Translations under genes and position numbers: made by a program | Notes under the pieces: generated by a model | Told to the model about the DNA's origin: nothing | The model's database searches: none | The model's input: the letters and a program-made list of their open reading frames with translations, nothing else | DNA from: an uncultured Solirubrobacterales bacterium | GTDB taxonomy: Bacteria > Actinomycetota > Thermoleophilia > Solirubrobacterales > JBBDJG01 | Reading direction: 5' to 3' | Length of the DNA: 64,000 nt | Assembly: GCA_963731895.1 (NCBI GenBank) | Contig: CAVSXO010000021.1 | Coordinates: forward strand, 4,796-68,795 | Shown: piece after piece, positions 1 through 64,000 of the stretch | How positions within the stretch are numbered: the stretch's first letter is position 1 | Layout: each line of letters opens with the position of its first letter

Positions 1-440
1 AGATCGACGACGGCGTGGCGCAGTACCAGGGCCTGCGCAGCCCGCCCGTGTTCTGGCCGATACTGCTCTACGTCCGCGCCCGCGCTTGCGCGCGCGCCGG
101 CAGGCCGGCCGAGGGGCTCGAGCTCATCGAGCAGTCGCTCGCGATCACAGGCGAGGTGGGGACGCTGCCGCCGCTGTTCCTCGCGATGAAGGGCGAGCTG
201 CTGCTGGCCCTTCCGGACGCGGATGCGGGCGCCGCGGCGGCCTCCTTCCAGCAGGGGTACGACGTCGCGGCCGACCTGGGCGTGCGGTCGCTGCAGCTGC
301 GCGCCGCGATCGGCCTCACCCGTGCGCAGCCGGAGCATGGCCGGGAGCTGCTCCGCGCCACCCATGCGACGTTCACGGAAGGCTTCGCGACGCGCGACCT
401 GATCGAAGCCACCGCCCTGCTCGAGGCTCCGGCCGCATAA
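1..440 (+). CDS. C-terminal part of an adenylate/guanylate cyclase-AAA ATPase/TPR-type regulator (5' end outside window)
   Basis: The tail SLQLRAAIGL...TFTEGFATRDLIEATALL is typical of this family; the frame is open from the window start. Confidence 0.65.
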   Translation, partial: IDDGVAQYQGLRSPPVFWPILLYVRARACARAGRPAEGLELIEQSLAITGEVGTLPPLFLAMKGELLLALPDADAGAAAASFQQGYDVAADLGVRSLQLRAAIGLTRAQPEHGRELLRATHATFTEGFATRDLIEATALLEAPAA

Positions 441-2335
441 CAGGCGCAAGCGCAATCGCCCCCACCGGCCGCACCGCCTGGGCCCGCAACCTCGCCGCGC
501 CCGTCCGCGACTTCCTCCGCACGGAGACCGGCGGCGCGGCGGCCCTCCTGCTCGCCGCCGTCGCCGCCCTGATCTGGGCGAACTCCCCCTGGCCCGACTC
601 CTACGAATCGGTCTGGACCACCAACTTCTCGATCCGTTTCGGCGACGCCGGCATCTCCGAGGACCTGCGCGTCTGGATCAACGAGGGCCTGATGACGTTC
701 TTCTTCCTGGTCCTCGGGCTCGAGGCCAAGCGCGAGCTCGACCTGGGGCAGCTGCGCGAGCGGCGGCGCATCGCGATCCCGCTGGTCGCGGCGGTGGGAG
801 GCATGGCGCTGCCGATCCTGATCTTCCTGGCGTTCAACGCCGGGGGCGACGGGGCGAAGGGCTGGGGAGCCGCGATGTCGACGGACACCGCGTTCGCGCT
901 CGGCGTGCTCGCGCTGGTGGCTCCCGGCGGCACGCGCCTGCGTGTCCGCCTGCTGACGCTCGCGATCTTCGACGACCTGATGGCGCTGCTGGTGATCGCC
1001 ACGGTGTACACGGACCATCTCTCGTTCGTGCCGCTCGCGATCGCGGTTGTCCTCTTCGGCGGGCTGGTCGCGCTTCGATACGCGCCGATCGAATGGCGCG
1101 GGCCCGCCGCCGCCCTCCTCGGCGTGGCGATGTGGGTCGCGCTGTTCGAGTCCGGCATCGACCCCGTCATCACCGGGCTCGCGGTCGGGCTCGTCACGAG
1201 TGCATATCCCCCGGTGCGCACCGACCTCGAGCGCGTGACCGAGTCCCTGCGCTCCTTCCGCGAGCAGCCCACGCCCGAGCTCGCCCGCTCGGCGCAGCTC
1301 AGCGTTGCGTCGGCGATCTCCGCGAACGAGCGGCTCCAGTACCGGCTCCACCCGTGGACCAGCTTCGTGATCGTGCCGCTGTTCGCGCTCGCCAACGCGG
1401 GCATCCATCTCGACGGGCAGCTGCTCGGCGATGCCGTCACCTCTCCGATCACGCTGGGAATCCTGTTCGGCTACGTGGTGGGCAAGCCGCTCGGGATCCT
1501 CGGCGCGGCGTGGCTGGCCTCGCGGTTCGGCGGCCTGCGGCTGACGCTGAGCTGGCCGGAGATCGCCGGGGGCGGCGCCGTCGCCGGCATCGGGTTCACG
1601 ATCTCGATCCTGATCGCGAGCCAGGCCTTCGACGGGCAGCAGCTCGAGGAGGCGAAGCTCGGCACGCTGGGCGCGGCCGTGTTGTCGTCGCTGGTGGCCT
1701 GGATCATTTTCCGGGCGATCAGACGCCTGCCCGCCCCGGTCCGGGCACGCCAGCTGGTCGGCACGGTGGAGGATCTCGTCGACCTCTCCGACGACGTCGA
1801 TCCCGACCGCGACCACATCCGCGGCTCGGAAGATGCACCGGTCACGCTCGTCGAGTACGGGGACTACGAATGCCCGTACTGCGGCCAGGCCGAGGTCGTG
1901 ATCCGCGAGCTGCTCGAGTCGTTCGGCGACGACCTGCGCTACGTCTGGCGCCACCTCCCGCTGAACGACGTCCACCCGCACGCGCAGATGGCCGCCGAGG
2001 CGGCGGAGGCCGCGGCCGCCCAGGGCGCCTTCTGGGAGATGCACGACAAGCTGATCAACCACCAGGACGCGTTGGAACCTCTCGACCTCGGCCGCTACGC
2101 GGAGGCGCTCGGCCTCGACGTCGAGCGCTTCTGGGACGAGCTCCGCCGCCGCGTGCACGCCGCGCGCGTGGCCGAGGACGTGGCGAGCGCGGACGCGAGC
2201 GGGGTCGCCGGCACGCCCAGCTTCTTCATCAACGGGCGGCGCCACCAGGGTGCCTACGACATCGAGACCCTCACCGAAGCGGTGCAGAAGGCGAGGCACC
2301 GCGTACGGCTCAGGGAGCTCGCACCGACTCGCTGA
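437..2335 (+). CDS. nhaA: Na+/H+ antiporter NhaA fused to a C-terminal DsbA/thioredoxin domain
   Basis: NhaA motifs WINEGLMTFFFLVLGLEAKRE, AMSTDTAFALG, LAIFDD and GIGFTISIL, followed by EYGDYECPYC...GTPSFFING. Start is uncertain (ATA at 437 overlaps the upstream TAA). Confidence 0.9.
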   Translation: MTGASAIAPTGRTAWARNLAAPVRDFLRTETGGAAALLLAAVAALIWANSPWPDSYESVWTTNFSIRFGDAGISEDLRVWINEGLMTFFFLVLGLEAKRELDLGQLRERRRIAIPLVAAVGGMALPILIFLAFNAGGDGAKGWGAAMSTDTAFALGVLALVAPGGTRLRVRLLTLAIFDDLMALLVIATVYTDHLSFVPLAIAVVLFGGLVALRYAPIEWRGPAAALLGVAMWVALFESGIDPVITGLAVGLVTSAYPPVRTDLERVTESLRSFREQPTPELARSAQLSVASAISANERLQYRLHPWTSFVIVPLFALANAGIHLDGQLLGDAVTSPITLGILFGYVVGKPLGILGAAWLASRFGGLRLTLSWPEIAGGGAVAGIGFTISILIASQAFDGQQLEEAKLGTLGAAVLSSLVAWIIFRAIRRLPAPVRARQLVGTVEDLVDLSDDVDPDRDHIRGSEDAPVTLVEYGDYECPYCGQAEVVIRELLESFGDDLRYVWRHLPLNDVHPHAQMAAEAAEAAAAQGAFWEMHDKLINHQDALEPLDLGRYAEALGLDVERFWDELRRRVHAARVAEDVASADASGVAGTPSFFINGRRHQGAYDIETLTEAVQKARHRVRLRELAPTR

Positions 2336-3037
2336 TCACTTGGATCGCTGCGCGCCGGCGCCCACCTCGGCGTCGGGTGCCAGGGCAGCGACAGCGGATG
2401 CGATGTGCGGCGTCTGCCCGGCAGGCGAAGCGATCACCTCGAACGTCTTCCCGCTTGCCCCCGGGAGAAAGAGCAGGTGCGTGCAAACGTCGGCGAGGTC
2501 GGCCCGCGAGATCCGGCCCTCGGCCGTATCGCCCTGCGACACGGCCAGTGGCTCACCACTGTCTCCATCCGTTAGCCAGCCCGGGCGCACAATCGAATAG
2601 GGCACCCGCGATTCGCGGATCATCTCCTCGGCTTTCGCCTTCCACCCCAGGCTCGTCGGCTCCACATCTTGGTAATGCTCCGGGCGGGTCGCGTGGATGC
2701 TCGAGATGAAGACCACCCACTTGACATCCGCCGCGGCCGCCTGCTCGATGAGGTGGCAGGTGCCGAAATAGTCGACTGCCTCGGCCTCGTTGCCGTGGTC
2801 CGCGCTGCTGCAGGTGGCGATGATCATGGCGCGCGCGCCTGCGACCGGCTCCTTCAGCGTCTCGCTGCGACGAACGTCTCCGACGTACTGCGAAACCTCC
2901 GGTGGGAGGACCTCGAGGCCCTTCACCGCATCCCGGACCAGGGCGCGGACGGAAACGTCGCGCTCGACCAGCCGATCGACGATCAGGCGGCCTGTACGGC
3001 CTGTTGCTCCGACAACCAGAACGGGACCTTCCGACAC
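2336..3037 (-). CDS. NAD(P)H-binding atypical SDR oxidoreductase
   Basis: VLVVGATGRTG Rossmann motif and YSIVRPGWL..ISRADLA; GGAGG-like SD before GTG. Confidence 0.85.
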   Translation of the reverse strand: MSEGPVLVVGATGRTGRLIVDRLVERDVSVRALVRDAVKGLEVLPPEVSQYVGDVRRSETLKEPVAGARAMIIATCSSADHGNEAEAVDYFGTCHLIEQAAAADVKWVVFISSIHATRPEHYQDVEPTSLGWKAKAEEMIRESRVPYSIVRPGWLTDGDSGEPLAVSQGDTAEGRISRADLADVCTHLLFLPGASGKTFEVIASPAGQTPHIASAVAALAPDAEVGAGAQRSK

Positions 3038-3087
3038 CTCGTCTCCCTCCTCTGTTTGGTGACGGAAAGCTACTAGTCTGCGTCGTG

Positions 3088-3601
3088 GTGGATGTTTTCC
3101 TCGCGATCGCCAGCAGGCGGGAGGTCCGCTCCTATGCGGACCGGCCACTGCCGGCGGACGTCGAGCGCCGGATCCTCGAGGCCGGTCGCGTGTCGGGCAG
3201 CTCGGCGAACCGGCAGCAGTGGCGCTTCGTGGTCGTCGAGTCCGATGAGGCGAAACGGCGTCTGAGCGAGACCGTCTACACGCCCTCCAACATCAGCGGC
3301 GCTGCGCTCGTGGTCGCGGTCGTGGTCTTCGGGAAGGGGCCAGGCTCCTTCGACGCCGGCCGCACCGCCCAGAACATGCTGCTCGCCGCGTGGAACGAGG
3401 GTGTCGGCTCATGTCCGAACGCGATGCCCGATCGTGCCGCGGCCGCGGGCGTGCTCGGCCTCGCCGAGGGCGAGGAGGCCGGTGATCGTGCTCTCGTTCG
3501 GGTACCCGTCAAAGCCTCGCGATCCGGAACGCCGCTCCGCTGAGGACTGGCTCGCGGCCGCGAATCGCAGGCCGTTCGACGAGGTCGTCAGCCGCATCTA
3601 A
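3088..3601 (+). CDS. Nitroreductase family protein (frameshift near 3480)
   Basis: AIASRREVRSY, SSANRQQWRFVVV and AQNMLLAAWNEGVGSC; the C-terminus VIVLSFGYP continues in another frame. Confidence 0.8.
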
Positions 3602-3723
3602 GGGCGTCCTCCGCTGCAGTTCGGCCCGCCTGGACGAACGTAGGAGCGAATCGACCCGCCTTGATGAGACACCGTGTCGCTGATAGCGTCCGGCGCCTCA
3701 AACTTCGAGGAGGGGGTTTAGAG

Positions 3724-6018
3724 ATGCGTCGCATGCTCTTCGCGGCCCTTGTCGCCGCTCTAACGATGGCCCTCGTTGCTCCAGCCGCACACGCGGCGAA
3801 GGTCAAGATCGAGGTGCTCTCCAGCCAGCACAATCCAGGTGAGCGGCGGAGACGCGCTCGTCAGCGTGACTTCGAAGAAGGACGAACCGCTCCACACGCT
3901 GCGCGTGAGACGCAACCGGATGGACGTGACGAGCGCCTTCTCCGAGCAGGACGGGGCACTCGTCGGCATCGTCGATCGCCTGCGGACCGGGCGAGAACGA
4001 GATCACGGTCACCCGCGGCACCAGCCCGATGGTGCTCGCGCGCAAGAAGCTCACCAACTACCCGATCACGGGGCCGATCTTCTCGGGGCCGCACCAGGAG
4101 TTCTTCGTCTGCAACACGATCCAGGCCGGGCTCGGCGAGCCGCTGGTCGACAACCAGGACGGCGACAACTTCCGGGTGCAGGACTCGAGCGGCAACACCG
4201 TCGGCTACAGCCGCGACTGCTCCGCGAACACGCGCGTGGACTACCTCTACCGCACCACGGGGAGCAACCCAAGCTTCCAGCCGATGCCGTCCGACGGCTC
4301 CCGTCCGTCCAACCTGGCGCAGACGACGCTCAGCGACGGCCGCACCGTCGACTACATCGTGCGCCGTGAGCGGGGCACGATCAACCGCTTCATCTACTCG
4401 TTCGCGATGCTCGCGCCGTTCGGGGACGACCCGGGCGCCGAGGATCCGGACACCTCGCTGTGGAACGGCCGCGCGGTCTACACGTTCGACGGCGGCGTGC
4501 AGATCGGTCACCGCCAGGGCACGCCCGGCGGCAGTGCAGTGCTCCACGACGGCCTCAGCAAGGGCTACGCGATCATGCACTCCTCCGGCACGCGCGCGAG
4601 CGTGCACTACAACCTCGTGCTCGGCGGCGAGACGGCGCTGATGACGAAGGAGGAGTTCATCGAGCGCTACGGCGTGCCGACTCTACACGGTCGGCCTGGG
4701 CGGCTCCGGCGGCGCGATCCAGCAGTACGTCTACGGGCAGAACCACCCGAAGCTGATCGACGCCGGCATCCCGCAGTACTCGTACCCGGACATGGTCACG
4801 CAGACCATCCACGTCGGCGACTGCGAGCTGCTCGAGCGCTACATGGACCAGGACGACAGCTCCAACCCGAAGTGGCAGAACTGGGACAACCGCGAATGGC
4901 TGATCGGCCTGAACGGTCACCAGACGATCCCGAACCCCTACCGCGGCGACGCGCCCGGCAACGACGAGTGCGTGCGCGGCTGGCGGGGGCTCACGCCACT
5001 GGCGCTGAACCCGCTCTGGTTCCAGTCGTTCGCCGGACTCGACCGGATGGACCCGCAGGAGATGGCCAGCGTGCACTGGACCCACGCCGAGGACGTGAAG
5101 AACGTCTACGGCGTCGACTCCGACGGCTACGCCCGCAACACGTTCGACAACGTCGGCGTGCAGTACGGGCTGAAGGCGCTGAAGGACGGCAACATCACTC
5201 CGGCCGAGTTCCTGAAGGCGAACGCCCAGGTCGGCGGCTGGAAGGAGTCGAAGGACATGATCCAGGAGGCGTTCCCGTTCCCGTCGCCGCCTCCGCCGCT
5301 GCCGCCGGCACGGCCCGGGTTCGACCCGTGGAGCTCGGCGCAGATGAAGCTCAGCCCGGACGGCGGCACGACGCCGGCCGCCCGGCGCGAAGGTGACCAG
5401 CTCGCCATGAACGCGGCCTACAACGCGGGGCTGTACTTCGACGGCAACATCAACATCCCGATCATCGACTGGCGGCACTACCTCGAGGAAGAGCTCGACA
5501 TGCACAACAGCCACCAGTCGTTCGCGTCACGGCAGCGGATGCTCGATCGCGATGGGAATGCCTCCAACCAGGTGATCTGGTTCACGGACGCGCGCCCGGC
5601 GCGGGCGTCCGACCCGACGCCTCAGATCCTGGAGGTGATCGACGAGTGGATGGCGAACATCCGCGCGAACCCGGGCGCCGGAGTGGCCGGCAACAAGCCG
5701 GCGCTGGCGACGGACCGCTGCTTCACGACCGCGGGCACCGAGATCGCGCGCGGAGCGGACGTGTGGGACGGCATCCTGGACAGCGGGCCCAAGGGCGCCT
5801 GCGCACAGGAGTTCCCGCTCCACTCGACGTCACGCATCGTGGCCGGCGGGCCGCTGCGCGGCGGCGTCTACAAGTGCGCGCTGCAGTCGGTCGAGGCCGC
5901 GATCGCGGGCGGCGTGTACGGCTCGTGGACTCCGTCGGCGGCCGAGGTCGCACGCCTGAAGGAGATCCACCCGAGCGGCGTCTGCGACTACAGCCAGCCG
6001 GACGTCGGCCGGCCCTGA
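3724..6018 (+). CDS. Secreted DUF6351-like (tannase/hydrolase-like) protein, several frameshifts
   Basis: Signal peptide MRRMLFAALVAAL; TNYPITGPIFSGP, RRERGTINRFIY, GGSGG, DNVGVQYGLKAL and GVCDYSQP spread over successive frames. Confidence 0.75.
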
Positions 6019-6044
6019 CCTAGGCGAAGGGCATCGCCTAAAGA

Positions 6045-6073
6045 CCGGAGCCCCCGCCTGGCGGGGGCTCCGG
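6045..6073 (+). terminator. Intrinsic terminator-like hairpin
   Basis: 13-bp perfect stem CCGGAGCCCCCGC/GCGGGGGCTCCGG just after the stop at 6018, followed by CAGGTTTT. Confidence 0.7.
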
Positions 6074-6116
6074 CAGGTTTTGGTGTGAGCACGGGAATTG
6101 TGGGTAAGACGCGACC

Positions 6117-7355
6117 GTGCGCCTGGACATGGTCCGGCGCCTCGCTTTGCTGGCAGTAGTAGCTCTTCCCGTCACCCTGTCAGCCCCCGATGCCCGGAGC
6201 GAGGCCGAGTCGTTTGCCGTGGCGGCGGTCAAGCGGGTTGCGTTGGTCAGCGGCCCCGGTGACGTGCGCTTCCGTGCCGACGCCACGAAGTCCGGTGGCT
6301 GGTCGGCGGAATGGGCGGATCTCTCGTGCGCATCCGCAAGTCGCGTCGCACAGGTGAATAGCCCTGCCGCGCAAGGCGGGCGCGCCTATCGCCTGCGGCT
6401 TGAGGAGGGCGACGACAGCTACGGCGAGCGGTGCGAGCTGGGGATGGCGAACACCGGTTCCAAGGACATCGACCGCGTGGGCGGTTCGCGCGTCCTGTTC
6501 CAGAACGGCACAGAATCGTGGATCGCGCAGCAGATCATGCTCGACCGGAACGTATACGCGTTCTGCGGCACCGAGTGCGCGCTCGACTACGACGGCGGGC
6601 TGGTGCAGCAGCTGAAGCAGACCGGCTCATGTGGAACCCCGGCGAACGGGATCGTGGCCCGCGACCTGCCCAAGGTCGGCGTGGTGCTCGAGCACCGCAA
6701 CTCGGCCGAGAACGACTGTGGCAACGCGACCATGAAAACGCTGTGGAGGGTGCCGATCCGCCGCGGAGCGTGGGTCCGAATCCTCCAGCACGTGCGCTGG
6801 TCCACCGACCCGGGCACGGGTTACATCGCCACCTGGATCAACGGCCGGCCGGTAAAGCCCTCGCGTGACGGCAACTTGAAGCGCGTCACGCGCACCGGCG
6901 ACGAGGTCCGCATCCATACGTGGACGCTGAAGAACGGCCCAGGCGTCGATCGACTGCGCCAATGCAAGTCGCACCCGTGTGCGCACCTGCGCAACGGCGT
7001 GTACCGCAACCCAACCGTGCGCGGTGACAGCATCGTGTATATCGACGGCACAACCGTTGCAAAGACGCGAGCGGTGGCTGAGGCAGCTGCGCCGGTATCG
7101 CGCCTGGGGATTAGCGGGCTACCCGGAGGAGGGCGAATCTCGAGCTGTCCTGACTTAAGGTCGCAGTGCGACCTCAGGGCAGGACGGTCGGAGCGGGTCC
7201 TCGCGCGCATTGCGGCGAAGCGCACGGATGGTGACGCGTGCGCAGCTTCTGCACGCGGGCGTGACGCTTTCGGATCAACGCGCGTCGCCGCGACCCTGAT
7301 CCGCGAGCCCAGAAGGGGGCACGCGCCCGTGCCCCCTCCGTCAGGTGGTCGTTAA
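6117..7355 (+). CDS. Secreted polysaccharide lyase-like (heparin lyase I/jelly-roll) protein; true 3' end probably near 7100
   Basis: Signal peptide; GERCEL, HVRWSTDPGTGYIATWING and HLRNGVYR...VYIDG motifs; the tail after AEAAA looks out of frame. Confidence 0.6.
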   Translation: MRLDMVRRLALLAVVALPVTLSAPDARSEAESFAVAAVKRVALVSGPGDVRFRADATKSGGWSAEWADLSCASASRVAQVNSPAAQGGRAYRLRLEEGDDSYGERCELGMANTGSKDIDRVGGSRVLFQNGTESWIAQQIMLDRNVYAFCGTECALDYDGGLVQQLKQTGSCGTPANGIVARDLPKVGVVLEHRNSAENDCGNATMKTLWRVPIRRGAWVRILQHVRWSTDPGTGYIATWINGRPVKPSRDGNLKRVTRTGDEVRIHTWTLKNGPGVDRLRQCKSHPCAHLRNGVYRNPTVRGDSIVYIDGTTVAKTRAVAEAAAPVSRLGISGLPGGGRISSCPDLRSQCDLRAGRSERVLARIAAKRTDGDACAASARGRDAFGSTRVAATLIREPRRGHAPVPPPSGGR

Positions 7356-7892
7356 GCAGCTGAGCCTGACCGGGCTTGTCAACCCGTTCGGGTTCGATGC
7401 ACTGCAGCTGAACAGCAGGGTGCCGGCCTGCGAGATCGTCAGCGATATGTTCGTGATCGTCAGGGTGGGATTCACCCCTGTCCAGTTGCTGCCCGGGCAA
7501 CCAGCAGCCGCCCCCGACACCGTGGTTGGCGCGCTCAGGGTGTTGGGATTCGTGGTGAACGTCACGTTGCCGTTCTTGATCGACTGGCTCCCGATCGTCG
7601 TCGGCACAACCGAGGGACCGACGAGGACCCTGTTCTGGCCGGGCGCGATGTTGCCTCCGTTGTTCCGGCACTGGTAGACCGCCGACCCGCTGACGCTCGT
7701 CGGGATCTCGAGGTCGCCCCCGCCGAGGCCGGCGAGCGTGCCCCGACATTGGACCGTCTGGCTGGTCGCGGTGCCACTGATTGTGCATGTGGGCTCTCCG
7801 CCCCGCTTGAAGTGCGGACTGGCCGCCTGGGCCGCCGTGGCTGTTGCGCCCACGGTGAGCAGAACTGTGACGGCAAGGAGTGTCCGCCGCAT
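7341..7892 (-). CDS. Secreted Cys/Thr-rich hypothetical protein
   Basis: Signal peptide MRRTLLAVTVLL..AQA followed by ASPHF; six Cys; SD-like AGGGGAAG. Confidence 0.75.
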   Translation of the reverse strand: MRRTLLAVTVLLTVGATATAAQAASPHFKRGGEPTCTISGTATSQTVQCRGTLAGLGGGDLEIPTSVSGSAVYQCRNNGGNIAPGQNRVLVGPSVVPTTIGSQSIKNGNVTFTTNPNTLSAPTTVSGAAAGCPGSNWTGVNPTLTITNISLTISQAGTLLFSCSASNPNGLTSPVRLSCLTTT

Positions 7893-8055
7893 GCTTCCCC
7901 TCCTGTATGGCCATCCGTTGCCTCCGTTTACGGGCGGGGCCTCCGTTCCCCGTCCGATCGGCGCGACAGAGACCATTGATCTCGAACGGCTCTGTCAATG
8001 CGTTTCTCCGCAAATTGCGGCTTTTTTAGGTCGCAAATTGCGCAAATAGGGAGAA

Positions 8056-8129
8056 ACCGCGGCGCCTCAGCGCAACCGCGACGCCCGGGACCCGCGGGAG
8101 GGACCGCGGCGCTTCAGCGCAATTGCGAC
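8056..8129. repeat. Two imperfect 27-bp direct repeats (47-bp period), related to the copy at 9591-9617
   Basis: ACCGCGGCGCCTCAGCGCAACCGCGAC (8056) versus ACCGCGGCGCTTCAGCGCAATTGCGAC (8103). Confidence 0.7.
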
Positions 8130-8890
8130 ACGGAGGCGTCCGCAGCCGCTTTCTCGCGCAGCGTCGTGAGTGCGCGCCGCAGAAGGCGCGAGACGTGCAT
8201 CTGGGAAACCCCCAGCTCGGCCGCGATCTCGCTCTGAGTCTTGCCGTCCATGAACCGCAGGCGCAGCATGTGGCGCGCGCGGTCGTCGAGCGCGCACATC
8301 GCAGAACGTGCCGCGGAGCGGTCCTCGACCAGCTCGAACCCGTCGTCCTTCGAGCCGAGCATGTCCCCCCTCGTAACTCCGCCCCCGTCGTCCTCATAGA
8401 GCCGCTCGTCGAGCGACGCGGCTTGATACGCGGTGGAGGTCTCCAGCGCCTCCACGATCTCCTCTTCGGAAAGGCCCGTCTCGGCCGCCAGCTCGGGCAC
8501 GGAGGGCGACCGGCCCAGCCGCGGCTCGAGTCGCGCCGACACGCGGTCGACCAGCAGGGCGCGCTCCTGCAACTGCCGGCTTACGTGCACCGACCAGCCC
8601 GAGTCCCGGAAGTAGCGGCGCAGCTCGCCGACGATCGTGGGCACCGCATATGTGGACAGCGCCGTTCCGCGCTCGGGGTCGAAGCCGTCGATCGCTTTCA
8701 CGAGCGCCAGGTTCGCCACCTGGACGAGATCCTCGAGGGGCTCGCTCTTGCGCTGATAGCGCGACGCGAGCCGGCGCGCGAGCGGCATCAGCCTGCGAAT
8801 CAGCTCGTCGCGGGCGGCCCGGTCGCCGTGCTCGTGATACCGCATCAGCAGCCGTCGCTCGTCAACGCCGCGCTTGCCATTTGCGCGCAC
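8114..8890 (-). CDS. SigB/SigF/SigG family RNA polymerase sigma factor
   Basis: EDLVQVANLALVKAIDGFDPERG, YAVPTIVGELRRYFRD and TQSEIAAELGVSQMHVSRLLRR; start approximate. Confidence 0.92.
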   Translation of the reverse strand: MRANGKRGVDERRLLMRYHEHGDRAARDELIRRLMPLARRLASRYQRKSEPLEDLVQVANLALVKAIDGFDPERGTALSTYAVPTIVGELRRYFRDSGWSVHVSRQLQERALLVDRVSARLEPRLGRSPSVPELAAETGLSEEEIVEALETSTAYQAASLDERLYEDDGGGVTRGDMLGSKDDGFELVEDRSAARSAMCALDDRARHMLRLRFMDGKTQSEIAAELGVSQMHVSRLLRRALTTLREKAAADASVSQLR

Positions 8891-8981
8891 GAAGGGGCGA
8901 GGTTGAACCGAAACGGACAAGTGAGACACCCTTGTAGCACAGGTCAGACCTGTCTGTCTGCCTGCGGGTACAATTGGCCGC

Positions 8982-9578
8982 ATGGCCCAAGGAACGGAAA
9001 CCGCGGCCCACTTCGAGCCGCAGGCGCGCGAGCGCATCCTCGACACCGCCTACGAGTTGTTCTCGCGCCGCGGCGTGCGGGATGTAGGGATCAATGAGGT
9101 GATTGCGAGCGCCGGCGTCGCCAAGGCCACGCTCTACCGGCACTTCCCCTCGAAGAACGAGCTCGTGCTCGCCTTCCTCGAGCGCCGCGAGCAGCGCTGG
9201 ACCCACGAGTGGCTCGAGACGGAGGCAAGACGACGCGGTGCCACGCCGGAGGAGCAGCTCCTAGCGATCTTCGACGTGTTCGGGGAGTGGTTCCGCCGCG
9301 ACGACTTCGAGGCGTGCGCGTTCATCAACGTGCTGCTCGAGATGGGCACCGATGATTCCGCCGGAAAGGCCTGCGTCGGCCATCTCGAGCACATTCGCGG
9401 GGTCGTGAGCGGTCTTGCCGAAGAAGCCGGCCTGGACGACCCCGCTTCGTTCGCCCGCTCGTGCCACATCCTGATGAAGGGCTCGATCGTCTCCGCGGCC
9501 GAGGGCGACGTCGAGGCCGCCCAGCGCGGCCAGGCGATGGCCCGCCTTCTCATCGAGCAGCACCGCACCCCTGCGTAA
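8982..9578 (+). CDS. TetR/AcrR family transcriptional regulator
   Basis: RERILDTAYELF...GVAKATLYRHFPSK HTH. Confidence 0.92.
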   Translation: MAQGTETAAHFEPQARERILDTAYELFSRRGVRDVGINEVIASAGVAKATLYRHFPSKNELVLAFLERREQRWTHEWLETEARRRGATPEEQLLAIFDVFGEWFRRDDFEACAFINVLLEMGTDDSAGKACVGHLEHIRGVVSGLAEEAGLDDPASFARSCHILMKGSIVSAAEGDVEAAQRGQAMARLLIEQHRTPA

Positions 9579-9595
9579 CGGGAAGCGCCCGCGCC

Positions 9596-10534
9596 TCAGT
9601 GCAACCGCGACGCCCGGCCGCGCGCCCGCTGCAACGCGCCCCACCGGCTGACCGACCACAGCTTGTCGGCCCCGGCCCAAGCGGCGAAGAGCAGCCCCCC
9701 GACCGTGCCAGTCACCGTCAGCAGCACACCCGCTGCCGCGGCCGCCGCCACCCCATCGCTGCCGAGGATCAGCACCGCCGCCGCGGCGCCCACGCTCGGG
9801 CCGACCGGCAGTTGGGCGAGCGTCACGAGCGCGATCAGCACGGCGATCGCGTCGAAGAACGAGGCGTCGACGCCGACCGCATGCAAGGTGATCCAGTTGC
9901 GGAAGATCTGCGCGAACACGGCCACCAGGACGAACCCGACCACGCGGCTTCCGCCCCGCAACTTGCGGAGCACCGTGAGGCCTTTCCACAGCTCGCGCTC
10001 CCAGGCGGCGACGTGTCGCAGGCCCACGCTGAGCGCGACGATCACCACGAGTCCGACGAGCGGCAGCCACCACGGCAGGCCGAGCGGTCCGACGAGCGTG
10101 AACGACGTCAGTGCGGCAAGTGTCGCCTCGATGGCCAGGATCGGGAACTCCGCTGCGATCAGCGTCGGCACCTGCGGACTGACCTCGGGGGACGAGCGGC
10201 GCAGTGCGGCGATCCGCGCAGCGACCCCCAGGTGCCCGTTGATAACGCCGCCCAGGACCTGCATGCTCGACGCGCGATAGAGGACCCGGCGCGCGACCGT
10301 CCCGCCGGCCGCCTCGATCGTCAGGTGCCATGCCTCGCTGCGGGCGAGCAGGGCGACGATCTGCAGCAGCACGGCGACGGCGAGCACCCACAGCGAGGCG
10401 CTGGACAGCGCATCCGCGAACTCCTCGCGGTGCCCCGAGAGCACGAACACGAGGATCGCCGCGGTGAGCAGCGATCCCACGATCGTGATCGCGGTGCGAT
10501 GACGGCGGCCAAAGACGCGCAGGCGCGCGATCAA
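9596..10534 (-). CDS. Lysylphosphatidylglycerol synthase-like transmembrane (flippase-like) protein
   Basis: Multiple hydrophobic helices; LARSEAW and LPVGPSVG segments. Confidence 0.6.
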   Translation of the reverse strand: MIARLRVFGRRHRTAITIVGSLLTAAILVFVLSGHREEFADALSSASLWVLAVAVLLQIVALLARSEAWHLTIEAAGGTVARRVLYRASSMQVLGGVINGHLGVAARIAALRRSSPEVSPQVPTLIAAEFPILAIEATLAALTSFTLVGPLGLPWWLPLVGLVVIVALSVGLRHVAAWERELWKGLTVLRKLRGGSRVVGFVLVAVFAQIFRNWITLHAVGVDASFFDAIAVLIALVTLAQLPVGPSVGAAAAVLILGSDGVAAAAAAGVLLTVTGTVGGLLFAAWAGADKLWSVSRWGALQRARGRASRLH

Positions 10535-10544
10535 CGTCCCGGCC

Positions 10545-11783
10545 TCAGGGGCTGACGGAGAACCGCAGCCGCGCCCGCTTGAAGCGGTCGGCCGACCCGG
10601 TGCCGAGCGCGGTGGCCGGCGTCAGGCATCCCGACCCCTCCGGCGTCGCCCCGCTCTCGGCCAGGAGCAGACCTGCCTCGCCCAGCATCCTCGCCGTGGC
10701 GAGGTAGCCCGGGTGGCCGTCGGCGTCGACGTCGACCCGCACCGTGTGCCCGGCCGCCGTGCGGCCCTCGACCGTCATGTGCCACTTCCACGCCTCGAGG
10801 CGATCCGCGGCCGGGCCAAAACCGGAGGATGGGAGGATCCTCTCCAGCCCCTTCCCGATATGCCGGCGCACCGACGGCCGCGCTCGCGAGGCTGCCGCGA
10901 TGGCCGCCTGCGTCCCGGAAAGCACACCCGCGGCCATGTAGCGGAGCGGAAGCGTGGCCGCCGCTCCGCGCAGCGCCAGGCCCTCCCGGTACCGGAACGG
11001 CGCCGCTCCGCTGATCGCGGCCGTCCGCGCGATCACGGCCGGGTTGATGAACGCCGCCGGGGCCATCGGCGCGATCACGGTGTCGCCTGAACGTCGCGGC
11101 GCGACATTGATCGGGCTGCGGCGGCGGACCTCCCCGGCAACCGCCGAGTCGGTGATCAGCGCCGCCGGATCCGTTACGGCGGACGCGTCATCGCTGCCGG
11201 TCGCAACGGCGAGGCTCTGGAACGTCCCGCCCGAGATCATGTCCGAGGGCCGCGGCAACCCCGGCGGCCCCTCGACGCTCACCTCGAGGTCGGCCTCGGC
11301 AAGTCCCTCTCCCCAGCGCTCGCGCGCGGTCTCGGCGGCGAGCGCCACGGCCATGTCGGGGGGCAGCGCCTCGAACCCGCACACCTCCACGACCTTCACC
11401 CCTTCAACCCTCGCGCGTGCGTCGTAGGCGTCGATCATCTGGCGCACGAACGGGATCTCCCCGGTCAGGTCCACGTAATGGGCGCCATTGGACACGCAGG
11501 CCTCGATCACCGGCTGCCCGTGCAGCGTGTAGGGGCCACAGAGGTTCAGCACCACGCGCGCCCGGGACGCCATCGCCGCCAACGAAGCAGGGTCGCCCAC
11601 CTCCGCGATGATCGTGTCCGGCGCGACCACCCCGTCCTCGGCCAGGATCCGCGCCAGCTTCCCAGGATCGCGTGCGACCGCCGCCCAGCGCGCGCCCTGC
11701 TCGGCCAGGTACGCGGAAACCCGGCGGCCGGTGACGCCCGTCGCCCCGAACACGACTACGTCGAAATCTCGCTCGGCGGCCAC
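10545..11783 (-). CDS. Saccharopine dehydrogenase-like (trans-acting enoyl reductase family) oxidoreductase
   Basis: VVFGATGVTG, GPYTLHG..HYVDLTGE, CGFEALPPD and PGYLATARML. Confidence 0.88.
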   Translation of the reverse strand: MAAERDFDVVVFGATGVTGRRVSAYLAEQGARWAAVARDPGKLARILAEDGVVAPDTIIAEVGDPASLAAMASRARVVLNLCGPYTLHGQPVIEACVSNGAHYVDLTGEIPFVRQMIDAYDARARVEGVKVVEVCGFEALPPDMAVALAAETARERWGEGLAEADLEVSVEGPPGLPRPSDMISGGTFQSLAVATGSDDASAVTDPAALITDSAVAGEVRRRSPINVAPRRSGDTVIAPMAPAAFINPAVIARTAAISGAAPFRYREGLALRGAAATLPLRYMAAGVLSGTQAAIAAASRARPSVRRHIGKGLERILPSSGFGPAADRLEAWKWHMTVEGRTAAGHTVRVDVDADGHPGYLATARMLGEAGLLLAESGATPEGSGCLTPATALGTGSADRFKRARLRFSVSP

Positions 11784-11802
11784 CCGCGGACCATATCCGC
11801 CC

Positions 11803-12738
11803 TCACAGCCCGCTGACGAACCTCACCAGCTCCGGCACGATCCGCTCGTGCGCGTCCTCCTGCAGGTAGTGGCCTGCATCGTCGAGCTTCGTGACCGTCG
11901 CGTCGGGGAACGTGTCCAGCCAGAGCGTGTCGAGGTAGGACGGCAGGAAGGCAACGTCCTTCATCGCCCAGGTGACGTGGACCGGCTTCGAGCGGAAGTC
12001 GCGTTTCATCCCCTCCTCGATCTCGGCATTCATCGCCACCACCGGCCCCTCGCCGGTGACCGGGATCTCGCGCGGGAAGACCAGGATCGGAGTCCGGTCC
12101 GCCCATCCCTGATGGACATCTCGGTAGGCACGCTTCACCACCGGTGTCAGGCGCTCCTTGTGCACGACCCCCTGGCCGAACAGGAACCCGCGCTTGAACG
12201 CGTCCAACCCCTTCACCAGCACCTCGCCGATGACCGGCGTGCGGAACAGCCTCAGGGGCAGCGGCAACGGGATCTTGTCCTTGCCCGGCGGCAGCGCCTC
12301 CCGCCGGAATCCGTGCGCGAACGTGTTCAGGACGAAGAGCCCGTCGACTCGCTCCGGATGCTGCGTCGCCCAGTACAACCCGATCGGCCCGCCCCAATCC
12401 TGTGGCACCACCACGGCGCCGCGCAGGTCGAGGGACTCGAGCAGCGCGTCGAGGCGCCGGGCGTGGCGCGGCACCCGGTACAGCTCCGGATCACGCGGCT
12501 TCTCCGAGCGCCCGAACCCGAGGTGGTCGGGCACGATCGCGCGGTGCCCGGCCTCGACCAGCGCCGGGACGAAGTTGCGGTACAGGTAGCCCCAGGTCGG
12601 GTTCCCGTGCACCATCACCACGGGCCGGCCATCGCGCGGGCCCTCGTCCACGTAGTGCATGCGCCCGTCGGGCGAGTCGAACCACTTCGGCTCGTAGGGC
12701 CAGGTTCCCTCGAAGGTCCAGTCCGCCACCGCGGCCAT
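11803..12738 (-). CDS. Haloalkane dehalogenase/OleB-like alpha/beta hydrolase
   Basis: MHYVDEG, HGNPTWGYLYR, QDWGGPIG nucleophile elbow and GHYLQED. Confidence 0.85.
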   Translation of the reverse strand: MAAVADWTFEGTWPYEPKWFDSPDGRMHYVDEGPRDGRPVVMVHGNPTWGYLYRNFVPALVEAGHRAIVPDHLGFGRSEKPRDPELYRVPRHARRLDALLESLDLRGAVVVPQDWGGPIGLYWATQHPERVDGLFVLNTFAHGFRREALPPGKDKIPLPLPLRLFRTPVIGEVLVKGLDAFKRGFLFGQGVVHKERLTPVVKRAYRDVHQGWADRTPILVFPREIPVTGEGPVVAMNAEIEEGMKRDFRSKPVHVTWAMKDVAFLPSYLDTLWLDTFPDATVTKLDDAGHYLQEDAHERIVPELVRFVSGL

Positions 12739-12801
12739 CGGTCAGCGAGTCTAACCGGCGGTCCTTCCGGGTGGAGGGAGATCGACTAGCCTCACCGTTC
12801 C

Positions 12802-13425
12802 ATGCGAGAGATCGTCCCCGACGTCCAGATGTGGAGTGTCCCGGTGCCCGACAAGGGCTACGACTTCAACGGCTTCGCGGTCAACACCGAGGACGGCACG
12901 GTCCTGATCGATCCGCCGGAACCGGCGGAGGAGGGCTGGAGCGCGATCGACATGCTGGCGCCGTTCGCCGGGCTGTGGATCACGAACCGCAACCACAGCC
13001 GCGCCGCGGCCACCTTCCGCGAGCGCTACGGCCTGAAGGTGTCCGCGCACGAGGCGGACGCCGAGCGGCTCGATGCGGGCGCGGACAACACCGTCACCGG
13101 CGACGAGACGCTCCCGGGCGACATCCAGATGATCCACGTCCCGGGCAAGTCACCCGGGGAGATCGCCTTCCACCTGCCGCGCAGCCGCGCGCTGATCGTC
13201 GGCGACGTCGTGATCGGCGTGCCGCCGGGGGAGCTCTCCACCTATCCCGAGAAGGTGATCGACGACATGGCGGCGCTCCACCGCTCGGCCGCCCACCTGC
13301 TCGAGTACGACTTCGACGCGCTGCTGCTGTGCGACGGCGAGCCGATCACCTCGGGCGGGAAGCAGAAGCTCGAGGAGTTCGTTAAAGATGCGGCCAAGTC
13401 AACAGGAGGGGAGGAGGCGACATGA
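12802..13425 (+). CDS. Metallo-beta-lactamase fold protein
   Basis: VLIDP, degenerate TNRNHSR, PGKSPGE and LIVGD. Confidence 0.7.
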   Translation: MREIVPDVQMWSVPVPDKGYDFNGFAVNTEDGTVLIDPPEPAEEGWSAIDMLAPFAGLWITNRNHSRAAATFRERYGLKVSAHEADAERLDAGADNTVTGDETLPGDIQMIHVPGKSPGEIAFHLPRSRALIVGDVVIGVPPGELSTYPEKVIDDMAALHRSAAHLLEYDFDALLLCDGEPITSGGKQKLEEFVKDAAKSTGGEEAT

Positions 13426-13829
13426 GTGCTCCGTTAGAGGTGATCGATCGTCATTTCGCGGCTTTTGCGGCGAAGGACGCCGATGCCGAGCCGTACAGCG
13501 CCGATGCCGAGGTGATTGCGCCCGGCGCACAGGTTCGTGGCCGAGACCAGGTTCTCGCCTGGCTCGGCGGCTACTGGGAGGCCTTCCCCGACGCGCGCCT
13601 CGAGGCCACCCACTCGATCGCGTCCGGGCGGCATGTCGCACGCGAGGGGAAGATCGTCGGGACGCACACGGGCGTTCTCCGCACGCCGGACGGTGAGGTA
13701 CCACCGACCGGGCGAGCCGTCGAGCTTCGGTGGATGGCCATGTACGAGGTTGCAGGAGAGGAAATCCTCTTCGAGCATCTCTACTTCGATTCCGCCGACT
13801 TCCTCATGCAGCTGGGCTTGAGCGGCTAG
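13422..13829 (+). CDS. SnoaL-like ester cyclase
   Basis: AFPD...GTHTG..PPTGRAVEL...EHLYFD; ATGA overlap with the upstream gene. Confidence 0.85.
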   Translation: MSAPLEVIDRHFAAFAAKDADAEPYSADAEVIAPGAQVRGRDQVLAWLGGYWEAFPDARLEATHSIASGRHVAREGKIVGTHTGVLRTPDGEVPPTGRAVELRWMAMYEVAGEEILFEHLYFDSADFLMQLGLSG

Positions 13830-13851
13830 AGCTACCGGCCGGCGCTGACGG

Positions 13852-16089
13852 TCAGCCCGCGAACGTGACGATCAGCTTCGGCCGCTTCGCCACGTCCGAG
13901 TTCTCGCGCGAGGCGAAGTCGACGCCGTCGCCCGAGGTACTGATCAGGGCGAACGTGACGGTCCCGTTTCCGCTCACGACCGGCTTCACGTCGTACTCGA
14001 CCGTCGCGTTGCCGGCGATCGCACCCACATCGCCGATCGCGGTCGTCCCGCGCACCGGCCGGTTCAACCACGTGATCGTTGACTGTGACCATGCGCTCGA
14101 GGCCGTGAACAGCGCGGGCCCGTCGACCGTGCCGTTGCTGGTCGCGCCCAGGCGCAGCTTCGCGCTCTGGACAGGGCCGGTGATCCCCGACACCTGGAAC
14201 CGCGCGTAGCTCTCGGTCACCAGGCTTGTTCCACCCCTGGCGACCAGGGTGCTCGAGGTGCCGAAGTTCGTGGCGGACTTCGCCTGCTCCACGCGCGCGT
14301 CGGCGTCCGGTGTGAACTGGAGCGTCGTGATCGAGCTGCTGACGGAGATTCCGACCGTGCCGGTGTCGGAGCCGCCGCGGCCGTCGCTCACCCGCAGGCT
14401 CACGGTGTAGCTGCCGGGCGTCGTGTAGGTGAAGCTCGGCTTCGCATCGGTCGAGTCGTCGAGCTCGCCGTCCCCGTCCAGGTCCCACTCGTACGTGAGC
14501 GCATCGGTGTCGGGATCGGTCGACCCTGTTGCGTCGAAGGCGACGTTCAGCGGTGCTGCACCGGAGACGGGACTCGCGGTCGCGACCGCGGTCGGAGCGG
14601 CGTTCGAAAGAGCCGCGTACGAGATGCGCTGGACCTGGTAGTGCTCCTGATCGACGTACAGAAGGTCGCCCCCTGGGAGCACCTCGATGTCCATCGGCCG
14701 CATCGCGCCGGCGGCGAACAGCACCACCTTGCCGCGCTGCGGCAGGCCGTCCGTGCCCGGCAGCAGCGCGTAGATGCAGTCCCGCAGGCGATCGGAGAAG
14801 AACAGCGCGCCGCGATACCCCGCCGGGAAGCTTCCACCGGCTGTGGGATAGAACGAGACGCCGGTCACCAGGCTGCCGGCCGGAGCGCCGGCTGAGTCCT
14901 GCGTGCATGCCTCCCCGGGCACGACCGGAAGCTCGTGGTCGTACGCCCAATACGGGGCCGCCGTCGCGTTGCCTTCGCGGTACAGGTTCTCGCAGATGTT
15001 CAGGTTGTTGTCGTTGCTCCGGGGCCGGATGCGCGTGTAGGGATTCCCGTTCGCATCGATCCCGCCCTCGTAGCATGGCCAGCCGAAGTTGAGCACCGAT
15101 GGGGTCGGCGTCACCACGCGGTTGAATTCCTCCCAGTAGCCACCGCCGCGATCGGTCACCCACACCTCACTCGTGCCCGGCCGGATCGCGAGTCGCACGG
15201 AGTCGCGCAGGCCGTAGGCGAGCATGCGGCGCTCGTTCGCGCTGGCGCTGCCGGACAGAGGGTTGCCGGGAGCCCCCGCGCCGGTCGCCGGATCGATCCG
15301 GATCAGGCTGCCGTTCAGGCCGGTGGGGTCGCCGGGGGTGCGCAGGTCCTGCGAGCGCAGGCGGCCACCCTCGGAGGTCGGCGGGGAGAGCAGCGAGCCG
15401 ACTCCGCCGGGCGGGTCACCGCACGGATTGGCGGGCGTGCCGGTCTGGCCCCAGTCCCACAGCCTGGCGGTCGAGCCGTCCGAGCCGGACGCGTACAGGT
15501 ACCCGTCGGCGCCGAACTCGAGACCGCCGCCCGTGTGGACCGGATACTGGTGGCAGTAGTCCTCGACCAGCACCTGCTCCGCGCCGGTCATCACCTCGCC
15601 GTTGATCTGCAGGCGCGATATGCGCACGGCGGCGATGCAGTTCTCCTCCAGGCCGCCGGGCGCCTTCGCACAGTTGTCATAGGTCTGGCCGGCGGTTCCA
15701 TAGAGGGGCGGCGTGCCGCCGATCGTCGCGTCGAGGTTGTAGTAGGCGTAGATGTAGGGCTGCGTCGGGAAGGCCGGATCGATCGCCAGCGACATGAGCC
15801 CGCGCGCCGAGAAGTTGTGCACCTTGGTGCGCAGGTCGGCGGCCACGGTCGCGCTCGAGTCCGCAATGCTGCTGTAGGTCTTGACGATCCCGCTCTTCTC
15901 GGCCACGAAGATGCGGCCGTTGGGCGCGATCTCGACGTCCGTCGGCCGGGTCAGGCCGGAGATCGCGGTCGTCTGGCTGAAGCCGGCCGGCAGCGTGACC
16001 GCGCCGGCGAGCTGCGGCGCTACGAGCGCGGCCAAGCACGTGAGCACGATCCCCACGGCAGCGATAAATGCATCCCTGCGAATAGACAT
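13852..16089 (-). CDS. Secreted PQQ-dependent sugar dehydrogenase (GSDH) with PKD and C-terminal DNRLRE/CBM96-like domains
   Basis: HTGGGLEFGADGYLY, YGLRD and NFGWPCYEG; PKD YEWDLDGDG..YTTPGSY; ESYARF..AKLRL..FASRE. Confidence 0.85.
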   Translation of the reverse strand: MSIRRDAFIAAVGIVLTCLAALVAPQLAGAVTLPAGFSQTTAISGLTRPTDVEIAPNGRIFVAEKSGIVKTYSSIADSSATVAADLRTKVHNFSARGLMSLAIDPAFPTQPYIYAYYNLDATIGGTPPLYGTAGQTYDNCAKAPGGLEENCIAAVRISRLQINGEVMTGAEQVLVEDYCHQYPVHTGGGLEFGADGYLYASGSDGSTARLWDWGQTGTPANPCGDPPGGVGSLLSPPTSEGGRLRSQDLRTPGDPTGLNGSLIRIDPATGAGAPGNPLSGSASANERRMLAYGLRDSVRLAIRPGTSEVWVTDRGGGYWEEFNRVVTPTPSVLNFGWPCYEGGIDANGNPYTRIRPRSNDNNLNICENLYREGNATAAPYWAYDHELPVVPGEACTQDSAGAPAGSLVTGVSFYPTAGGSFPAGYRGALFFSDRLRDCIYALLPGTDGLPQRGKVVLFAAGAMRPMDIEVLPGGDLLYVDQEHYQVQRISYAALSNAAPTAVATASPVSGAAPLNVAFDATGSTDPDTDALTYEWDLDGDGELDDSTDAKPSFTYTTPGSYTVSLRVSDGRGGSDTGTVGISVSSSITTLQFTPDADARVEQAKSATNFGTSSTLVARGGTSLVTESYARFQVSGITGPVQSAKLRLGATSNGTVDGPALFTASSAWSQSTITWLNRPVRGTTAIGDVGAIAGNATVEYDVKPVVSGNGTVTFALISTSGDGVDFASRENSDVAKRPKLIVTFAG

Positions 16090-16188
16090 GACCCTCCCTG
16101 GCCAAGATGTCCCGGCGCGGAGGCACCGGAGCGAACACAGACCTATTGAGCGTAGTCACGACTCCCGCGTCTGGCGAGGGAAATTAAG

Positions 16189-16734
16189 GTGTCACCCGTG
16201 TCCAAGCACGCCGCGTTCCTGCGCGCAGTCAATCTCGGGCCGACTCGGAAGATCAGCAGCGCGGACCTGCGCTCGCTGTTCGAGCAGCTGGGATTCAAGG
16301 ACGTGGAGACCTTTCGGACGAGCGGCAACGTCGTCTTCGAATCCGCCCGCAAACCGGGCGCCGGCCAGATCGAGAAGGCGCTGGCGGCGGTGCTCGGCGC
16401 CGAGGTGCCGACCTTCCTGCGCACGGAGAAGGAGATTCGCGCGCTCGCGGCACACCAACCGTTCCCTGCGAAGCTCGTGGAGGCCTCGGAGGGCAAGCTC
16501 CAGGTGGTGCTGCTGTCGAAGAAACCGCCTGCAAAGGTGCGCAAAGAGGTACTGGCGCTGGCGACAGACGAGGACCGGCTCGCCTTCGGCGATCGGGAGC
16601 TCTACTGGCTTCCGAGCGGGGGCATCCGGGACGCGGCGCTGAACTTCAAGGCGATCGAAAAGCTGGTCGGCCCGTCGACGATGCGAACCAAGGGGACCAT
16701 CGACGAGCTGACAAAGAAATACTTCGCCGCCTGA
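16189..16734 (+). CDS. DUF1697 domain protein
   Basis: AFLRAVNLG..LGFKDVETFRTSGNVVF. Confidence 0.85.
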   Translation: MSPVSKHAAFLRAVNLGPTRKISSADLRSLFEQLGFKDVETFRTSGNVVFESARKPGAGQIEKALAAVLGAEVPTFLRTEKEIRALAAHQPFPAKLVEASEGKLQVVLLSKKPPAKVRKEVLALATDEDRLAFGDRELYWLPSGGIRDAALNFKAIEKLVGPSTMRTKGTIDELTKKYFAA

Positions 16735-16744
16735 CGGGCCACAC

Positions 16745-17032
16745 TTACGCTCGCCGGAAGTGCTCCAGCAGACCCCGCGCGTAGTAGTCCTCGAACTTCT
16801 CGCTCGGGCTCTCCATGACGTACTTCTTGTCGAGCCGCACGAGCATGTAGACGAGCTCGCTGCGGACCGGCTCCACGTCGAGCAGGTCGGGCAGCTCGGA
16901 GTGGTTCACGAGCCAGTCCGCGTACCAGGAGGCCCAGTCAGGGTCGTCGCCGTCGGTGATCCGGTACACGATGTGGTGCGTCTCCGCCGCCTCGTGCAGC
17001 AGGGCGCTGATCTTCTTGGCCCGTCTGTCCAT
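16745..17032 (-). CDS. Hypothetical protein
   Basis: GGAGG SD; plausible codon usage; HH..DPDWASWYADWL motif. Confidence 0.75.
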   Translation of the reverse strand: MDRRAKKISALLHEAAETHHIVYRITDGDDPDWASWYADWLVNHSELPDLLDVEPVRSELVYMLVRLDKKYVMESPSEKFEDYYARGLLEHFRRA

Positions 17033-17209
17033 TCGATTCCTCCTCCGGTCGGTCGCTCGGGCCTAACGTCTACCCGAGGGGTGGATCGCCGTGATCGGAG
17101 TATGCAAGCGTCGTTGCATTTCACGCTCCTGCACGGCAACTTGCAGATCCTTACGCGCATGCGACGCGGTCGAGACCCTCCGGGCGATCGTGAGGGAACA
17201 TTCGATCGG

Positions 17210-17911
17210 ATGAGAGACGACTCATGGGCGCCCTACGGCGCCGCGTCCGGCGCGATCGCGGTCCTGTTGTATGCGATTGCCGCGCTGGTGATAGGGGAGC
17301 GGCCGAGCTTCGACGCACCCGGCACCGAAGTCGCTGCGCACTTCGACGAAGACCGGACGCGGATCCAGCTGGCCTGCGCCTTCAACGCGGCCATGGCGCC
17401 GTTCTTCGTCTGGTTCCTGGCCACGGTCGCGTCGCTGGCCCGGGCCGGTGGACCCGGAGCGGGGCGTGCGGGCGCGGTCGCTTTCGGCTGCGGGCTCGTC
17501 TTCCTCACCCTGTTCCTGGTCGACGTCACCACGCTCGCGGTCGGCGCCCTGCGGCCCGAGACCATGCTCGCGGACCCCGAGCTGGCGTCCGCCCTGCGCG
17601 ACTTCGAATGGATGGCACAGGGGATGGCCTCCTTCCTCGCCGTTGGGCTACTAGCCGTGCTTGGGGTACTCGCCCTCCGCGACAGCGCACTGTGGCCGCG
17701 GTGGGTGGGTTGGCTGGCGGTCCTCGCGGCGGTGGCATATGCGCCGCGGGTCGGGACTCTCTTCACAACCGAGGGGCCGTTCGCGGCCGACGGAGTGCTC
17801 GGCCTCTATGTGCCGGTGGCCGGCTTCACGGGGTGGATCGTGATCGCGAGCGTGGTGCTCACGCTCAGAGTCCGCCGGGCCTCGGAGCCCGGCGAGCTGT
17901 TCGGCCGGTAG
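17210..17911 (+). CDS. Multi-pass membrane protein (DUF4386-like)
   Basis: About six hydrophobic helices; LWPRWVGW motif. Confidence 0.65.
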   Translation: MRDDSWAPYGAASGAIAVLLYAIAALVIGERPSFDAPGTEVAAHFDEDRTRIQLACAFNAAMAPFFVWFLATVASLARAGGPGAGRAGAVAFGCGLVFLTLFLVDVTTLAVGALRPETMLADPELASALRDFEWMAQGMASFLAVGLLAVLGVLALRDSALWPRWVGWLAVLAAVAYAPRVGTLFTTEGPFAADGVLGLYVPVAGFTGWIVIASVVLTLRVRRASEPGELFGR

Positions 17912-17923
17912 GCTGCGACGGCG

Positions 17924-18812
17924 ATGGCCGTGGCCTCTCCTGAGATCGCCGGCATCAGACACAGCGACGTCGACGCCGCCGGCCTGCGCATGCACGTCGT
18001 CGAGGCCGGCCCACCCGACGGCGACCCGATCCTCGTGCTCCACGGCTGGCCGCAGCACTGGTACCAGTGGCGGCACCAGATACCCGCGCTGGCCGGTGCC
18101 GGTTACCGGGTGATCGTCCCGGACCTGCGCGGCTTCGGCCGGACCGAGGCCCCCCCGAAGGGCTACGACAAGGAGAACATGGCCACGGACGTCCTGAACC
18201 TGATGGACGCCATGGGCCTCGAGCGCGTGAAGCTGCTCGCGCACGACTGGGGCGGATGGATCGCGTTCATCCTCTGCGTGCGCGCACCGGAGCGGTTCAG
18301 CCGCTACCTCGCGCTCAACATTCCGCACCTGTGGGCGAAGACCGACCCGCGCACGCTGCTCAACATTTGGCGCTTCTGGTACATGGTCGTGATCGCCACG
18401 CCGCTCGGGCGGTGGCTGCTGCGCAACCGCCCCGGATTCGTGCGCCGTGTGATCCAGGGCTCGTCACCGAACCCGCAGTCCTGGTCGGACGCGGACGTCG
18501 ACGCCTTCACACGGCCCCTGCAGGAGCCGGCACGCGCCGAGGCCAGCGTCCAGCTGTACCGCACGTTCCTGCTGAAGGAGTTCGGCCCCGTCGCCGCCGG
18601 CCGGTACCAGAAGACCCGGCTCACCGTCCCGACACTCGAGCTGTTCGGCGAGAACGACTTCGCGATCCCGAAGTCGTTCTTCCGCCGCGACCCGAACGAG
18701 TTCGCGGACGACTTCACGATCGAGTTCGTCCCGGACACCGGGCACTTCATCTGCCGAGGAGCGCCCGGAGCTGGTGAACGACCGCGCGCTCGAGTTCTTC
18801 GCACGAGACTGA
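17924..18812 (+). CDS. Epoxide hydrolase-like alpha/beta hydrolase (frameshift near 18752)
   Basis: LHGWPQ, PDLRGFG, HDWGG and GHF; EEAPELVN..ALEFF continues in another frame to TGA 18812. Confidence 0.85.
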
Positions 18813-18815
18813 CGA

Positions 18816-19547
18816 ACGATCCAGCTAGTCCGCACCGCCTTTCCCGACCGGCCGGCCTACGACACGGCCGTGTCGCACGCGATCCTCGAGCGGGTCGCCG
18901 CCGGTGAGTTGCCGGAGACCTTCCGGCTCGCGCGGCCCGGCGCGATGGTCGCGTTCGGCAAGCAGGACGTGAACAGCCCCGGCTACACCGATGCGGTCAC
19001 GGCTGCCTACGCCGGCGGCTTCGAAGCGGTGCAGCGCCTCGCGGGCGGGCGCGCCGCCGTCTTCCACGAGAACACGATCGCGTTCGCCTGGGCGGGCGCC
19101 TCGCGGGACACGTGGTCCGGCACGCACGAGCGCTTCCGCACGATCGCCGGCATCGTGGAGCGCGCGCTGCGGCGCCTCGGCGTGGACGCCCGCACCGGCG
19201 AGATCCCGCGCGAGTACTGCCCCGGCGAGTACAGCATCAACGCCCGCGGCCAGACCAAGCTGGTAGGGATCGGCCAGCGCCTGATCAGGGGCGCATGGCA
19301 CATCGGCGGGGTGATCGTGGTCGACGAGGCCGATCGCGTGCGCGACATCCTGATCCCGGTGTACGGGGCGCTGGGCCTCGACTGGGATCCCGCCACCGCC
19401 GGCGCCGTCGCCGACGAGGTCCCGAGCGTCAGCTGGGATGACGTGGCCGACGCGCTGCTTGCCGAGCTCCCCGACCACCAGGCCGGCGGCCTCGACCCCG
19501 CGACGCTGGCGCTCGCTCAGCGATTGGAGCCCGAGCACCTAGCTTGA
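18816..19547 (+). CDS. Lipoate-protein ligase A / octanoyltransferase family protein
   Basis: RLAGGRAAV, EYCPGEYSIN and KLVGIGQR; start uncertain (frame open from about 18813). Confidence 0.8.
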   Translation, partial: TIQLVRTAFPDRPAYDTAVSHAILERVAAGELPETFRLARPGAMVAFGKQDVNSPGYTDAVTAAYAGGFEAVQRLAGGRAAVFHENTIAFAWAGASRDTWSGTHERFRTIAGIVERALRRLGVDARTGEIPREYCPGEYSINARGQTKLVGIGQRLIRGAWHIGGVIVVDEADRVRDILIPVYGALGLDWDPATAGAVADEVPSVSWDDVADALLAELPDHQAGGLDPATLALAQRLEPEHLA

Positions 19548-19949
19548 GCGCTGCGGGTCTCCTGAGAGCGGCGGGTCTCCCCAGCGCTGCCGGGTCTGGT
19601 GGTGGAAGAACGCACCCCACGAGCCGGCGAGCGTCGTCACGACGGTGATCGCGTAGAGCTCGAGGAAGACGTCCACGATCCTGCCGCCCGTGGACAGCGG
19701 CACCTGCATCTGCGACGAGACGGTCAGCAGCTGGCAGCTGGTCCAGAAGATCGCGTCCCCGACATTCGCGATCTCGCTGCCGTTCGCGCCGTGCTCGAAC
19801 GCGTAGATCAGCGCACTACCGATCACGTTCGCGATCAGGGTGGCGAGCCCGACCAGCAATATGCGATCGCGGAGATCCCTGTGCGGACCTGTCCTTCCGC
19901 GTGCGATCCCCGCCAGCTCGTGCCCTGCACGTCCAACCGCCTGTTTCAT
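19539..19949 (-). CDS. Two-TM potassium channel-like (Ion_trans_2) protein with atypical filter
   Basis: TM-pore helix-TM layout DAIFWTSCQLLTVSSQMQVPLSTGGR. Confidence 0.6.
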   Translation of the reverse strand: MKQAVGRAGHELAGIARGRTGPHRDLRDRILLVGLATLIANVIGSALIYAFEHGANGSEIANVGDAIFWTSCQLLTVSSQMQVPLSTGGRIVDVFLELYAITVVTTLAGSWGAFFHHQTRQRWGDPPLSGDPQRSS

Positions 19950-20070
19950 TGCAGTGAATGTAGGTTCGCCCGCGGACAGCGCGGGGCCGGGGAGGGGTTC
20001 TTCGAACGGCGTGGTACCGCCGGTGACACCACGCCTGGAACGAAACCCCCCGAGGGGGGAGACCGGTAGT

Positions 20071-20937
20071 GTGGCCGCCGTGTCGCCCGCCCAGCAGATC
20101 CGCGACCTCGTCGCGAACGACACCGTTCTGATGCCCGGCGTCTACGACGCGCTCACGGCCCGGATCGCCGCACGCGTCGGCTTCGACATCGTCTTCATCT
20201 CCGGCTATTCGGTGTCCGCCGCCCATCTCGGCGAGCCCGACTTCGGGTTCCTGACCCAGTCCGAGATGGCGGACGCCGCGCGCGATGTCGCCCGCGTCTC
20301 CACGGCGCCGGTGATCGTCGACGCCGACACCGGCTACGGCAGCCCGGTGAACGTGCTGCGCACGATCCGCGACTTCCAGGACGCGGGCGCCGCGGGCGTG
20401 TTCCTCGAGGACCAGGTGTGGCCGAAGAAGTGCGGTCACTTCCGCGGCAAGCAGGTCGTCTCCACCGAGGAGCACGCGGCCCGGATCCGCGCGGCCGCAG
20501 ACGCGCGCGGGGAGCACGATCTGTTCATCGTCGCCCGCACCGACGCGCGCCAGCCGCTCGGCCTCGACGCCGCCATCGAGCGCTGTCTCGCATACAAGGA
20601 GGCGGGCGCCGACGCGCTGTTCGTCGAGGCGCCGGAGTCCAGGGAGGAGCTGGCCGAGATCGCCGCGCGACTCCCCCCACCGCTGGTCGCGAACATGATC
20701 GAGCGCGGCCGCACGCCGCACCTGACCCGCCAGGAGCTGAAGGAGCTCGGCTTCGGGCTGATCGTCTGCCCGCTGGCGGCGCTGTACGCCGCCGCGAAGG
20801 CGGTCACCGAGGTGCTCACGGAGCTGAAGGAGCGGGAGACCACCGTCGCCCTGTACGACCGGATGCTCAGCTTCGACGAGTTCGGCGAGCTGGTCGGCCT
20901 CGAGCAGCGCTACGCCGACGAAGCGCGCTACACGTAG
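20071..20937 (+). CDS. Isocitrate lyase/PEP mutase family (methylisocitrate lyase-like)
   Basis: PGVYDALTAR, DADTGYG, EDQVWPKKCGH and ARTDAR. Confidence 0.9.
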   Translation: MAAVSPAQQIRDLVANDTVLMPGVYDALTARIAARVGFDIVFISGYSVSAAHLGEPDFGFLTQSEMADAARDVARVSTAPVIVDADTGYGSPVNVLRTIRDFQDAGAAGVFLEDQVWPKKCGHFRGKQVVSTEEHAARIRAAADARGEHDLFIVARTDARQPLGLDAAIERCLAYKEAGADALFVEAPESREELAEIAARLPPPLVANMIERGRTPHLTRQELKELGFGLIVCPLAALYAAAKAVTEVLTELKERETTVALYDRMLSFDEFGELVGLEQRYADEARYT

Positions 20938-20948
20938 GGGCGCAGACC

Positions 20949-21564
20949 GTGCGCTGGGTCATCGCCGTCCTCGCCGTGCTGATCATCGCGGCCGTCGCGA
21001 CGCAGCTGATCATCCCGCGCATGGCGGAGAACCAGACGGAGGACCGCCTCACGAAGGAAGGCGGCACCGCCGAGGTCAACATCGAGGCGGTGCCCGCCGT
21101 GCGCCTGCTGTTCGACGACGGGGACAAGCTCGAGGTGAAGGCCCAGGAGGTCGACATCCCGATCGATGACATCCAGGGCAAGTCGTTCAAGGAGTTCGAC
21201 GGGTTCAACGAGGTGGACGTGCGGCTCACTCTTTCCAAAGTTGGCCCGTTCTTCGCTGAAAACGTCACGATCGTCCGGGGAGAGGGAGAGGACCTGTACA
21301 GCCTTCACCTTCAGGGGGAGCACGTCCCCGGCCGACGTGAGTGATTTTGCGCTGGCGGGGTTGCCGCCGCTGCTGCGCTCGGCCCTCACCTCGCTGGCCG
21401 GCCGGGCGGGCTCGCGGGAGCTACCGATCCGGCTCGACGTGCAGCTTCGCAGCGACAAGGGAAGGGCGAGCGTGGTCGGCGGCACCGGCACGGTCGCGGG
21501 CCTCCCGCTGGGCGGCTTCGCGCTCGGCATCGCCGGCGCGATCATCAGCCGCGTGACCGGCTAG
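20949..21564 (+). CDS. Membrane-anchored hypothetical protein (LmeA/DUF2993-like), frameshift near 21305
   Basis: N-terminal TM helix; PAVRLL motif; the C-terminal half is in another frame. Confidence 0.55.
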
Positions 21565-22364
21565 CGCGAGACCGCCTCCCGGAACGGCGCGAAGTCCGGC
21601 GCGCGCTTCTCGGAGAACGCACGCACTCCCTCCTGCGCCTCCTCCGACTCCACGAACAGCCCCAGCCCCGAGAACGCGAGCTGCCCGAGGCCGGCCAGGT
21701 GCTCGGTGTCTGCGTTGAACGACTGTTTCAGAAAACGCAGCGCGGTGGGGGAGAGCGCGAGGATGTCGTCCGCCCACCTGCGCACCTCGGCCTGCAGGTC
21801 CCCGGCCGGCACGACCGCGTTCACGAGCCCCCAGCGTTCGGCTGTCGCCGCGTCGTAGCGGCGGCACAGGAACCAGATCTCCCGCGCGCGCTTCTCGCCC
21901 ACGACCCGCGCCAGGTAGCCGGTGCCGAAGCCCGCGTCGAAGGAGCCCACGCGCGGGCCGGTCTGGCCGAATACGGCGTTGTCCCCGGCGATCGTGAGAT
22001 CGCACAGCAGGTGCAGCACGTGCCCGCCGCCGATCGCGTAGCCGCCGACGGCCGCGATCACTGGCTTCGGGATCTCCCGGATCAGCCGGTGCAGGGACTC
22101 GACCTCGAACAGCCCGCTCTCGGACGGGCCGTAGTCGCCCGTCTCCGCGCGCTGTTTTTGGTCGCCGCCGGTGGAGAAAGCGCGGTCGCCCGCGCCGGTG
22201 AGGCAGACCACGCCCACCTCGCCATCGGCCCACGCGCGCTTGAAGCAGTGGATCAGCTCGTCGACGGTGCGTGCGCGAAACGCGTTCATGCGCTCCGGCC
22301 GGTTGATCGTGATCGTCGCGAGGCCGTCCTCGACCTCGTAAAGGACATCGGTCAGCTCATCCAT
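21561..22364 (-). CDS. BadI/MenB-like crotonase (2-ketocyclohexanecarboxyl-CoA hydrolase)
   Basis: FSTGGDQK, YAIGGGHVLH and GQTGPRVGSFDAGFG; next to a BadH-like SDR. Confidence 0.85.
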   Translation of the reverse strand: MDELTDVLYEVEDGLATITINRPERMNAFRARTVDELIHCFKRAWADGEVGVVCLTGAGDRAFSTGGDQKQRAETGDYGPSESGLFEVESLHRLIREIPKPVIAAVGGYAIGGGHVLHLLCDLTIAGDNAVFGQTGPRVGSFDAGFGTGYLARVVGEKRAREIWFLCRRYDAATAERWGLVNAVVPAGDLQAEVRRWADDILALSPTALRFLKQSFNADTEHLAGLGQLAFSGLGLFVESEEAQEGVRAFSEKRAPDFAPFREAVSR

Positions 22365-22397
22365 TCCAGCTCCCTTCGGCTCGGTTGCCGATGGAGC

Positions 22398-22793
22398 CTA
22401 CGAGCCTGCCTCCGCCGCGCGCTTGGCGGCCTTCTCCTCGAGGAACACGAGGCTCCGCGCGATCAGGCCGTCCTCGATCGTCCACACGTACCAGGCGTCC
22501 CACCACAGGTCCATCCCGCTCGAGCGTGCCTGCACGAAGTGACGCACCGAGACCAGCCATCCTTCGGGCACGCTCTCGATCGACTTCACCTCGACCGTTC
22601 CCGGCGTGAACAGGTCGCTGAACTGGTCGTGCAGCTCGCGCCGCAGCTCGTCGCGACCCTGCCACCGGTCTCCCTGGGGGAACCCGGACGGCATGCGCCA
22701 TTCGATGCCGGGCGCCACGTGTGCGAGGAACGCCTCCACGCCGTCCTCGTTCCAGGCGTCGACCGCGGTGCGGATTACCTGATCGTCGCTCAT
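22398..22793 (-). CDS. SnoaL/NTF2-like protein
   Basis: [26 protein letters not shown]. Confidence 0.8.
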
Positions 22794-23515
22794 GCCATCG
22801 TGAGCCCGCCGCTCACGCTCAGCGTCTGACCGGTGATGAAGCTCGCCCCGTCCGAGCACAGGAACGCGACGGCGGCGGCCACCTCGTCCGGGGTGCCGAG
22901 CCGCTTCATTGGCACCGCGCGCTTCATCGCCTCGATCGCCTTCGCCCCAGCCTCGTCCGCGCCGGTCATCTCCTCCAGCATCGGCGTCTCGGTCGGGCCC
23001 GGGCAGACCGCGTTGGCGGTCACACCGCCGCGGGCCACCTCACGCGCGAGCGTCTTCGTGAACGCGATCACGCCGCCCTTTGCGCCCGAATACACCGCTT
23101 CCAGCGAAGACCCCACGCGCCCGGCATCCGACGCGATGTTCACCACCCGGCCGAATCCGCGCTCCACCATGCCGGGCGCCACCGCGTGCGTCATCCGCAG
23201 GCAGCCCTTGAAGTTGACCTCGATCACGCGATCCCAGAACGCCTCGTCGGTCTCGAGGAAGGGACGGAACTCATCCCACCCCGCGTTGTTCACGAGCACG
23301 TCGATCGGGCCGAGCGCCGCCCGCACGCCCTCCACCGCGCTCTCCACGGAGCCCGAATCGGTCACATCGAGCGCCACTGCCACGCCGCCCTCGCCGACCG
23401 GCTCGGCCTCGCGGATGTCGCCGACCGCCACCACACAGCCCCCTCGCGCCAGCGCCTCCGCGCTCGCGCGGCCGATCCCCCTGCCTCCCCCGGTGACGAG
23501 CGCGACCCGCTTCAT
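22790..23515 (-). CDS. BadH-like SDR (2-hydroxycyclohexanecarboxyl-CoA dehydrogenase)
   Basis: [34 protein letters not shown] and LSVSGGLTM. Confidence 0.85.
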
Positions 23516-23583
23516 TGCGCAATCCAATCACCTATCGCCCTCGCTGCCCAACGCTGATACCGTCGAGCTGAGGAGAAACGGCC

Positions 23584-24132
23584 GTGGGGATGCACCAGAT
23601 CAGGTTTCCGGTTCTGACCGTTCGCGAGACGGTGCAGCCCGCGCGCCTACCCGACGTCCGGAACGCCGCGCTATCGGAGATCGCCCGGATCGCCGAGGAC
23701 TTCCACACCCCGGACGACGACGTGCGGCCCTTCCTGCTGCTCGGCAACGACGAGGGGGTGCACTCGATCTCCCCGACGTTCCCCGAGGACGTGTCGCTCC
23801 CGTTCGACGAGCAGCTCTCGATGTTCATCGACCAGATCGGCCCGATGGTGCTGACCCAGAAGGAAGCCACCTGTGCTGCGTTCGTCGTGACCGTGTGGAC
23901 GGCTCCGGGCGGTGCCCGGGGGTCGGGCCCGCGCGCCAGCGACCGCCCCGACAAGCAGGAGGCGGTGACCGTGATGCTCGCCGACGCCCTCGGGGCCGAG
24001 GAGACGCTGATCGCCGCCGTCGACCGCCACCGTTTCAAGCCCGCGACGGTGGGCGAGTTCCGCGTGCTGAGCCACCGCGTCCAGCCGTCGGTCGCGGAGG
24101 CTTTCCGGCGCGGCTTTCTCGGCTTCGGCTAG
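23584..24132 (+). CDS. Hypothetical protein
   Basis: AGGAG SD; GC3-rich codon usage. Confidence 0.6.
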   Translation: MGMHQIRFPVLTVRETVQPARLPDVRNAALSEIARIAEDFHTPDDDVRPFLLLGNDEGVHSISPTFPEDVSLPFDEQLSMFIDQIGPMVLTQKEATCAAFVVTVWTAPGGARGSGPRASDRPDKQEAVTVMLADALGAEETLIAAVDRHRFKPATVGEFRVLSHRVQPSVAEAFRRGFLGFG

Positions 24133-24455
24133 GAGCGCGGGCGCTTGCGCCCCGGCCGCCCGATCGGGGAGGCGACCGCGGCGAGGTCCTTGCTGAGCTG
24201 CCAGAGGTCCATGTCGCCGACCAGCCGGCGCAGCTCTGTCTTCTCGTGCGAGGTGAGGTTGGCGGGCCGTCCCTTGGACTTGCGCACCAGCTCGACCGCG
24301 CGCCGGCGCGCCCGCGGGTTCACCCCGTCGAAGTGGCGGCGCGTGGTCGAGAGCGCCTCGGCGACCACGAACGCCCACATGAGCGGCACGGCCCGCCGTG
24401 TGGCACGGCGGCGCGCGAACCACTTTCCTGCCCGGTAGGGGATGTTGCCGGCCAT
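24129..24455 (-). CDS. Small basic hypothetical protein
   Basis: MAGNIPY...KSKGRPANLT..E..ELRRLV reads as a coherent helical protein. Confidence 0.6.
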   Translation of the reverse strand: MAGNIPYRAGKWFARRRATRRAVPLMWAFVVAEALSTTRRHFDGVNPRARRRAVELVRKSKGRPANLTSHEKTELRRLVGDMDLWQLSKDLAAVASPIGRPGRKRPRS

Positions 24456-24484
24456 GCTTGAGCCGTACCCCGCCGGCCGGCGTC

Positions 24485-25543
24485 CTACGCCTCGCTGAAG
24501 AGGCGCTCGCCTTCCTCGCGCGGCGCCTCGCGCTCGAGCCCCGACAGCCCGACACCGACCAGGCGCACCGGAGCGTCCATCTCCACCCGTCCGAGCAGCT
24601 CGCGGGCAAGCGGGGCGACGAGGGCCGCATCGCGGGTCGGCGCCTCCAGCGTCTGGGAGCGCGTGAACGTACGAAACGGCCGCAGTCGCACCTTCACCGT
24701 CACGGTCCGCCCCCGGTATCCGCTGCGCCCGAGTCCCTCGCACACGCGCGCGGCGAGCCGGTCCAGCGTCTCGTGCAGCACGTCGGTGTCGGAGACGTCC
24801 TGCGCGAAGGTGATCTCGGCGCTCTCGGACTTCGGCTGGCGCTCCGTCTCGACCGTGCGTTCGTCGACGCCGTTCGCGCGGGCCTGCAGCTCGGCGCCGA
24901 GCCGCGGTCCCACGGCGCGGCCGAGCACCGCCGGATCGGCGCCTGCGAGGTCGCCCACGGTCCGCACGCCCGCCTGCCTCAGCCGCTCCGCCGTCTTGGG
25001 GCCCACGCCGGGGATCAGGGCCGCCGGCCGGTCGCCGACGGCGTCCAGCATCCTCTCCGGCGTGAGCACGAAGAAGCCGTCCGGCTTGTCGAGGTCGGAC
25101 GCGATCTTTGCCAGCAGCTTGTTCGGCGCCAGCCCGATGGAGCACACGAGGCCGGTCTCCTCGCGGATCCGGTGCTTCACGCGCCGGCAGTCGCTCTTCG
25201 GGAACGTCGAGCCGGCCAGGTCCAGGTATGCCTCGTCCAGCCCCACGACCTCGACCCGGTCCACCTCCTCGCGCAGGACCCTCATCACCTGTCCCGACAC
25301 CTCGCGGTAGAGCTCCATGTCGCGCGGCACGAGCACCATGTCCGGGCAGCGCCGGTGCGCGGTCGCGAGCGGCAGCGCCGAGTGCACGCCGAACTTCCGC
25401 GCTTCATAGGACGCCGCCATCACGACGCCGCGCGCCCCCGGGTCGGTCCCGGTCGCGACCACCACCGGCTTGCCGCGCAGCTCCGGACGCCGTCGCACCT
25501 CGACCGCGACGAAGAACGCGTCCATGTCGACGTGGGCGATCAG
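24485..25543 (-). CDS. dinB: DNA polymerase IV (Y-family)
   Basis: IAHVDMDAFF, ASYEARKFGV, LDEAYLD, NKLLAKIASDLDKPDG and VRLVGV; start probably CTG overlapping the upstream TGA. Confidence 0.93.
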   Translation of the reverse strand: MIAHVDMDAFFVAVEVRRRPELRGKPVVVATGTDPGARGVVMAASYEARKFGVHSALPLATAHRRCPDMVLVPRDMELYREVSGQVMRVLREEVDRVEVVGLDEAYLDLAGSTFPKSDCRRVKHRIREETGLVCSIGLAPNKLLAKIASDLDKPDGFFVLTPERMLDAVGDRPAALIPGVGPKTAERLRQAGVRTVGDLAGADPAVLGRAVGPRLGAELQARANGVDERTVETERQPKSESAEITFAQDVSDTDVLHETLDRLAARVCEGLGRSGYRGRTVTVKVRLRPFRTFTRSQTLEAPTRDAALVAPLARELLGRVEMDAPVRLVGVGLSGLEREAPREEGERLFSEA

Positions 25544-26437
25544 GCGCCGGGCGTGGCAGCGGGGGCGCTCGCCCGCTCGGTGTTCTCGACGATCTCGTCG
25601 ATGAACCGTGGCCACAGGGCGGGCGGCAGGTCGTGCCCCATGCCGGGGATGGTGACCAGCTTCGATCCAGGGATTCCGGTCGCCGTGGCCTCGCCGCCGG
25701 ACAGGACGATCAGCGGGTCGTCCTCTCCGTGGATCACCAGTGTCGGCGCCTTGATGCCGGCGATCGCCTTGCCGCGGTCGCCCGAGGCGAGGATCGCGGC
25801 GAGCTGGCGGAAGAAGCCGTCCGGGTAGTGGGCAGCGGTCGTAGGAGGCGCCGATCAGCGCGCGCAGCTCGTCCTCGTCGGGCGGATAGGCGGGCGAGCC
25901 GATGAGCGTGAACAGGCTTGCCCCCGCGTCGACGTACCCCTCACGGTCGCTCGGTGTCGGCGTGATCAGCGCGGCAAAGACCTCGGGCTTCGGCTGCCCG
26001 GTCTCCTGGCTGCCGGTCGAGGACATGATCGACGTCAACGAGAGGACCCGGTCCGGGTGCCGGCACGCCAGCGTCTGCGCGATCATGCCGCCCATCGACA
26101 CGCCCACCACGTGCGCGGCGTCGACGTCGAGCGCGTCGAGCAGGCCGGCCGTGTCGTCGGCCATGTCGTCGAGCGTGTAGCTCGCGCTCGAGTAGTTGCC
26201 GGCCATCAGCTCGAGCGGGTTCGGCGGCGCGCCGCCCTCGATCTTCGTCGAGAGGCCGATGTCGCGGTTGTCGAACCGCACGACGTGGAAGCCGCGGTCG
26301 GCGAGCATGTTGCAGAAGCGCTCGTCCCAGCCCAGCATCTGCACCCCGAGCCCCATGATCAGCAGCACGGTGGGCTTCGACGGATCGCCAAAGCTCTCAT
26401 ACTCCAGCTCGATGCCGTTGGTCTGGGCGCGGGGCAT
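25540..26437 (-). CDS. Alpha/beta hydrolase (frameshift near 25830)
   Basis: LLIMGLG, FDNRDIGLS, GVSMGG, VIHGEDDPL and PGMGHDLP; the apparent fusion to DinB is a frameshift artefact. Confidence 0.85.
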
Positions 26438-26484
26438 CGCCGCGAAGACTACCGGGCGTGGGCGCCGGCTCCTGCCGCGCCGAG

Positions 26485-26660
26485 CGCGAGGCAGCGCCCG
26501 CCCCGCCGCGAGGCAGCGCCCGCGCCGTTCGCGCCGTACTACCGCCCGCGCTATCACCGCGGTGAGAGGCCCCTCCGCACCTGCTCCGCGCGGTATCGGT
26601 GCCACCGCCCGCGGTATCAGTGATATCGCCGGCGGTATAAGCGATAGCGCCGGCGGTAGG
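26485..26660. repeat. Intergenic imperfect 21-22 bp tandem repeat array
   Basis: GCGGTAT/GCGGTAG at 26590, 26611, 26632 and 26653, GCGCTAT at 26548; CGCGAGGCAGCGCCCGC at 26485 and 26507. Confidence 0.75.
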
Positions 26661-26706
26661 AGGGCCTGCGCCTTCCCTCCCTTTCCCCTCCGGGATATCG
26701 CGGGCG

Positions 26707-28266
26707 CTAGCGGATGCCGCGCGGCGAGGGGCTCGCCAGGGCGGGCTGCGCTCCCGCCTCCAGCCCGTAGATCTCGCCGTACTTCTCGGTCAGGTAGCGC
26801 ACGTACGGGCCGATCTCGATCGGGCGGCCGGTGGCGCGCTCCACGATCTCGGCCGAGTCGAGCTTGCGCCCGTGGCGGTGGACGTTGTCGCGCAGCCACT
26901 CACGCAGTGAACGGAGGTCGCCGCGCTCGATGCCCTCCTCGAGGCCGGGGATCGCCTCGTGCGCTGCCTCCCACAGCTGCCCGGCGATGATGTTGCCGAG
27001 CGAATAGGTCGGGAAGTAGCCGAACAGCCCCTCGGCCCAGTGCACGTCCTGCAGGACGCCTTCGGAGTCGGCCGGCACGTCGACGTCGAGGTACTCGCTC
27101 ATGCGCTCGTTCCATGCCTCGGGCAGGTCGGCGAGGTCGAGCCCGCCGCTGAAGATGGCGCGCTCGAGCTCGAACCGCACAAGCACGTGCAGGTCGTAGG
27201 TGAGCTCGTCCGCCTCGGTTCGCACCAGCGAGCCGTGGACCTTGTTGACCGCGCGGTAGAAGTCGTCGGGGCCGACGCCCTCCAGCTCCCTGGGAAACGT
27301 GTCGGCAACCACTCCGAAGAAGCACCGCCAGAACGGGCGGCTGCGCCCGACCAGGTTCTCCCATGTGCGGCTCTGCGACTCGTGCATGCCGTGCGAGACC
27401 GGGCGGCACAGCGGGGTGCGCATCGTGTCGCCGTTCACGCCGCTCTCGTACAGGCCGTGCCCCATCTCGTGCAGCGCGCAGAACACGGCGGTCGACAGGT
27501 TCTCGTCGCTGTAACGGGTCGTGATGCGCACATCGGTGGGGGAGAAGGCGGTCGCGAACGGGTGCGCGGTGTCGTCCAGGCGCCAGGTGCCGGGCGGGAT
27601 CGGCATCCGCTTCATGATCGCCAGCACGACCTCCCGCTGGCCTGCGACGTCGAAGCGGTTGAAGAGGAATGAGTCGTCGACTTCGCGGGAGCGCTCCAGC
27701 ACCGCGCCCGTGAGTGGCAGCAGCGCGTGCTTCAGCTCGCCGAGCAGGCGCTCCATGTCCGCCGTCTTCATCCCGGGCTCGAAGTCGTCGAGCAGCACGT
27801 CGTAGGGGTCCTCCACGTCGGGGAAGCAGTCCACGTAGCGCCGGCGCAGCTCGACGTTGTGCCGCAGGTGTGGCAGCAGCAGCCCATAGTCGTTGCGATC
27901 GCGTGCCTCCCGCCAGACGTGCTCGCCCGTCGACGTCGCGCGAGCGAGATCCGCCTCCAGGTCGGCCGGCACGCGCCGGGCCTTCTCGTGGTCGCGGCGC
28001 GCGACCCGGATCAGGCTGGCCTCGGTGGAGTCACGTGGCAGCGACTGTTCGTAGCTGCTCAGTTCGCTCAGGAGCCGGCCGACCTCATCGGCCGCCATCC
28101 GGCAGTGCTTGACGCGCACCAGCGTGGCGAACTGGTCCGCCCGCGCGGCGGCGCCACCGGGAGGCATCTTGGTGCGCTCGTCCCAGGTCAGCACTGCGGA
28201 CGCCCGGTCGAGGTTGTGGACCTCGGTCAGGCGTTCGCGCAGCTCGCGGTAGCTCGCCGGCTGCAT
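26707..28266 (-). CDS. Carboxypeptidase M32 (Taq family)
   Basis: HPF, DVRITTR, HEMGH, HESQS, RTEADE, GVLQDVHW and GYFPTYSLG. Confidence 0.95.
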   Translation of the reverse strand: MQPASYRELRERLTEVHNLDRASAVLTWDERTKMPPGGAAARADQFATLVRVKHCRMAADEVGRLLSELSSYEQSLPRDSTEASLIRVARRDHEKARRVPADLEADLARATSTGEHVWREARDRNDYGLLLPHLRHNVELRRRYVDCFPDVEDPYDVLLDDFEPGMKTADMERLLGELKHALLPLTGAVLERSREVDDSFLFNRFDVAGQREVVLAIMKRMPIPPGTWRLDDTAHPFATAFSPTDVRITTRYSDENLSTAVFCALHEMGHGLYESGVNGDTMRTPLCRPVSHGMHESQSRTWENLVGRSRPFWRCFFGVVADTFPRELEGVGPDDFYRAVNKVHGSLVRTEADELTYDLHVLVRFELERAIFSGGLDLADLPEAWNERMSEYLDVDVPADSEGVLQDVHWAEGLFGYFPTYSLGNIIAGQLWEAAHEAIPGLEEGIERGDLRSLREWLRDNVHRHGRKLDSAEIVERATGRPIEIGPYVRYLTEKYGEIYGLEAGAQPALASPSPRGIR

Positions 28267-28453
28267 ACAGCCACACATATCGGCCTTTTTACGCCGAAAC
28301 TTGCCCCACACAGTGTCAAATGGGTATCGCTTGTCATCGGTGCTGCGGTGAGGACGCGAATTCCCCGGGCGGCGGCTGCTGAAGCCGCCGCTCGGAGTAG
28401 GGGGCAGCGCCTACGGCCGGGATTGTCCGAGAGGCGCTGCAGACCAGGGCTTC

Positions 28454-28664
28454 CTAGCCCCGGTTAGCTTGATCAGCGAAGTGCATGTCGACCTCGAAGC
28501 CCGAGCCCGGCGACCCGCTCTGTCCCTTGCCGCGGGCCTCCACGAAGACGACGCCGGAATACGTGCGTTCGTGGAAGCCCGCGACGTCCAGGCCACCGCC
28601 GGAGGGGTGGCGGCCGTCTGGGATTGGACGGGACTTCTCCCGGAGGAAGCGGGGGACGGGTCAT
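28454..28664 (-). CDS. Putative 69-aa small protein (needs one-base correction just after ATG)
   Basis: AAAAGGAG SD 9 nt before ATG; the shifted frame reads VPRFLREKSRPIPDGRHPSGGGLDVAGFHERTYSGVVFVEARGKG...DQANRG* with a hairpin at the stop. Confidence 0.45.
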
Positions 28665-28750
28665 CGCTCGGAACTCCTTTTCGGACCACGGGCTGAGTAG
28701 ACCAGCAGAGCCCTAACGCCACGTGAGGGCCGCCTAAGAGTTGTGTAAGA

Positions 28751-28875
28751 AGGGCCTGTTGTCTCAATTGGAGTGCCCGGCGCCGGTCCCGTGGGACGCG
28801 CCCCTGCTGGACGTCGGATCTGGGCCGACGCTCGGGCACGGATGCCACTCAACCAGCGCAGATTGAGAGACCCCT
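28751..28875. ncRNA. Putative structured RNA or stem-loop element of unknown family
   Basis: Nested stems TCTCAAT/ATTGAGA, GTGCCCG/CGGGCAC, GTCC/GGAC and CGTCGG/CCGACG in an intergenic gap. Confidence 0.4.
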
Positions 28876-28921
28876 GTGATCCGCCTTAGAGGATGGTCAG
28901 AGCCGGGGCCGGTGCGACGGC

Positions 28922-29362
28922 TCAGGCCGGCTCGAGCAGCACCACGGGGATGTCGCGCTCGGTCCTGCGCTGATACGCCTCGTAGGGAGCGTAGACCGCC
29001 ACCAGTTTCGGCCAAAGGCGCTGCTTCTCCTCCGCCGTCGCCTGCCGCGCGACGACGTCGCGTCGCTCGGAGCCGATCTGCACGGTCGTGCGCGGACTCG
29101 CCTTCAGGTTGGGCCACCAGACGGGGTCGCGCCTCGCCCCTCCGAACGAGGCCACGATCACGACGTTGTCGCCATCGGCCATGTAGATCAGCGGGCTCGT
29201 GCGGTGCTTGCCGCTCTTGCGGCCGACGTGATCGACGAGCGCCACCGGCGCTCCCTTGTAGTTGCGGCCCACCCGGCCGCCGGTCGCGCGGTAGGCACGC
29301 ACGTGCATCTGGGTGAATTGTTGCCAGCCGCGGTAGCCGAGTCTGCGCAGCGCACGCTTCAT
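28922..29362 (-). CDS. Deazaflavin (F420H2)-dependent nitroreductase family oxidoreductase
   Basis: GRKSGKHRTSPL, VASFGG..PVWWPNLKASP and YQRRTERDIPVVLLEP. Confidence 0.9.
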   Translation of the reverse strand: MKRALRRLGYRGWQQFTQMHVRAYRATGGRVGRNYKGAPVALVDHVGRKSGKHRTSPLIYMADGDNVVIVASFGGARRDPVWWPNLKASPRTTVQIGSERRDVVARQATAEEKQRLWPKLVAVYAPYEAYQRRTERDIPVVLLEPA

Positions 29363-29385
29363 CGGCTGCGCAGTATCGCAGGACG

Positions 29386-31699
29386 CTAGCGGCGCACGTC
29401 CTCGCAGCCGATCACCGAGTCGAGCGCGTCCACGTCGGCGCGGTCGGCTCCCGGCCCGCAGTCGATCTCGTCGCGAATGCCGTTGTTGGCGGCCTGGATG
29501 TAGTCGTTGCCGCCGCCGCCCAGGAAGCGGTTCGCCCCCAGGTTGTCCTCGAGGTAGTCGTTGCCGTTGCCACCGTCGAGCACGTCGTTGTCGAAGTTCC
29601 CCTCGAGGTGGTCGTCGCCCTCGCCGCCGGCGAGCGTGTCGTTGCCCTTGCGCCCCTGGAGGCGGTCGTTGCCGTTTCCGCCGTCGAGAAAGTCGTTGCC
29701 CGGGTCGCCCTCGAGGTGGTCGTTGCCGTCCACGCCGAAGATGCGGTCATCGCCGAAGCCGCCCAGGATCAGGTCGGGCCCGGGCGTTCCGGTCAGGTTG
29801 TCGGGGCCGTCGCTGCCGGTGATGATCGACTCCTCGACCTCGCCCGGGTCGGTCAGCTCTGCCGGTACCGGCACGACCTCCTCGCAGTCGACAGTGGTGT
29901 CGCGAGTGGGAGCGTCCTCCTCCACATAGACGATGTCGTTGCCGGAGTCGCAGTCGACGGAGTCGTGGCTGGCGTCTGCGACATGGATGGTGTCGTCGCC
30001 CTTGCCGCCGGTGATGATGTCCTCGCCGGTGCCGCCCTTGATCGCGTCGTTGCCGTTCCCGCCGCTGATGATGCGCTCGTCGCCCGAGCCGCCCTGCAGG
30101 GTGTCGTCTCCGTCGGAGCCGTAGATCCGGTCGCGGTGCATCTGGCCCTGGAGCGTGTCGTTGCCGATGCCGCCCGACAGCCGGTCGCCCGCGCGCCCGC
30201 CCTGCGCGGCGTCGTTCCCCTCGGCGCCGTAGATCCGGTCGACTCCGCCGCCGCCGATGAAGCTGTCGTCGCCCTCGTTGCCATAGAGCTTGTCCCCGGC
30301 GCGGGCGCCGTCGAGCAGGTCGTTGCCGGGCCCGCCCTCGAGGTGGTCGATGCCGAGGCCGGACTCGATCAGCTTGTCGTCGCCCTCACCGCCGAACGCG
30401 CGGTCGTCGGCGTCGCCCGGGTCGAGGTGGTCGTTGCCGGGCCCGCCGTCGAGCGTGTCGTTGGAGTTGCCGCCGTGCATGTAGTCGTTGCCGTCCGAGC
30501 CCTTCAGCGAGTCGCGGCCGAAGCTGCCGAACACCTTGTCGTCGCCGAGACCGCCGTCGACCTGGTCGTTGCCGATGCCGCCCGACGCGGTGTCGTTGCC
30601 GTCGCCACCCTCGACGACGTCGTTGCCGCGGAACCCGTTCAGCGAGTCGTTGGCGCCCAGACCGCGCACGATGTCCGGGCCGCGGTCGCCCTTCAGGACG
30701 TCCGGGCCCGGCGTGCCGATCACGAGCGAGTAGCCCGACTGCGCGGCCATGCCGGTGATGCGCCGGCCGACCCGCACCCGGCCCGGGAGCCGCCGGTAGC
30801 TGTAGCCGCTTGCGAAGGTGATCGTGCCGCTGCCCGAGTTGGCGAAGTACACGCGCGCGCCGGTGGGGGAGAAGGCGACGAACGTCGGCCCCTTCCCGGC
30901 CGAGATGCGCCGGATCCGCTTCCCGCGGCGCGGGCTGATCACGACCGCCTTGCGCGAGCGCCGGCCCGGTCCCACCAGGGCGCGCTGCCCGTTGGGCGAC
31001 AGAGCGATCCCCCCGATCGGGCGGCCGATCCGCACGACGCCGGCGTACCGGAAGGCCGCCGCGTCGATGATCGATACGCGGTGGCTGCCCGCGTTCGTGA
31101 CGTACACGCGCGCGCCCGAGGGATCGACGGCCAGCGAGAACGGTGAGATGCCGACCCTGATGGTCCGCACGGTGCGCATGCCGACGACGTCGACGAGCGC
31201 CAGCTTGCGCGTGCCGCTGATCACGTAGGCGCGCGAGCCGTCCGGCGACAGCGCGATCGCGGCGGGGCGCTTCGACGTCGCGATCTCGGCGACGGGCGCG
31301 CCGGTGACGAGGTCGATGACCGTCACCTTCCCCTGCCGGCCGCCCGACGTCACGTACGCGCGGGAGCCGTCTGGTGCGATCGCCACGCCGCGGGCGCGCG
31401 GGCGGCACCGGGATGCTGGCAACGACCGTGCGGCTGACGAGGTCGATCGCCGCCAGCCGGCCGGCGGTCGAGCCGCTCGCGACCACGTATGCGCGCAAGC
31501 CGTCGAGGCTCAGCGCGACCGCGCGCGCGGGCAGGCCGACGTCGGGCCGGGCCACGACCTTCTTGCGGTCGAGGTCGACGACCTTCACCATGGTCTTGCC
31601 GTTGGCGACCACCGCCAGGCGCGCGGACGCGGCCGGGGCCGCCAGCGCGCACGCGAGCAGGGTCAGCGTCGTGCAGAGGGCGAAACGGCGCATCTGCAC
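29386..31699 (-). CDS. Secreted YVTN beta-propeller plus RTX/hemolysin-type calcium-binding repeat protein (frameshift near 31400)
   Basis: Signal peptide; PDGSRAYVT/RVYVTN repeats; many GGxGND nonapeptides. Confidence 0.85.
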
Positions 31700-31912
31700 T
31701 CGAAACTAGCGCGGGAGGCGAAAGTAGCGGCCGGTAGGCGTTGCGACGGCCAGCCCCCATGCATGCGGAGGGCAGGCGAAAGGGCTCCCCACCGGCCGCC
31801 CAAAGCCGGCGGGGGCCCAGCATCGCCCCTAGTCGCCCTCCCCAAGAGCACGGTCTAGAAAAGCCCGCGGGCGGCGACCTTTCGATCTCTCCGCCCGCGC
31901 ACTATGGGGCCG

Positions 31913-31941
31913 ATTATGCGTTATCGCACAAGGCTTGTCAA
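31913..31941 (-). promoter_or_regulatory. Near-consensus housekeeping sigma promoter
   Basis: TTGACA-N17-CATAAT on the minus strand. Confidence 0.75.
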
Positions 31942-31997
31942 GAGCCAATTTGCTCTCTTTTGCCCGGAAATTGCGGCGTATTGGCGCGGCGAAAAGG

Positions 31998-32702
31998 CTA
32001 GTCGAGCACCACGGGCGGATTGTGCCCGGGGATCACCATGTGCGGGCCGAGCTCCTTGATGCGCGCCCACTGGCGCAGCAGCTCGTCGCGCTCCGGGCCG
32101 AAATCCTGAGGCAAGTCCAGATCCTCGAAGTACTCCGGCAGCGGCCCGACGCAGTCCGACGCGATCACGACGAGCCCGTCGTCGGTGTCGACCAGCAGTG
32201 AGATCAGGCCGTTCGAGTGCCCGGGCGTGAGGATCCAGCGTACGCCGGGCTCGATCTCGCCCTCCTCGCCCGTCAGCTTGATGGTCCGCACCATGTCGAG
32301 CTTGTTCTGCTCGATCGCGGTGTAGGGAGCCTCCAGCTCGATCTCGTGCACGTACGTCTCGCGCTGGCCGAACTCGATCAGCGCCTGCACGTGGTCGAAG
32401 TGCGTGTGGGTCAGGATCACCTTCGTTGTGTGCGGCTCGATGTCGCGCTTGCGCAGCGCCCCGGTCACCGGGGCGCCCTGCATCATCACGCCGGGATCGA
32501 CCACGTAGTTCTCGCCGGCCCGGATCAGGCAACAGTTCGGGAGCGCGATCATCCCCGCGACCCGACCCTCTTTCTGGAGCTTCTTATAAGAGAGGAACCC
32601 CTCCGCCGACGTGGACGCGGGCTGCGGCTCGGCGTTGCCGTGCTCGTCGAGAGCGAACACGTAGCGCTGGGCGGGAAGGACGACTTCGACGGAGTGGGCC
32701 AT
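31998..32702 (-). CDS. Metallo-beta-lactamase fold hydrolase
   Basis: THTHFDH, TPGHS, ASD and IPGH. Confidence 0.88.
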   Translation of the reverse strand: MAHSVEVVLPAQRYVFALDEHGNAEPQPASTSAEGFLSYKKLQKEGRVAGMIALPNCCLIRAGENYVVDPGVMMQGAPVTGALRKRDIEPHTTKVILTHTHFDHVQALIEFGQRETYVHEIELEAPYTAIEQNKLDMVRTIKLTGEEGEIEPGVRWILTPGHSNGLISLLVDTDDGLVVIASDCVGPLPEYFEDLDLPQDFGPERDELLRQWARIKELGPHMVIPGHNPPVVLD

Positions 32703-32773
32703 GCGAGCGCCGAAGCCTATACGCACCGAGGGCGCCCGCGGGCGCCCTCGAAACACTCATTTGCCAGTGCAGC

Positions 32774-33207
32774 CTAGGGCGAGGTCGTGGAGGTGTACTC
32801 GAACTCCTCTTCGGCGCCGAAGACCCTGTCGAGGAGGGCTTTGCGGGCCCCCTCGTTGACGATCAGGAACGCCGCCGCCCCGAGCACGGCGAGCATCAGC
32901 AGCTTGCGCCCGCGGTGCGTCGCTTGCTGCTTGCCGCGCAGCTGGTCGCGGGCTTCCTGACAGCGAATCGGCCGTCGCGCGCAGCTCCTTGTGGAGCTTG
33001 CGGTCCTCCATCAGCGACCTTCGCCGGCCCCTTGCCGTTCGACATCCGCTTGTAGGCATGACGGGCGTGGTCGACCGCGGCCCGTACGTTGTCGCGCAAC
33101 TCGGGGTCTTCGATGAACCGCTGCACGTAGGGGTTCGTGCGCGCGCCCGCGGCCGCCTTCCCGGCCTTCCTGGCCGTCGTCTTCGCGGCCTTCGTTCTTG
33201 CAGCCAT
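32774..33207 (-). CDS. Conserved hypothetical membrane-associated protein (several frameshifts)
   Basis: NPYVQRFIEDPELRDNV..., then a TM segment and LFGAEEEFEYTSTT-like tail in shifted frames; GAGGGAG SD. Confidence 0.6.
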
Positions 33208-33296
33208 TTTTCTCCCTCGATCGTCTAACGAAACCGGTTTGCGGAGCATATACCCGGTAAAGGGTCGGTGGGCAACCTGCCGAACAGAGGTAGCGG

Positions 33297-34625
33297 ATGG
33301 CGAATTCCAGCACGAATGGAGTGAAGCCGGACCGGCCGCGCGTCGGCCTCGTGCTCTCAGGCGGCGGTGCCCGGGGCGGTTACGAGGCCGGAGTGATGTC
33401 CGTGCTCGGCCCGGCGCTCGCCGCGCGCGGCGAGCGGCCCTCTATCTATATAGGCACCTCTGTCGGCGCCGTGAACGCGGCATACATGGCGGCCAGCGAG
33501 CACCTGCCGGCCGACGAGGCCGGCGAGGGCGGGTTGCGGCGCTGGCGAGAGGTGCACAAGAGCACGGTCATCCGGCCGATCCTGATGCGCCAGGCCCCGT
33601 TGACAGCGGTGCGCTACCTGGGCGAGATCCTCTCGATCCCGGGGATGCGACTCCCCAGCCTGCTCGACCCAAAGCCCTTCGAGCGCAACCTCAATCGCTG
33701 GATCGACTGGGACGCGGTTCACCGCAACGTGGACGACGACGTCGTGGAGATCGTCGGGACCGTCGCCACGGCCGCCCGCAGCGGCCGCACCGTCGTGTTC
33801 GTCGAAGGCCACGCCGAGCGGATCAAGCACCGCTCCCATGCGATCGACTACGTCACCACGCGGCTCGACGACCAGCACGTCCGTGCGTCGGCGGCGATCC
33901 CGATCCTGTTCCCGCCGGTCCGGGTCGAGCATCCGAACGAGGCCCGCGGGTGGTACTTCGACGGTGGTACGCGCCTCAACACGCCGATCAAGCCGGCGCT
34001 CGACCTCGGCGCCGAGCGCCTGATCGTGATCGGGACGGACTCCGTCGCGGAGCCTTCGAAACGGCCCGGGCGCCACGATGCCGAGCCCCCCGACTTCGGC
34101 GACGGCGCGCTGCACGTGCTCCAGGGCATGCTCGTCGACCCCGTGGTCGAGGACATGCGCATCCTCGGCAACATCAACATGTTCTTCGCCGACCGCGATG
34201 ACGGGACGAGGGAGCGCCGCGGCCAAGGCCGGCGGATGACCGACCGGCCGACCGAGCGCTACCGGGCGGCGCGCGGCAAGCCGCCCTACAGCTGCATCCC
34301 CTACATCTTCATCGCGCCCGAGAAGCGGGGCGCGATCGGGCGCCTCGCGCACGACGTGTTCCGCGACCGCTACGGCGGCCTGAAGGGACTGCGCTCGCCC
34401 GACTTCCCGCTGCTGAACCGGCTGCTGGGCGGGGAGAGCCCCACGCACGGCGAGCTGCTCAGCTACCTGTTCTTCGACCGCGACTTCATCGTGGAGCTGA
34501 TCCGCATGGGCCAGCGCGACGCGCGACGCTGGCTGCGCGCGGACCCGGACGATCCTTGGCAGATGGAGCCGCTGGACGCGTTCACGCGAAAGACGGCCGG
34601 CCGTGCGCCCGCCGCCCGGGTATAG
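33297..34625 (+). CDS. Patatin-like phospholipase
   Basis: LSGGGARG, GTSVG, ASAAIP and DGG. Confidence 0.92.
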   Translation: MANSSTNGVKPDRPRVGLVLSGGGARGGYEAGVMSVLGPALAARGERPSIYIGTSVGAVNAAYMAASEHLPADEAGEGGLRRWREVHKSTVIRPILMRQAPLTAVRYLGEILSIPGMRLPSLLDPKPFERNLNRWIDWDAVHRNVDDDVVEIVGTVATAARSGRTVVFVEGHAERIKHRSHAIDYVTTRLDDQHVRASAAIPILFPPVRVEHPNEARGWYFDGGTRLNTPIKPALDLGAERLIVIGTDSVAEPSKRPGRHDAEPPDFGDGALHVLQGMLVDPVVEDMRILGNINMFFADRDDGTRERRGQGRRMTDRPTERYRAARGKPPYSCIPYIFIAPEKRGAIGRLAHDVFRDRYGGLKGLRSPDFPLLNRLLGGESPTHGELLSYLFFDRDFIVELIRMGQRDARRWLRADPDDPWQMEPLDAFTRKTAGRAPAARV

Positions 34626-34658
34626 CCGGGCGGGGGGTCCGCCGCGGTCGTGTGGATC

Positions 34659-34978
34659 GAAAAACCAGGTAGGTAGGGGGATGTGATCGAAGCCGGCGTT
34701 GGGCTGCCGCCGGCCGGAATCTGTACGAAAGTGCGTGCAGGAGTCACAAATTGGGCCTGACCTAAGGCCACTTTTCCGATTCGTAACGTGGCCTGCGTGC
34801 CGTCCTGGGTTGTGGTTGCTATGCACCCATAACTCGGACGGCACCAAAAGCGTGTTACCAATCACGCACACACGCGCGGCTTATTAACTAACGCATGCAC
34901 GGCGCATTACAAACCGCGCGTGGCTCGTGAACCCTCCCGCCGCCTCCTGATCCTCGACCCCATACCTACCGGTTTTTC
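34659..34978. repeat. ~21-bp imperfect inverted repeat enclosing an AT-richer ~280-bp core
   Basis: GAAAAACCAGGTAGGTAGGGG (34659-34679) versus the reverse complement of 34958-34978, GAAAAACCGGTAGGTATGGGG. Confidence 0.7.
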
Positions 34979-35056
34979 CAACCCCGGTACCCTCGCCGCC
35001 CCCGACGCCGACCCGGAACCACGCCGAGGGCGCGGTCGGTGGTCACACGACGTTCT

Positions 35057-36022
35057 TTAAGCCGCGCGCGCTTCTTGGATGACCGACCGCAACGTGCGGC
35101 GCAGGCCGTCCTCGAGGTCGACCTCGGCCACGAAGCCGAGCTCCTCGCGAGAGCGGGTCGGGTCGAGCGCGCTGCGCTGCACCTCGCCCGAGCGGGCCGG
35201 TGCGAACTGCGGCTCGAACGTGCGCCCGTTCAGGAGCCCCAGCTCGTCACCGAGGATGCCGAGCTGCTCGACCAGGTCGAGCACCGAGACCTCCTCGCCG
35301 CGGCCGACGTTGTAGGCGCCGTCGTGGTCGGCATCCGCGGCGATCATGCACGCGCGTATGACGTCGTCGACGAACACGTAGTCGCGGGTCTGCCGCCCGT
35401 CGCCGAACACCGTCGGCTCGCCGTCCAGCTGGAGCTTGCCGCAGAAGATCGCGATCACGCCGGCCTCGCCGAGCGGGTCCTGCCGGGGGCCGTAGACGTT
35501 GCCGAAGCGCATGCTCACGGTCGACAGGCCGTGCAGCCGCCGCCACAGCGACAGATAGCCCTCGCCGGCGTACTTGGCCTGGCCATAGGGAGCCTCGGAG
35601 CGAATCTCGGTTCCCTCCGGCGTCGGCACAACGTCGGTGTCGCCGTAGATCGCGCCGCCGGTCGACGCGTAGACGAACCGCCGCGCGCCGCCGCGGCGCG
35701 CGGCCTCGAGCATGTTGATCGTGCCGATCACGTTCACCTCCGCGTCGAACGAAGGCTGCGCGGCCGACACGCGCACATCGATCTGAGCGGCGAGGTGAAA
35801 CACCACTTCGGGCCTTTCGGCCTCCAGCAGGGATGCCACCAGATCCCCGTGGCGAATGTCCTCTACGACCAGCTTCGCGCCGTTCGCGATCGCGTGGTCC
35901 AGGTTGCTCTTGCGGCCGGTGGTCAGGTTGTCCAGGACGACCACGTCATCGCCGCGGTCCAGCAGTGCATCCACCAGATTCGAGCCGATAAAGCCGGCTC
36001 CGCCTGTCACAAGAACCTTCAA
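35057..36022 (-). CDS. NAD-dependent epimerase/dehydratase (UDP-glucose 4-epimerase-like)
   Basis: TGGAGFIG, YGQAK, RFGNVYGPRQDP and DGRQTRDYVFVDD. Confidence 0.92.
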   Translation of the reverse strand: MKVLVTGGAGFIGSNLVDALLDRGDDVVVLDNLTTGRKSNLDHAIANGAKLVVEDIRHGDLVASLLEAERPEVVFHLAAQIDVRVSAAQPSFDAEVNVIGTINMLEAARRGGARRFVYASTGGAIYGDTDVVPTPEGTEIRSEAPYGQAKYAGEGYLSLWRRLHGLSTVSMRFGNVYGPRQDPLGEAGVIAIFCGKLQLDGEPTVFGDGRQTRDYVFVDDVIRACMIAADADHDGAYNVGRGEEVSVLDLVEQLGILGDELGLLNGRTFEPQFAPARSGEVQRSALDPTRSREELGFVAEVDLEDGLRRTLRSVIQEARAA

Positions 36023-36149
36023 AACATCGGCCTCCTTGGGCGCCTCTAACGTTGCCCACGTGTAGGAAAGTCGTTTCTCTGCCGACTAAGACTGCTGCTA
36101 CCCTCGCCAGACGTTTCGGCCTGCGGGCCCCGACTCTTGAACTGATGCA

Positions 36150-38450
36150 ATGAGACTGATAGTCACAGAAAAAGACAACAGCGCGAAGAAGATCTCTCAG
36201 ATCCTGTCCGGGGGGAAGGCCAAGCAGAGTAAAAGCTACGGCATTCCGCATTACTCCTGGGAGGGCACGGACGGTGAGCACACGGTCATCGGCCTGAAAG
36301 GCCACCTGATGAACCCCGCCTTCCCGGAGGGCTACTCGGATTGGCGCAAGATAGAGCCGCGCGAGCTGATTTTCGCGAACCTCGTGAAGGAGCCGGTCCA
36401 GAAGAGCGTTCACAAGGCGCTTCGCAAGCAGGCCAAGGACGCCGACTCGATCGTGATCGCGACCGACTACGACCGCGAGGGCGAGCTGATCGGCCTCGAG
36501 GCGCTCGAGGAGATGCTGGACGCGAACCCCGAGCTGCGCAACGGGTCCGATGGAGCCGTGCCGCCGGGCGTCAAGCGCGCCCAGTACTCGGCGTTGACCA
36601 AGGAGGAGATCGACCATGCGTTCTCCAACCTCGTCGAGTTGTCCGAGCCGCTGGCTCGGGCCGGTGAGGCGCGCCAGGACATCGACCTGATCTGGGGCGC
36701 GACGCTGACCCGTTTCGTGTCGCTCGCGACCGGCCGCCTCGGGTCGCAGTTCCTGTCCGTCGGCCGTGTGCAGAGCCCGACCCTGGCGATCGTCGTACAG
36801 CGCGAGCTGGAGCGGCGCGCGCACGTCGCGAAGCCCTACTGGGAGGTGTTCGCCGCGTTCGAGCATCCCGACGGCCAGTTCACCGCGCACCACAAGGTGG
36901 ACAAGTTCTGGGACGAGGCCGAGGCGCAGGCGGCACTCGCCGGCACGACCAGCCCTGGCGTCGTGAAGTCCGTCGAATCGAAGCGCAACACGCGCCGGCC
37001 GCCGTCGCCGTTCAACACGACCGCTTTCACAAGTGCCTCGTCGTCGGTGGGCGTGTCCCCGGCGCGCGCGATGCGCATCGCGGAAGACCTCTATATGGAC
37101 GGGTTCATCTCCTATCCGCGAACCGACAACACCGTGTACCCGAAGTCGCTCCCGGTGCGTGAGTTGCTGAAGTCGATCTCGCAGGTGCCGGCGTTCAAGG
37201 AGGCGGCGCCGCTCGCGGCGCGCGAGACCCTCGACCCGACGCGCGGCAAGAAGGAGACGACCGACCACCCACCGATCTACCCGACGCAGGCGCTCGACCC
37301 GAACGTGCTGCCCGACGACGGCCACCGCAAGATCTACGAGCTGGTGGTGCGCCGCTTCCTGGCGACGTTCGCCGACCCGTCGGTGTCCGAGTCGACGCGG
37401 GCCGACATCGAGGCCGGGTCGGAGACCTACTTCGTGCGCGGCAACGTCCTCGTCGAGCCCGGGTTCCTCGCGGTCTATCCATATGGCCGGTCGAAGGACG
37501 AAGAGATCCCGAAGGTGGAGGAGGGCCAGCAGCTCGCGCTCGCCGAGCGGGGCGCGGTCGCGCTGCCGCCCGGAGCCGAAGCGGCCGAGCCCGCCGGACC
37601 GCGGCCGAACCCGTGGGCCGACGCGAAGGAGACCCAGCCGCCGTCGCGCATCGGCCAGGGCAAGCTGATCGAGATGATGGAGGAGCTCGGCCTGGGAACA
37701 AAGGCCACGCGCCACGACATCATCCAGAAGCTCTACGACCGCGGCTACATCCAGGGCAACCCGATCGAGCCCCGCGAGACGGGCATCGCGATGGTGAAGG
37801 CGTTCCAGCGCTTCGCCGAGACGGTGTCCTCGCCCAACATGACGGCCGAGCTGGAGTCCGACATGGACAAGATCGCTTCCGGCAACGTGACCAAGGACGA
37901 GGTCGTCGAGATCTCGCGCAAGATGCTGGCCGACTCCTATGACCTGATGGACGAGCACAAGCGTGAGCTCGCCGAGATCATCTGGGAGGGCATGAACCAG
38001 GACCGGATCCTCGGCCCGTGCCCGAAGTGCCGCGAGGCCGGCCGCAAGAACGAGCAGGGCGAGATCAACCGCCTGCGCATCATCCGGGCGAGGAAGTCGG
38101 GCAAGCGCTTCGTCGGCTGCGAGGGCTGGCGCGAGGACGAAAACGACCCCAACCGCTGCGACCAGACCTACGGCCTGCCCCAGCGCGGTGACATCGTGCG
38201 CCTGGAGGAGACCTGCTCGATCTGTGGCGTCACGCCCCGGGTGAAGGTGCTCGGCGGGCGGCGCCCGTGGAACCTGTGCCTGAACGAGGAATGCCCGTCG
38301 ATGGAGGAGATGCGCCGCCAGCGCGCGGAGCGCGAGGCCGCGCGTGCCGCGAAGGAAGCTGCGGCAGAGGCCGCAGGCGAGGCGAGCGAGGGTGAGAAGC
38401 CCGCGGCTGCACCCGCCAAGCGCCGGCGCGCTCCGGCGCGCTCGGCCTAG
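36150..38450 (+). CDS. topA: DNA topoisomerase I (type IA) with C-terminal Zn ribbons
   Basis: TOPRIM LIVTEK..ATDYDREGE, SVGRVQSPTL, ISYPRTD, HPPIYP and GLGTKATR; C4 Zn fingers. Confidence 0.95.
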   Translation: MRLIVTEKDNSAKKISQILSGGKAKQSKSYGIPHYSWEGTDGEHTVIGLKGHLMNPAFPEGYSDWRKIEPRELIFANLVKEPVQKSVHKALRKQAKDADSIVIATDYDREGELIGLEALEEMLDANPELRNGSDGAVPPGVKRAQYSALTKEEIDHAFSNLVELSEPLARAGEARQDIDLIWGATLTRFVSLATGRLGSQFLSVGRVQSPTLAIVVQRELERRAHVAKPYWEVFAAFEHPDGQFTAHHKVDKFWDEAEAQAALAGTTSPGVVKSVESKRNTRRPPSPFNTTAFTSASSSVGVSPARAMRIAEDLYMDGFISYPRTDNTVYPKSLPVRELLKSISQVPAFKEAAPLAARETLDPTRGKKETTDHPPIYPTQALDPNVLPDDGHRKIYELVVRRFLATFADPSVSESTRADIEAGSETYFVRGNVLVEPGFLAVYPYGRSKDEEIPKVEEGQQLALAERGAVALPPGAEAAEPAGPRPNPWADAKETQPPSRIGQGKLIEMMEELGLGTKATRHDIIQKLYDRGYIQGNPIEPRETGIAMVKAFQRFAETVSSPNMTAELESDMDKIASGNVTKDEVVEISRKMLADSYDLMDEHKRELAEIIWEGMNQDRILGPCPKCREAGRKNEQGEINRLRIIRARKSGKRFVGCEGWREDENDPNRCDQTYGLPQRGDIVRLEETCSICGVTPRVKVLGGRRPWNLCLNEECPSMEEMRRQRAEREAARAAKEAAAEAAGEASEGEKPAAAPAKRRRAPARSA

Positions 38451-38473
38451 CCTGACCTGATTCCCACGCTCCA

Positions 38474-39244
38474 GTGGCCGACGAGGCTTCCATGAAGCTC
38501 GAGATCGAGGCGGAGCTCGGTCCTCTCGCCTCAGATGTTTCGCGGGAGTTGTCGCCGAACGACGAGATGTTCGCGTTCGGCCGCAACTGGACCAACTATC
38601 TCTGGATCGCGACCTCCGCACTGCGCTGCATCAGGCGATCGATGGATCTCGTCGGCAAACAGGACGCGCGCCGCATCCTCGACTTCGCGAGCGGGCACGG
38701 ACGCGTGCTGCGCGTCCTGAAGGTCGCCTTCCCCGGGGCGATGACAACCGCGTGCGACGTGAACGAGGATGGAGTCCGGTTCTGCGCCGAGCAGTTCGGC
38801 TCGGTGCCGGTGGTCTCGCGTGCGGACCCTGCGCAGATCCACATAGAGGGGCCGTTCGATCTCGTGTGGTGTGGATCGCTCTTCACTCACCTCGACTCGC
38901 CCCGCTGGAACGGATTCCTGGACCTGATCCAGTCAGTGCTCGAACCGGACGCCTTGTTCGTCTTCACTGTGTTCGGCCGGCAGATCGCGGACAGCTGGCG
39001 AAGCGGCGTTCCCGACCCCGCGCTGACTCCGGAGGCGATCGAGCGGATCCTGCGCGGATACGACAACTCCGGCTTCGGGTATGCCGACTACCCGGGCGCG
39101 GAGGGCTGGGGAGACGCGCTGGTCACCCCCGAGTGGGTACGGAAAGCCGTTGACGACAGGGACGGGATGCGCGTCGTCGATTTCTGGGAGACGGGCTGGG
39201 TCGGCTCGCAGGACGTCGTCACCTGCGTGGGAAGCCCTACGTGA
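38474..39244 (+). CDS. Class I SAM-dependent methyltransferase
   Basis: ILDFASGHGRVLR and FDLVWCGSLFTHL. Confidence 0.88.
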   Translation: MADEASMKLEIEAELGPLASDVSRELSPNDEMFAFGRNWTNYLWIATSALRCIRRSMDLVGKQDARRILDFASGHGRVLRVLKVAFPGAMTTACDVNEDGVRFCAEQFGSVPVVSRADPAQIHIEGPFDLVWCGSLFTHLDSPRWNGFLDLIQSVLEPDALFVFTVFGRQIADSWRSGVPDPALTPEAIERILRGYDNSGFGYADYPGAEGWGDALVTPEWVRKAVDDRDGMRVVDFWETGWVGSQDVVTCVGSPT

Positions 39245-40925
39245 CGTAGAGCGTCCCCTCGGCCGCGTCCCAGCGCGGGCTGACCGGGTCGATCGCGTCA
39301 CCGTCACGGCGGGTGACGATGTGGGTCAGGAACACCGTCTCGCCCGACCGCAGCGCGCGCAGGACGCAGTCGAACTCACCGTTGTGCGCAAATCCGCTCG
39401 CGGGCAGCGCGGCGGCAAAGCCGGACCGCTCGGCGCCCGCCACGCCGGGGAACGCCTCGGCGACGTCGGGACGTACGAGCGGGGCGGCCGTATGCGTGTT
39501 CCCCGTTCGAGCGATCACTTCGATCGCGTCGGGCGCTCCGTCACCCGGCACGACCCAGCCGTGCAGCAGCAGCTGCTCTCCCTGTGTCGCCACCACGTCG
39601 AGGCAGCCCGCGGATCGCGGCAGGCCCTGGGCACCCCCGTTGTCGCCGGCCTCGAACCCCACGCGCACCGCGTCGGTGAGCGCCGCGGTTCCGGCGCGGA
39701 CCAGCCCGGCCACCGCACCAAGCGCTGCGTCGAAGGCATCGGCCGTTTGTGCCAGCGCATCCTCGTCGTGTGCCAGCGAGGGCAGGATGTTCCCGTTCGT
39801 CAGCACCCCGGCACGTGCGCACTGCTTCAGGAAGGCAATCTGGATGCGCTGGCCGAGCATGCCGCCCTCGGGCGCGAAGTCGAACGTCATGCGCGCCTCC
39901 GGGCCGCGCAGCGTGGCCTTCACCCCATGCCTCTCACGGGCGGCGTCAAAGCTCTCCCGTACCCTCGCGCCGGTGGCGGCCAGGCGCTCCGCGACCGGCT
40001 CGCGTCGCAGGAGCGCGAGCACCGCCCGTGCGGCCGCCAGCGAGAGGGTCTCGCCGCGAAACGTCATGCCGTAGGCGACGCTCGTGAGGCGCTGCATGTA
40101 AGAGCGCTTGCCGACGAGTGCCGAGAGGGGCATGCCATTCGCCAGCGCTTTGCCGAAGCAGGCGAGGTCCGGCATCACGCCGAAGCGCTCCTGCGCGCCG
40201 CCGTTGGCGAGCCGGAACCCGGTGATCATCTCGTCGAAGACGAGCAGCGCGCCATGGGCGGCGGCCAGGTTCTTGACTCCCTCGAGATAGCCGGGCTCGG
40301 GCAGCTCGACATTGGTCGGCTCCATCACCACGGCGGCGACGCGGCCCCGGAACCGGTCGAACAGCCCATCGAGTGCGTCGAGGTCGTTGTACGGGAAGGG
40401 GTGCACCAGGTCCCTCAGGGCGTCGGGCTGGCCCTCGACCTCGGGAAACATGCTCACGTACCAGTCGTGGAAGCCGTGCACGCCGTGTTGGAGGATCAGG
40501 TCGCGGCCGGTGACGGCACGCGCGACTCGCACGGCAGCCGTGACGACATCGGAGCCGTTCTTGCCGAACGTGACCATCTCGGCGCAGGGGATCATCTCCT
40601 TCAGCATCGCCGCGACCTCCAGCTCAACCGGGTGCATCAGCGACAGCGTCGGCCCGGCCTCGACCTGCTCGACGATCGCGCGCTCGACGTCCGGATGCCG
40701 GTACCCGAGCAGCACGGGGCCTCCGCCGCTGATCCAATCGACGTACGAGGTCCCATCCGCGTCCCTCAGGCGGCACCCTTCGGCGTGCTCGGCGAAGCGC
40801 GGAAATGCGTCGTCGTCCCCGGCGTACAGATGCCGGAGCAGCATGCGGTGCTGGCCCCCGTACCCGAGCAGGTCGTCGGCGGACCGAGCGAGTGCGGCGG
40901 ACCGCGATCCTGGATCGCCGCTCAC
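39237..40925 (-). CDS. Class III PLP aminotransferase (GSA aminomutase-like) with a C-terminal accessory domain
   Basis: FGKNGSD, FDEMITGFR and PDLACFGKALANGMP; extra GW..RPDV..SGF domain. Confidence 0.88.
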   Translation of the reverse strand: MSGDPGSRSAALARSADDLLGYGGQHRMLLRHLYAGDDDAFPRFAEHAEGCRLRDADGTSYVDWISGGGPVLLGYRHPDVERAIVEQVEAGPTLSLMHPVELEVAAMLKEMIPCAEMVTFGKNGSDVVTAAVRVARAVTGRDLILQHGVHGFHDWYVSMFPEVEGQPDALRDLVHPFPYNDLDALDGLFDRFRGRVAAVVMEPTNVELPEPGYLEGVKNLAAAHGALLVFDEMITGFRLANGGAQERFGVMPDLACFGKALANGMPLSALVGKRSYMQRLTSVAYGMTFRGETLSLAAARAVLALLRREPVAERLAATGARVRESFDAARERHGVKATLRGPEARMTFDFAPEGGMLGQRIQIAFLKQCARAGVLTNGNILPSLAHDEDALAQTADAFDAALGAVAGLVRAGTAALTDAVRVGFEAGDNGGAQGLPRSAGCLDVVATQGEQLLLHGWVVPGDGAPDAIEVIARTGNTHTAAPLVRPDVAEAFPGVAGAERSGFAAALPASGFAHNGEFDCVLRALRSGETVFLTHIVTRRDGDAIDPVSPRWDAAEGTLYVT

Positions 40926-43066
40926 GAGGCGAGATCGAAGATCAGGCAGGCGTCAGGCTCCTGGCTGACCTCGGCGTAGCGGCTGCGCAGGTGCTCGGCG
41001 AAGCCGGGATAGTGGTCGAGCCACCAGCGGTTCGTGTCGGGCAGCAGCAGAAATCCGGCGCCGCGACCGCGGGCGGACTCGAGGTTGTCGATCGCCCACT
41101 CGTCGTCGGGCGGATGGTGCCCGGCATAGGTCCCACCGGGGCCAGATGGGAAATGCAGGCCCTCGCAGGATCCGAGATCCAAAAGCGCCGCGTCACCCTT
41201 GCTCGCTACGAGCACCGTGGCATCGTCGGGCAGGGATCGCCGTACGACATCGCACACGCGTCGCACCAGCGCGGGATAGTCCGGCGCCCGCCTCTTCCCG
41301 TTGCCGTTCTGCGCCGCCGTGCGCACCCGGTCCACCAGCTCGGAGTAGGCCTTCGGCGTCACGACGGACGGCTGTTGCGGGTCGCGGCGCCGTGCCTTCG
41401 GCGTCCCGTCCGGCACCACCGCGCCCGCAAACTGGATCCCCTCCGGGACGCCGCCCACGCGGGGCCTGCCGGGCAGGGTTGCCCGGTCGGTCCAGCCGAC
41501 CTCGCGCTCGCCGCCGAGGTAGATCGCGGGCGCATGCCCGGCGTCCGCGTAACCCAGCGTGCTGCCGGGCACACGCGGCATGTGCTCGTGGCGGACGATG
41601 CAGCGGATCTCCTCCGAGCGCAGGCAGGGCTGCTCGGGTCCCTCGCTCAAGGCGAACACCGACCACCAGTAGCCGAGGTTCGAGGCCAGGCCCTCCCAGA
41701 GCTCTCTGTCGATCGGCAGGTCTAGCCCGTCGGCGCCACGGTCGACCGGATCGATCTCGCAGACCGCGACTTCGTCGCTGTCCCCGGCGAGCGCGAGCGC
41801 GACGATCCATCGCGCGACGTCTGCTTCGGGGCGGTGGACCCGGATCACCGGCGGATCGGACTGCCGCGACATGTGGCTGGGCTCCTCGGCGACCAGCGTG
41901 GCGTCGACCTGGCTGCCGTCCCTCCCGAGATCGGCGACCACCCGATCGATGAACGGAAGGTGGCTCTTCGGTGGCGCCTGCGCGACCATCCGGCAGCTCG
42001 CACACAGCGCAGGGTAGTCCCAGGTGTAGTGCGCCCGACGCAGATCGCGCGCGGTGGGCCCGTTCCAGATCTCGGGGAAGTCCTGCTCCTGCAGGTTCCC
42101 GAGGTGGAGCTCGCCCTCAGTCGCCATCCCGCATGGCGAAACGTCGCCGTTCACGGTGATCCGCAGGCGGTTGTACGCGTACTTGCAGAACCCCGGTGAG
42201 AGCAGCTTCGCGTGCTCGTCGGCTGGGTCGTTCCAGGCCTTGTGGGGCTTGACCGGGACCTTCCTGCCCTCTTCGCAGAAGTCCCACCACTGAGGACGTG
42301 CCTCCACCCACCAGCCGAAGCGGATCTTCCTGCGCTTTGCGACCGCCAGGCACCGCTGCTTGATCCATTCGATCCACTCCGCCGAGAAATGCAGCGTGGG
42401 ATCCAGGTAACGGCTGCGCTTGTTGACGTCGATCATCTGGATGATGTTCACGGCGCGAATGCCCGCGTCGGCGAACCACGCCACGGTCTCCGGCATCTGC
42501 GCGGCGTTCTCCGTCATGAACACGGCCTGGGCGATGCACTCGATGCCGTGCTCGTCACAGAGGCGCGCCGTGCGCGGGACGTTCTCGAACACGAGGTCCG
42601 GCTTGCTCCCCGGGCGGATCTTCTCGAACACCTCGGGCAGGTGGCTGTCGATCGACATCACCACCATCTCCACGACGTCCTTCAGCTCGTAGAACTTCTG
42701 CTCGTCGAGGAACTGCATGTTCGTGGTGAGCGCGAGCTGCACGCTGTAGCGCTCGGCCATCTCGCGCGTCTCATCCCAGCTCAGGATCAGCGGCTCGCTG
42801 CCCTCATAGGGCGTGATCACCGAGAGGTCGGTCGCGATCTGAGACCCGACCTTCTCGAGCACCAACGGCGCCATCTTCTCGGTGGGCGGATTGCCGCCGT
42901 CCCAGCACATGATGCAGCTCATGTTGCAGAAGGTGCTGAACTGGACGTGGGCCTCGTACGGCCGCGACTCGAAAACGAGCTGCTTGCTTCGCAGCTCAGC
43001 CTCGAGCAGGGCACGGTTGCGCCTTGCGATCCGGTCACGCTCCTGCGATGTGATCTCCGGCGTCAC
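40922..43066 (-). CDS. Radical SAM protein with SPASM/twitch domain and C-terminal extension
   Basis: CNMSCIMC, then CKYAY..NGDVSPC..LGNL..EIWNG..CASC; GGAGG SD before GTG. Confidence 0.88.
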   Translation of the reverse strand: MTPEITSQERDRIARRNRALLEAELRSKQLVFESRPYEAHVQFSTFCNMSCIMCWDGGNPPTEKMAPLVLEKVGSQIATDLSVITPYEGSEPLILSWDETREMAERYSVQLALTTNMQFLDEQKFYELKDVVEMVVMSIDSHLPEVFEKIRPGSKPDLVFENVPRTARLCDEHGIECIAQAVFMTENAAQMPETVAWFADAGIRAVNIIQMIDVNKRSRYLDPTLHFSAEWIEWIKQRCLAVAKRRKIRFGWWVEARPQWWDFCEEGRKVPVKPHKAWNDPADEHAKLLSPGFCKYAYNRLRITVNGDVSPCGMATEGELHLGNLQEQDFPEIWNGPTARDLRRAHYTWDYPALCASCRMVAQAPPKSHLPFIDRVVADLGRDGSQVDATLVAEEPSHMSRQSDPPVIRVHRPEADVARWIVALALAGDSDEVAVCEIDPVDRGADGLDLPIDRELWEGLASNLGYWWSVFALSEGPEQPCLRSEEIRCIVRHEHMPRVPGSTLGYADAGHAPAIYLGGEREVGWTDRATLPGRPRVGGVPEGIQFAGAVVPDGTPKARRRDPQQPSVVTPKAYSELVDRVRTAAQNGNGKRRAPDYPALVRRVCDVVRRSLPDDATVLVASKGDAALLDLGSCEGLHFPSGPGGTYAGHHPPDDEWAIDNLESARGRGAGFLLLPDTNRWWLDHYPGFAEHLRSRYAEVSQEPDACLIFDLAS

Positions 43067-43110
43067 TGCCTCCCTCCGGAACGGCCGCCGTTCCAACCGC
43101 CGCCGATATC

Positions 43111-43857
43111 GTGGGCGACGGCTTGTACTCCGATCACAGGTTCAGTCAAGAGTACCCCTCGGCGGGGGCTCCGCGAGTGTCGTTCCTCGTGTGCGCGCTG
43201 CCGCGTTCGGGCAGCTCTCTGCTGTGCGAGCTGCTGGCACGGACCGAGCTGGCGGGGGCGCCGGCGGAGTTCTTCGAGCCCAACACGCGACGCGCGCTCG
43301 AGGACCGCTGGGGCGTGCAGACCCTGGACCGGTACGTGGGCGAGATGCTCGCCCGCAAGACGACCCCGAACGGCGTCTTCGGCCTGAAGGCGCTGTACCA
43401 CCAGCTCGTGGACGCGGTCGGAGTCACCCCGCCCCGCGACCTGTTCCCGAACGTGCGTTACGTGTATATCAAGCGCCACGATCACGTCCGTCAGGCGGTC
43501 TCTTTCGCGCGGGCGATCCAGACTGATCAGTGGGCGTCCGAGCACCCGGCCGGTGGCGCGGACCCGGTGTTCGACGCAGCTCAGATCGGAGAGCTGATCG
43601 CATGGATCCGCAGCGAGGAGGCGCTATGGGAGGAGTTGTTACGGCGCGAGGGATCTCCCGTGCTGCGGCTCGTGTACGAGGACTTCGCCGAGTCGATCGA
43701 CGAGACGCTTGCCCAGGTGTTGGGCTTTCTGGACGTCGACGTCCCGGCGGGCTTCCAGTGGCCCCGCCCGACGCTTGCAAAGCAGGCCGACGACCTGACG
43801 GAGCGATGGGTCCGGGACTACCTCTCACTGGACGCCTCCTCCCAGGCCGGCTCCTGA
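43111..43857 (+). CDS. Stf0-family sulfotransferase
   Basis: PRSGSSLL 5'-PSB loop, PAEFF, TPNGVFGLK, RQAVS and YED. Confidence 0.88.
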   Translation: MGDGLYSDHRFSQEYPSAGAPRVSFLVCALPRSGSSLLCELLARTELAGAPAEFFEPNTRRALEDRWGVQTLDRYVGEMLARKTTPNGVFGLKALYHQLVDAVGVTPPRDLFPNVRYVYIKRHDHVRQAVSFARAIQTDQWASEHPAGGADPVFDAAQIGELIAWIRSEEALWEELLRREGSPVLRLVYEDFAESIDETLAQVLGFLDVDVPAGFQWPRPTLAKQADDLTERWVRDYLSLDASSQAGS

Positions 43858-45548
43858 TCCGACGACTGATCCGTGAACCCGCCCATGAGCCGCTCGATCT
43901 CGTCGCCCCATAGGTGCGTGTGCAGCCAGGCGTTGTACCTGCTCGCCGCGATTCGCAGCTCCGACGCGTAGGACTGTGCCTCGATGTGAAAGAGCTCGAC
44001 TCCGGGCCAGTACCAGGTCGCACGCCCACGCGTGAAGGCCCGCAGACAGAAGTCGTAGTCCTCGTAGTCTCCCCGCACGTAGCAATACGGGAATCCACCG
44101 AGCTCCTCGAACAGCGCGCGATCGACCATCATGCAGGCTCCCGAGACGGCGGGGACGGCACGCGCCTCGTTGGCACCCGGGAAGGTGCGCGTGAGTCCCT
44201 TGAAGTAATGCGCGTCGCGCCAGACGTCTGACCCCGCGAAGCGCTGCAGATACATGCCGGCGTGTTGGATGCTGCCGTCCTCATGGAGGAGTTTGGGGCC
44301 GAGCACATCGCATCCAGGAGTGTTCCGGTAGAACTGCGCCAGCTTGCTCAGCCAGCCCGGCCTGTCGGGCAGCACGTCGGAGTTCATCATCAGCAGGAGG
44401 TCGCTTCGCGCGATCGAGGCGCCGGCATTGCTTGCGCCTGCGAACCCCAGGTTGGCGCCGGTGATGCACACGCGCAGAGGAACGCCGTAGATCGGGAAGA
44501 GCTGTCGAACGGCCTCGCCCAGATCCTCTGCCTGATCGGGGGAGTCGAGTACGTATATGAGGTCCGCCCGTGCCATGTCCGCGTCGTCGGCGAACTGCGA
44601 GAGCTGGTACTTGAGGTGGTCGAGGCGCTCATAGAGTGGAATCACGATCGACACCGATGGATCGCTCGGTGGCTCGCCCAGCTGCAGCACGGATTCGACC
44701 TCCGCATGCGCATGGATCAGTTCCTGGATCCGGTCCACGGCAGGAAACACGTGCTCGCGCAACAGGTCGTCGGAGGGCAGGTAGCCGGTGAGCGCGTCCT
44801 CGAGGACCGTGTCGCGGATCGCGAGCGCATTGGTCGCGAGCTTCGGGGCGGGTACCTCGATCGGCGGCTCGCCCGACCGCTGGGCCTCGAGCACCCAGCC
44901 ATCCGCAAGCAGGCTGGGCACGGGCAGGCGATGCGAGCCGATGAAGCCGTTCTTGGTGCGCCGGCCGAGCGCCGACCGCCCGACGACGTCGGGACGTGGG
45001 TACCGGTATGCGCCGTCGAGCAGGCTCACCCGGCTGCCCTCGGGAGCGATCGCGTCGAGGCCGGTCACGGTGCCGTCGGAGTCGCGTAGCCACCCCCGTA
45101 TGTACAGCTGCTCGCGATCCACCAGTGCCAGATACTCGGCCGTCAGCGCCGCCCTGTCGACGTGGTCGCGGACGCTGATCGCCGACTCGCGCAGACCATC
45201 GCGCAGGAGCCTCAGGTTCTCCGCCAGTACCGCTTCGTGCGGGTCCTCCCAGTCCATCGTCTGCGACAGGACCTCGACGATGCGGTCGCGGGTGGTCGCA
45301 GGCGCCGGGGCGAGGTAGTCGCGCGCGAAGGCCTTCACGGCGGCCGGGCCGGCGGCGATCTCGAGCTCCGTCGACTCCGCCGGGATCGCGACCGCGAGGA
45401 GCAGGAAGTCTTCGCACGGAACCTGCAGGACGTCCTGTGCCCGCCGCCCGGGGAACGGCGGCCGTGCCTCGTCGGCATCCACCGCCCTGCAGACGAGCAG
45501 GCACACCTCTGCGCCGAGTCTCACCGCGCGCTCGACGGGCGCACTCAT
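43818..45548 (-). CDS. Glycosyltransferase family 2
   Basis: VSIVIPLY, NLGFAGASN, MNSD, SGACMM and YEDYDFCL. Confidence 0.88.
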   Translation of the reverse strand: MSAPVERAVRLGAEVCLLVCRAVDADEARPPFPGRRAQDVLQVPCEDFLLLAVAIPAESTELEIAAGPAAVKAFARDYLAPAPATTRDRIVEVLSQTMDWEDPHEAVLAENLRLLRDGLRESAISVRDHVDRAALTAEYLALVDREQLYIRGWLRDSDGTVTGLDAIAPEGSRVSLLDGAYRYPRPDVVGRSALGRRTKNGFIGSHRLPVPSLLADGWVLEAQRSGEPPIEVPAPKLATNALAIRDTVLEDALTGYLPSDDLLREHVFPAVDRIQELIHAHAEVESVLQLGEPPSDPSVSIVIPLYERLDHLKYQLSQFADDADMARADLIYVLDSPDQAEDLGEAVRQLFPIYGVPLRVCITGANLGFAGASNAGASIARSDLLLMMNSDVLPDRPGWLSKLAQFYRNTPGCDVLGPKLLHEDGSIQHAGMYLQRFAGSDVWRDAHYFKGLTRTFPGANEARAVPAVSGACMMVDRALFEELGGFPYCYVRGDYEDYDFCLRAFTRGRATWYWPGVELFHIEAQSYASELRIAASRYNAWLHTHLWGDEIERLMGGFTDQSSDQEPAWEEASSER

Positions 45549-46843
45549 CTCCTGGCCTCGATGAGCTCGCGGTAGGCACCCGTCAGGACCTGCACGTGGG
45601 AGTCCATCCCGTAAGGAGGCGTGATCTGCTCATGAAGGTCTTTCCACAGCGCGGGATCCGAGGCGGCCTGCCGCATCAGGGCCGCGAGATTCTGGGCGTC
45701 GTTGCGCCGGAAGTAAAGGCCGTTCTCGCCGTGGCGCACCTTCTCGGCCAGACCGCCCACCGGGCTGCAGATCACCGGCCTGCGGGCGTGCAACGCCTCC
45801 CATACCACGAAGGGCCCGGTCTCGGCCCAGATCGACGGCACCACGATCCAGTCCATGTCCTCCATCAGCTCCAGCACGTCGCCGTGGTCGTATTGGCCGG
45901 CGACCGTGACCGTGGCGCTGGCGCTGTCGAGGAGCTTGCGCAGCCGCGCCTGGAAGCCCTTGTCCATGAGATCGAGGTTCGCCCCGAACAGCCACAGATG
46001 GCCGTCGAAATCCGGTCCCAGCACGCGCATCGCTTCGAGCAGCACGTCAGCGCCCTTGTAGGGCGTGAGCTGGCCGAAGAAGGCGAACCGGTTGCGCTTG
46101 CGCGCCGGCCCTCCGTTCGTCGAACCGTTCACCGTGGCGTGCGGCGGGGGTGAGGAGCCGTAGGGCTCGACGATGATCTTCTCTTCGGGGAGTCCCCACT
46201 CGACAAAGCGTTCCTTGGTGGTCGCCGTCGGCGCCACGAAGCGATCGACCAGCGCCAGGTGAGACTGGATGAATCGCTTGCGCATGAAGAACTTCTGCGT
46301 GCCGACGTGCGGGAAGCACTCGCTGCAGTCGAGCGGCGACGGATCAAGGCACATCTGATTGCCGGCCGCCTTCACCATCTGGCCGTCGCGGTGGCAGATG
46401 GCCATGTAGTCGTGAAGCGTGTAGACGATCGGAGCGTGGGGGAGCGCGTTCCTTGTCACGCGCAACACGTCGTAGCCGTAGAACAACGTGTGGTGGAAGT
46501 GCACGATGTCGGGCTCCTGCGCGATCAGAAAGTCACGCAGGAACCGGGTCAGCACCGGCTTGGCCGCCAGCTCGTTGTTGAGGTAGTCGTAGTTCTCGAT
46601 ACCGGTGAAGAACAGGTACTGGTTCGGATCGCCGTTCGCGGCGGCGACCGGAGGCCCATGATGCAGGAGCTTGGATCGGACCGCGGGCGGCCCTGCGCGC
46701 GCGAGGAGCACCGGCTCGAAGTCCGCCGACCGGGACACCGCGCGATACAGGTCGAGCGCATACTGCTCGGCCCCGCCGGGCCGGAACATCGGGTGGTTGT
46801 GGATGACGTAGAGGACCCTGCTCGACCTGTCAGGCATCGGCAC
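45545..46843 (-). CDS. Glycosyltransferase family 4
   Basis: GGAE, YTLHDY, FFGQLTPYKG and VPSIWAETGPFVVWEA. Confidence 0.9.
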   Translation of the reverse strand: MPMPDRSSRVLYVIHNHPMFRPGGAEQYALDLYRAVSRSADFEPVLLARAGPPAVRSKLLHHGPPVAAANGDPNQYLFFTGIENYDYLNNELAAKPVLTRFLRDFLIAQEPDIVHFHHTLFYGYDVLRVTRNALPHAPIVYTLHDYMAICHRDGQMVKAAGNQMCLDPSPLDCSECFPHVGTQKFFMRKRFIQSHLALVDRFVAPTATTKERFVEWGLPEEKIIVEPYGSSPPPHATVNGSTNGGPARKRNRFAFFGQLTPYKGADVLLEAMRVLGPDFDGHLWLFGANLDLMDKGFQARLRKLLDSASATVTVAGQYDHGDVLELMEDMDWIVVPSIWAETGPFVVWEALHARRPVICSPVGGLAEKVRHGENGLYFRRNDAQNLAALMRQAASDPALWKDLHEQITPPYGMDSHVQVLTGAYRELIEARR

Positions 46844-47579
46844 CTCGCGTGGCGTACAGCTCGCACACGTTGCGCTGCCGAGTGACGAAGGTCAGCTCGC
46901 CGGTCAGCGCGCGGCGCACGTCGGGCCGGGAATCGAGCCAGTCGAACGAGGATGACGGGATCAGGACGTATTCGACACCCGGCTGTTTCAAGAGCGAGCG
47001 GCCGTCCTCGGAGTCGATCACCTCCTCTGCGTGCACCTCCCGCACGTTGACCTGCTCGCGCATGGACTCGGCCAGGGTCTCCCGCCCCGGATTCAGCACC
47101 GCCACCGATGCTCCACGCGGGAGCAGGGCAAGGGCGACTCGCTCCAGCTCGGGACGCGGCGCTCTGCGGAGGCTGAGCGCCGCCGGCCGGAGGCCGGCCG
47201 TACTTGCGGAGGCGCGTTCGCTGAGCGAAAACACCAGACAGTCGTCGTGCTCCACGATCGTCCGGTAGTGCTCCTGGAGATGGTCTGCGAGCAGGCCGTA
47301 GTAGTCGAGCCACCAGAAGGCGGTACTTGGGAGCACCAGATGGTCGGCGCCCGCAGCGCGCAGCTCCTCCAGGTGTGAGATGGCGGCGGCGCTGTCGGCG
47401 GGGTGGTATCCGGCGTATCTTCCGGTCGCCGCTTGCGGAAAGTGCAAGCCCTTCGGGCCGTCGAACTCGAGCAGCTCGTCGTCGCCCTTGCTCGCCACGA
47501 GGACCGTGGCCCGGTCGGGAACGAGGGTTTCGACGATTGCGCGGATGCGACTTACAAGCCGCCCGTACTCGTCACTCAC
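46830..47579 (-). CDS. Hypothetical protein made of an unnamed duplicated 'YAGYHP..WWLDYY' domain
   Basis: Homologous to the radical SAM C-terminus: ATVLVASKGD..GLHFP..YAG(Y/H)HP..WWLD(Y/H)Y. Confidence 0.75.
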   Translation of the reverse strand: MSDEYGRLVSRIRAIVETLVPDRATVLVASKGDDELLEFDGPKGLHFPQAATGRYAGYHPADSAAAISHLEELRAAGADHLVLPSTAFWWLDYYGLLADHLQEHYRTIVEHDDCLVFSLSERASASTAGLRPAALSLRRAPRPELERVALALLPRGASVAVLNPGRETLAESMREQVNVREVHAEEVIDSEDGRSLLKQPGVEYVLIPSSSFDWLDSRPDVRRALTGELTFVTRQRNVCELYATRGADA

Positions 47580-47722
47580 CGCTGCTCTCCCTTGTTTCCC
47601 CCGGCCAAATCGCGGCCCTTGGCGTCCATGCCCCCCTGCTCGCACACTAGTCCTCAGCATTCACCAAGTCAAGAAGGCGTGGGCCCAGGCTCCCCCTGGG
47701 CGCGGCTCCTAGACTTGGCTCC

Positions 47723-48310
47723 ATGTTTATCACCTTCGAGGGGATCGACCGGTCAGGCAAGACGACCCAGGCCCGCATGCTCGCGGAAGCGCTCGGCGAT
47801 GAGGCCGTGCTGGTGCGCGAGCCGGGTGGAACACAGGCCGCGGAGCGCATCCGGGAACTTGTGAAGGGGGACACGGACCTCTCGCCGATGACGGAGACGC
47901 TGCTGTTCGGCGCGGCCCGCGCCGACCTGGTCGAGCGGGTGATTCGCCCTGCCCTTGTCTCGGGGAAGACCGTGATCTGCGATCGCTACGTGGACTCGAC
48001 GGTCGCCTACCAGGGTGGAGCGCGCGGGCTCGGGATCGAGCGGGTCGAGGAGCTGAACCGGTGGATCACCGGCGACCTGTGGCCGGACGTCACTTTCCTG
48101 CTCGATGTCGACCCGCGTCATGCCGGCGCTCGCGGGGGAGAGCTCGACCGGTTCGAGCGCGAGGGTGAAGAGCTTCAGCGCGCGGTTGCGGCGGCCTATG
48201 ACGAGCTCGCCGAGAGGCATCTGGGGAGATATGTGCGGATCGACGGAGCTCGCCCGGCGGAGGAAGTGCACAGGGATGTCGTGGCGCGCGTTCGAGCAGG
48301 TGTGACATGA
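47723..48310 (+). CDS. tmk: Thymidylate kinase
   Basis: FITFEGIDRSGKTTQ, REPGG and DRYVDSTVAYQG. Confidence 0.95.
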   Translation: MFITFEGIDRSGKTTQARMLAEALGDEAVLVREPGGTQAAERIRELVKGDTDLSPMTETLLFGAARADLVERVIRPALVSGKTVICDRYVDSTVAYQGGARGLGIERVEELNRWITGDLWPDVTFLLDVDPRHAGARGGELDRFEREGEELQRAVAAAYDELAERHLGRYVRIDGARPAEEVHRDVVARVRAGVT

Positions 48311-49431
48311 CGGTCCTGTCCGCCACCGAGGACCAGCCCCGCGTGCGCATCGCGCTCGAAGCGGGCCTGCGCGACGACGCCGCGCTGTCGCACGCCTATC
48401 TCTTCCATGGGCCGTCCGGCAGCGGCAAGCGCGCGGCGGCGCGGGAGTTCGCGGCGGCGCTGATCGCCCGCGATGCGGCGGACCCCGACGACACGCGGCG
48501 GCGGGTGCTGTCGGGCGTGCATCCGGACATCGCCTGGGTCGAGCCGCGGGGCGCACACGAGATCCTGGTCGCCGACGTCCGCGAGGAGGTCGTGCGCCAG
48601 GCGGCGCTGCGGCCCTTCGAGGCGCGGGTGCGGGTGTTCGTGATCGCGGACGCGGATCGCATGAACGACGAGTCGCAGAACGCGCTTCTGAAGACGCTCG
48701 AGGAGCCTGCCGCGTTCGCGCATTTCGTACTCACCAGCTCCGCTCCCGGACGGCTGCTGGAGACGATCCCGTCCCGCTGCCGGCCGATCCGCTTCGGCGC
48801 GGTCCCGCCGGCGCGCGTGGCGGAGCAGCTCACCGCGCGAGGGGTCGCGCCCGAGACGGCGCTCGCGTGCGCCCGCCTTGCGGGCGGCGACGCCGATCGC
48901 GCCGCTCGCCTGGCCGGCGCGGGCGCCGTGGCCCGGAACGGGGCGGAGGCCGCCGCACGGGCCACGCTGGCGGAGCACGACGACGCCAACTGGGTGCTGG
49001 CCGCGCCGTGGAGGCCGATGCTGGAGCGGGCGGACGAGCTCGGGGACGCCGCGGAGGCGCAGGTGAAGGGCGCGCTCGAGGAACGCCTCGAGAGCGAGCC
49101 CAAGCGCGGCAGCTCCGGGATCACCCGCGAGTTCGAGCTGCAGGCACGGCGGGCACGGCGGCGCGCCCATACGGCGTCGCTCGATGAGAGCCTGGAGCTG
49201 GTTGGCGCCTGGTTTCGTGACCTGGTCGCCGTCGCGAGCGGCTGCGAGGACCAGGTGCTGAACACCGACCGGCTGGCGGCCCTGCGTGAGGACGCCGCCG
49301 GGCGGGACGTGGGACGGCTGATCGACTGCATCGACCTCTGCGAGGCGACGCGCAGGCGCCTGGAGCGAAACGTGCTCGAGGGCCTGGCGCTCGAGGCCCT
49401 GTTCGACTCGCTGCGGCGGCGGCTCGGCTAG
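48307..49431 (+). CDS. holB: DNA polymerase III delta' subunit
   Basis: HAYLFHGPSGSGK, HPD, NALLKTLEEP and TIPSRC; follows tmk. Confidence 0.92.
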   Translation: MTVLSATEDQPRVRIALEAGLRDDAALSHAYLFHGPSGSGKRAAAREFAAALIARDAADPDDTRRRVLSGVHPDIAWVEPRGAHEILVADVREEVVRQAALRPFEARVRVFVIADADRMNDESQNALLKTLEEPAAFAHFVLTSSAPGRLLETIPSRCRPIRFGAVPPARVAEQLTARGVAPETALACARLAGGDADRAARLAGAGAVARNGAEAAARATLAEHDDANWVLAAPWRPMLERADELGDAAEAQVKGALEERLESEPKRGSSGITREFELQARRARRRAHTASLDESLELVGAWFRDLVAVASGCEDQVLNTDRLAALREDAAGRDVGRLIDCIDLCEATRRRLERNVLEGLALEALFDSLRRRLG

Positions 49432-50327
49432 GACGTGTCTTCGGCGCGGGCGCGGCGCAGCGCTTCGTCGAAACTCATCGGCTGGACGTCGAACGCTGCC
49501 GCCGGCAACGGGTCCGTGACCACCGTGGTGGTCGAGAGGCCCTCGACGAGTGGACGCGCGACGCCGGCATCGACCGGCGTCACGAGCCCGATCCACAGTG
49601 ATGAGAGCCGGGGGGAGAGGAACGGCACGGGCACCTTCGGCCGGTGCGGGCGCCCGAGGACGTCGGCCATGCGGTCGAGCATCTCCCCATAGGAGAGGAC
49701 GTCCGGTCCGCCGATCTGCACCTCGCGGCCCCTGGATGCCGGAACCTGCGGCGCCTGTTCGAGGTAGGCCAGCACATCGTCGATTGCGATCGGTTGCGTG
49801 AGGGTCTTGATCCAGGCGGGTGCGATCATCGCCGGCAGGCGCTCGACCAGGTAGCGCAGGGTCCGGTAGGACTCGCTGCGTGCGCCGACCACCATGGCGG
49901 CGCGGAAGTAGGTAAGCGTAGGTCCCTCGGCGCCCAGCGCCTGAGCGGTCTCGTGGCGGCTGCGCAGGTGCTCGGACTGTGGATTGTCGCCAAGCCCGCC
50001 CAGATATATGACCTGCTCGACTCCTTCACGCCGCGCCATGGCGCCGAATGCGCGTGCCGCCTCGACGTCCTTGGCGCGGTAGTCGCCGGCCTTGCCTCGC
50101 CCCATCGAGTGCACCAGGTAATAGGCGACGTCGATCCCCGTGCCGGCACTCTGCATGCTCGCGGGCTCGAGCACGTCGCCTTCGTGCAGTTCGCAGCCGA
50201 GGGCAGCCAGATGGGAGGCGCGACCCCGGTCGCGGACCAGGCAGCGCACCTCGTGGCCCGCGTGCACGAGCCGCTCGGCCAGGCTGCCGCCGACGAATCC
50301 CGTCGCGCCTGTGACAAGAATCCTCAT
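49428..50327 (-). CDS. NAD(P)H-binding epimerase (YbjT-like)
   Basis: TGATGFVG, YYLVHSM, SEHLRSRHE and TQPIAIDD. Confidence 0.88.
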   Translation of the reverse strand: MRILVTGATGFVGGSLAERLVHAGHEVRCLVRDRGRASHLAALGCELHEGDVLEPASMQSAGTGIDVAYYLVHSMGRGKAGDYRAKDVEAARAFGAMARREGVEQVIYLGGLGDNPQSEHLRSRHETAQALGAEGPTLTYFRAAMVVGARSESYRTLRYLVERLPAMIAPAWIKTLTQPIAIDDVLAYLEQAPQVPASRGREVQIGGPDVLSYGEMLDRMADVLGRPHRPKVPVPFLSPRLSSLWIGLVTPVDAGVARPLVEGLSTTTVVTDPLPAAAFDVQPMSFDEALRRARAEDTS

Positions 50328-50480
50328 AAAGCGGGTTTCGTACCCCGGAACGTGCGGAATAACCGGCACAGTTCGCCGCCGGCGTATGTACCATCGCCCA
50401 GTCTGTGGCCGCAAATGCTCCTCATGGATGGGGAGCAGCGAGTCCATCTTGCCGCTTCCCGTCTCGAGGAGGACATTTAC

Positions 50481-51092
50481 TTGTTCAACAAGCTCCGCTC
50501 ACACCTGACCTTCGCCAACGTCGTTGCGATGACCGCGCTGTTCGTCGCGCTCAGCGGAACCTCGTACGCGGTCTCGAAGATTGGGCCCAAGGACATCCGC
50601 AAGAACGCCGTTCGCGCCAAGCACATCAAGAAGAGCCAGGTCCGCAGCAAGCAGATCAAGAACCGGTCCGTGCGCGCGTCGGACCTCGCGCCCGGAGTGA
50701 TCGGCACGACGCTTCAGTCCAGCGCCGGCCAGGCCAGGCGTGACGCCGGACCGACCGGTGTTGCCTCCTCGCAGAACTACACCACGGTTGCCACGCTGGG
50801 CGGGTTGGAGGCGGGCGCGTACGTGCTCCTGGCCAAGGCGAACCAGAGCTCGAATACGAAGACCGAGGGGCGCTGCCGGCTGTCGGCCGGGGACCAATAC
50901 GACGATTCGAACCGGGGCCTGCGCGAGGAGGGCACGCCCGAGGCACACAGCCTTCAGCTCGTGCACGCCTTCACGGGACCCGGCGCCGCGGTATTGGCCT
51001 GCCGCTCGGCGGCCGGAGTGTGGTCGGCGTCCGACACGAAAATCATCGCGATCAAGGTCGCGACCGCCAGCTCGAACGTGGTCGGCGGCTAG
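50481..51092 (+). CDS. Secreted hypothetical protein
   Basis: GGAGG SD; signal-like LTFANVVAMTALFVALSGTSYA followed by IxKNAV repeats. Confidence 0.75.
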   Translation: MFNKLRSHLTFANVVAMTALFVALSGTSYAVSKIGPKDIRKNAVRAKHIKKSQVRSKQIKNRSVRASDLAPGVIGTTLQSSAGQARRDAGPTGVASSQNYTTVATLGGLEAGAYVLLAKANQSSNTKTEGRCRLSAGDQYDDSNRGLREEGTPEAHSLQLVHAFTGPGAAVLACRSAAGVWSASDTKIIAIKVATASSNVVGG

Positions 51093-51979
51093 TCGGCGGC
51101 CCAGACCTGCAGGTTTGCCCGCTCGGCCGAAAGCGACTGGCCGCCACTCTCGAAACACACGAGGCTCACGTTGTAGGTCCCCGTAGGCTTGCTGGCGCCG
51201 CCTGAGATCGTGACCGTCTCGTCGAAGTCGGCCACGCCGGGCAGATCGGTCGCGTAAGTCAGGCTGATGTCGGACACCGCCTGCGGATCCTGCGTGTTGA
51301 GGATCTGCAGCTTGCAGCGGGCCTCGCGCGGGTCGGCGGTCGGGTTGCGCAGCTGCACCGTGGCGGTCGCCATCAGGCGCCCGGCGAAGGGGACGGCAAG
51401 CGGGTTGGACGACAGATCGATGACGGTGGCGGCCGATGAGACGTCCACCGCGGCACCGGACGAGACGCTGCGTGACGCGGTCGGACCCGCAGGACCCGTC
51501 GCCCCGTCGGCGCCGGTCGCCCCGTCGGCCCCGGTCGCGCCGGTAGCACCGGTGGCGCCGGTAGCGCCGGCGGCCCCGCCGGACCCGGTCGGCACCTGCC
51601 GGGCCCGCGGGACCCGCCGGCCAGGGCCCACCGCGCCCACCGGGCCGGTGGCTCCCTTCGATCCCCGCGCGCCGTCGCTGCCGTCGAAGCCCTCGCTGCC
51701 GCGGGCGCCGGGTGGCCCCTCCGGCCCGCGCGGCCCCGGGGTGCCGGCCTTCTTCAGCGCGAGTTTCGAGCGAATGTCGGCCCGCTTCGCGATTGCGAGC
51801 GCGCGCTTTGCCTTCGCCAGAGCTCCGGCCGCCGCACGGTCCACGGTCGGTCCGCCCATCGCGGGGCTGACCGTGCCGGCAAGCGACGCGATCAATGCAA
51901 TGCCAAGTAGGACTGTGAGAGGCCGAATCCGTCGGCCGGTGGCGATCCGTGCCAAGTCTTCCTCCGGGAGTGGGAGCAC
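51089..51979 (-). CDS. Secreted collagen-like (Gly-X-Y) protein
   Basis: TM/signal segment followed by GPRGPEGPPG..GATGATG; short out-of-frame patch near 51590-51620. Confidence 0.8.
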   Translation of the reverse strand: MLPLPEEDLARIATGRRIRPLTVLLGIALIASLAGTVSPAMGGPTVDRAAAGALAKAKRALAIAKRADIRSKLALKKAGTPGPRGPEGPPGARGSEGFDGSDGARGSKGATGPVGAVGPGRRVPRARQVPTGSGGAAGATGATGATGATGADGATGADGATGPAGPTASRSVSSGAAVDVSSAATVIDLSSNPLAVPFAGRLMATATVQLRNPTADPREARCKLQILNTQDPQAVSDISLTYATDLPGVADFDETVTISGGASKPTGTYNVSLVCFESGGQSLSAERANLQVWAAD

Positions 51980-52048
51980 TTCCAGCGTAGTGGAGAAAAC
52001 GGGGCCGCGCTCGTCCTAACGGCCCCGAAAGTGCCCGCAGAGCGGACC

Positions 52049-52054
52049 TATACT
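52049..52054 (+). promoter_or_regulatory. -10 element of the tRNA promoter
   Basis: TATACT 11 nt upstream of the tRNA 5' end. Confidence 0.5.
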
Positions 52055-52065
52055 TGCCCGGTCAC

Positions 52066-52139
52066 GCCGACGTAGCTCAGCTGGCCAGAGCACTTCACTC
52101 GTAATGAAGGGGTCCCCGGTTCGAATCCGGGCGTCGGCT
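52066..52139 (+). tRNA. tRNA-Thr(CGT)
   Basis: Acceptor stem GCCGACG/CGTCGGC, D arm TAGCTCAG..GAGC, anticodon stem CTTCA-CTCGTAA-TGAAG, T loop GGTTCGAATCC; CCA not encoded. Confidence 0.96.
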
Positions 52140-52193
52140 TCCCTGTCATGGTCCACGTGCGATACCGTCGCCGCATTGGCCCTTCTCAGTCAG

Positions 52194-52455
52194 ATGATCC
52201 GCCACGTGGCCGATCACGGGACGCACAGACGACCTCAACGCGTGGTTTGCCACGCGTCAAGGCGGGCGCTGGGCCGAGCAGACCGTTCGTGCGGCCTTCC
52301 CGGCACCGCCCCGAGTCCAGAGGACCTCGCCCACAGCCTCGACCAAGCCGCCAGCCGACCCCGCCGAGACGCTGCAGCAGTTGACGGAGCTGCACAGGCG
52401 TGGTGTTGTCACAGACGCCGAGTTCGAGACTTTGCGCGCCGGCCTGAGAGCGTGA
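52194..52455 (+). pseudogene. Small SHOCT-domain protein, frameshifted
   Basis: One frame reads DPAETLQQLTELHRRGVVTDAEFETLRAGLRA*. Confidence 0.55.
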
Positions 52456-52523
52456 GCCCAATCCGCTCTGGGCCGAGGAAGCAAAGGGGGGAACAACCGC
52501 AAGTAGGCGCTAGCGCCCGAGCG

Positions 52524-52595
52524 TCCTCGTCCTTCCCGCCGACCGCCAACTACGCGTTCATCTCGAACTGCCACACGGGCGCGCTTGTTGCCCCC
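52524..52595 (+). pseudogene. Isolated N-terminal fragment of a glycoside hydrolase family 15 gene
   Basis: SFPPTANYAFISNCHTGALVAP matches the GH15 N-terminal motif; nothing follows. Confidence 0.6.
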
Positions 52596-52688
52596 GCGCG
52601 CAAGCCAGCTTCCAGGCCGCAGACGACGCTGGGAGCGGGGTCCCTCGTCGTGTAGCGTCGGCTCAGTCGACACGAACTGGAGGTATGG

Positions 52689-53080
52689 ATGGAGGCTTCA
52701 CGAAGACGCGTACCGGGAGAGGGGTGGATCACATTTGCAGCCGTCCTCGTCCTGGTCGTCGGTACGTTCAATGTCATCAATGGCATTGCGCTCATCGTCG
52801 ACGACAACTACTTCCGTGCCGACGAGCTCCTGTTCGGCGACCTGTCGATGTGGGGTTGGCTGGCTCTCATCATGGAGCGGGCCAGATCCTGATTGGCTTC
52901 GGCATCTTCAGCGGCAGCATTTTGGCTCAAATCGTCGCCGTCGTCTGGGCCGCCCTGAACGGGTGCCTCCATCTCTTCGCGATCGGTGCGTACCCGGCCT
53001 GGTCGATCATCATCATGGCAATCGACGGACTCGTGATCTATGGGCTGATCATGTACGGACGGGCGTTCAACGAGGCATAG
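52689..53080 (+). CDS. Small four-TM membrane protein (DUF7144-like), frameshifted
   Basis: GWITFAAV..GTFNVINGIA..WGW, then AYPAWSIIIMAIDGLVIYGL in a shifted frame. Confidence 0.7.
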
Positions 53081-53093
53081 TCGGCGCGGCGAC

Positions 53094-53594
53094 TCAGCCC
53101 GGTAGGTTCCCAAGCTGGTCGAGCAGGCCGCCGGTGCCGCCGAACAGCTTGCTGCCGTCCTCGATCAGCGCCACCGCCTCGTCGACCGGGAGGCGCGCCG
53201 CGATTGCCCGTAGTCCCGTGGCGACCAGCGGGTTGAGCGCCCCGGCGGCTTCCGCGTCGTCGATCCCGCGCTTGACCCCCGCGCGGACAGCCGCCTCCAA
53301 CTCGGCGTCCTCGATCCCGTATCTGGCGGCGAACTCGGCGCGGCTCTCGGGGGTCGCGAGCGCGACCGCAAGCGTCTCACGGCTGACGCCGAGCTCGCAG
53401 GCGGCGCCGTCGAGGGCCGAGAGCGCGAACTGCTGCGCAGACTCCTCGACCCCCTGAGGATCGCGCCATTCGCGAGGATCGCAGGGATCGGCGACCTGTG
53501 TGGGCTCATAGGAGCCGCCGCCGAGCACCAGGTAGAGGGCGACGAGCGCTGTCGCTGCGGCGACGGCGGCACCGACGAGCGCGCGGCCGCTCAC
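53094..53594 (-). CDS. Membrane-anchored hypothetical protein
   Basis: TM segment then GGGSYEP..ADPCDPR..LDGAACELGVSRE; GTGA-coupled to the MFS gene. Confidence 0.7.
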   Translation of the reverse strand: MSGRALVGAAVAAATALVALYLVLGGGSYEPTQVADPCDPREWRDPQGVEESAQQFALSALDGAACELGVSRETLAVALATPESRAEFAARYGIEDAELEAAVRAGVKRGIDDAEAAGALNPLVATGLRAIAARLPVDEAVALIEDGSKLFGGTGGLLDQLGNLPG

Positions 53595-54956
53595 AGCTGC
53601 ACCCGCCGGCGGGCGATCGCGATCGGGATCAGCGCCGCGACGGCGAACGCCGCGGCGATCAGGAAAGAGGCGCTGAACGCGTGCGTCGCGGCGGCGTCGA
53701 CCTCCTCCTCGATCTGACCTCGCAGGGCCACCGTCTCGACCCGCTTCGCTGGATCGGACGGCAACGGCTCGAACGCCGGGGCGATGGTCGGGACCTTGTC
53801 GCCCTCGGCCTCGATCTGCTTGGCGATCCGGTCGGCGAGCTCCAGCTTGGCGCCGGGGGAGAGGCGCGCGTCGAGCAGCGCCGCGGTACCGGCCGCCTCG
53901 GCGTCGGCGCGCTCGGTGTCGAGGTCGGCGGTGAACACCGGCGTCAGCAGCAGCAGGCCCACGACTACGCCGGCATGGCGCGAAGCGATCGTCCAGCCGC
54001 CGTGGATCGCCTGCGGCGCGCGGCCTGCCAGGGCCGCCTCGGTGAGCGCCGAGAGGGTCAGCGCGAGGCCGAAGCCGACCAGCGCCTGGGGCGGGAACGT
54101 GAGCACCACCGACGCGTCCGGGAGCAGTCCGAGCGCCGCGAGGCCGCCCGCGATCAGGATCGCGCCCGCCGCTGCCCGCGCCTCGACCGCGGGGACTCGC
54201 CGGGCGAGCGGGGCGGACAGCAACGCGCATGCCGGGAGCACGCTGACCGCCGCCGCGGCCTCGATCGGGCTCAGCCGCCAGCCTTCGATAAGCATCAGGA
54301 CGACGAGAAACAGAGCCGCCGCGAGGGCCGCCGAGATCAGGCCGAGCGCGGCGTTGGCCGCCAGATGCGGGCGCCCCGCGGCACCCGCGCCCGCGCCGGG
54401 TCGCTTCGCCCCGCGCCGCTCCGATGATTGGGACCGCGAGCAGAATTGCCGCCGGGACTTGGACGAGGAAGATCGATTGCCACGACACGAGCTCAGTGAG
54501 CAGGCCGCCGACGGCGGGCCCGAGTGCGGCGCCGGTGGCGCCGGCGGTCGCCCATGCCCGCGTGGCAGAGCGCTCGGAGCCATACACCGCCGGCATCAGC
54601 TCGAGCGCGGCGCAGACCGCAGCCGCGCCGCCCACGGCCTGCAGGCAGCGAGCCGCGATCAGCACGCCGATCGACGGCGCGAGGCCGCATCCGAGGCTTG
54701 CCACCGCGAAGAGCCCCAGCCCCGCCGCCGTCAACCGCGCCGGCCCGATCCGCGACGCGGCGTGCGCGGCCGGTACCGCGCTCGCCGCGAGGACGAGGTT
54801 GAACCCGATCAGCACCCAGGTGACCGCCGCGACCGAGACGTCGAGCTCGCGGTAGATGTCGGGCAGCGCGAGGACGACCACCGAGGAGTCGGCGAGGACC
54901 AGACCTACCGCCGCGCCGAGCGCGATTCGCGCTGCCCTGGGATCACCGGCAAGCAT
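53591..54956 (-). CDS. MFS transporter (frameshifts near 54400)
   Basis: ADSSVVVLALP, ARCLQAVGG and GPAVGGLL. Confidence 0.8.
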
Positions 54957-55016
54957 CGAGCCCGAGTCTAGGTCCCGGTCGCGCGCCTGGTAATCGGGCA
55001 CGGCTTCCCGGTTCCG

Positions 55017-56748
55017 CTATTCGATGAGCTTGCCGGCCGAGGAGACCTCACGCATCAGGGCAGCGATTCGTCGGGGATCGGCGGGATCTCCTCGCGAGCT
55101 AGGCGACCCGGCCCCGACCAGACGAGGTTGACCTGCAGCGACGGCGTCGAGCTCTGGATAGTCGGAGCGGTTGTGGCAACCGCGGGTCTCTCGCCGCTCG
55201 AGAGCGGCCTCGAGAGTGGCTCGGGCGGCGAGGGTCGCGGACTTGAGGTCGAAGGCGTGCGCAAGGTCCTGAAAGCCTGCCGACGTCGGGGTGCACGCCC
55301 AGGTCGGCCATGCGCGCGTCGATGATGTCGAGTTCTGCGAGGCCGGCGAGGAGCCCCGCCTCGTCGCGCACGACGCCGGCGTGCTCGGTCATCGTGTTCC
55401 GGATAGCGCGCTGCAGGGCCCGAACGTTCTCCGGCCCGTCAGCGGCGAGCAGCTCGTCGACCTCGGCGCGTGCCCCGGCGAGCGCGGCCGCGGAGCGCGG
55501 CTGGGCCGTGAGCTGCGCCGAGTAGGCAGCGGCCGCTTTCCCGGCGATCCGCCCGGCGACGAGCAGTTCGATCAGGGAGTTCCCGCCGAGGCGGTTGGCG
55601 CCATGCAGCCCGCTCGACGCCTCGCCGATCGCGTAGAGCCCCTCGACGCCGGTGCTGTGGTCCTCGGGGTGCACCCAGACGCCTCCCATCGAGTAGTGCG
55701 CGGTCGGTGCGACCTCGATGGGGGTCGTGGTGATGTCGAGCATCTGCAGTTCGAGCAGGGTCTGGTAGACGCGCGGCAGGCGCTGCATGATCGTCTCGCG
55801 GGGCAGGTGCGAGACGTCGAGCCAAACGCCGCCGTTCGGGCGTGCCGCGCCCCTCCTTGATCTCGGTGTAGGTCGCCAGCGCGACGCGATCGCGCGTGGA
55901 CAACTCCATGCGCTCCGGGTCGTAGCGCGCCATGAACCGTTCGCCGAGGCCGTTGCGGAGGATGCCGCCCTCGCCGCGCGCCGCCTCGGACACGAGGGTG
56001 CCGGCCGCGTTTTCCGGCTCGATGAGGCCCGGAGGGGTGAAACTGCACGAGCTCGGGGTCGCGGATCCGGCCACCGGCCTCCACGGCGAGGCGGAACGAG
56101 TCGCCGGTGTTCTCGTCGCGGCGCGACGAGGTGTGGCGCCAGATCCGGGTGTGGCCGCCGGCCGCGAGGATGACCGCGTCCGCGTGGATGACGTAGCGGG
56201 TGCCGTCCTCAGGTCGAAGCCGTAGGCGCCGAAGACAACGTTGTCGCGCACGAGGAGCCTCGTGATGTAGATCGGTGTCGAGGATCGGGACCTGCAGCTG
56301 CGCGGCGCGGTTGACGAGCGTGCGCTGGATCTCGAGACCGGTGTAGTCACCGGCGAACGCCGTGCGGCGGAACGTGTGCGCGCCGAAGAAGCGCTGCGAG
56401 ATCCGCCCGTCCTGCTCGCGGGCGAACGGCATGCCGTAGCGCTCGAGGTCCTCGATGCCTCGAGCCGCGCCCTCGGTCACGATCTGCACCGTGCGCGGGT
56501 TGGCGAGGAGGTAGCTCTCCTTGAGGGTGTCGGCCGCGTGCTGCTGCCAGGTGTCCTCGGGGTCGACGGTCGCGAGCGCCGCGTTGATGCCGCCGGCGGC
56601 GAGCGACGTGTGGGCGTCCGCCTTGGGCCGCTTCCCGACGGCGAGCACGTCCACTCCCGCGCTCAGCAAGCTCGATCGCGGCGCGCAGGCCCGAACCTCC
56701 CGTTCCAATGACGAGCACGGACGTCGAGATGAGCCGTTCAGGGCTCAT
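55017..56748 (-). CDS. L-aspartate oxidase/succinate dehydrogenase flavoprotein-like FAD oxidoreductase, multiply frameshifted
   Basis: IGTGGSG, AHTSLAAGGINA, VQFHP, LVSEAARGEG, HYSMGG, HGANRLGGNSL and ETRGCH across frames. Confidence 0.8.
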
Positions 56749-56806
56749 AGCGCCATCAGTTCACGCGGCCTGGCGCTCGGCGACCGGCCACGTCATGAGG
56801 AGCTCC

Positions 56807-57570
56807 TCACGGTTGGGTTTGCCTTGCCGTGGACTGGCTGAGCCAGTCCTCGAAGCGGGTCGGGGCGATGCGCGGGTTGTCGCCGGGGGTGAGGGAGTGG
56901 TCGTCGAGCTCTGTACCGAAGTAGCGCGCGTGGACGTCGGCCGTCACTGGCGCGCGTCGTCTTTCGCGCTCAGGACGCGACGGGCCAGCTCGTCGAGACG
57001 GAACGGCTCGGGGCCGGCGAGCTCGACCGTGTCGTTCAGCGGCGGGCTCGTCGCGACGTCGGCGAGCGCCGCGGCCACGTCGTCGGCCGCCTCCGGCTGA
57101 ACCAGCACCGGCGCCAGGCGAACCGTGTCGCCGTCGGCGCTCGAGTCGGCGATCCGGCCGATGAACTCGAAGAACTGCGTTGCGCGCAGGATCGTGTAGG
57201 GGACCGGCGCGGCCTTCACCACTTCCTCCTGGGCGACCTTCGCGCGGAAGTAGCCGCTCGCCGGGAGCCGGTCGGTGCCGACAACCGAGAGAGCGACATG
57301 GTGTCCCACGCCCGCTTTCGTCTCCGCGTCGCGGAGGTTTCGCGACGAGGTCTGGAAGAAGTCGAGCACGGCCGCGTCCTCCCAGGCGGGCGCGTTCGAG
57401 ACGTCGACGACGACGTCAGCGCCGGCGAGCGCTTCGTCCAGGCCCTCGCCGGTGAGCGTGTTGACGCCGGTGTCGGGCGATGCGGCGAGCGGCTCATGGC
57501 CTGCGTCGCGGAGCTTCTCGACGAGCTTCGAGCCGATCAGTCCGGTTCCGCCGATCACGACGATCTTCAT
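56807..57570 (-). CDS. NmrA-like atypical SDR (frameshift near 56945)
   Basis: IGGTGLIG, YFRAK and RATQFFEF; ARYFG..TRFEDWL in a shifted frame. Confidence 0.85.
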
Positions 57571-58447
57571 GACTTTCCTTTCGTTTGCTCAGTAGGGGTT
57601 GCGGGAACGAAGCGCTTGACGAACGCGAGCGCCTTTTCGGCCACCTCGCGCCAGCCGCTGTCGATCGTGAGCGCGTGGCCGCGGTTCGGGATCTTCACGA
57701 TCTCGGTCACGCCAGGGTTGCGCCTCTGCCGCTTGTAGGCGGCGTGCGCGATCGCCCACGGCACCGTGTGGTCCTTCTCTCCTTCGATGAAAAGCAGCGG
57801 CCCGCGATTCGGGTTCTTGGGGTCCAGCTTTGCCTCGGTCCGCGGGTTCAAATTGGCATTGGCCATCTGCATCAGAGCCACGCCCGGGCGCCGCGACGTG
57901 GTAGGTCTCATAGAGCCGCTCCGCCTCCTCGTCGTCGAGGGCGTTCGCCCAGCCGTACTTGAACTGGTCCAGGGTGAGAGTGATGGCACGGCCCCGGTTC
58001 AAAGGGTTTCGAAGTACCGGGATCGAGACCCGCAACGTTGAGATCGGCAGCGGCAGCACACCGCGAAACGGTCCGGGATCGATCGCCACCGTTGCCGCGG
58101 ACAAACCCCGGTCGGCGATGATCTGCGCCAGCAATCCGCCGGTCGAGTGGCCCATGACCGCGGGCTTCCTGTCCAGCCCCCCGATCACCTCTGCGGTGTG
58201 ATCGGCGACCTGCTTCGAGCGTCTTCTTGGCGAGGATCTCCGGCTCCGCGCGGGCCACTTCAACCGTCTCGGGATCGTCTGGCCAGTCCGGGGTCACCGC
58301 GGCATAGCCCGCGGCCTCGAACAGGTCGGCCCAGCGATCCCAGCTACTCGGCAGCAGCCAGAGCCCGTGGATGAATACGACCGGCGTCCGCCCGCTCGCG
58401 TTCGCCTGCTCGACCTGTCGCGTTTCCCGCTCAGTGACTCCGGCCAA
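57567..58447 (-). CDS. Alpha/beta hydrolase (frameshifted)
   Basis: FIHGLWLLPSSW, GHSTGG, GEKDHTVP and RGHALTID. Confidence 0.85.
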
Positions 58448-58654
58448 GTGATTCTCCTTCCCGCGCTGACTCGGCGAAAGCGCCGTGGACGATGATGTGG
58501 TCGTGGGTGGCATGAGTGCTCCTTTCGGTGGGCTGAGTAAGCGATACGGACGTGCAGCGAGTATCCCACTGTGGCCTGCGCGTCTCGGGGTTCATCGCGG
58601 GTTCGCAAAGGCATTACAGAGCCGCTGACGTTCCTGGCGGTATGGGCTGGCCTC

Positions 58655-59122
58655 CTATGCGCTGTGGAGCGCCTCGCGCAGGACGGCGCTAGCCAGGCGG
58701 CGGACCGCTGAGTCCGTGAGCTGAAAAACGGTTGTCGGTAGTCCGAAGCGCTCGATGACCTGATCGAGCAGCCTGTTCTCCGCCAGCCCGCGCGGTCGCC
58801 GGGACGCAGGCCGATCAGGAGATGGTCGGGAGCGAACTGCCGGACAGCGTCATCGAACGCCAGCAGAGGATCGTCGGCGCCCACTGCTCCAGCGGCTCCG
58901 GCGCCCATTTCGTCCAGTTGCCCGAGCACCGTCTGCAGACGCTCGTCTGCTTGCTCGCGAGCCTTGTCCGTGGCAGAAGTGAGCCAGTCCAAGGCGCCCC
59001 GGCAGGGCCGGCGCGATGACCAGAATCTCATCGGCCACATCGATCAGGGACCGAACGCTCGCGGGTATGTCGCCAGGTTCGGAGGCGGCTGCGCCCACTG
59101 CGATCAGGAGTCTCAATCCCAT
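58655..59122 (-). CDS. Universal stress protein-like hypothetical protein (frameshifted; end approximate)
   Basis: LVIAPAL..A.ERL..VGADDPLLAFDDAVRQFAPDHLLI..RFGLPTTVF. Confidence 0.55.
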
Positions 59123-59256
59123 CCCGTCTAGAGACTAATCCAAGATCCGAAAGCAGCCGCAAACGAGTCACCCCCGTCACATCCCCGGATTCCGCTTCAA
59201 CAAGCCGAAACGACGATCAGCCGCAAATAGCTCGTAAACGCCTGAGGGTGCCTGGT

Positions 59257-59297
59257 TAATGGAAGGGGTCCCCGGTTCGAATCCGGGCGTCGGCTTC
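59257..59297 (+). repeat. Copy 1 of the tRNA-Thr 3' half (att-like)
   Basis: 59262-59297 is identical to 52106-52141 (36 nt), preceded by TAATG. Confidence 0.92.
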
Positions 59298-59438
59298 GCT
59301 TATAAAGCGGAATAGATAGCCTCGTCCAGTGCGACTGAGGCCGATGGGCAATGGATTGGGCAACGGGCGCTCCTCGGGGGACCATCCGCCGGCTTAGGCA
59401 GGATCTCCCCGGCCCTACACGATCGGAGGTAACCGGAA

Positions 59439-59843
59439 ATGGTGCTGGCTGCGGACTACCCGTTCCTCGACATTCTCTGGACCATGCTCATCTTCTTCGC
59501 GTGGGTGATCTGGTTCTGGATTCTCATCCGGGTGCTCATGGACGTGTTTCGCCGACACGACCTGTCGGGGTGGGGTAAGGCTGGTTGGACGGCCATGATG
59601 ATCTTCGTGCCATTCCTAGGAGTGTTCATCTATCTCGTCGCGCATGGTCAGGACATGGGAAAGCGAGACATCGACCAGGCCCGGGCCGCACAGGCAGACT
59701 TCGACGAGTACGTCCGATCCGTGTCCGGGAGCGGCCAGGGCGGTGCGGCGACATCGCAGATCGCCGATGCGAAGCAGTTGCTTGACAGCGGGGCGATCTC
59801 GCCCGATGAGTACGAGCGGCTGAAGGCAAAAGCGCTTTCGTAA
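59439..59843 (+). CDS. PLDc_N + SHOCT domain membrane protein
   Basis: GGAGGT SD; DVFRRHDLSGWGKAGW..PFLGVFIYL and AKQLLDSGAISPDEYERLKAKAL. Confidence 0.9.
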   Translation: MVLAADYPFLDILWTMLIFFAWVIWFWILIRVLMDVFRRHDLSGWGKAGWTAMMIFVPFLGVFIYLVAHGQDMGKRDIDQARAAQADFDEYVRSVSGSGQGGAATSQIADAKQLLDSGAISPDEYERLKAKALS

Positions 59844-59998
59844 GCGGAATGGTCCGCGGGGTCGCCGCCCGCTGGGAGTGGCGTACCTTCGGAGGCCAGT
59901 TCGGTGAAGCCGAGGCCAGGTTCGCCGCTCTTTCGCCGGAGCGTATTCAGGAGAGCGATGAGCTGTAGCCGCTCGCATTCTGCGGGTGTTGCACGGGA

Positions 59999-60041
59999 AC
60001 TCGTAATGAAGGTGCCCGGTTCGAATCCGGGCGTCGGCTTC
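59999..60041 (+). repeat. Copy 2 of the tRNA-Thr 3' half (att-like, slightly degenerate)
   Basis: ACTCGTAATGAAGG..CCCGGTTCGAATCCGGGCGTCGGCTTC starts at the anticodon loop. Confidence 0.92.
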
Positions 60042-60146
60042 AGCTCTCGAACTGGACTTGCGCGGTGGAGTGATCCCAGGCAACTGCTCGAGCGCACGGG
60101 CTGACTGGAGGCCGCATCGCCTAGAATCGCTGGGCGGAGGTCGCCT

Positions 60147-60680
60147 TTGGAATCGAGCATGCTCCAGCGGGTGGATGAGGCCTTCCCCTGGTTGCCAGGT
60201 GAAATCCGCGAGGGCTGCGCCGTCGTCTGGCGCGTCTTGGAGGCGCTCTCCGCCAAGGACGTCGAAAGCGGTTTGTCGTTTTTCCAGCACGACTGCGAGT
60301 ACCGCTCGGCATTCGCGCCAGCTGAGGGCGGTGCCGCCTACACGGGACGTGACGGGCTCAGGAAGTACTTCAACACCGTCTTCGAGCTGTTCGACGTCTG
60401 GAGCGTCATGCCGACGAACTTCATTGGCAGCGACGACCGAATCATGGTGCTCGGAACGTTCGAGTTCTCGGGCCATGGTAGCCACGTCACGATGAAGCAG
60501 CCGATCGGCACGATCTGGATGCTTCGAGACGGCCTGATAACGCGCGGCTTCGGGTTTCTCAACGTGAACGACGCCGTCGACTCGATGGCGGCCCAATGCG
60601 GTCGTGACCGTACCGAGATCGAGTCGCTGATCGACAAGGCGGAGCGGGCACGCGCATCTCACGAGAGCCGGGACGTGTAA
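60147..60680 (+). CDS. SnoaL/NTF2-like protein
   Basis: EGGAAYTGRDGLRKYF..GHGS..IWMLRDGLI; GGAGG SD. Confidence 0.75.
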   Translation: MESSMLQRVDEAFPWLPGEIREGCAVVWRVLEALSAKDVESGLSFFQHDCEYRSAFAPAEGGAAYTGRDGLRKYFNTVFELFDVWSVMPTNFIGSDDRIMVLGTFEFSGHGSHVTMKQPIGTIWMLRDGLITRGFGFLNVNDAVDSMAAQCGRDRTEIESLIDKAERARASHESRDV

Positions 60681-60850
60681 AGCGGGATCGCTTGGCGGCT
60701 TGGCGAAGCGGCCTTCCCGGACCTGCCGTGATGGGCAACCGGCTGGTAGCGGCCCCGGCGCGCTCTTTATAAGGAGCCGATTCGCCGGGGTCCCCGACGG
60801 CGCCGCGCAAAAGCGCCGCATCGTTCTACCTGCGGGATACTGCGCGGGCG

Positions 60851-61084
60851 ATGTCGCAGGAGAACGTGAAGCTCATCGAGCAAGCACTGCGGCTCTACGC
60901 GGCCTACAACCGCCGCGACTGGGACGGCTACTTTGCCGAGGCGGGTCCCGGGTTCGAGTTCGATCCAACCGAACAAGGCGGCGTATTTCGAGGCCGCAGG
61001 GCGCTGACCGAGCTGGCCGAGAACTGGTTCAGCACGTGGCAAGAGTGGCTACCAACATGCGCGAGGCTGTTGGCGGCCGTCTGA
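60851..61084 (+). pseudogene. Truncated MSQENV-type SnoaL/NTF2-like gene
   Basis: MSQENVKLIEQ..YNRRDWD..FRGR..WF; the C-terminal half is absent. Confidence 0.65.
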
Positions 61085-61161
61085 CCTCCTCAGATCGGCG
61101 GCTACTGCCAAGTGCGCCGCTTTGGACGCGAAGGAGCTGATGAACCCCATGGGAGGAACCG

Positions 61162-61295
61162 ATGGACCAACTCGTTCAAGTCGCAGGCGCACTCCTGATC
61201 CTGTCGCCGTTCGCGGCGCTTCAGTTCGGCCGGATGCGGGCCGACTCGCGCGTGTACTTGATCCTCAACCTGACAGGATCGGCCGTGCTGACGGT
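61162..61295 (+). pseudogene. Truncated CBU_0592-like membrane protein
   Basis: GGAGG SD; MDQLVQVAGALLIL..YLILNLTGSAVL, then runs into the HD gene tail. Confidence 0.6.
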
Positions 61296-61828
61296 GCGTC
61301 GCGGACGCCCGCGGCGAGCGCCGCGATCATTCCTGACTTGAAGTTCGTCCGCGGATGGGCGGCCAGGACCGCGTCACGCTGCTCGGCCGTGAGCGCGTCG
61401 AAGGACGAGCCGTAGAGGTCGTACTGCACGCCGAGGGCCACGAGCCGCACCTCGGACTGCTTGTAGTTCGGAACCTGCCTCGTCGTGTGCAGCGCGATCG
61501 ATTCCCAGACGGTCATGACCTGCTCCTCGGGCAGGCCGTGCCGCTCGAGGAAGGCGCGGGCGGCGTTGGCCCCGTCGATCTCGAAGCGCTCGTGCTCGGA
61601 GCGGTGGCCCTCGAGCAGGCCGACGTCGTGGAACATCGCGCCGACGTAGAGCAGCTCGGCGTCGTAGCTCAAGGCTGAGCTGTTCGGCCCGCAGCGAGGC
61701 CCAGAGGAACACTCGCCGTGAATGGTCGAACAGCAGCTTGGTGGAGGCGTCCCGTACGAACTCGGTCGCCTCGCGGGCGAGCGCGCTGTCGGGGATCGCT
61801 ATCCCCGCGATCGTCGGTCCCGGTCATG
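61265..61828 (-). pseudogene. HD-domain protein, frameshifted and C-terminally truncated
   Basis: IPDSALARE..LFDHSRRVFLW, MFHDVGL, RFEIDGANAA and IALHTT. Confidence 0.75.
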
Positions 61829-62731
61829 GCGACTCATTTTCGGGATGCGGCACACGACGGCAACACAACCTTGCCCCGTCGGCCCGGCTCCAGGCTGCGC
61901 GCGAACGCCTCGCGCGCCGACGTGAGCGGGAAAACCTCGACGGGCGGCGGGCCGCAGCTCGCCGACATCCGCCAGCCTCGCGAGCGACCTGAGCTGGTCG
62001 CGATTCGGCTCGACGATGAAGTACACGCCTCCATCAGGCGGCTCCTCCGCCACCGAGACCAGTCGCCCGCCGGCGCGCAGCACCGCGAGGGACCGGCGCA
62101 ACCGCTCGCCGCCGGCGGTGTCGAACACGACGTCGACGGGTTCCACCGCGTCCTCGAAGCGCGTCGCCGCGTCGACGGCCTCGTGTGCGCCGAGCTCGCG
62201 GACCAATCCCAGGTTCGCCGCCGATGCGGTCCCGATCACGTGCGCGCCGCCCGCGCGGGCGAGCTGCACGGCGAACCCGCCGACGCCGCCCGCGGCACCG
62301 TGGATCAGCACGCGCTCGTCTGCGCCGAGCCGGCCGTGGTCGAACAGCCCCTGCCAGGCGGTGAGCGCGGGCAGAGGGATCGCGGCGCTCTCGGCGTGCC
62401 CGAGCGCCCGCGGCCTGGCCACCAGCAGCTCGGCGGGCAGCGCCGTGTAGTCGGCTGCGACGCCGTCGCGGTCGAACGGCGTGAGCGCGAACACCTCGTC
62501 GCCGGCCGCGACGCCGGCGACGCCGGGTCCGACTTCCTCGACCACTCCGGAGAGTTCGTAGGACGGGATCGCCGGCAGGCGGTCGACCGGCCATTCCAGC
62601 TCGCCGCGGGTGATCGCCGCCGCGTGCACGCGGACGAGCGCCTCCTCCGGACCGGGTCGTGGCCGGTCGGCCTCCTCGACCGCGAGCTGCTCGGGACCGC
62701 CCGGCGCACGCAGCCGGACGACGCGCATCAC
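61799..62731 (-). CDS. NADP-dependent quinone oxidoreductase (MDR family), frameshift near 61940
   Basis: LTAWQGLF and LIHGAAGGVG; GKVVL tail in a shifted frame. Confidence 0.85.
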   Translation of the reverse strand: MMRVVRLRAPGGPEQLAVEEADRPRPGPEEALVRVHAAAITRGELEWPVDRLPAIPSYELSGVVEEVGPGVAGVAAGDEVFALTPFDRDGVAADYTALPAELLVARPRALGHAESAAIPLPALTAWQGLFDHGRLGADERVLIHGAAGGVGGFAVQLARAGGAHVIGTASAANLGLVRELGAHEAVDAATRFEDAVEPVDVVFDTAGGERLRRSLAVLRAGGRLVSVAEEPPDGGVYFIVEPNRDQLRSLARLADVGELRPAARRGFPAHVGARGVRAQPGAGPTGQGCVAVVCRIPKMSRHDRDRRSRG

Positions 62732-63081
62732 GCCGCCGTCAGTCCGTCGTAGACGGTCGGGGACTCGCCCTCGCCGAGCACGAAGAACGCGATCAGGCTC
62801 GCCGGCAGCTCCTGGCTGGCGTTGCGCGACACGGAGTGCAGCGCGCCCGGCGGCTCGTAGAACGACTCGCCGGCCTTCAGCATGACCGGTTCGCGGTCGT
62901 CGAGCCCGAACATCACGCTGCCGTCGATCACGTACACGTACGCGCCGGCCGGGTGCCGGTGAGTGCCGCGCGTGAATCCGCCCGGCTCGTAGTCGATGCG
63001 GAGGGCTTGAACGACGAGCCCGTCGCGTGACGGGAAGTCGAGCACGGAAGTCACGCGCTCGCCGGTGTCGGAGTGGGGCAT
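62728..63081 (-). CDS. Cupin domain protein
   Basis: HRHP..YVIDG..GESFYEPPGALHSVSRNAS; GGAGG SD. Confidence 0.88.
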   Translation of the reverse strand: MPHSDTGERVTSVLDFPSRDGLVVQALRIDYEPGGFTRGTHRHPAGAYVYVIDGSVMFGLDDREPVMLKAGESFYEPPGALHSVSRNASQELPASLIAFFVLGEGESPTVYDGLTAA

Positions 63082-63408
63082 GGGGGACCTCCTGGAGGTC
63101 GATAGAGTCGATACGACCCTGACGGTACGTCCGCAGGCTGCCGACGGCGATACGGTCTGCCGAACACGTGATCGCGAACCGCGGCGCGTGAACGAATCGC
63201 GTATCGCCTTCCGACTGAACGCTGCTTGTTGAGGCTCGTCCGGCGGCGAAAGCGCCACGTCGACCATGTCGAGCCGTTCCAGGCTTTCACTGCTCGGGGC
63301 GTGAAATTGGGTTTCGACGGGCCTGTGGGCAACCTTTTGGGCAACCCGCGAGCCGCAGGGCTGGATGCGCTCGGATACTGAGCGGGTTCAACACTCTCGG
63401 ATACTCGC

Positions 63409-63843
63409 TCAGGAGTCGGCGTGAGCGTCTTGCTCCGAGAGGCCTGCGGTTTCGAGCGCCTCTTCGAGCGAGTAGAAGCTGTTGAACTCAACGACGAGGC
63501 CGTCTTTGAGCTCCATGACGTTTGTGAGGAAGGGCAACTCGACCTCCGCACCGCTTTGCTTGCCCTTCGCCTCGAATCTCACGACCGTCACGACTTTGTC
63601 ACCACCGACGAAGGTGCGCTGGACGTGACTCTTGAAGTAATCCCAGGGCTCGTGCACCGCGTCCCACCATTCACGGACTCCCGCATGTCCGTAGTAGGCG
63701 GTCCTGACCCCGATAAACAGATCCTCGGCCCCATCCCCGCGCCACTTGGCATCGGGATGAACGAGCGAAAGAAAAGCGTCGAGATCCTCTCGATTCCAGG
63801 CGTCGTAACCACGCCGCACGATCTCCACGTTCTCCTGCGACAT
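63409..63843 (-). CDS. MSQENVE-type SnoaL/NTF2-like protein
   Basis: MSQENVEIVRRGYDAWN...EALETAGLSEQDAHADS*. Confidence 0.88.
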   Translation of the reverse strand: MSQENVEIVRRGYDAWNREDLDAFLSLVHPDAKWRGDGAEDLFIGVRTAYYGHAGVREWWDAVHEPWDYFKSHVQRTFVGGDKVVTVVRFEAKGKQSGAEVELPFLTNVMELKDGLVVEFNSFYSLEEALETAGLSEQDAHADS

Positions 63844-63865
63844 CGGTACGCAGTATCCCGCTTGC

Positions 63866-64000
63866 TCAGGAGTCGGCGTGAGCGTCTTGCTCCGACAGCC
63901 CGACGGCTTCGAAAGCCTCGGCACGGTCCGAGTACTCCTCGCAGCGAGCGGCCCTTTCCCCACGGATGAGCCATACCTGCCAACCCTCCATCCTCACTTC
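63866..64000 (-). CDS. C-terminal part of another SnoaL/NTF2-like paralog (5' end outside window)
   Basis: EVRMEGWQVWLIRGERAARCEEYSDRAEAFEAVGLSEQDAHADS*. Confidence 0.8.
   Translation of the reverse strand, partial: EVRMEGWQVWLIRGERAARCEEYSDRAEAFEAVGLSEQDAHADS

Follow-up and report, generated by a model that had tools for sequence, protein, structure and literature searches.

The region downstream of the tRNA-Thr(CGT) gene in the DNA analysed here (64,000 nucleotides from an uncultured Solirubrobacterales bacterium, hereinafter the window) is probably an integration hotspot in which elements were inserted serially at an attB site in the anticodon loop and then lost their recombination genes. 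Hotspots of this kind are already known, from the tandem accretion that leads to CIMEs and from the ssrA islands of Dehalococcoides, and are unusually common in this lineage.

Layout of the array

ARAGORN identifies a single tRNA gene in the window, the intact tRNA-Thr(CGT) at 52066–52139 on the plus strand. The gene is identical to tRNA-Thr(CGT) of three relatives, scores 68.7 bits against Rfam tRNA, and can be read as the regenerated attL target. Copies of its 3' part follow downstream, all on the same strand. Copy 1 (59257–59297), a putative attR of unit 1 and attL of unit 2, begins on the 3' side of the anticodon loop; positions 59262–59297 are identical to 52106–52141 over 36 nt, that is, the final 34 nt of the tRNA and the 2-nt trailer TC, and the match extends back to TAATG at 59257 if one extra G is allowed. 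Copy 2 (59999–60041), slightly decayed, opens with the anticodon-loop sequence ACTCGTAATGAAGG, differs in the variable loop by one substitution and the loss of 2 nt, and continues with 27 identical nt including TC. The fourth and degenerate member of the series lies 4 kb past the window end, at the equivalent of 68060–68087 (L001 6856–6883); its T arm is retained, and 3 nt are missing from the acceptor strand. The 22-mer GGTTCGAATCCGGGCGTCGGCT occurs three times in the window, compared to 0.01 expected from 100 shuffles, and the final 30 nt of the tRNA, with up to five substitutions, are found in these three places only in all 46 contigs of the metagenome-assembled genome (MAG; 3.4 Mb). The order is thus tRNA, unit 1 (7.1 kb), copy 1, unit 2 (0.7 kb, with 744 nt between the tRNA ends), copy 2, unit 3 (about 8 kb) and the degenerate copy. 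The farther a copy lies from the tRNA, the more decayed it is, which would be the outcome if each new insertion entered the intact gene. An earlier note made from the letters of this DNA had described the tRNA, the two copies that begin in or beside the anticodon loop and the sizes of the first two units, and all of this is borne out.

Genes of the units

Unit 1 contains at least six genes, most of which are broken. It starts with a stretch (52140–52688) that lacks a credible intact ORF or a Pfam match and consists of gene fragments similar to DNA located 3–7.5 kb from the tRNA in the relatives G017 and G012; a tblastx search aligns 52204–52458 with L009 8011–8235 and L015 13008–13145. The DUF7144 membrane protein gene (52689–53080, plus strand) matches profile positions 1–52 and 52–115 in two frames, and alignment with three intact relatives places the break at a 1-nt deletion in a run of G; its nucleotide identity to the copies in G012, G002 and G011 is 86–92%. 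An MFS transporter gene (53094–55001, minus strand) is split over at least two frames, with the long frame covering only positions 4–168 of the 347-position MFS_1 profile; its nucleotide identity to G011:C41 and G017:C13 is 92–93%, and soil contigs differ from it by 1 nt at 54390. The next gene (55099–56748, minus strand) encodes a FAD-binding oxidoreductase similar to SdhA and L-aspartate oxidase and is split over several frames (FAD_binding_2 profile positions 20–262 and 338–414 in different frames); soil contigs have indels at 55841 and 56210, and the identity to G001:C400, from an unpublished genome, is 92.6%. The gene for an NmrA-like NAD(P)-binding protein of 208 aa (56944–57570, minus strand; Pfam NAD_binding_10 and NmrA) is intact. 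The adjacent alpha/beta hydrolase gene (57567–58513, minus strand) is split over three frames, judging by the ORF layout and weak Abhydrolase_6 matches in two frames, with soil-contig indels at 57882/57886 and 58217/58220. Together, these two genes have 92.5% nucleotide identity to G012:C6, where the NmrA-like gene lies about 300 nt past a tRNA-Trp gene. The last gene of the unit (58294–59122, minus strand; ORFs 58850–59122 and 58294–59040), apparently split over two frames, belongs to an unknown family without Pfam or PADLOC matches; its start adjoins arm repeats (see below), and relatives with 73–80% identity are found elsewhere in G016 and G010.

The sole intact gene of unit 2 encodes a small membrane protein with PLDc_N and SHOCT domains (59439–59843, plus strand). 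After copy 2, Pfam searches reveal a cargo block (60147–63267) that consists of a SnoaL-like gene (60147–60680) and a truncated SnoaL-like gene (60851–61084), both on the plus strand, and, on the minus strand, genes for an HD domain protein (61265–61672), a Zn-ADH/quinone reductase (61799–62731) and a cupin (62728–63267). Further downstream is the first (63409–63843, minus strand; SnoaL_2) of three tandem SnoaL-like genes (the others at 63866–64276 and 64301–64816), which have a hyper-conserved junction repeat and are followed by an S15 peptidase gene (peptidase domains by Pfam) that is common to G010, G013 and G005, with 79–91% amino acid identity. The genes of the array lie on both strands, and its Pfam content is limited to metabolic and membrane genes.

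Taken as a whole, unit 1 is a mosaic: the closest copies of its modules are found at other loci in other genera. Long ORFs cover 0.34 of this unit, which places it in the bottom 8% of 903 windows; the median for the genome is 0.71. The units of the window are both mosaic and decayed, as manifest in the frame breaks of unit 1, a mismatch of arm types and the fading tRNA copies. Instead of decay, the frame breaks could reflect errors of assembly; soil contigs of close relatives differ by 1-nt indels in the inferred break regions or close to them.

Recombinase searches and comparison with related genomes

No tyrosine or serine recombinase, or a remnant thereof, is detectable on the contig. A search with PF00589 (E≤0.001) yields 7 matches elsewhere in the genome and none on contig C21, where the earlier note had suggested looking for an integrase beyond position 64000; there is likewise no neighboring element with a PF00589 integrase on the contig. 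A tblastn search with 11 integrase queries gives no convincing match on the contig (best E 0.05), and the serine recombinase profiles PF00239 and PF07508 find nothing on C21. The ORFs upstream of the tRNA have no recombinase matches and are ordinary genes, syntenic with 8 relatives at 71–78% nucleotide identity. Accordingly, the claim that the units lack recombinases holds. The observations that the note had named as contrary to its reading, a decayed integrase in each unit or an identical, fixed gene order in relatives without empty-site or circular forms, are not seen either: no window unit contains such a remnant, and the relatives differ in content.

Clustered arrays of 2–5 copies are present in 8 of the 17 Solirubrobacterales genomes of the same family, and among the partial copies aligned from relatives, 18 of 21 start at CTCGTAA or within a few nucleotides of it. 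In the genome that contains the window, 9 of the 50 tRNA genes have a total of 11 downstream partial copies; the units at these genes range from 0.3 to 8.9 kb, several include a single gene, and none encodes an integrase. In the complete units of the family relatives, PF00589 is matched in 1 of 15, by a partial remnant with a stop, and no serine recombinase is found (PF00239, PF07508). In G010, a C-terminal integrase remnant (27.2 bits, one stop) adjoins a copy, and G019 harbors, at the same site as in the window, a 32-kb island that encodes a complete integrase (72.9 bits).

The array is a variable interval bracketed by conserved flanks. In addition to the syntenic upstream genes, the gene at 68086–69016 in window numbering is found at most about 280 nt past the last copy in G017 and 9 kb from the tRNA in G012. 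The genera that share cargo modules at about 92% identity have flanks that are 71–78% identical, which indicates that this DNA has moved recently.

Arm repeats

Short paired direct repeats flank the tRNA copies. Two copies of CAGCCGCAAA (59154–59163 and 59218–59227, plus strand) precede copy 1 and can be read as P-arm-type repeats; similar pairs precede partial copies in G014 (L010_u1), in G006 (L018) and in metagenome contig L044. After copy 1, at the start of unit 2, TGGGCAATGGATTGGGCAA (59345–59363, plus strand) contains TGGGCAA twice and resembles P'-arm-type paired repeats. At 13 of the 14 places inspected, the TGGGCAA motif lies 50–95 nt past a tRNA 3' end or partial copy. In the intact island of G019, GGATTTCCC occurs twice on each arm, with the P' pair 57–78 nt past the tRNA, the P pair roughly 90–110 nt ahead of the copy, and the integrase start codon about 20 nt from the P-arm pair. 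Given these matching positions in an integrase-bearing island, the repeats of the window resemble attL/attR arms. Within one unit, the repeats of the left arm usually differ in type from those of the right arm, and this is the case in unit 1. An additional arm repeat without a core, TGGGCAACCTTTTGGGCAA (63326–63344, plus strand), can be read as the relic of a further junction that kept the P' arm and lost the tRNA core; one more junction is probable at about 63.3 kb.

Comparison with known systems

Among the closest parallels are the tandem islands of the Islander class, which are formed by tyrosine integrases with an anticodon-centered attP (PMC4383910). As described there, an intact tDNA is followed by displaced 3' fragments in the same orientation, several islands can be lined up, the anticodon loop is the crossover region, and old fragments are known to carry small deletions close to their 3' ends. 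The present array has the same composition: three copies in the window, counting the tRNA itself, and a fourth one beyond it, with copy 2 starting at the anticodon loop and copy 1 on the 3' side of it. However, Islander accepts an island only if it contains an integrase and measures 2 kb or more. The units described here contain no integrase, and although units 1 and 3 exceed the length threshold, unit 2 does not; by design, such units do not pass the filter. In the Islander set, rows of three or more islands are rare (4 among 3919 islands; PMC4383910).

The units also resemble CIMEs produced by site-specific accretion, exemplified by ICESt1/ICESt3 of Streptococcus thermophilus (PMC5704250), in which integration and transfer genes are lost, the attL/attR flanks stay, and arrays grow by integration alongside; integration, decay to a CIME and further accretion have been described as a series of events. 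Here too, recombinase searches and Pfam content reveal no integration or transfer genes, and the blocks are flanked by tRNA-part repeats and arm-like pairs in a layout analogous to that of the intact island. In that source, CIMEs are defined beside a related functional ICE or IME, with experimentally proven cis-mobilization, whereas the units described here lack a functional partner and are at best putatively mobile; moreover, they are targeted to a tRNA gene, in Solirubrobacterales, and can be as small as a single gene.

The ssrA islands of Dehalococcoides (PMC3146451) similarly occupy a hotspot that recurs across the lineage: many islands stand in tandem, the 3' end of a small RNA gene is directly repeated at their boundaries, and extra conserved nucleotides adjoin the repeats; 15 of these islands lack the integration module and 16 have it, and the authors proposed that those lacking it are CIMEs. 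They differ in that a single site, the T loop of tmRNA, is used, with the serine recombinase DsiB encoded in a six-gene module at attL, as opposed to the anticodon loop of many tRNAs, with tyrosine recombinases in relatives.

The earlier note had likened the array to an integron. The two are alike in that small units with genes form a chain, that a repeated sequence resembling a recombination site separates them, and that new units presumably join at the proximal end, but they differ in other respects. No intI lies by the site, and the upstream ORFs are ordinary genes; the units are separated by tRNA 3' parts and arm repeats rather than attC hairpins; and, instead of single co-oriented cassettes, the units can be multigene, with genes on both strands and no common promoter logic; unit 1 is a mosaic whose closest copies lie at other loci, and the two arms of a unit are usually dissimilar.

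Origin and fate of the units

The scenario most compatible with these observations is that elements encoding tyrosine integrases of the anticodon-loop attachment class entered the tRNA 3' part one after another, each insertion restoring the tRNA and displacing the older 3' part outward. The integrase genes would then have been deleted, or might never have been retained, and the leftover blocks would have been reshaped by deletion and exchange of cargo modules. The blocks in the window are likely to be mostly inert remnants now or, at best, cis-mobilizable elements. A difficulty for the decay component is that integrase remnants are few for simple decay, with none in the 16 kb of the array and 1 in 15 units of the 8 family relatives.

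This scarcity bears on a different possibility, namely, that the units are still mobile non-autonomous elements, CIME-like "mini-islands" that retain attL/attR arms without an integrase and are moved by integrases of related autonomous elements, in trans or in cis, so that the tRNA sites form a lineage-wide system of gene accretion. We regard this as unlikely, although several findings point in this direction. Integrase-less units are the rule, both in this genome and in the relatives, and cargo was recently transferred between genera. Six unit ends in 5 genomes have a common arm block of about 110 nt (83–91% identity in three) that stops at about the same point beside unrelated cargo, which fits propagation of integrase-less ends better than independent deletions. 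A coherent 2.6-kb unit in G011 has the matching arm motif at both ends and no integrase. In an array at tRNA-Met in G171, one unit encodes an integrase, and two junctions have near-identical arms around different cargo. The TGGGCAA pair is exactly preserved in differing surroundings at Thr, Met and Phe tRNAs, and the motif is present in 23 of the 401 genomes of the order, compared to 4 for the reversed control. On the other side, the cognate integrase was not found: the family-A arm occurs only at these arrays (three MAGs among 185,579 species, and no metagenome contig), and an integrase lies within 3 kb of TGGGCAA in just 2 of the 14 genomes scanned. In the window units themselves, arms are mismatched or absent, the cores have decayed and genes are broken. 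The excised circles or empty sites proposed as a check in the earlier note are not seen either, with no att-to-att joints in four sequencing runs that contain only short contigs of relatives and hence have little power. The lineage-wide accretion anticipated in that note stands with respect to the recurrent hotspot but not with respect to capture of non-autonomous cassettes in trans. An extended and more speculative version is that the family runs a genome-wide tRNA cassette system, in which integrase-less units of one to a few genes keep both arms and are shuttled between tRNA sites and genera by a few anticodon-loop tyrosine integrases acting in trans, with the tandem SnoaL-like genes and their invariant junction providing a second, linked exchange layer in the same zones; we consider this improbable.

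Even less probable is an exchange of blocks mainly by homologous recombination, where the junctions (arm, tRNA part, arm and about 300 nt) and the SnoaL junction repeats of about 100 nt would serve as portable homology, with no site-specific recombinase involved today. It would account for junctions that are far better conserved than the DNA between them, for the patchwork of unit 1, which is joined at intergenic points lacking tRNA copies, and for the location of 24 of the 31 SnoaL junction repeats at most 4.8 kb downstream of a tRNA gene or partial copy. However, homologous exchange does not produce 3' parts of a tRNA that are displaced and begin at the anticodon loop, so that an integrase step is still needed for their origin. 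Finally, a chimeric or error-rich assembly of a strain-variable region hardly explains the array or the broken genes: although the MAG is fragmented (46 contigs, 70% complete), the frame breaks cluster in unit 1 where soil contigs differ by 1 nt, and contigs of relatives often end within such arrays (G011, G014 and G016), misassembly does not typically yield repeats of about 40 nt at kilobase distances, long intact ORFs are present in the remainder of the window (cover 0.78), and the architecture recurs in array-bearing family genomes that include one- to nine-contig assemblies as well as in the independent metagenome contig L044.

Implications

On the preferred reading, serial integration at tRNA-Thr(CGT), the array reveals where flexible genes are stored and renewed in an uncultured soil lineage, with tRNA 3' ends as landing pads and cargo that is shared at about 92% identity by genera with about 75% identity in their core genes. 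Because such units are skipped by tools that insist on an integrase and a length of at least 2 kb for each island, this part of the accessory genome is probably under-counted. If small units are indeed mobilized in trans, they would be a tRNA-based counterpart of CIME-type non-autonomous elements, with the arm motifs and target tRNAs already mapped.

Displaced copies of the tRNA-Thr(CGT) 3' part

The single tRNA gene of the window, tRNA-Thr(CGT) (ARAGORN prediction, 52066-52139, plus strand), is followed on the same strand by displaced copies of its 3' part, which are read here as att cores. Copy 1 (59262-59297, plus strand, or from 59257 with one extra G) comprises 36 nt, namely the last 34 nt of the tRNA and the trailer TC. 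Copy 2 (59999-60041, plus strand) starts from the anticodon loop and shows a 2-nt deletion and one substitution in the variable loop, followed by 27 matching nt that include the TC. A local alignment scan of the whole contig (C21, of which the window is C21:4796-68795) identifies a fourth, same-strand copy at window-equivalent positions 68060-68087, with an intact T arm and an acceptor strand lacking three bases, and therefore the array extends beyond the window. The earlier note had described the tRNA gene and two partial 3' copies in the same orientation; ARAGORN and reading of the sequence confirm this description, and the fourth copy extends it. The window contains the 22-mer core three times, compared to 0.01 expected occurrences, and the last 30 nt of the tRNA gene have no further occurrence among the 46 contigs of the genome (a MAG of 3.4 Mb, 70% complete). 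The copies become more decayed with increasing distance from the tRNA gene. Directly upstream of that gene lies a minus-strand ORF for a collagen-like Gly-X-Y repeat protein (51089-51979); relatives carry a similar but diverged gene at this place.

Arrays in relatives and at other tRNA genes

The upstream flank genes of tRNA-Thr(CGT) are syntenic in eight relatives, with 71-78% nucleotide identity. On the other side, G017 has the gene at window coordinates 68086-69016 no more than about 280 nt from its last copy, in G012 this gene lies 9 kb from the tRNA, and a block around the S15 peptidase is common to G010, G013 and G005 (79-91% amino acid identity), with a degenerate copy after it in G013. 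From the positions of these conserved flanks, it follows that the interval between them varies from 1.4 kb to 16 kb; this interval is interrupted by tRNA-part copies. The 22-mer (at most one mismatch) is present in 27 of 60 relatives. At least two clustered same-strand copies on one contig were detected in 8 of the 17 genomes of the same family (five copies in G002, four in G011, three each in G009, G010 and G006, and two each in G013, G014 and G017) and in 3 of 43 genomes from other families (G019, G023 and G024). Complete units number 15 in the eight family relatives and span 990-7784 nt, and their cargo is diverse and unrelated from unit to unit. The first unit of the G009 array contains, on the minus strand, a group II intron catalytic domain (Rfam RF00029, 51.6 bits; extracted locus L003, 6209-6283).

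The pattern is not confined to tRNA-Thr(CGT). A comparable chain of units stands at tRNA-Met in another genome, G171. Nine of the 50 predicted tRNA genes of the MAG have downstream partial copies on the same strand and the same contig (last 22 nt of the tRNA, at most two mismatches): Thr-CGT, Gly-CCC, Phe-GAA, Arg-CCT, Arg-ACG (two copies), Gln-TTG, Val-CAC, Val-GAC and Val-TAC, the eight others being sited on contigs C10, C15, C26 (two sites), C27, C35, C41 and C43. The identity begins at the anticodon stem-loop in 6 of the 11 partial copies. The units behind these nine tRNAs are 0.3-8.9 kb long, contain no PF00589 (tyrosine integrase) match, and in several cases encode a single gene, e.g., for a RibD_C, FG-GAP or beta-helix protein. 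ARAGORN also predicts two tRNA-like genes with four-base anticodons (ttgg and gccc) and no assigned amino acid, at G000:C8:29138-29210 and C37:2818-2892 of the same MAG.

Search for recombinases

A PF00589 profile read through stop codons has no match on C21 and seven in the whole genome, and a tblastn search with eleven integrases, from this genome and from the arrays of relatives, yields a best E-value of 0.05 over 46-85 kb; on these results, a decayed integrase inside the window was rejected. Resolvase and Recombinase domains are likewise absent from C21, and the arrays of 10 genomes contain no serine recombinase, the nearest being 17 kb upstream of the G011 array. Among the 15 complete units of the family, one, in G010, has a PF00589 match (E<=0.01), which is a C-terminal remnant scoring 27 bits and interrupted by a stop. 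Outside the family, an island of 32 kb in G019 encodes a full integrase, no PF00589 integrase is present in the three units of G024, and the search for an integrase in the G023 unit gave only a sub-threshold Arm-DNA-bind_4 match (E 5e-4), the remainder being without a Pfam match. Among public read runs, the best contained at most 0.20 of the sampled words, and four gave only short soil contigs of relatives; in these four runs, no joint links the tRNA and copy positions, and the listed joints are unreliable, with sides of 21-39 nt.

Elsewhere in the genome, a match to an Xer-like tyrosine recombinase is broken in two, with the parts in different frames (G000:C30:48762-49282), as it is in two other MAGs (G002:C8:194189-194657 and G011:C28:189792-190302). 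The break falls at a similar profile position (86-101) in all three and might reflect a frameshift common to them, a pseudogene or an error of assembly.

Paired repeats flanking the copies

The tRNA-part copies are flanked by several sets of paired direct repeats, before (P-arm type) or after (P'-arm type) the copy. Family A is a block of about 110 nt just upstream of the tRNA part that is found at six unit ends in five genomes, opens with GGGTCC-N5-GGGTCC and is 83-91% identical among three of the six ends. In G011, a family A pair also follows a copy, which results in a 2.6-kb unit with the pair on both ends and no integrase. Family B (GGGCCGT twice) precedes three copies in G011 and follows the tRNA in G009. 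In the window, CAGCCGCAAA occurs twice before copy 1, and likewise in G014, G006 and the metagenome contig L044. Another motif, TGGGCAATGGATTGGGCAA, lies 48 nt after copy 1 and again, without a core, at 63326-63344. It is present in 23 of 401 genomes of the order, compared to 4 for the reversed control, and in 13 of 14 inspected places lies 50-95 nt past the 3' end of a tRNA or partial copy (Thr-CGT, Thr-TGT, Thr-GGT, Met and Phe), often with a hairpin before it.

The intact G019 island suggests what these repeats may be. It contains GGATTTCCC twice per arm, and the integrase starts about 20 nt from the P-arm pair. Because the pairs of this island hold positions corresponding to those of the other pairs, we infer that all the paired repeats described here are putative arm-type integrase sites. 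The two ends of a single unit mostly have different arm types, which points to remnants fused by deletion. Of 14 genomes scanned, only two have an integrase within 3 kb of a TGGGCAA pair, namely G171 and, as a remnant, G335. A master element for the family A arm was rejected as the 114-nt arm matched arrays alone in the 401 genomes of the order; a search with the family A pattern returned only 3 MAGs in genome_contigs and none in metagenome_contigs. An Rfam search of the conserved arm blocks and SnoaL leader (L002-L004 and window 59000-64000) gave only tRNAs, the group II intron piece and one chance-level match. In G006, the 3' part of tRNA-Thr(GGT) recurs in two partial copies behind the gene (locus L018, G006:C1:3630000-3649999, at 11213-19162), one of them with a CAGCCGCAAA-type arm before and a TGGGCAA pair after it; the same locus contains a stray Thr-CGT partial copy (13805-13851).

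Cargo of the units

Unit 1 (7.1 kb, from the tRNA to copy 1) encodes a DUF7144 protein, an MFS transporter, an FAD-binding oxidoreductase, an NmrA-like protein, an alpha/beta hydrolase and an unknown gene, and unit 2 (0.7 kb, between copies 1 and 2) a single small PLDc_N/SHOCT membrane protein. Copy 2 is followed by SnoaL-like genes, an HD protein, a Zn-dehydrogenase, a cupin, three tandem SnoaL-like genes and an S15 peptidase. No name above cut-off was obtained from NCBIfam or PADLOC for the SnoaL-like, SHOCT and unknown proteins. The S15 peptidase ORF as called (1344 aa) is overlong in its 5' portion (window 63878-64900, L001 2674 onward), where roughly the first 340 codons are antisense to the three tandem SnoaL-like genes, and homology to the peptidases of relatives begins near 64900.

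In unit 1, the NmrA-like gene alone is unsplit; every other gene is spread over frames, with Pfam domains running on across the frame changes. The DUF7144 gene lacks one nucleotide that three intact relatives have, and soil contigs of close relatives have 1-nt indels at 54390, 55841, 56210, 57882/57886 and 58217/58220, near frame changes inferred from the ORF layout. Long high-GC3 ORFs cover a fraction of 0.34 of unit 1, against a genome median of 0.71 and 0.78 for window positions 1-52000, which places the unit within the lowest 8% of 903 windows. These breaks may represent real decay or a local assembly error.

Unit 1 is a patchwork of modules with differing closest copies. The closest copies of the DUF7144 and MFS genes show 92-93% identity and lie on G011:C41, which has two (93% and 90%), and on G017:C13, at 13 kb past the G017 array; the FAD gene is 92.6% identical to G001:C400, a claim that depends on this one unpublished genome; and the NmrA and hydrolase genes are 92.5% identical to G012:C6, about 300 nt after tRNA-Trp, where no partial tRNA-Trp copy bounding the module was found. 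DUF7144 also occurs alone (86-92% identity): in G012 it immediately follows the single tRNA-Thr, in G002 it follows the last copy, and in G011 it is part of unit 3. Because the identities of the modules exceed the 71-78% of the flanks, these comparisons indicate that the modules moved recently between genera.

The SnoaL junction repeat

The tandem SnoaL-like genes are arranged head to tail and linked by a junction that is about 100 nt long, nearly invariant, and consists of C-terminal codons ...GLSEQDAHADS with a stop, a 23-nt spacer, and ATG with codons for SQENVEI. It is found at 60829-60874 (plus sense) and 63790-63890, beyond the window at 64253-64298 and 64788-64838, and elsewhere in the MAG on C26, C30, C35, C39, C41, C43 and other contigs. 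The genome contains 31 copies, with ORFs of at least 130 aa at only 14; many bodies are truncated. Most of the junction copies (24 of 31, in 10 of 14 clusters) have a tRNA gene or partial tRNA copy at most 4.8 kb upstream, a zone that makes up at most 16% of the genome. Of 18 family genomes, 16 carry the 32-nt leader-start of the junction, with 1-37 copies per genome that are mostly free of mismatches and a tandem spacing of about 440-450 nt; in a phylum-wide sample, only 2 of 301 genomes carry it. In the soil runs, depth is 360-2450 in junction bins versus mostly a few to about 300 elsewhere. A folded RNA was considered and rejected (z-score -0.87, no signal), and neither Rfam, NCBIfam nor PADLOC has a fitting name for the junction.

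Origin of the arrays and known systems

The pattern of the window array has precedents. The Islander principle pairs a tDNA with its fragment and, by design, rejects candidates that lack an integrase or are shorter than 2 kb (PMC4383910); CIMEs and accretion describe the same pattern (PMC5704250); and 15 of the ssrA islands of Dehalococcoides have no integration module (PMC3146451). Among the papers listed by a literature search for such arrays in Solirubrobacterales, none mentions the order.

The earlier note had proposed a cassette array mobilized in trans, functionally akin to an integron and perhaps lineage-wide. An integrase-free, tRNA-anchored array that is lineage-wide (8 of 17 family genomes) is borne out; the integron-like capture in trans is not. 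The units in the window have the look of remnants, decayed and mosaic in composition. Mobilization of small arm-bearing units in trans within the lineage is kept as a possibility because integrase remnants are very rare and arm blocks are conserved beside unrelated cargo, and we consider it rather unlikely. The array signature is probably best explained by serial tyrosine-integrase integration followed by loss of recombination genes and remodeling: integrase-encoding elements would insert one after another at the anticodon-loop attB of the tRNA, their recombination genes would be lost, and the blocks left behind would then be remodeled.
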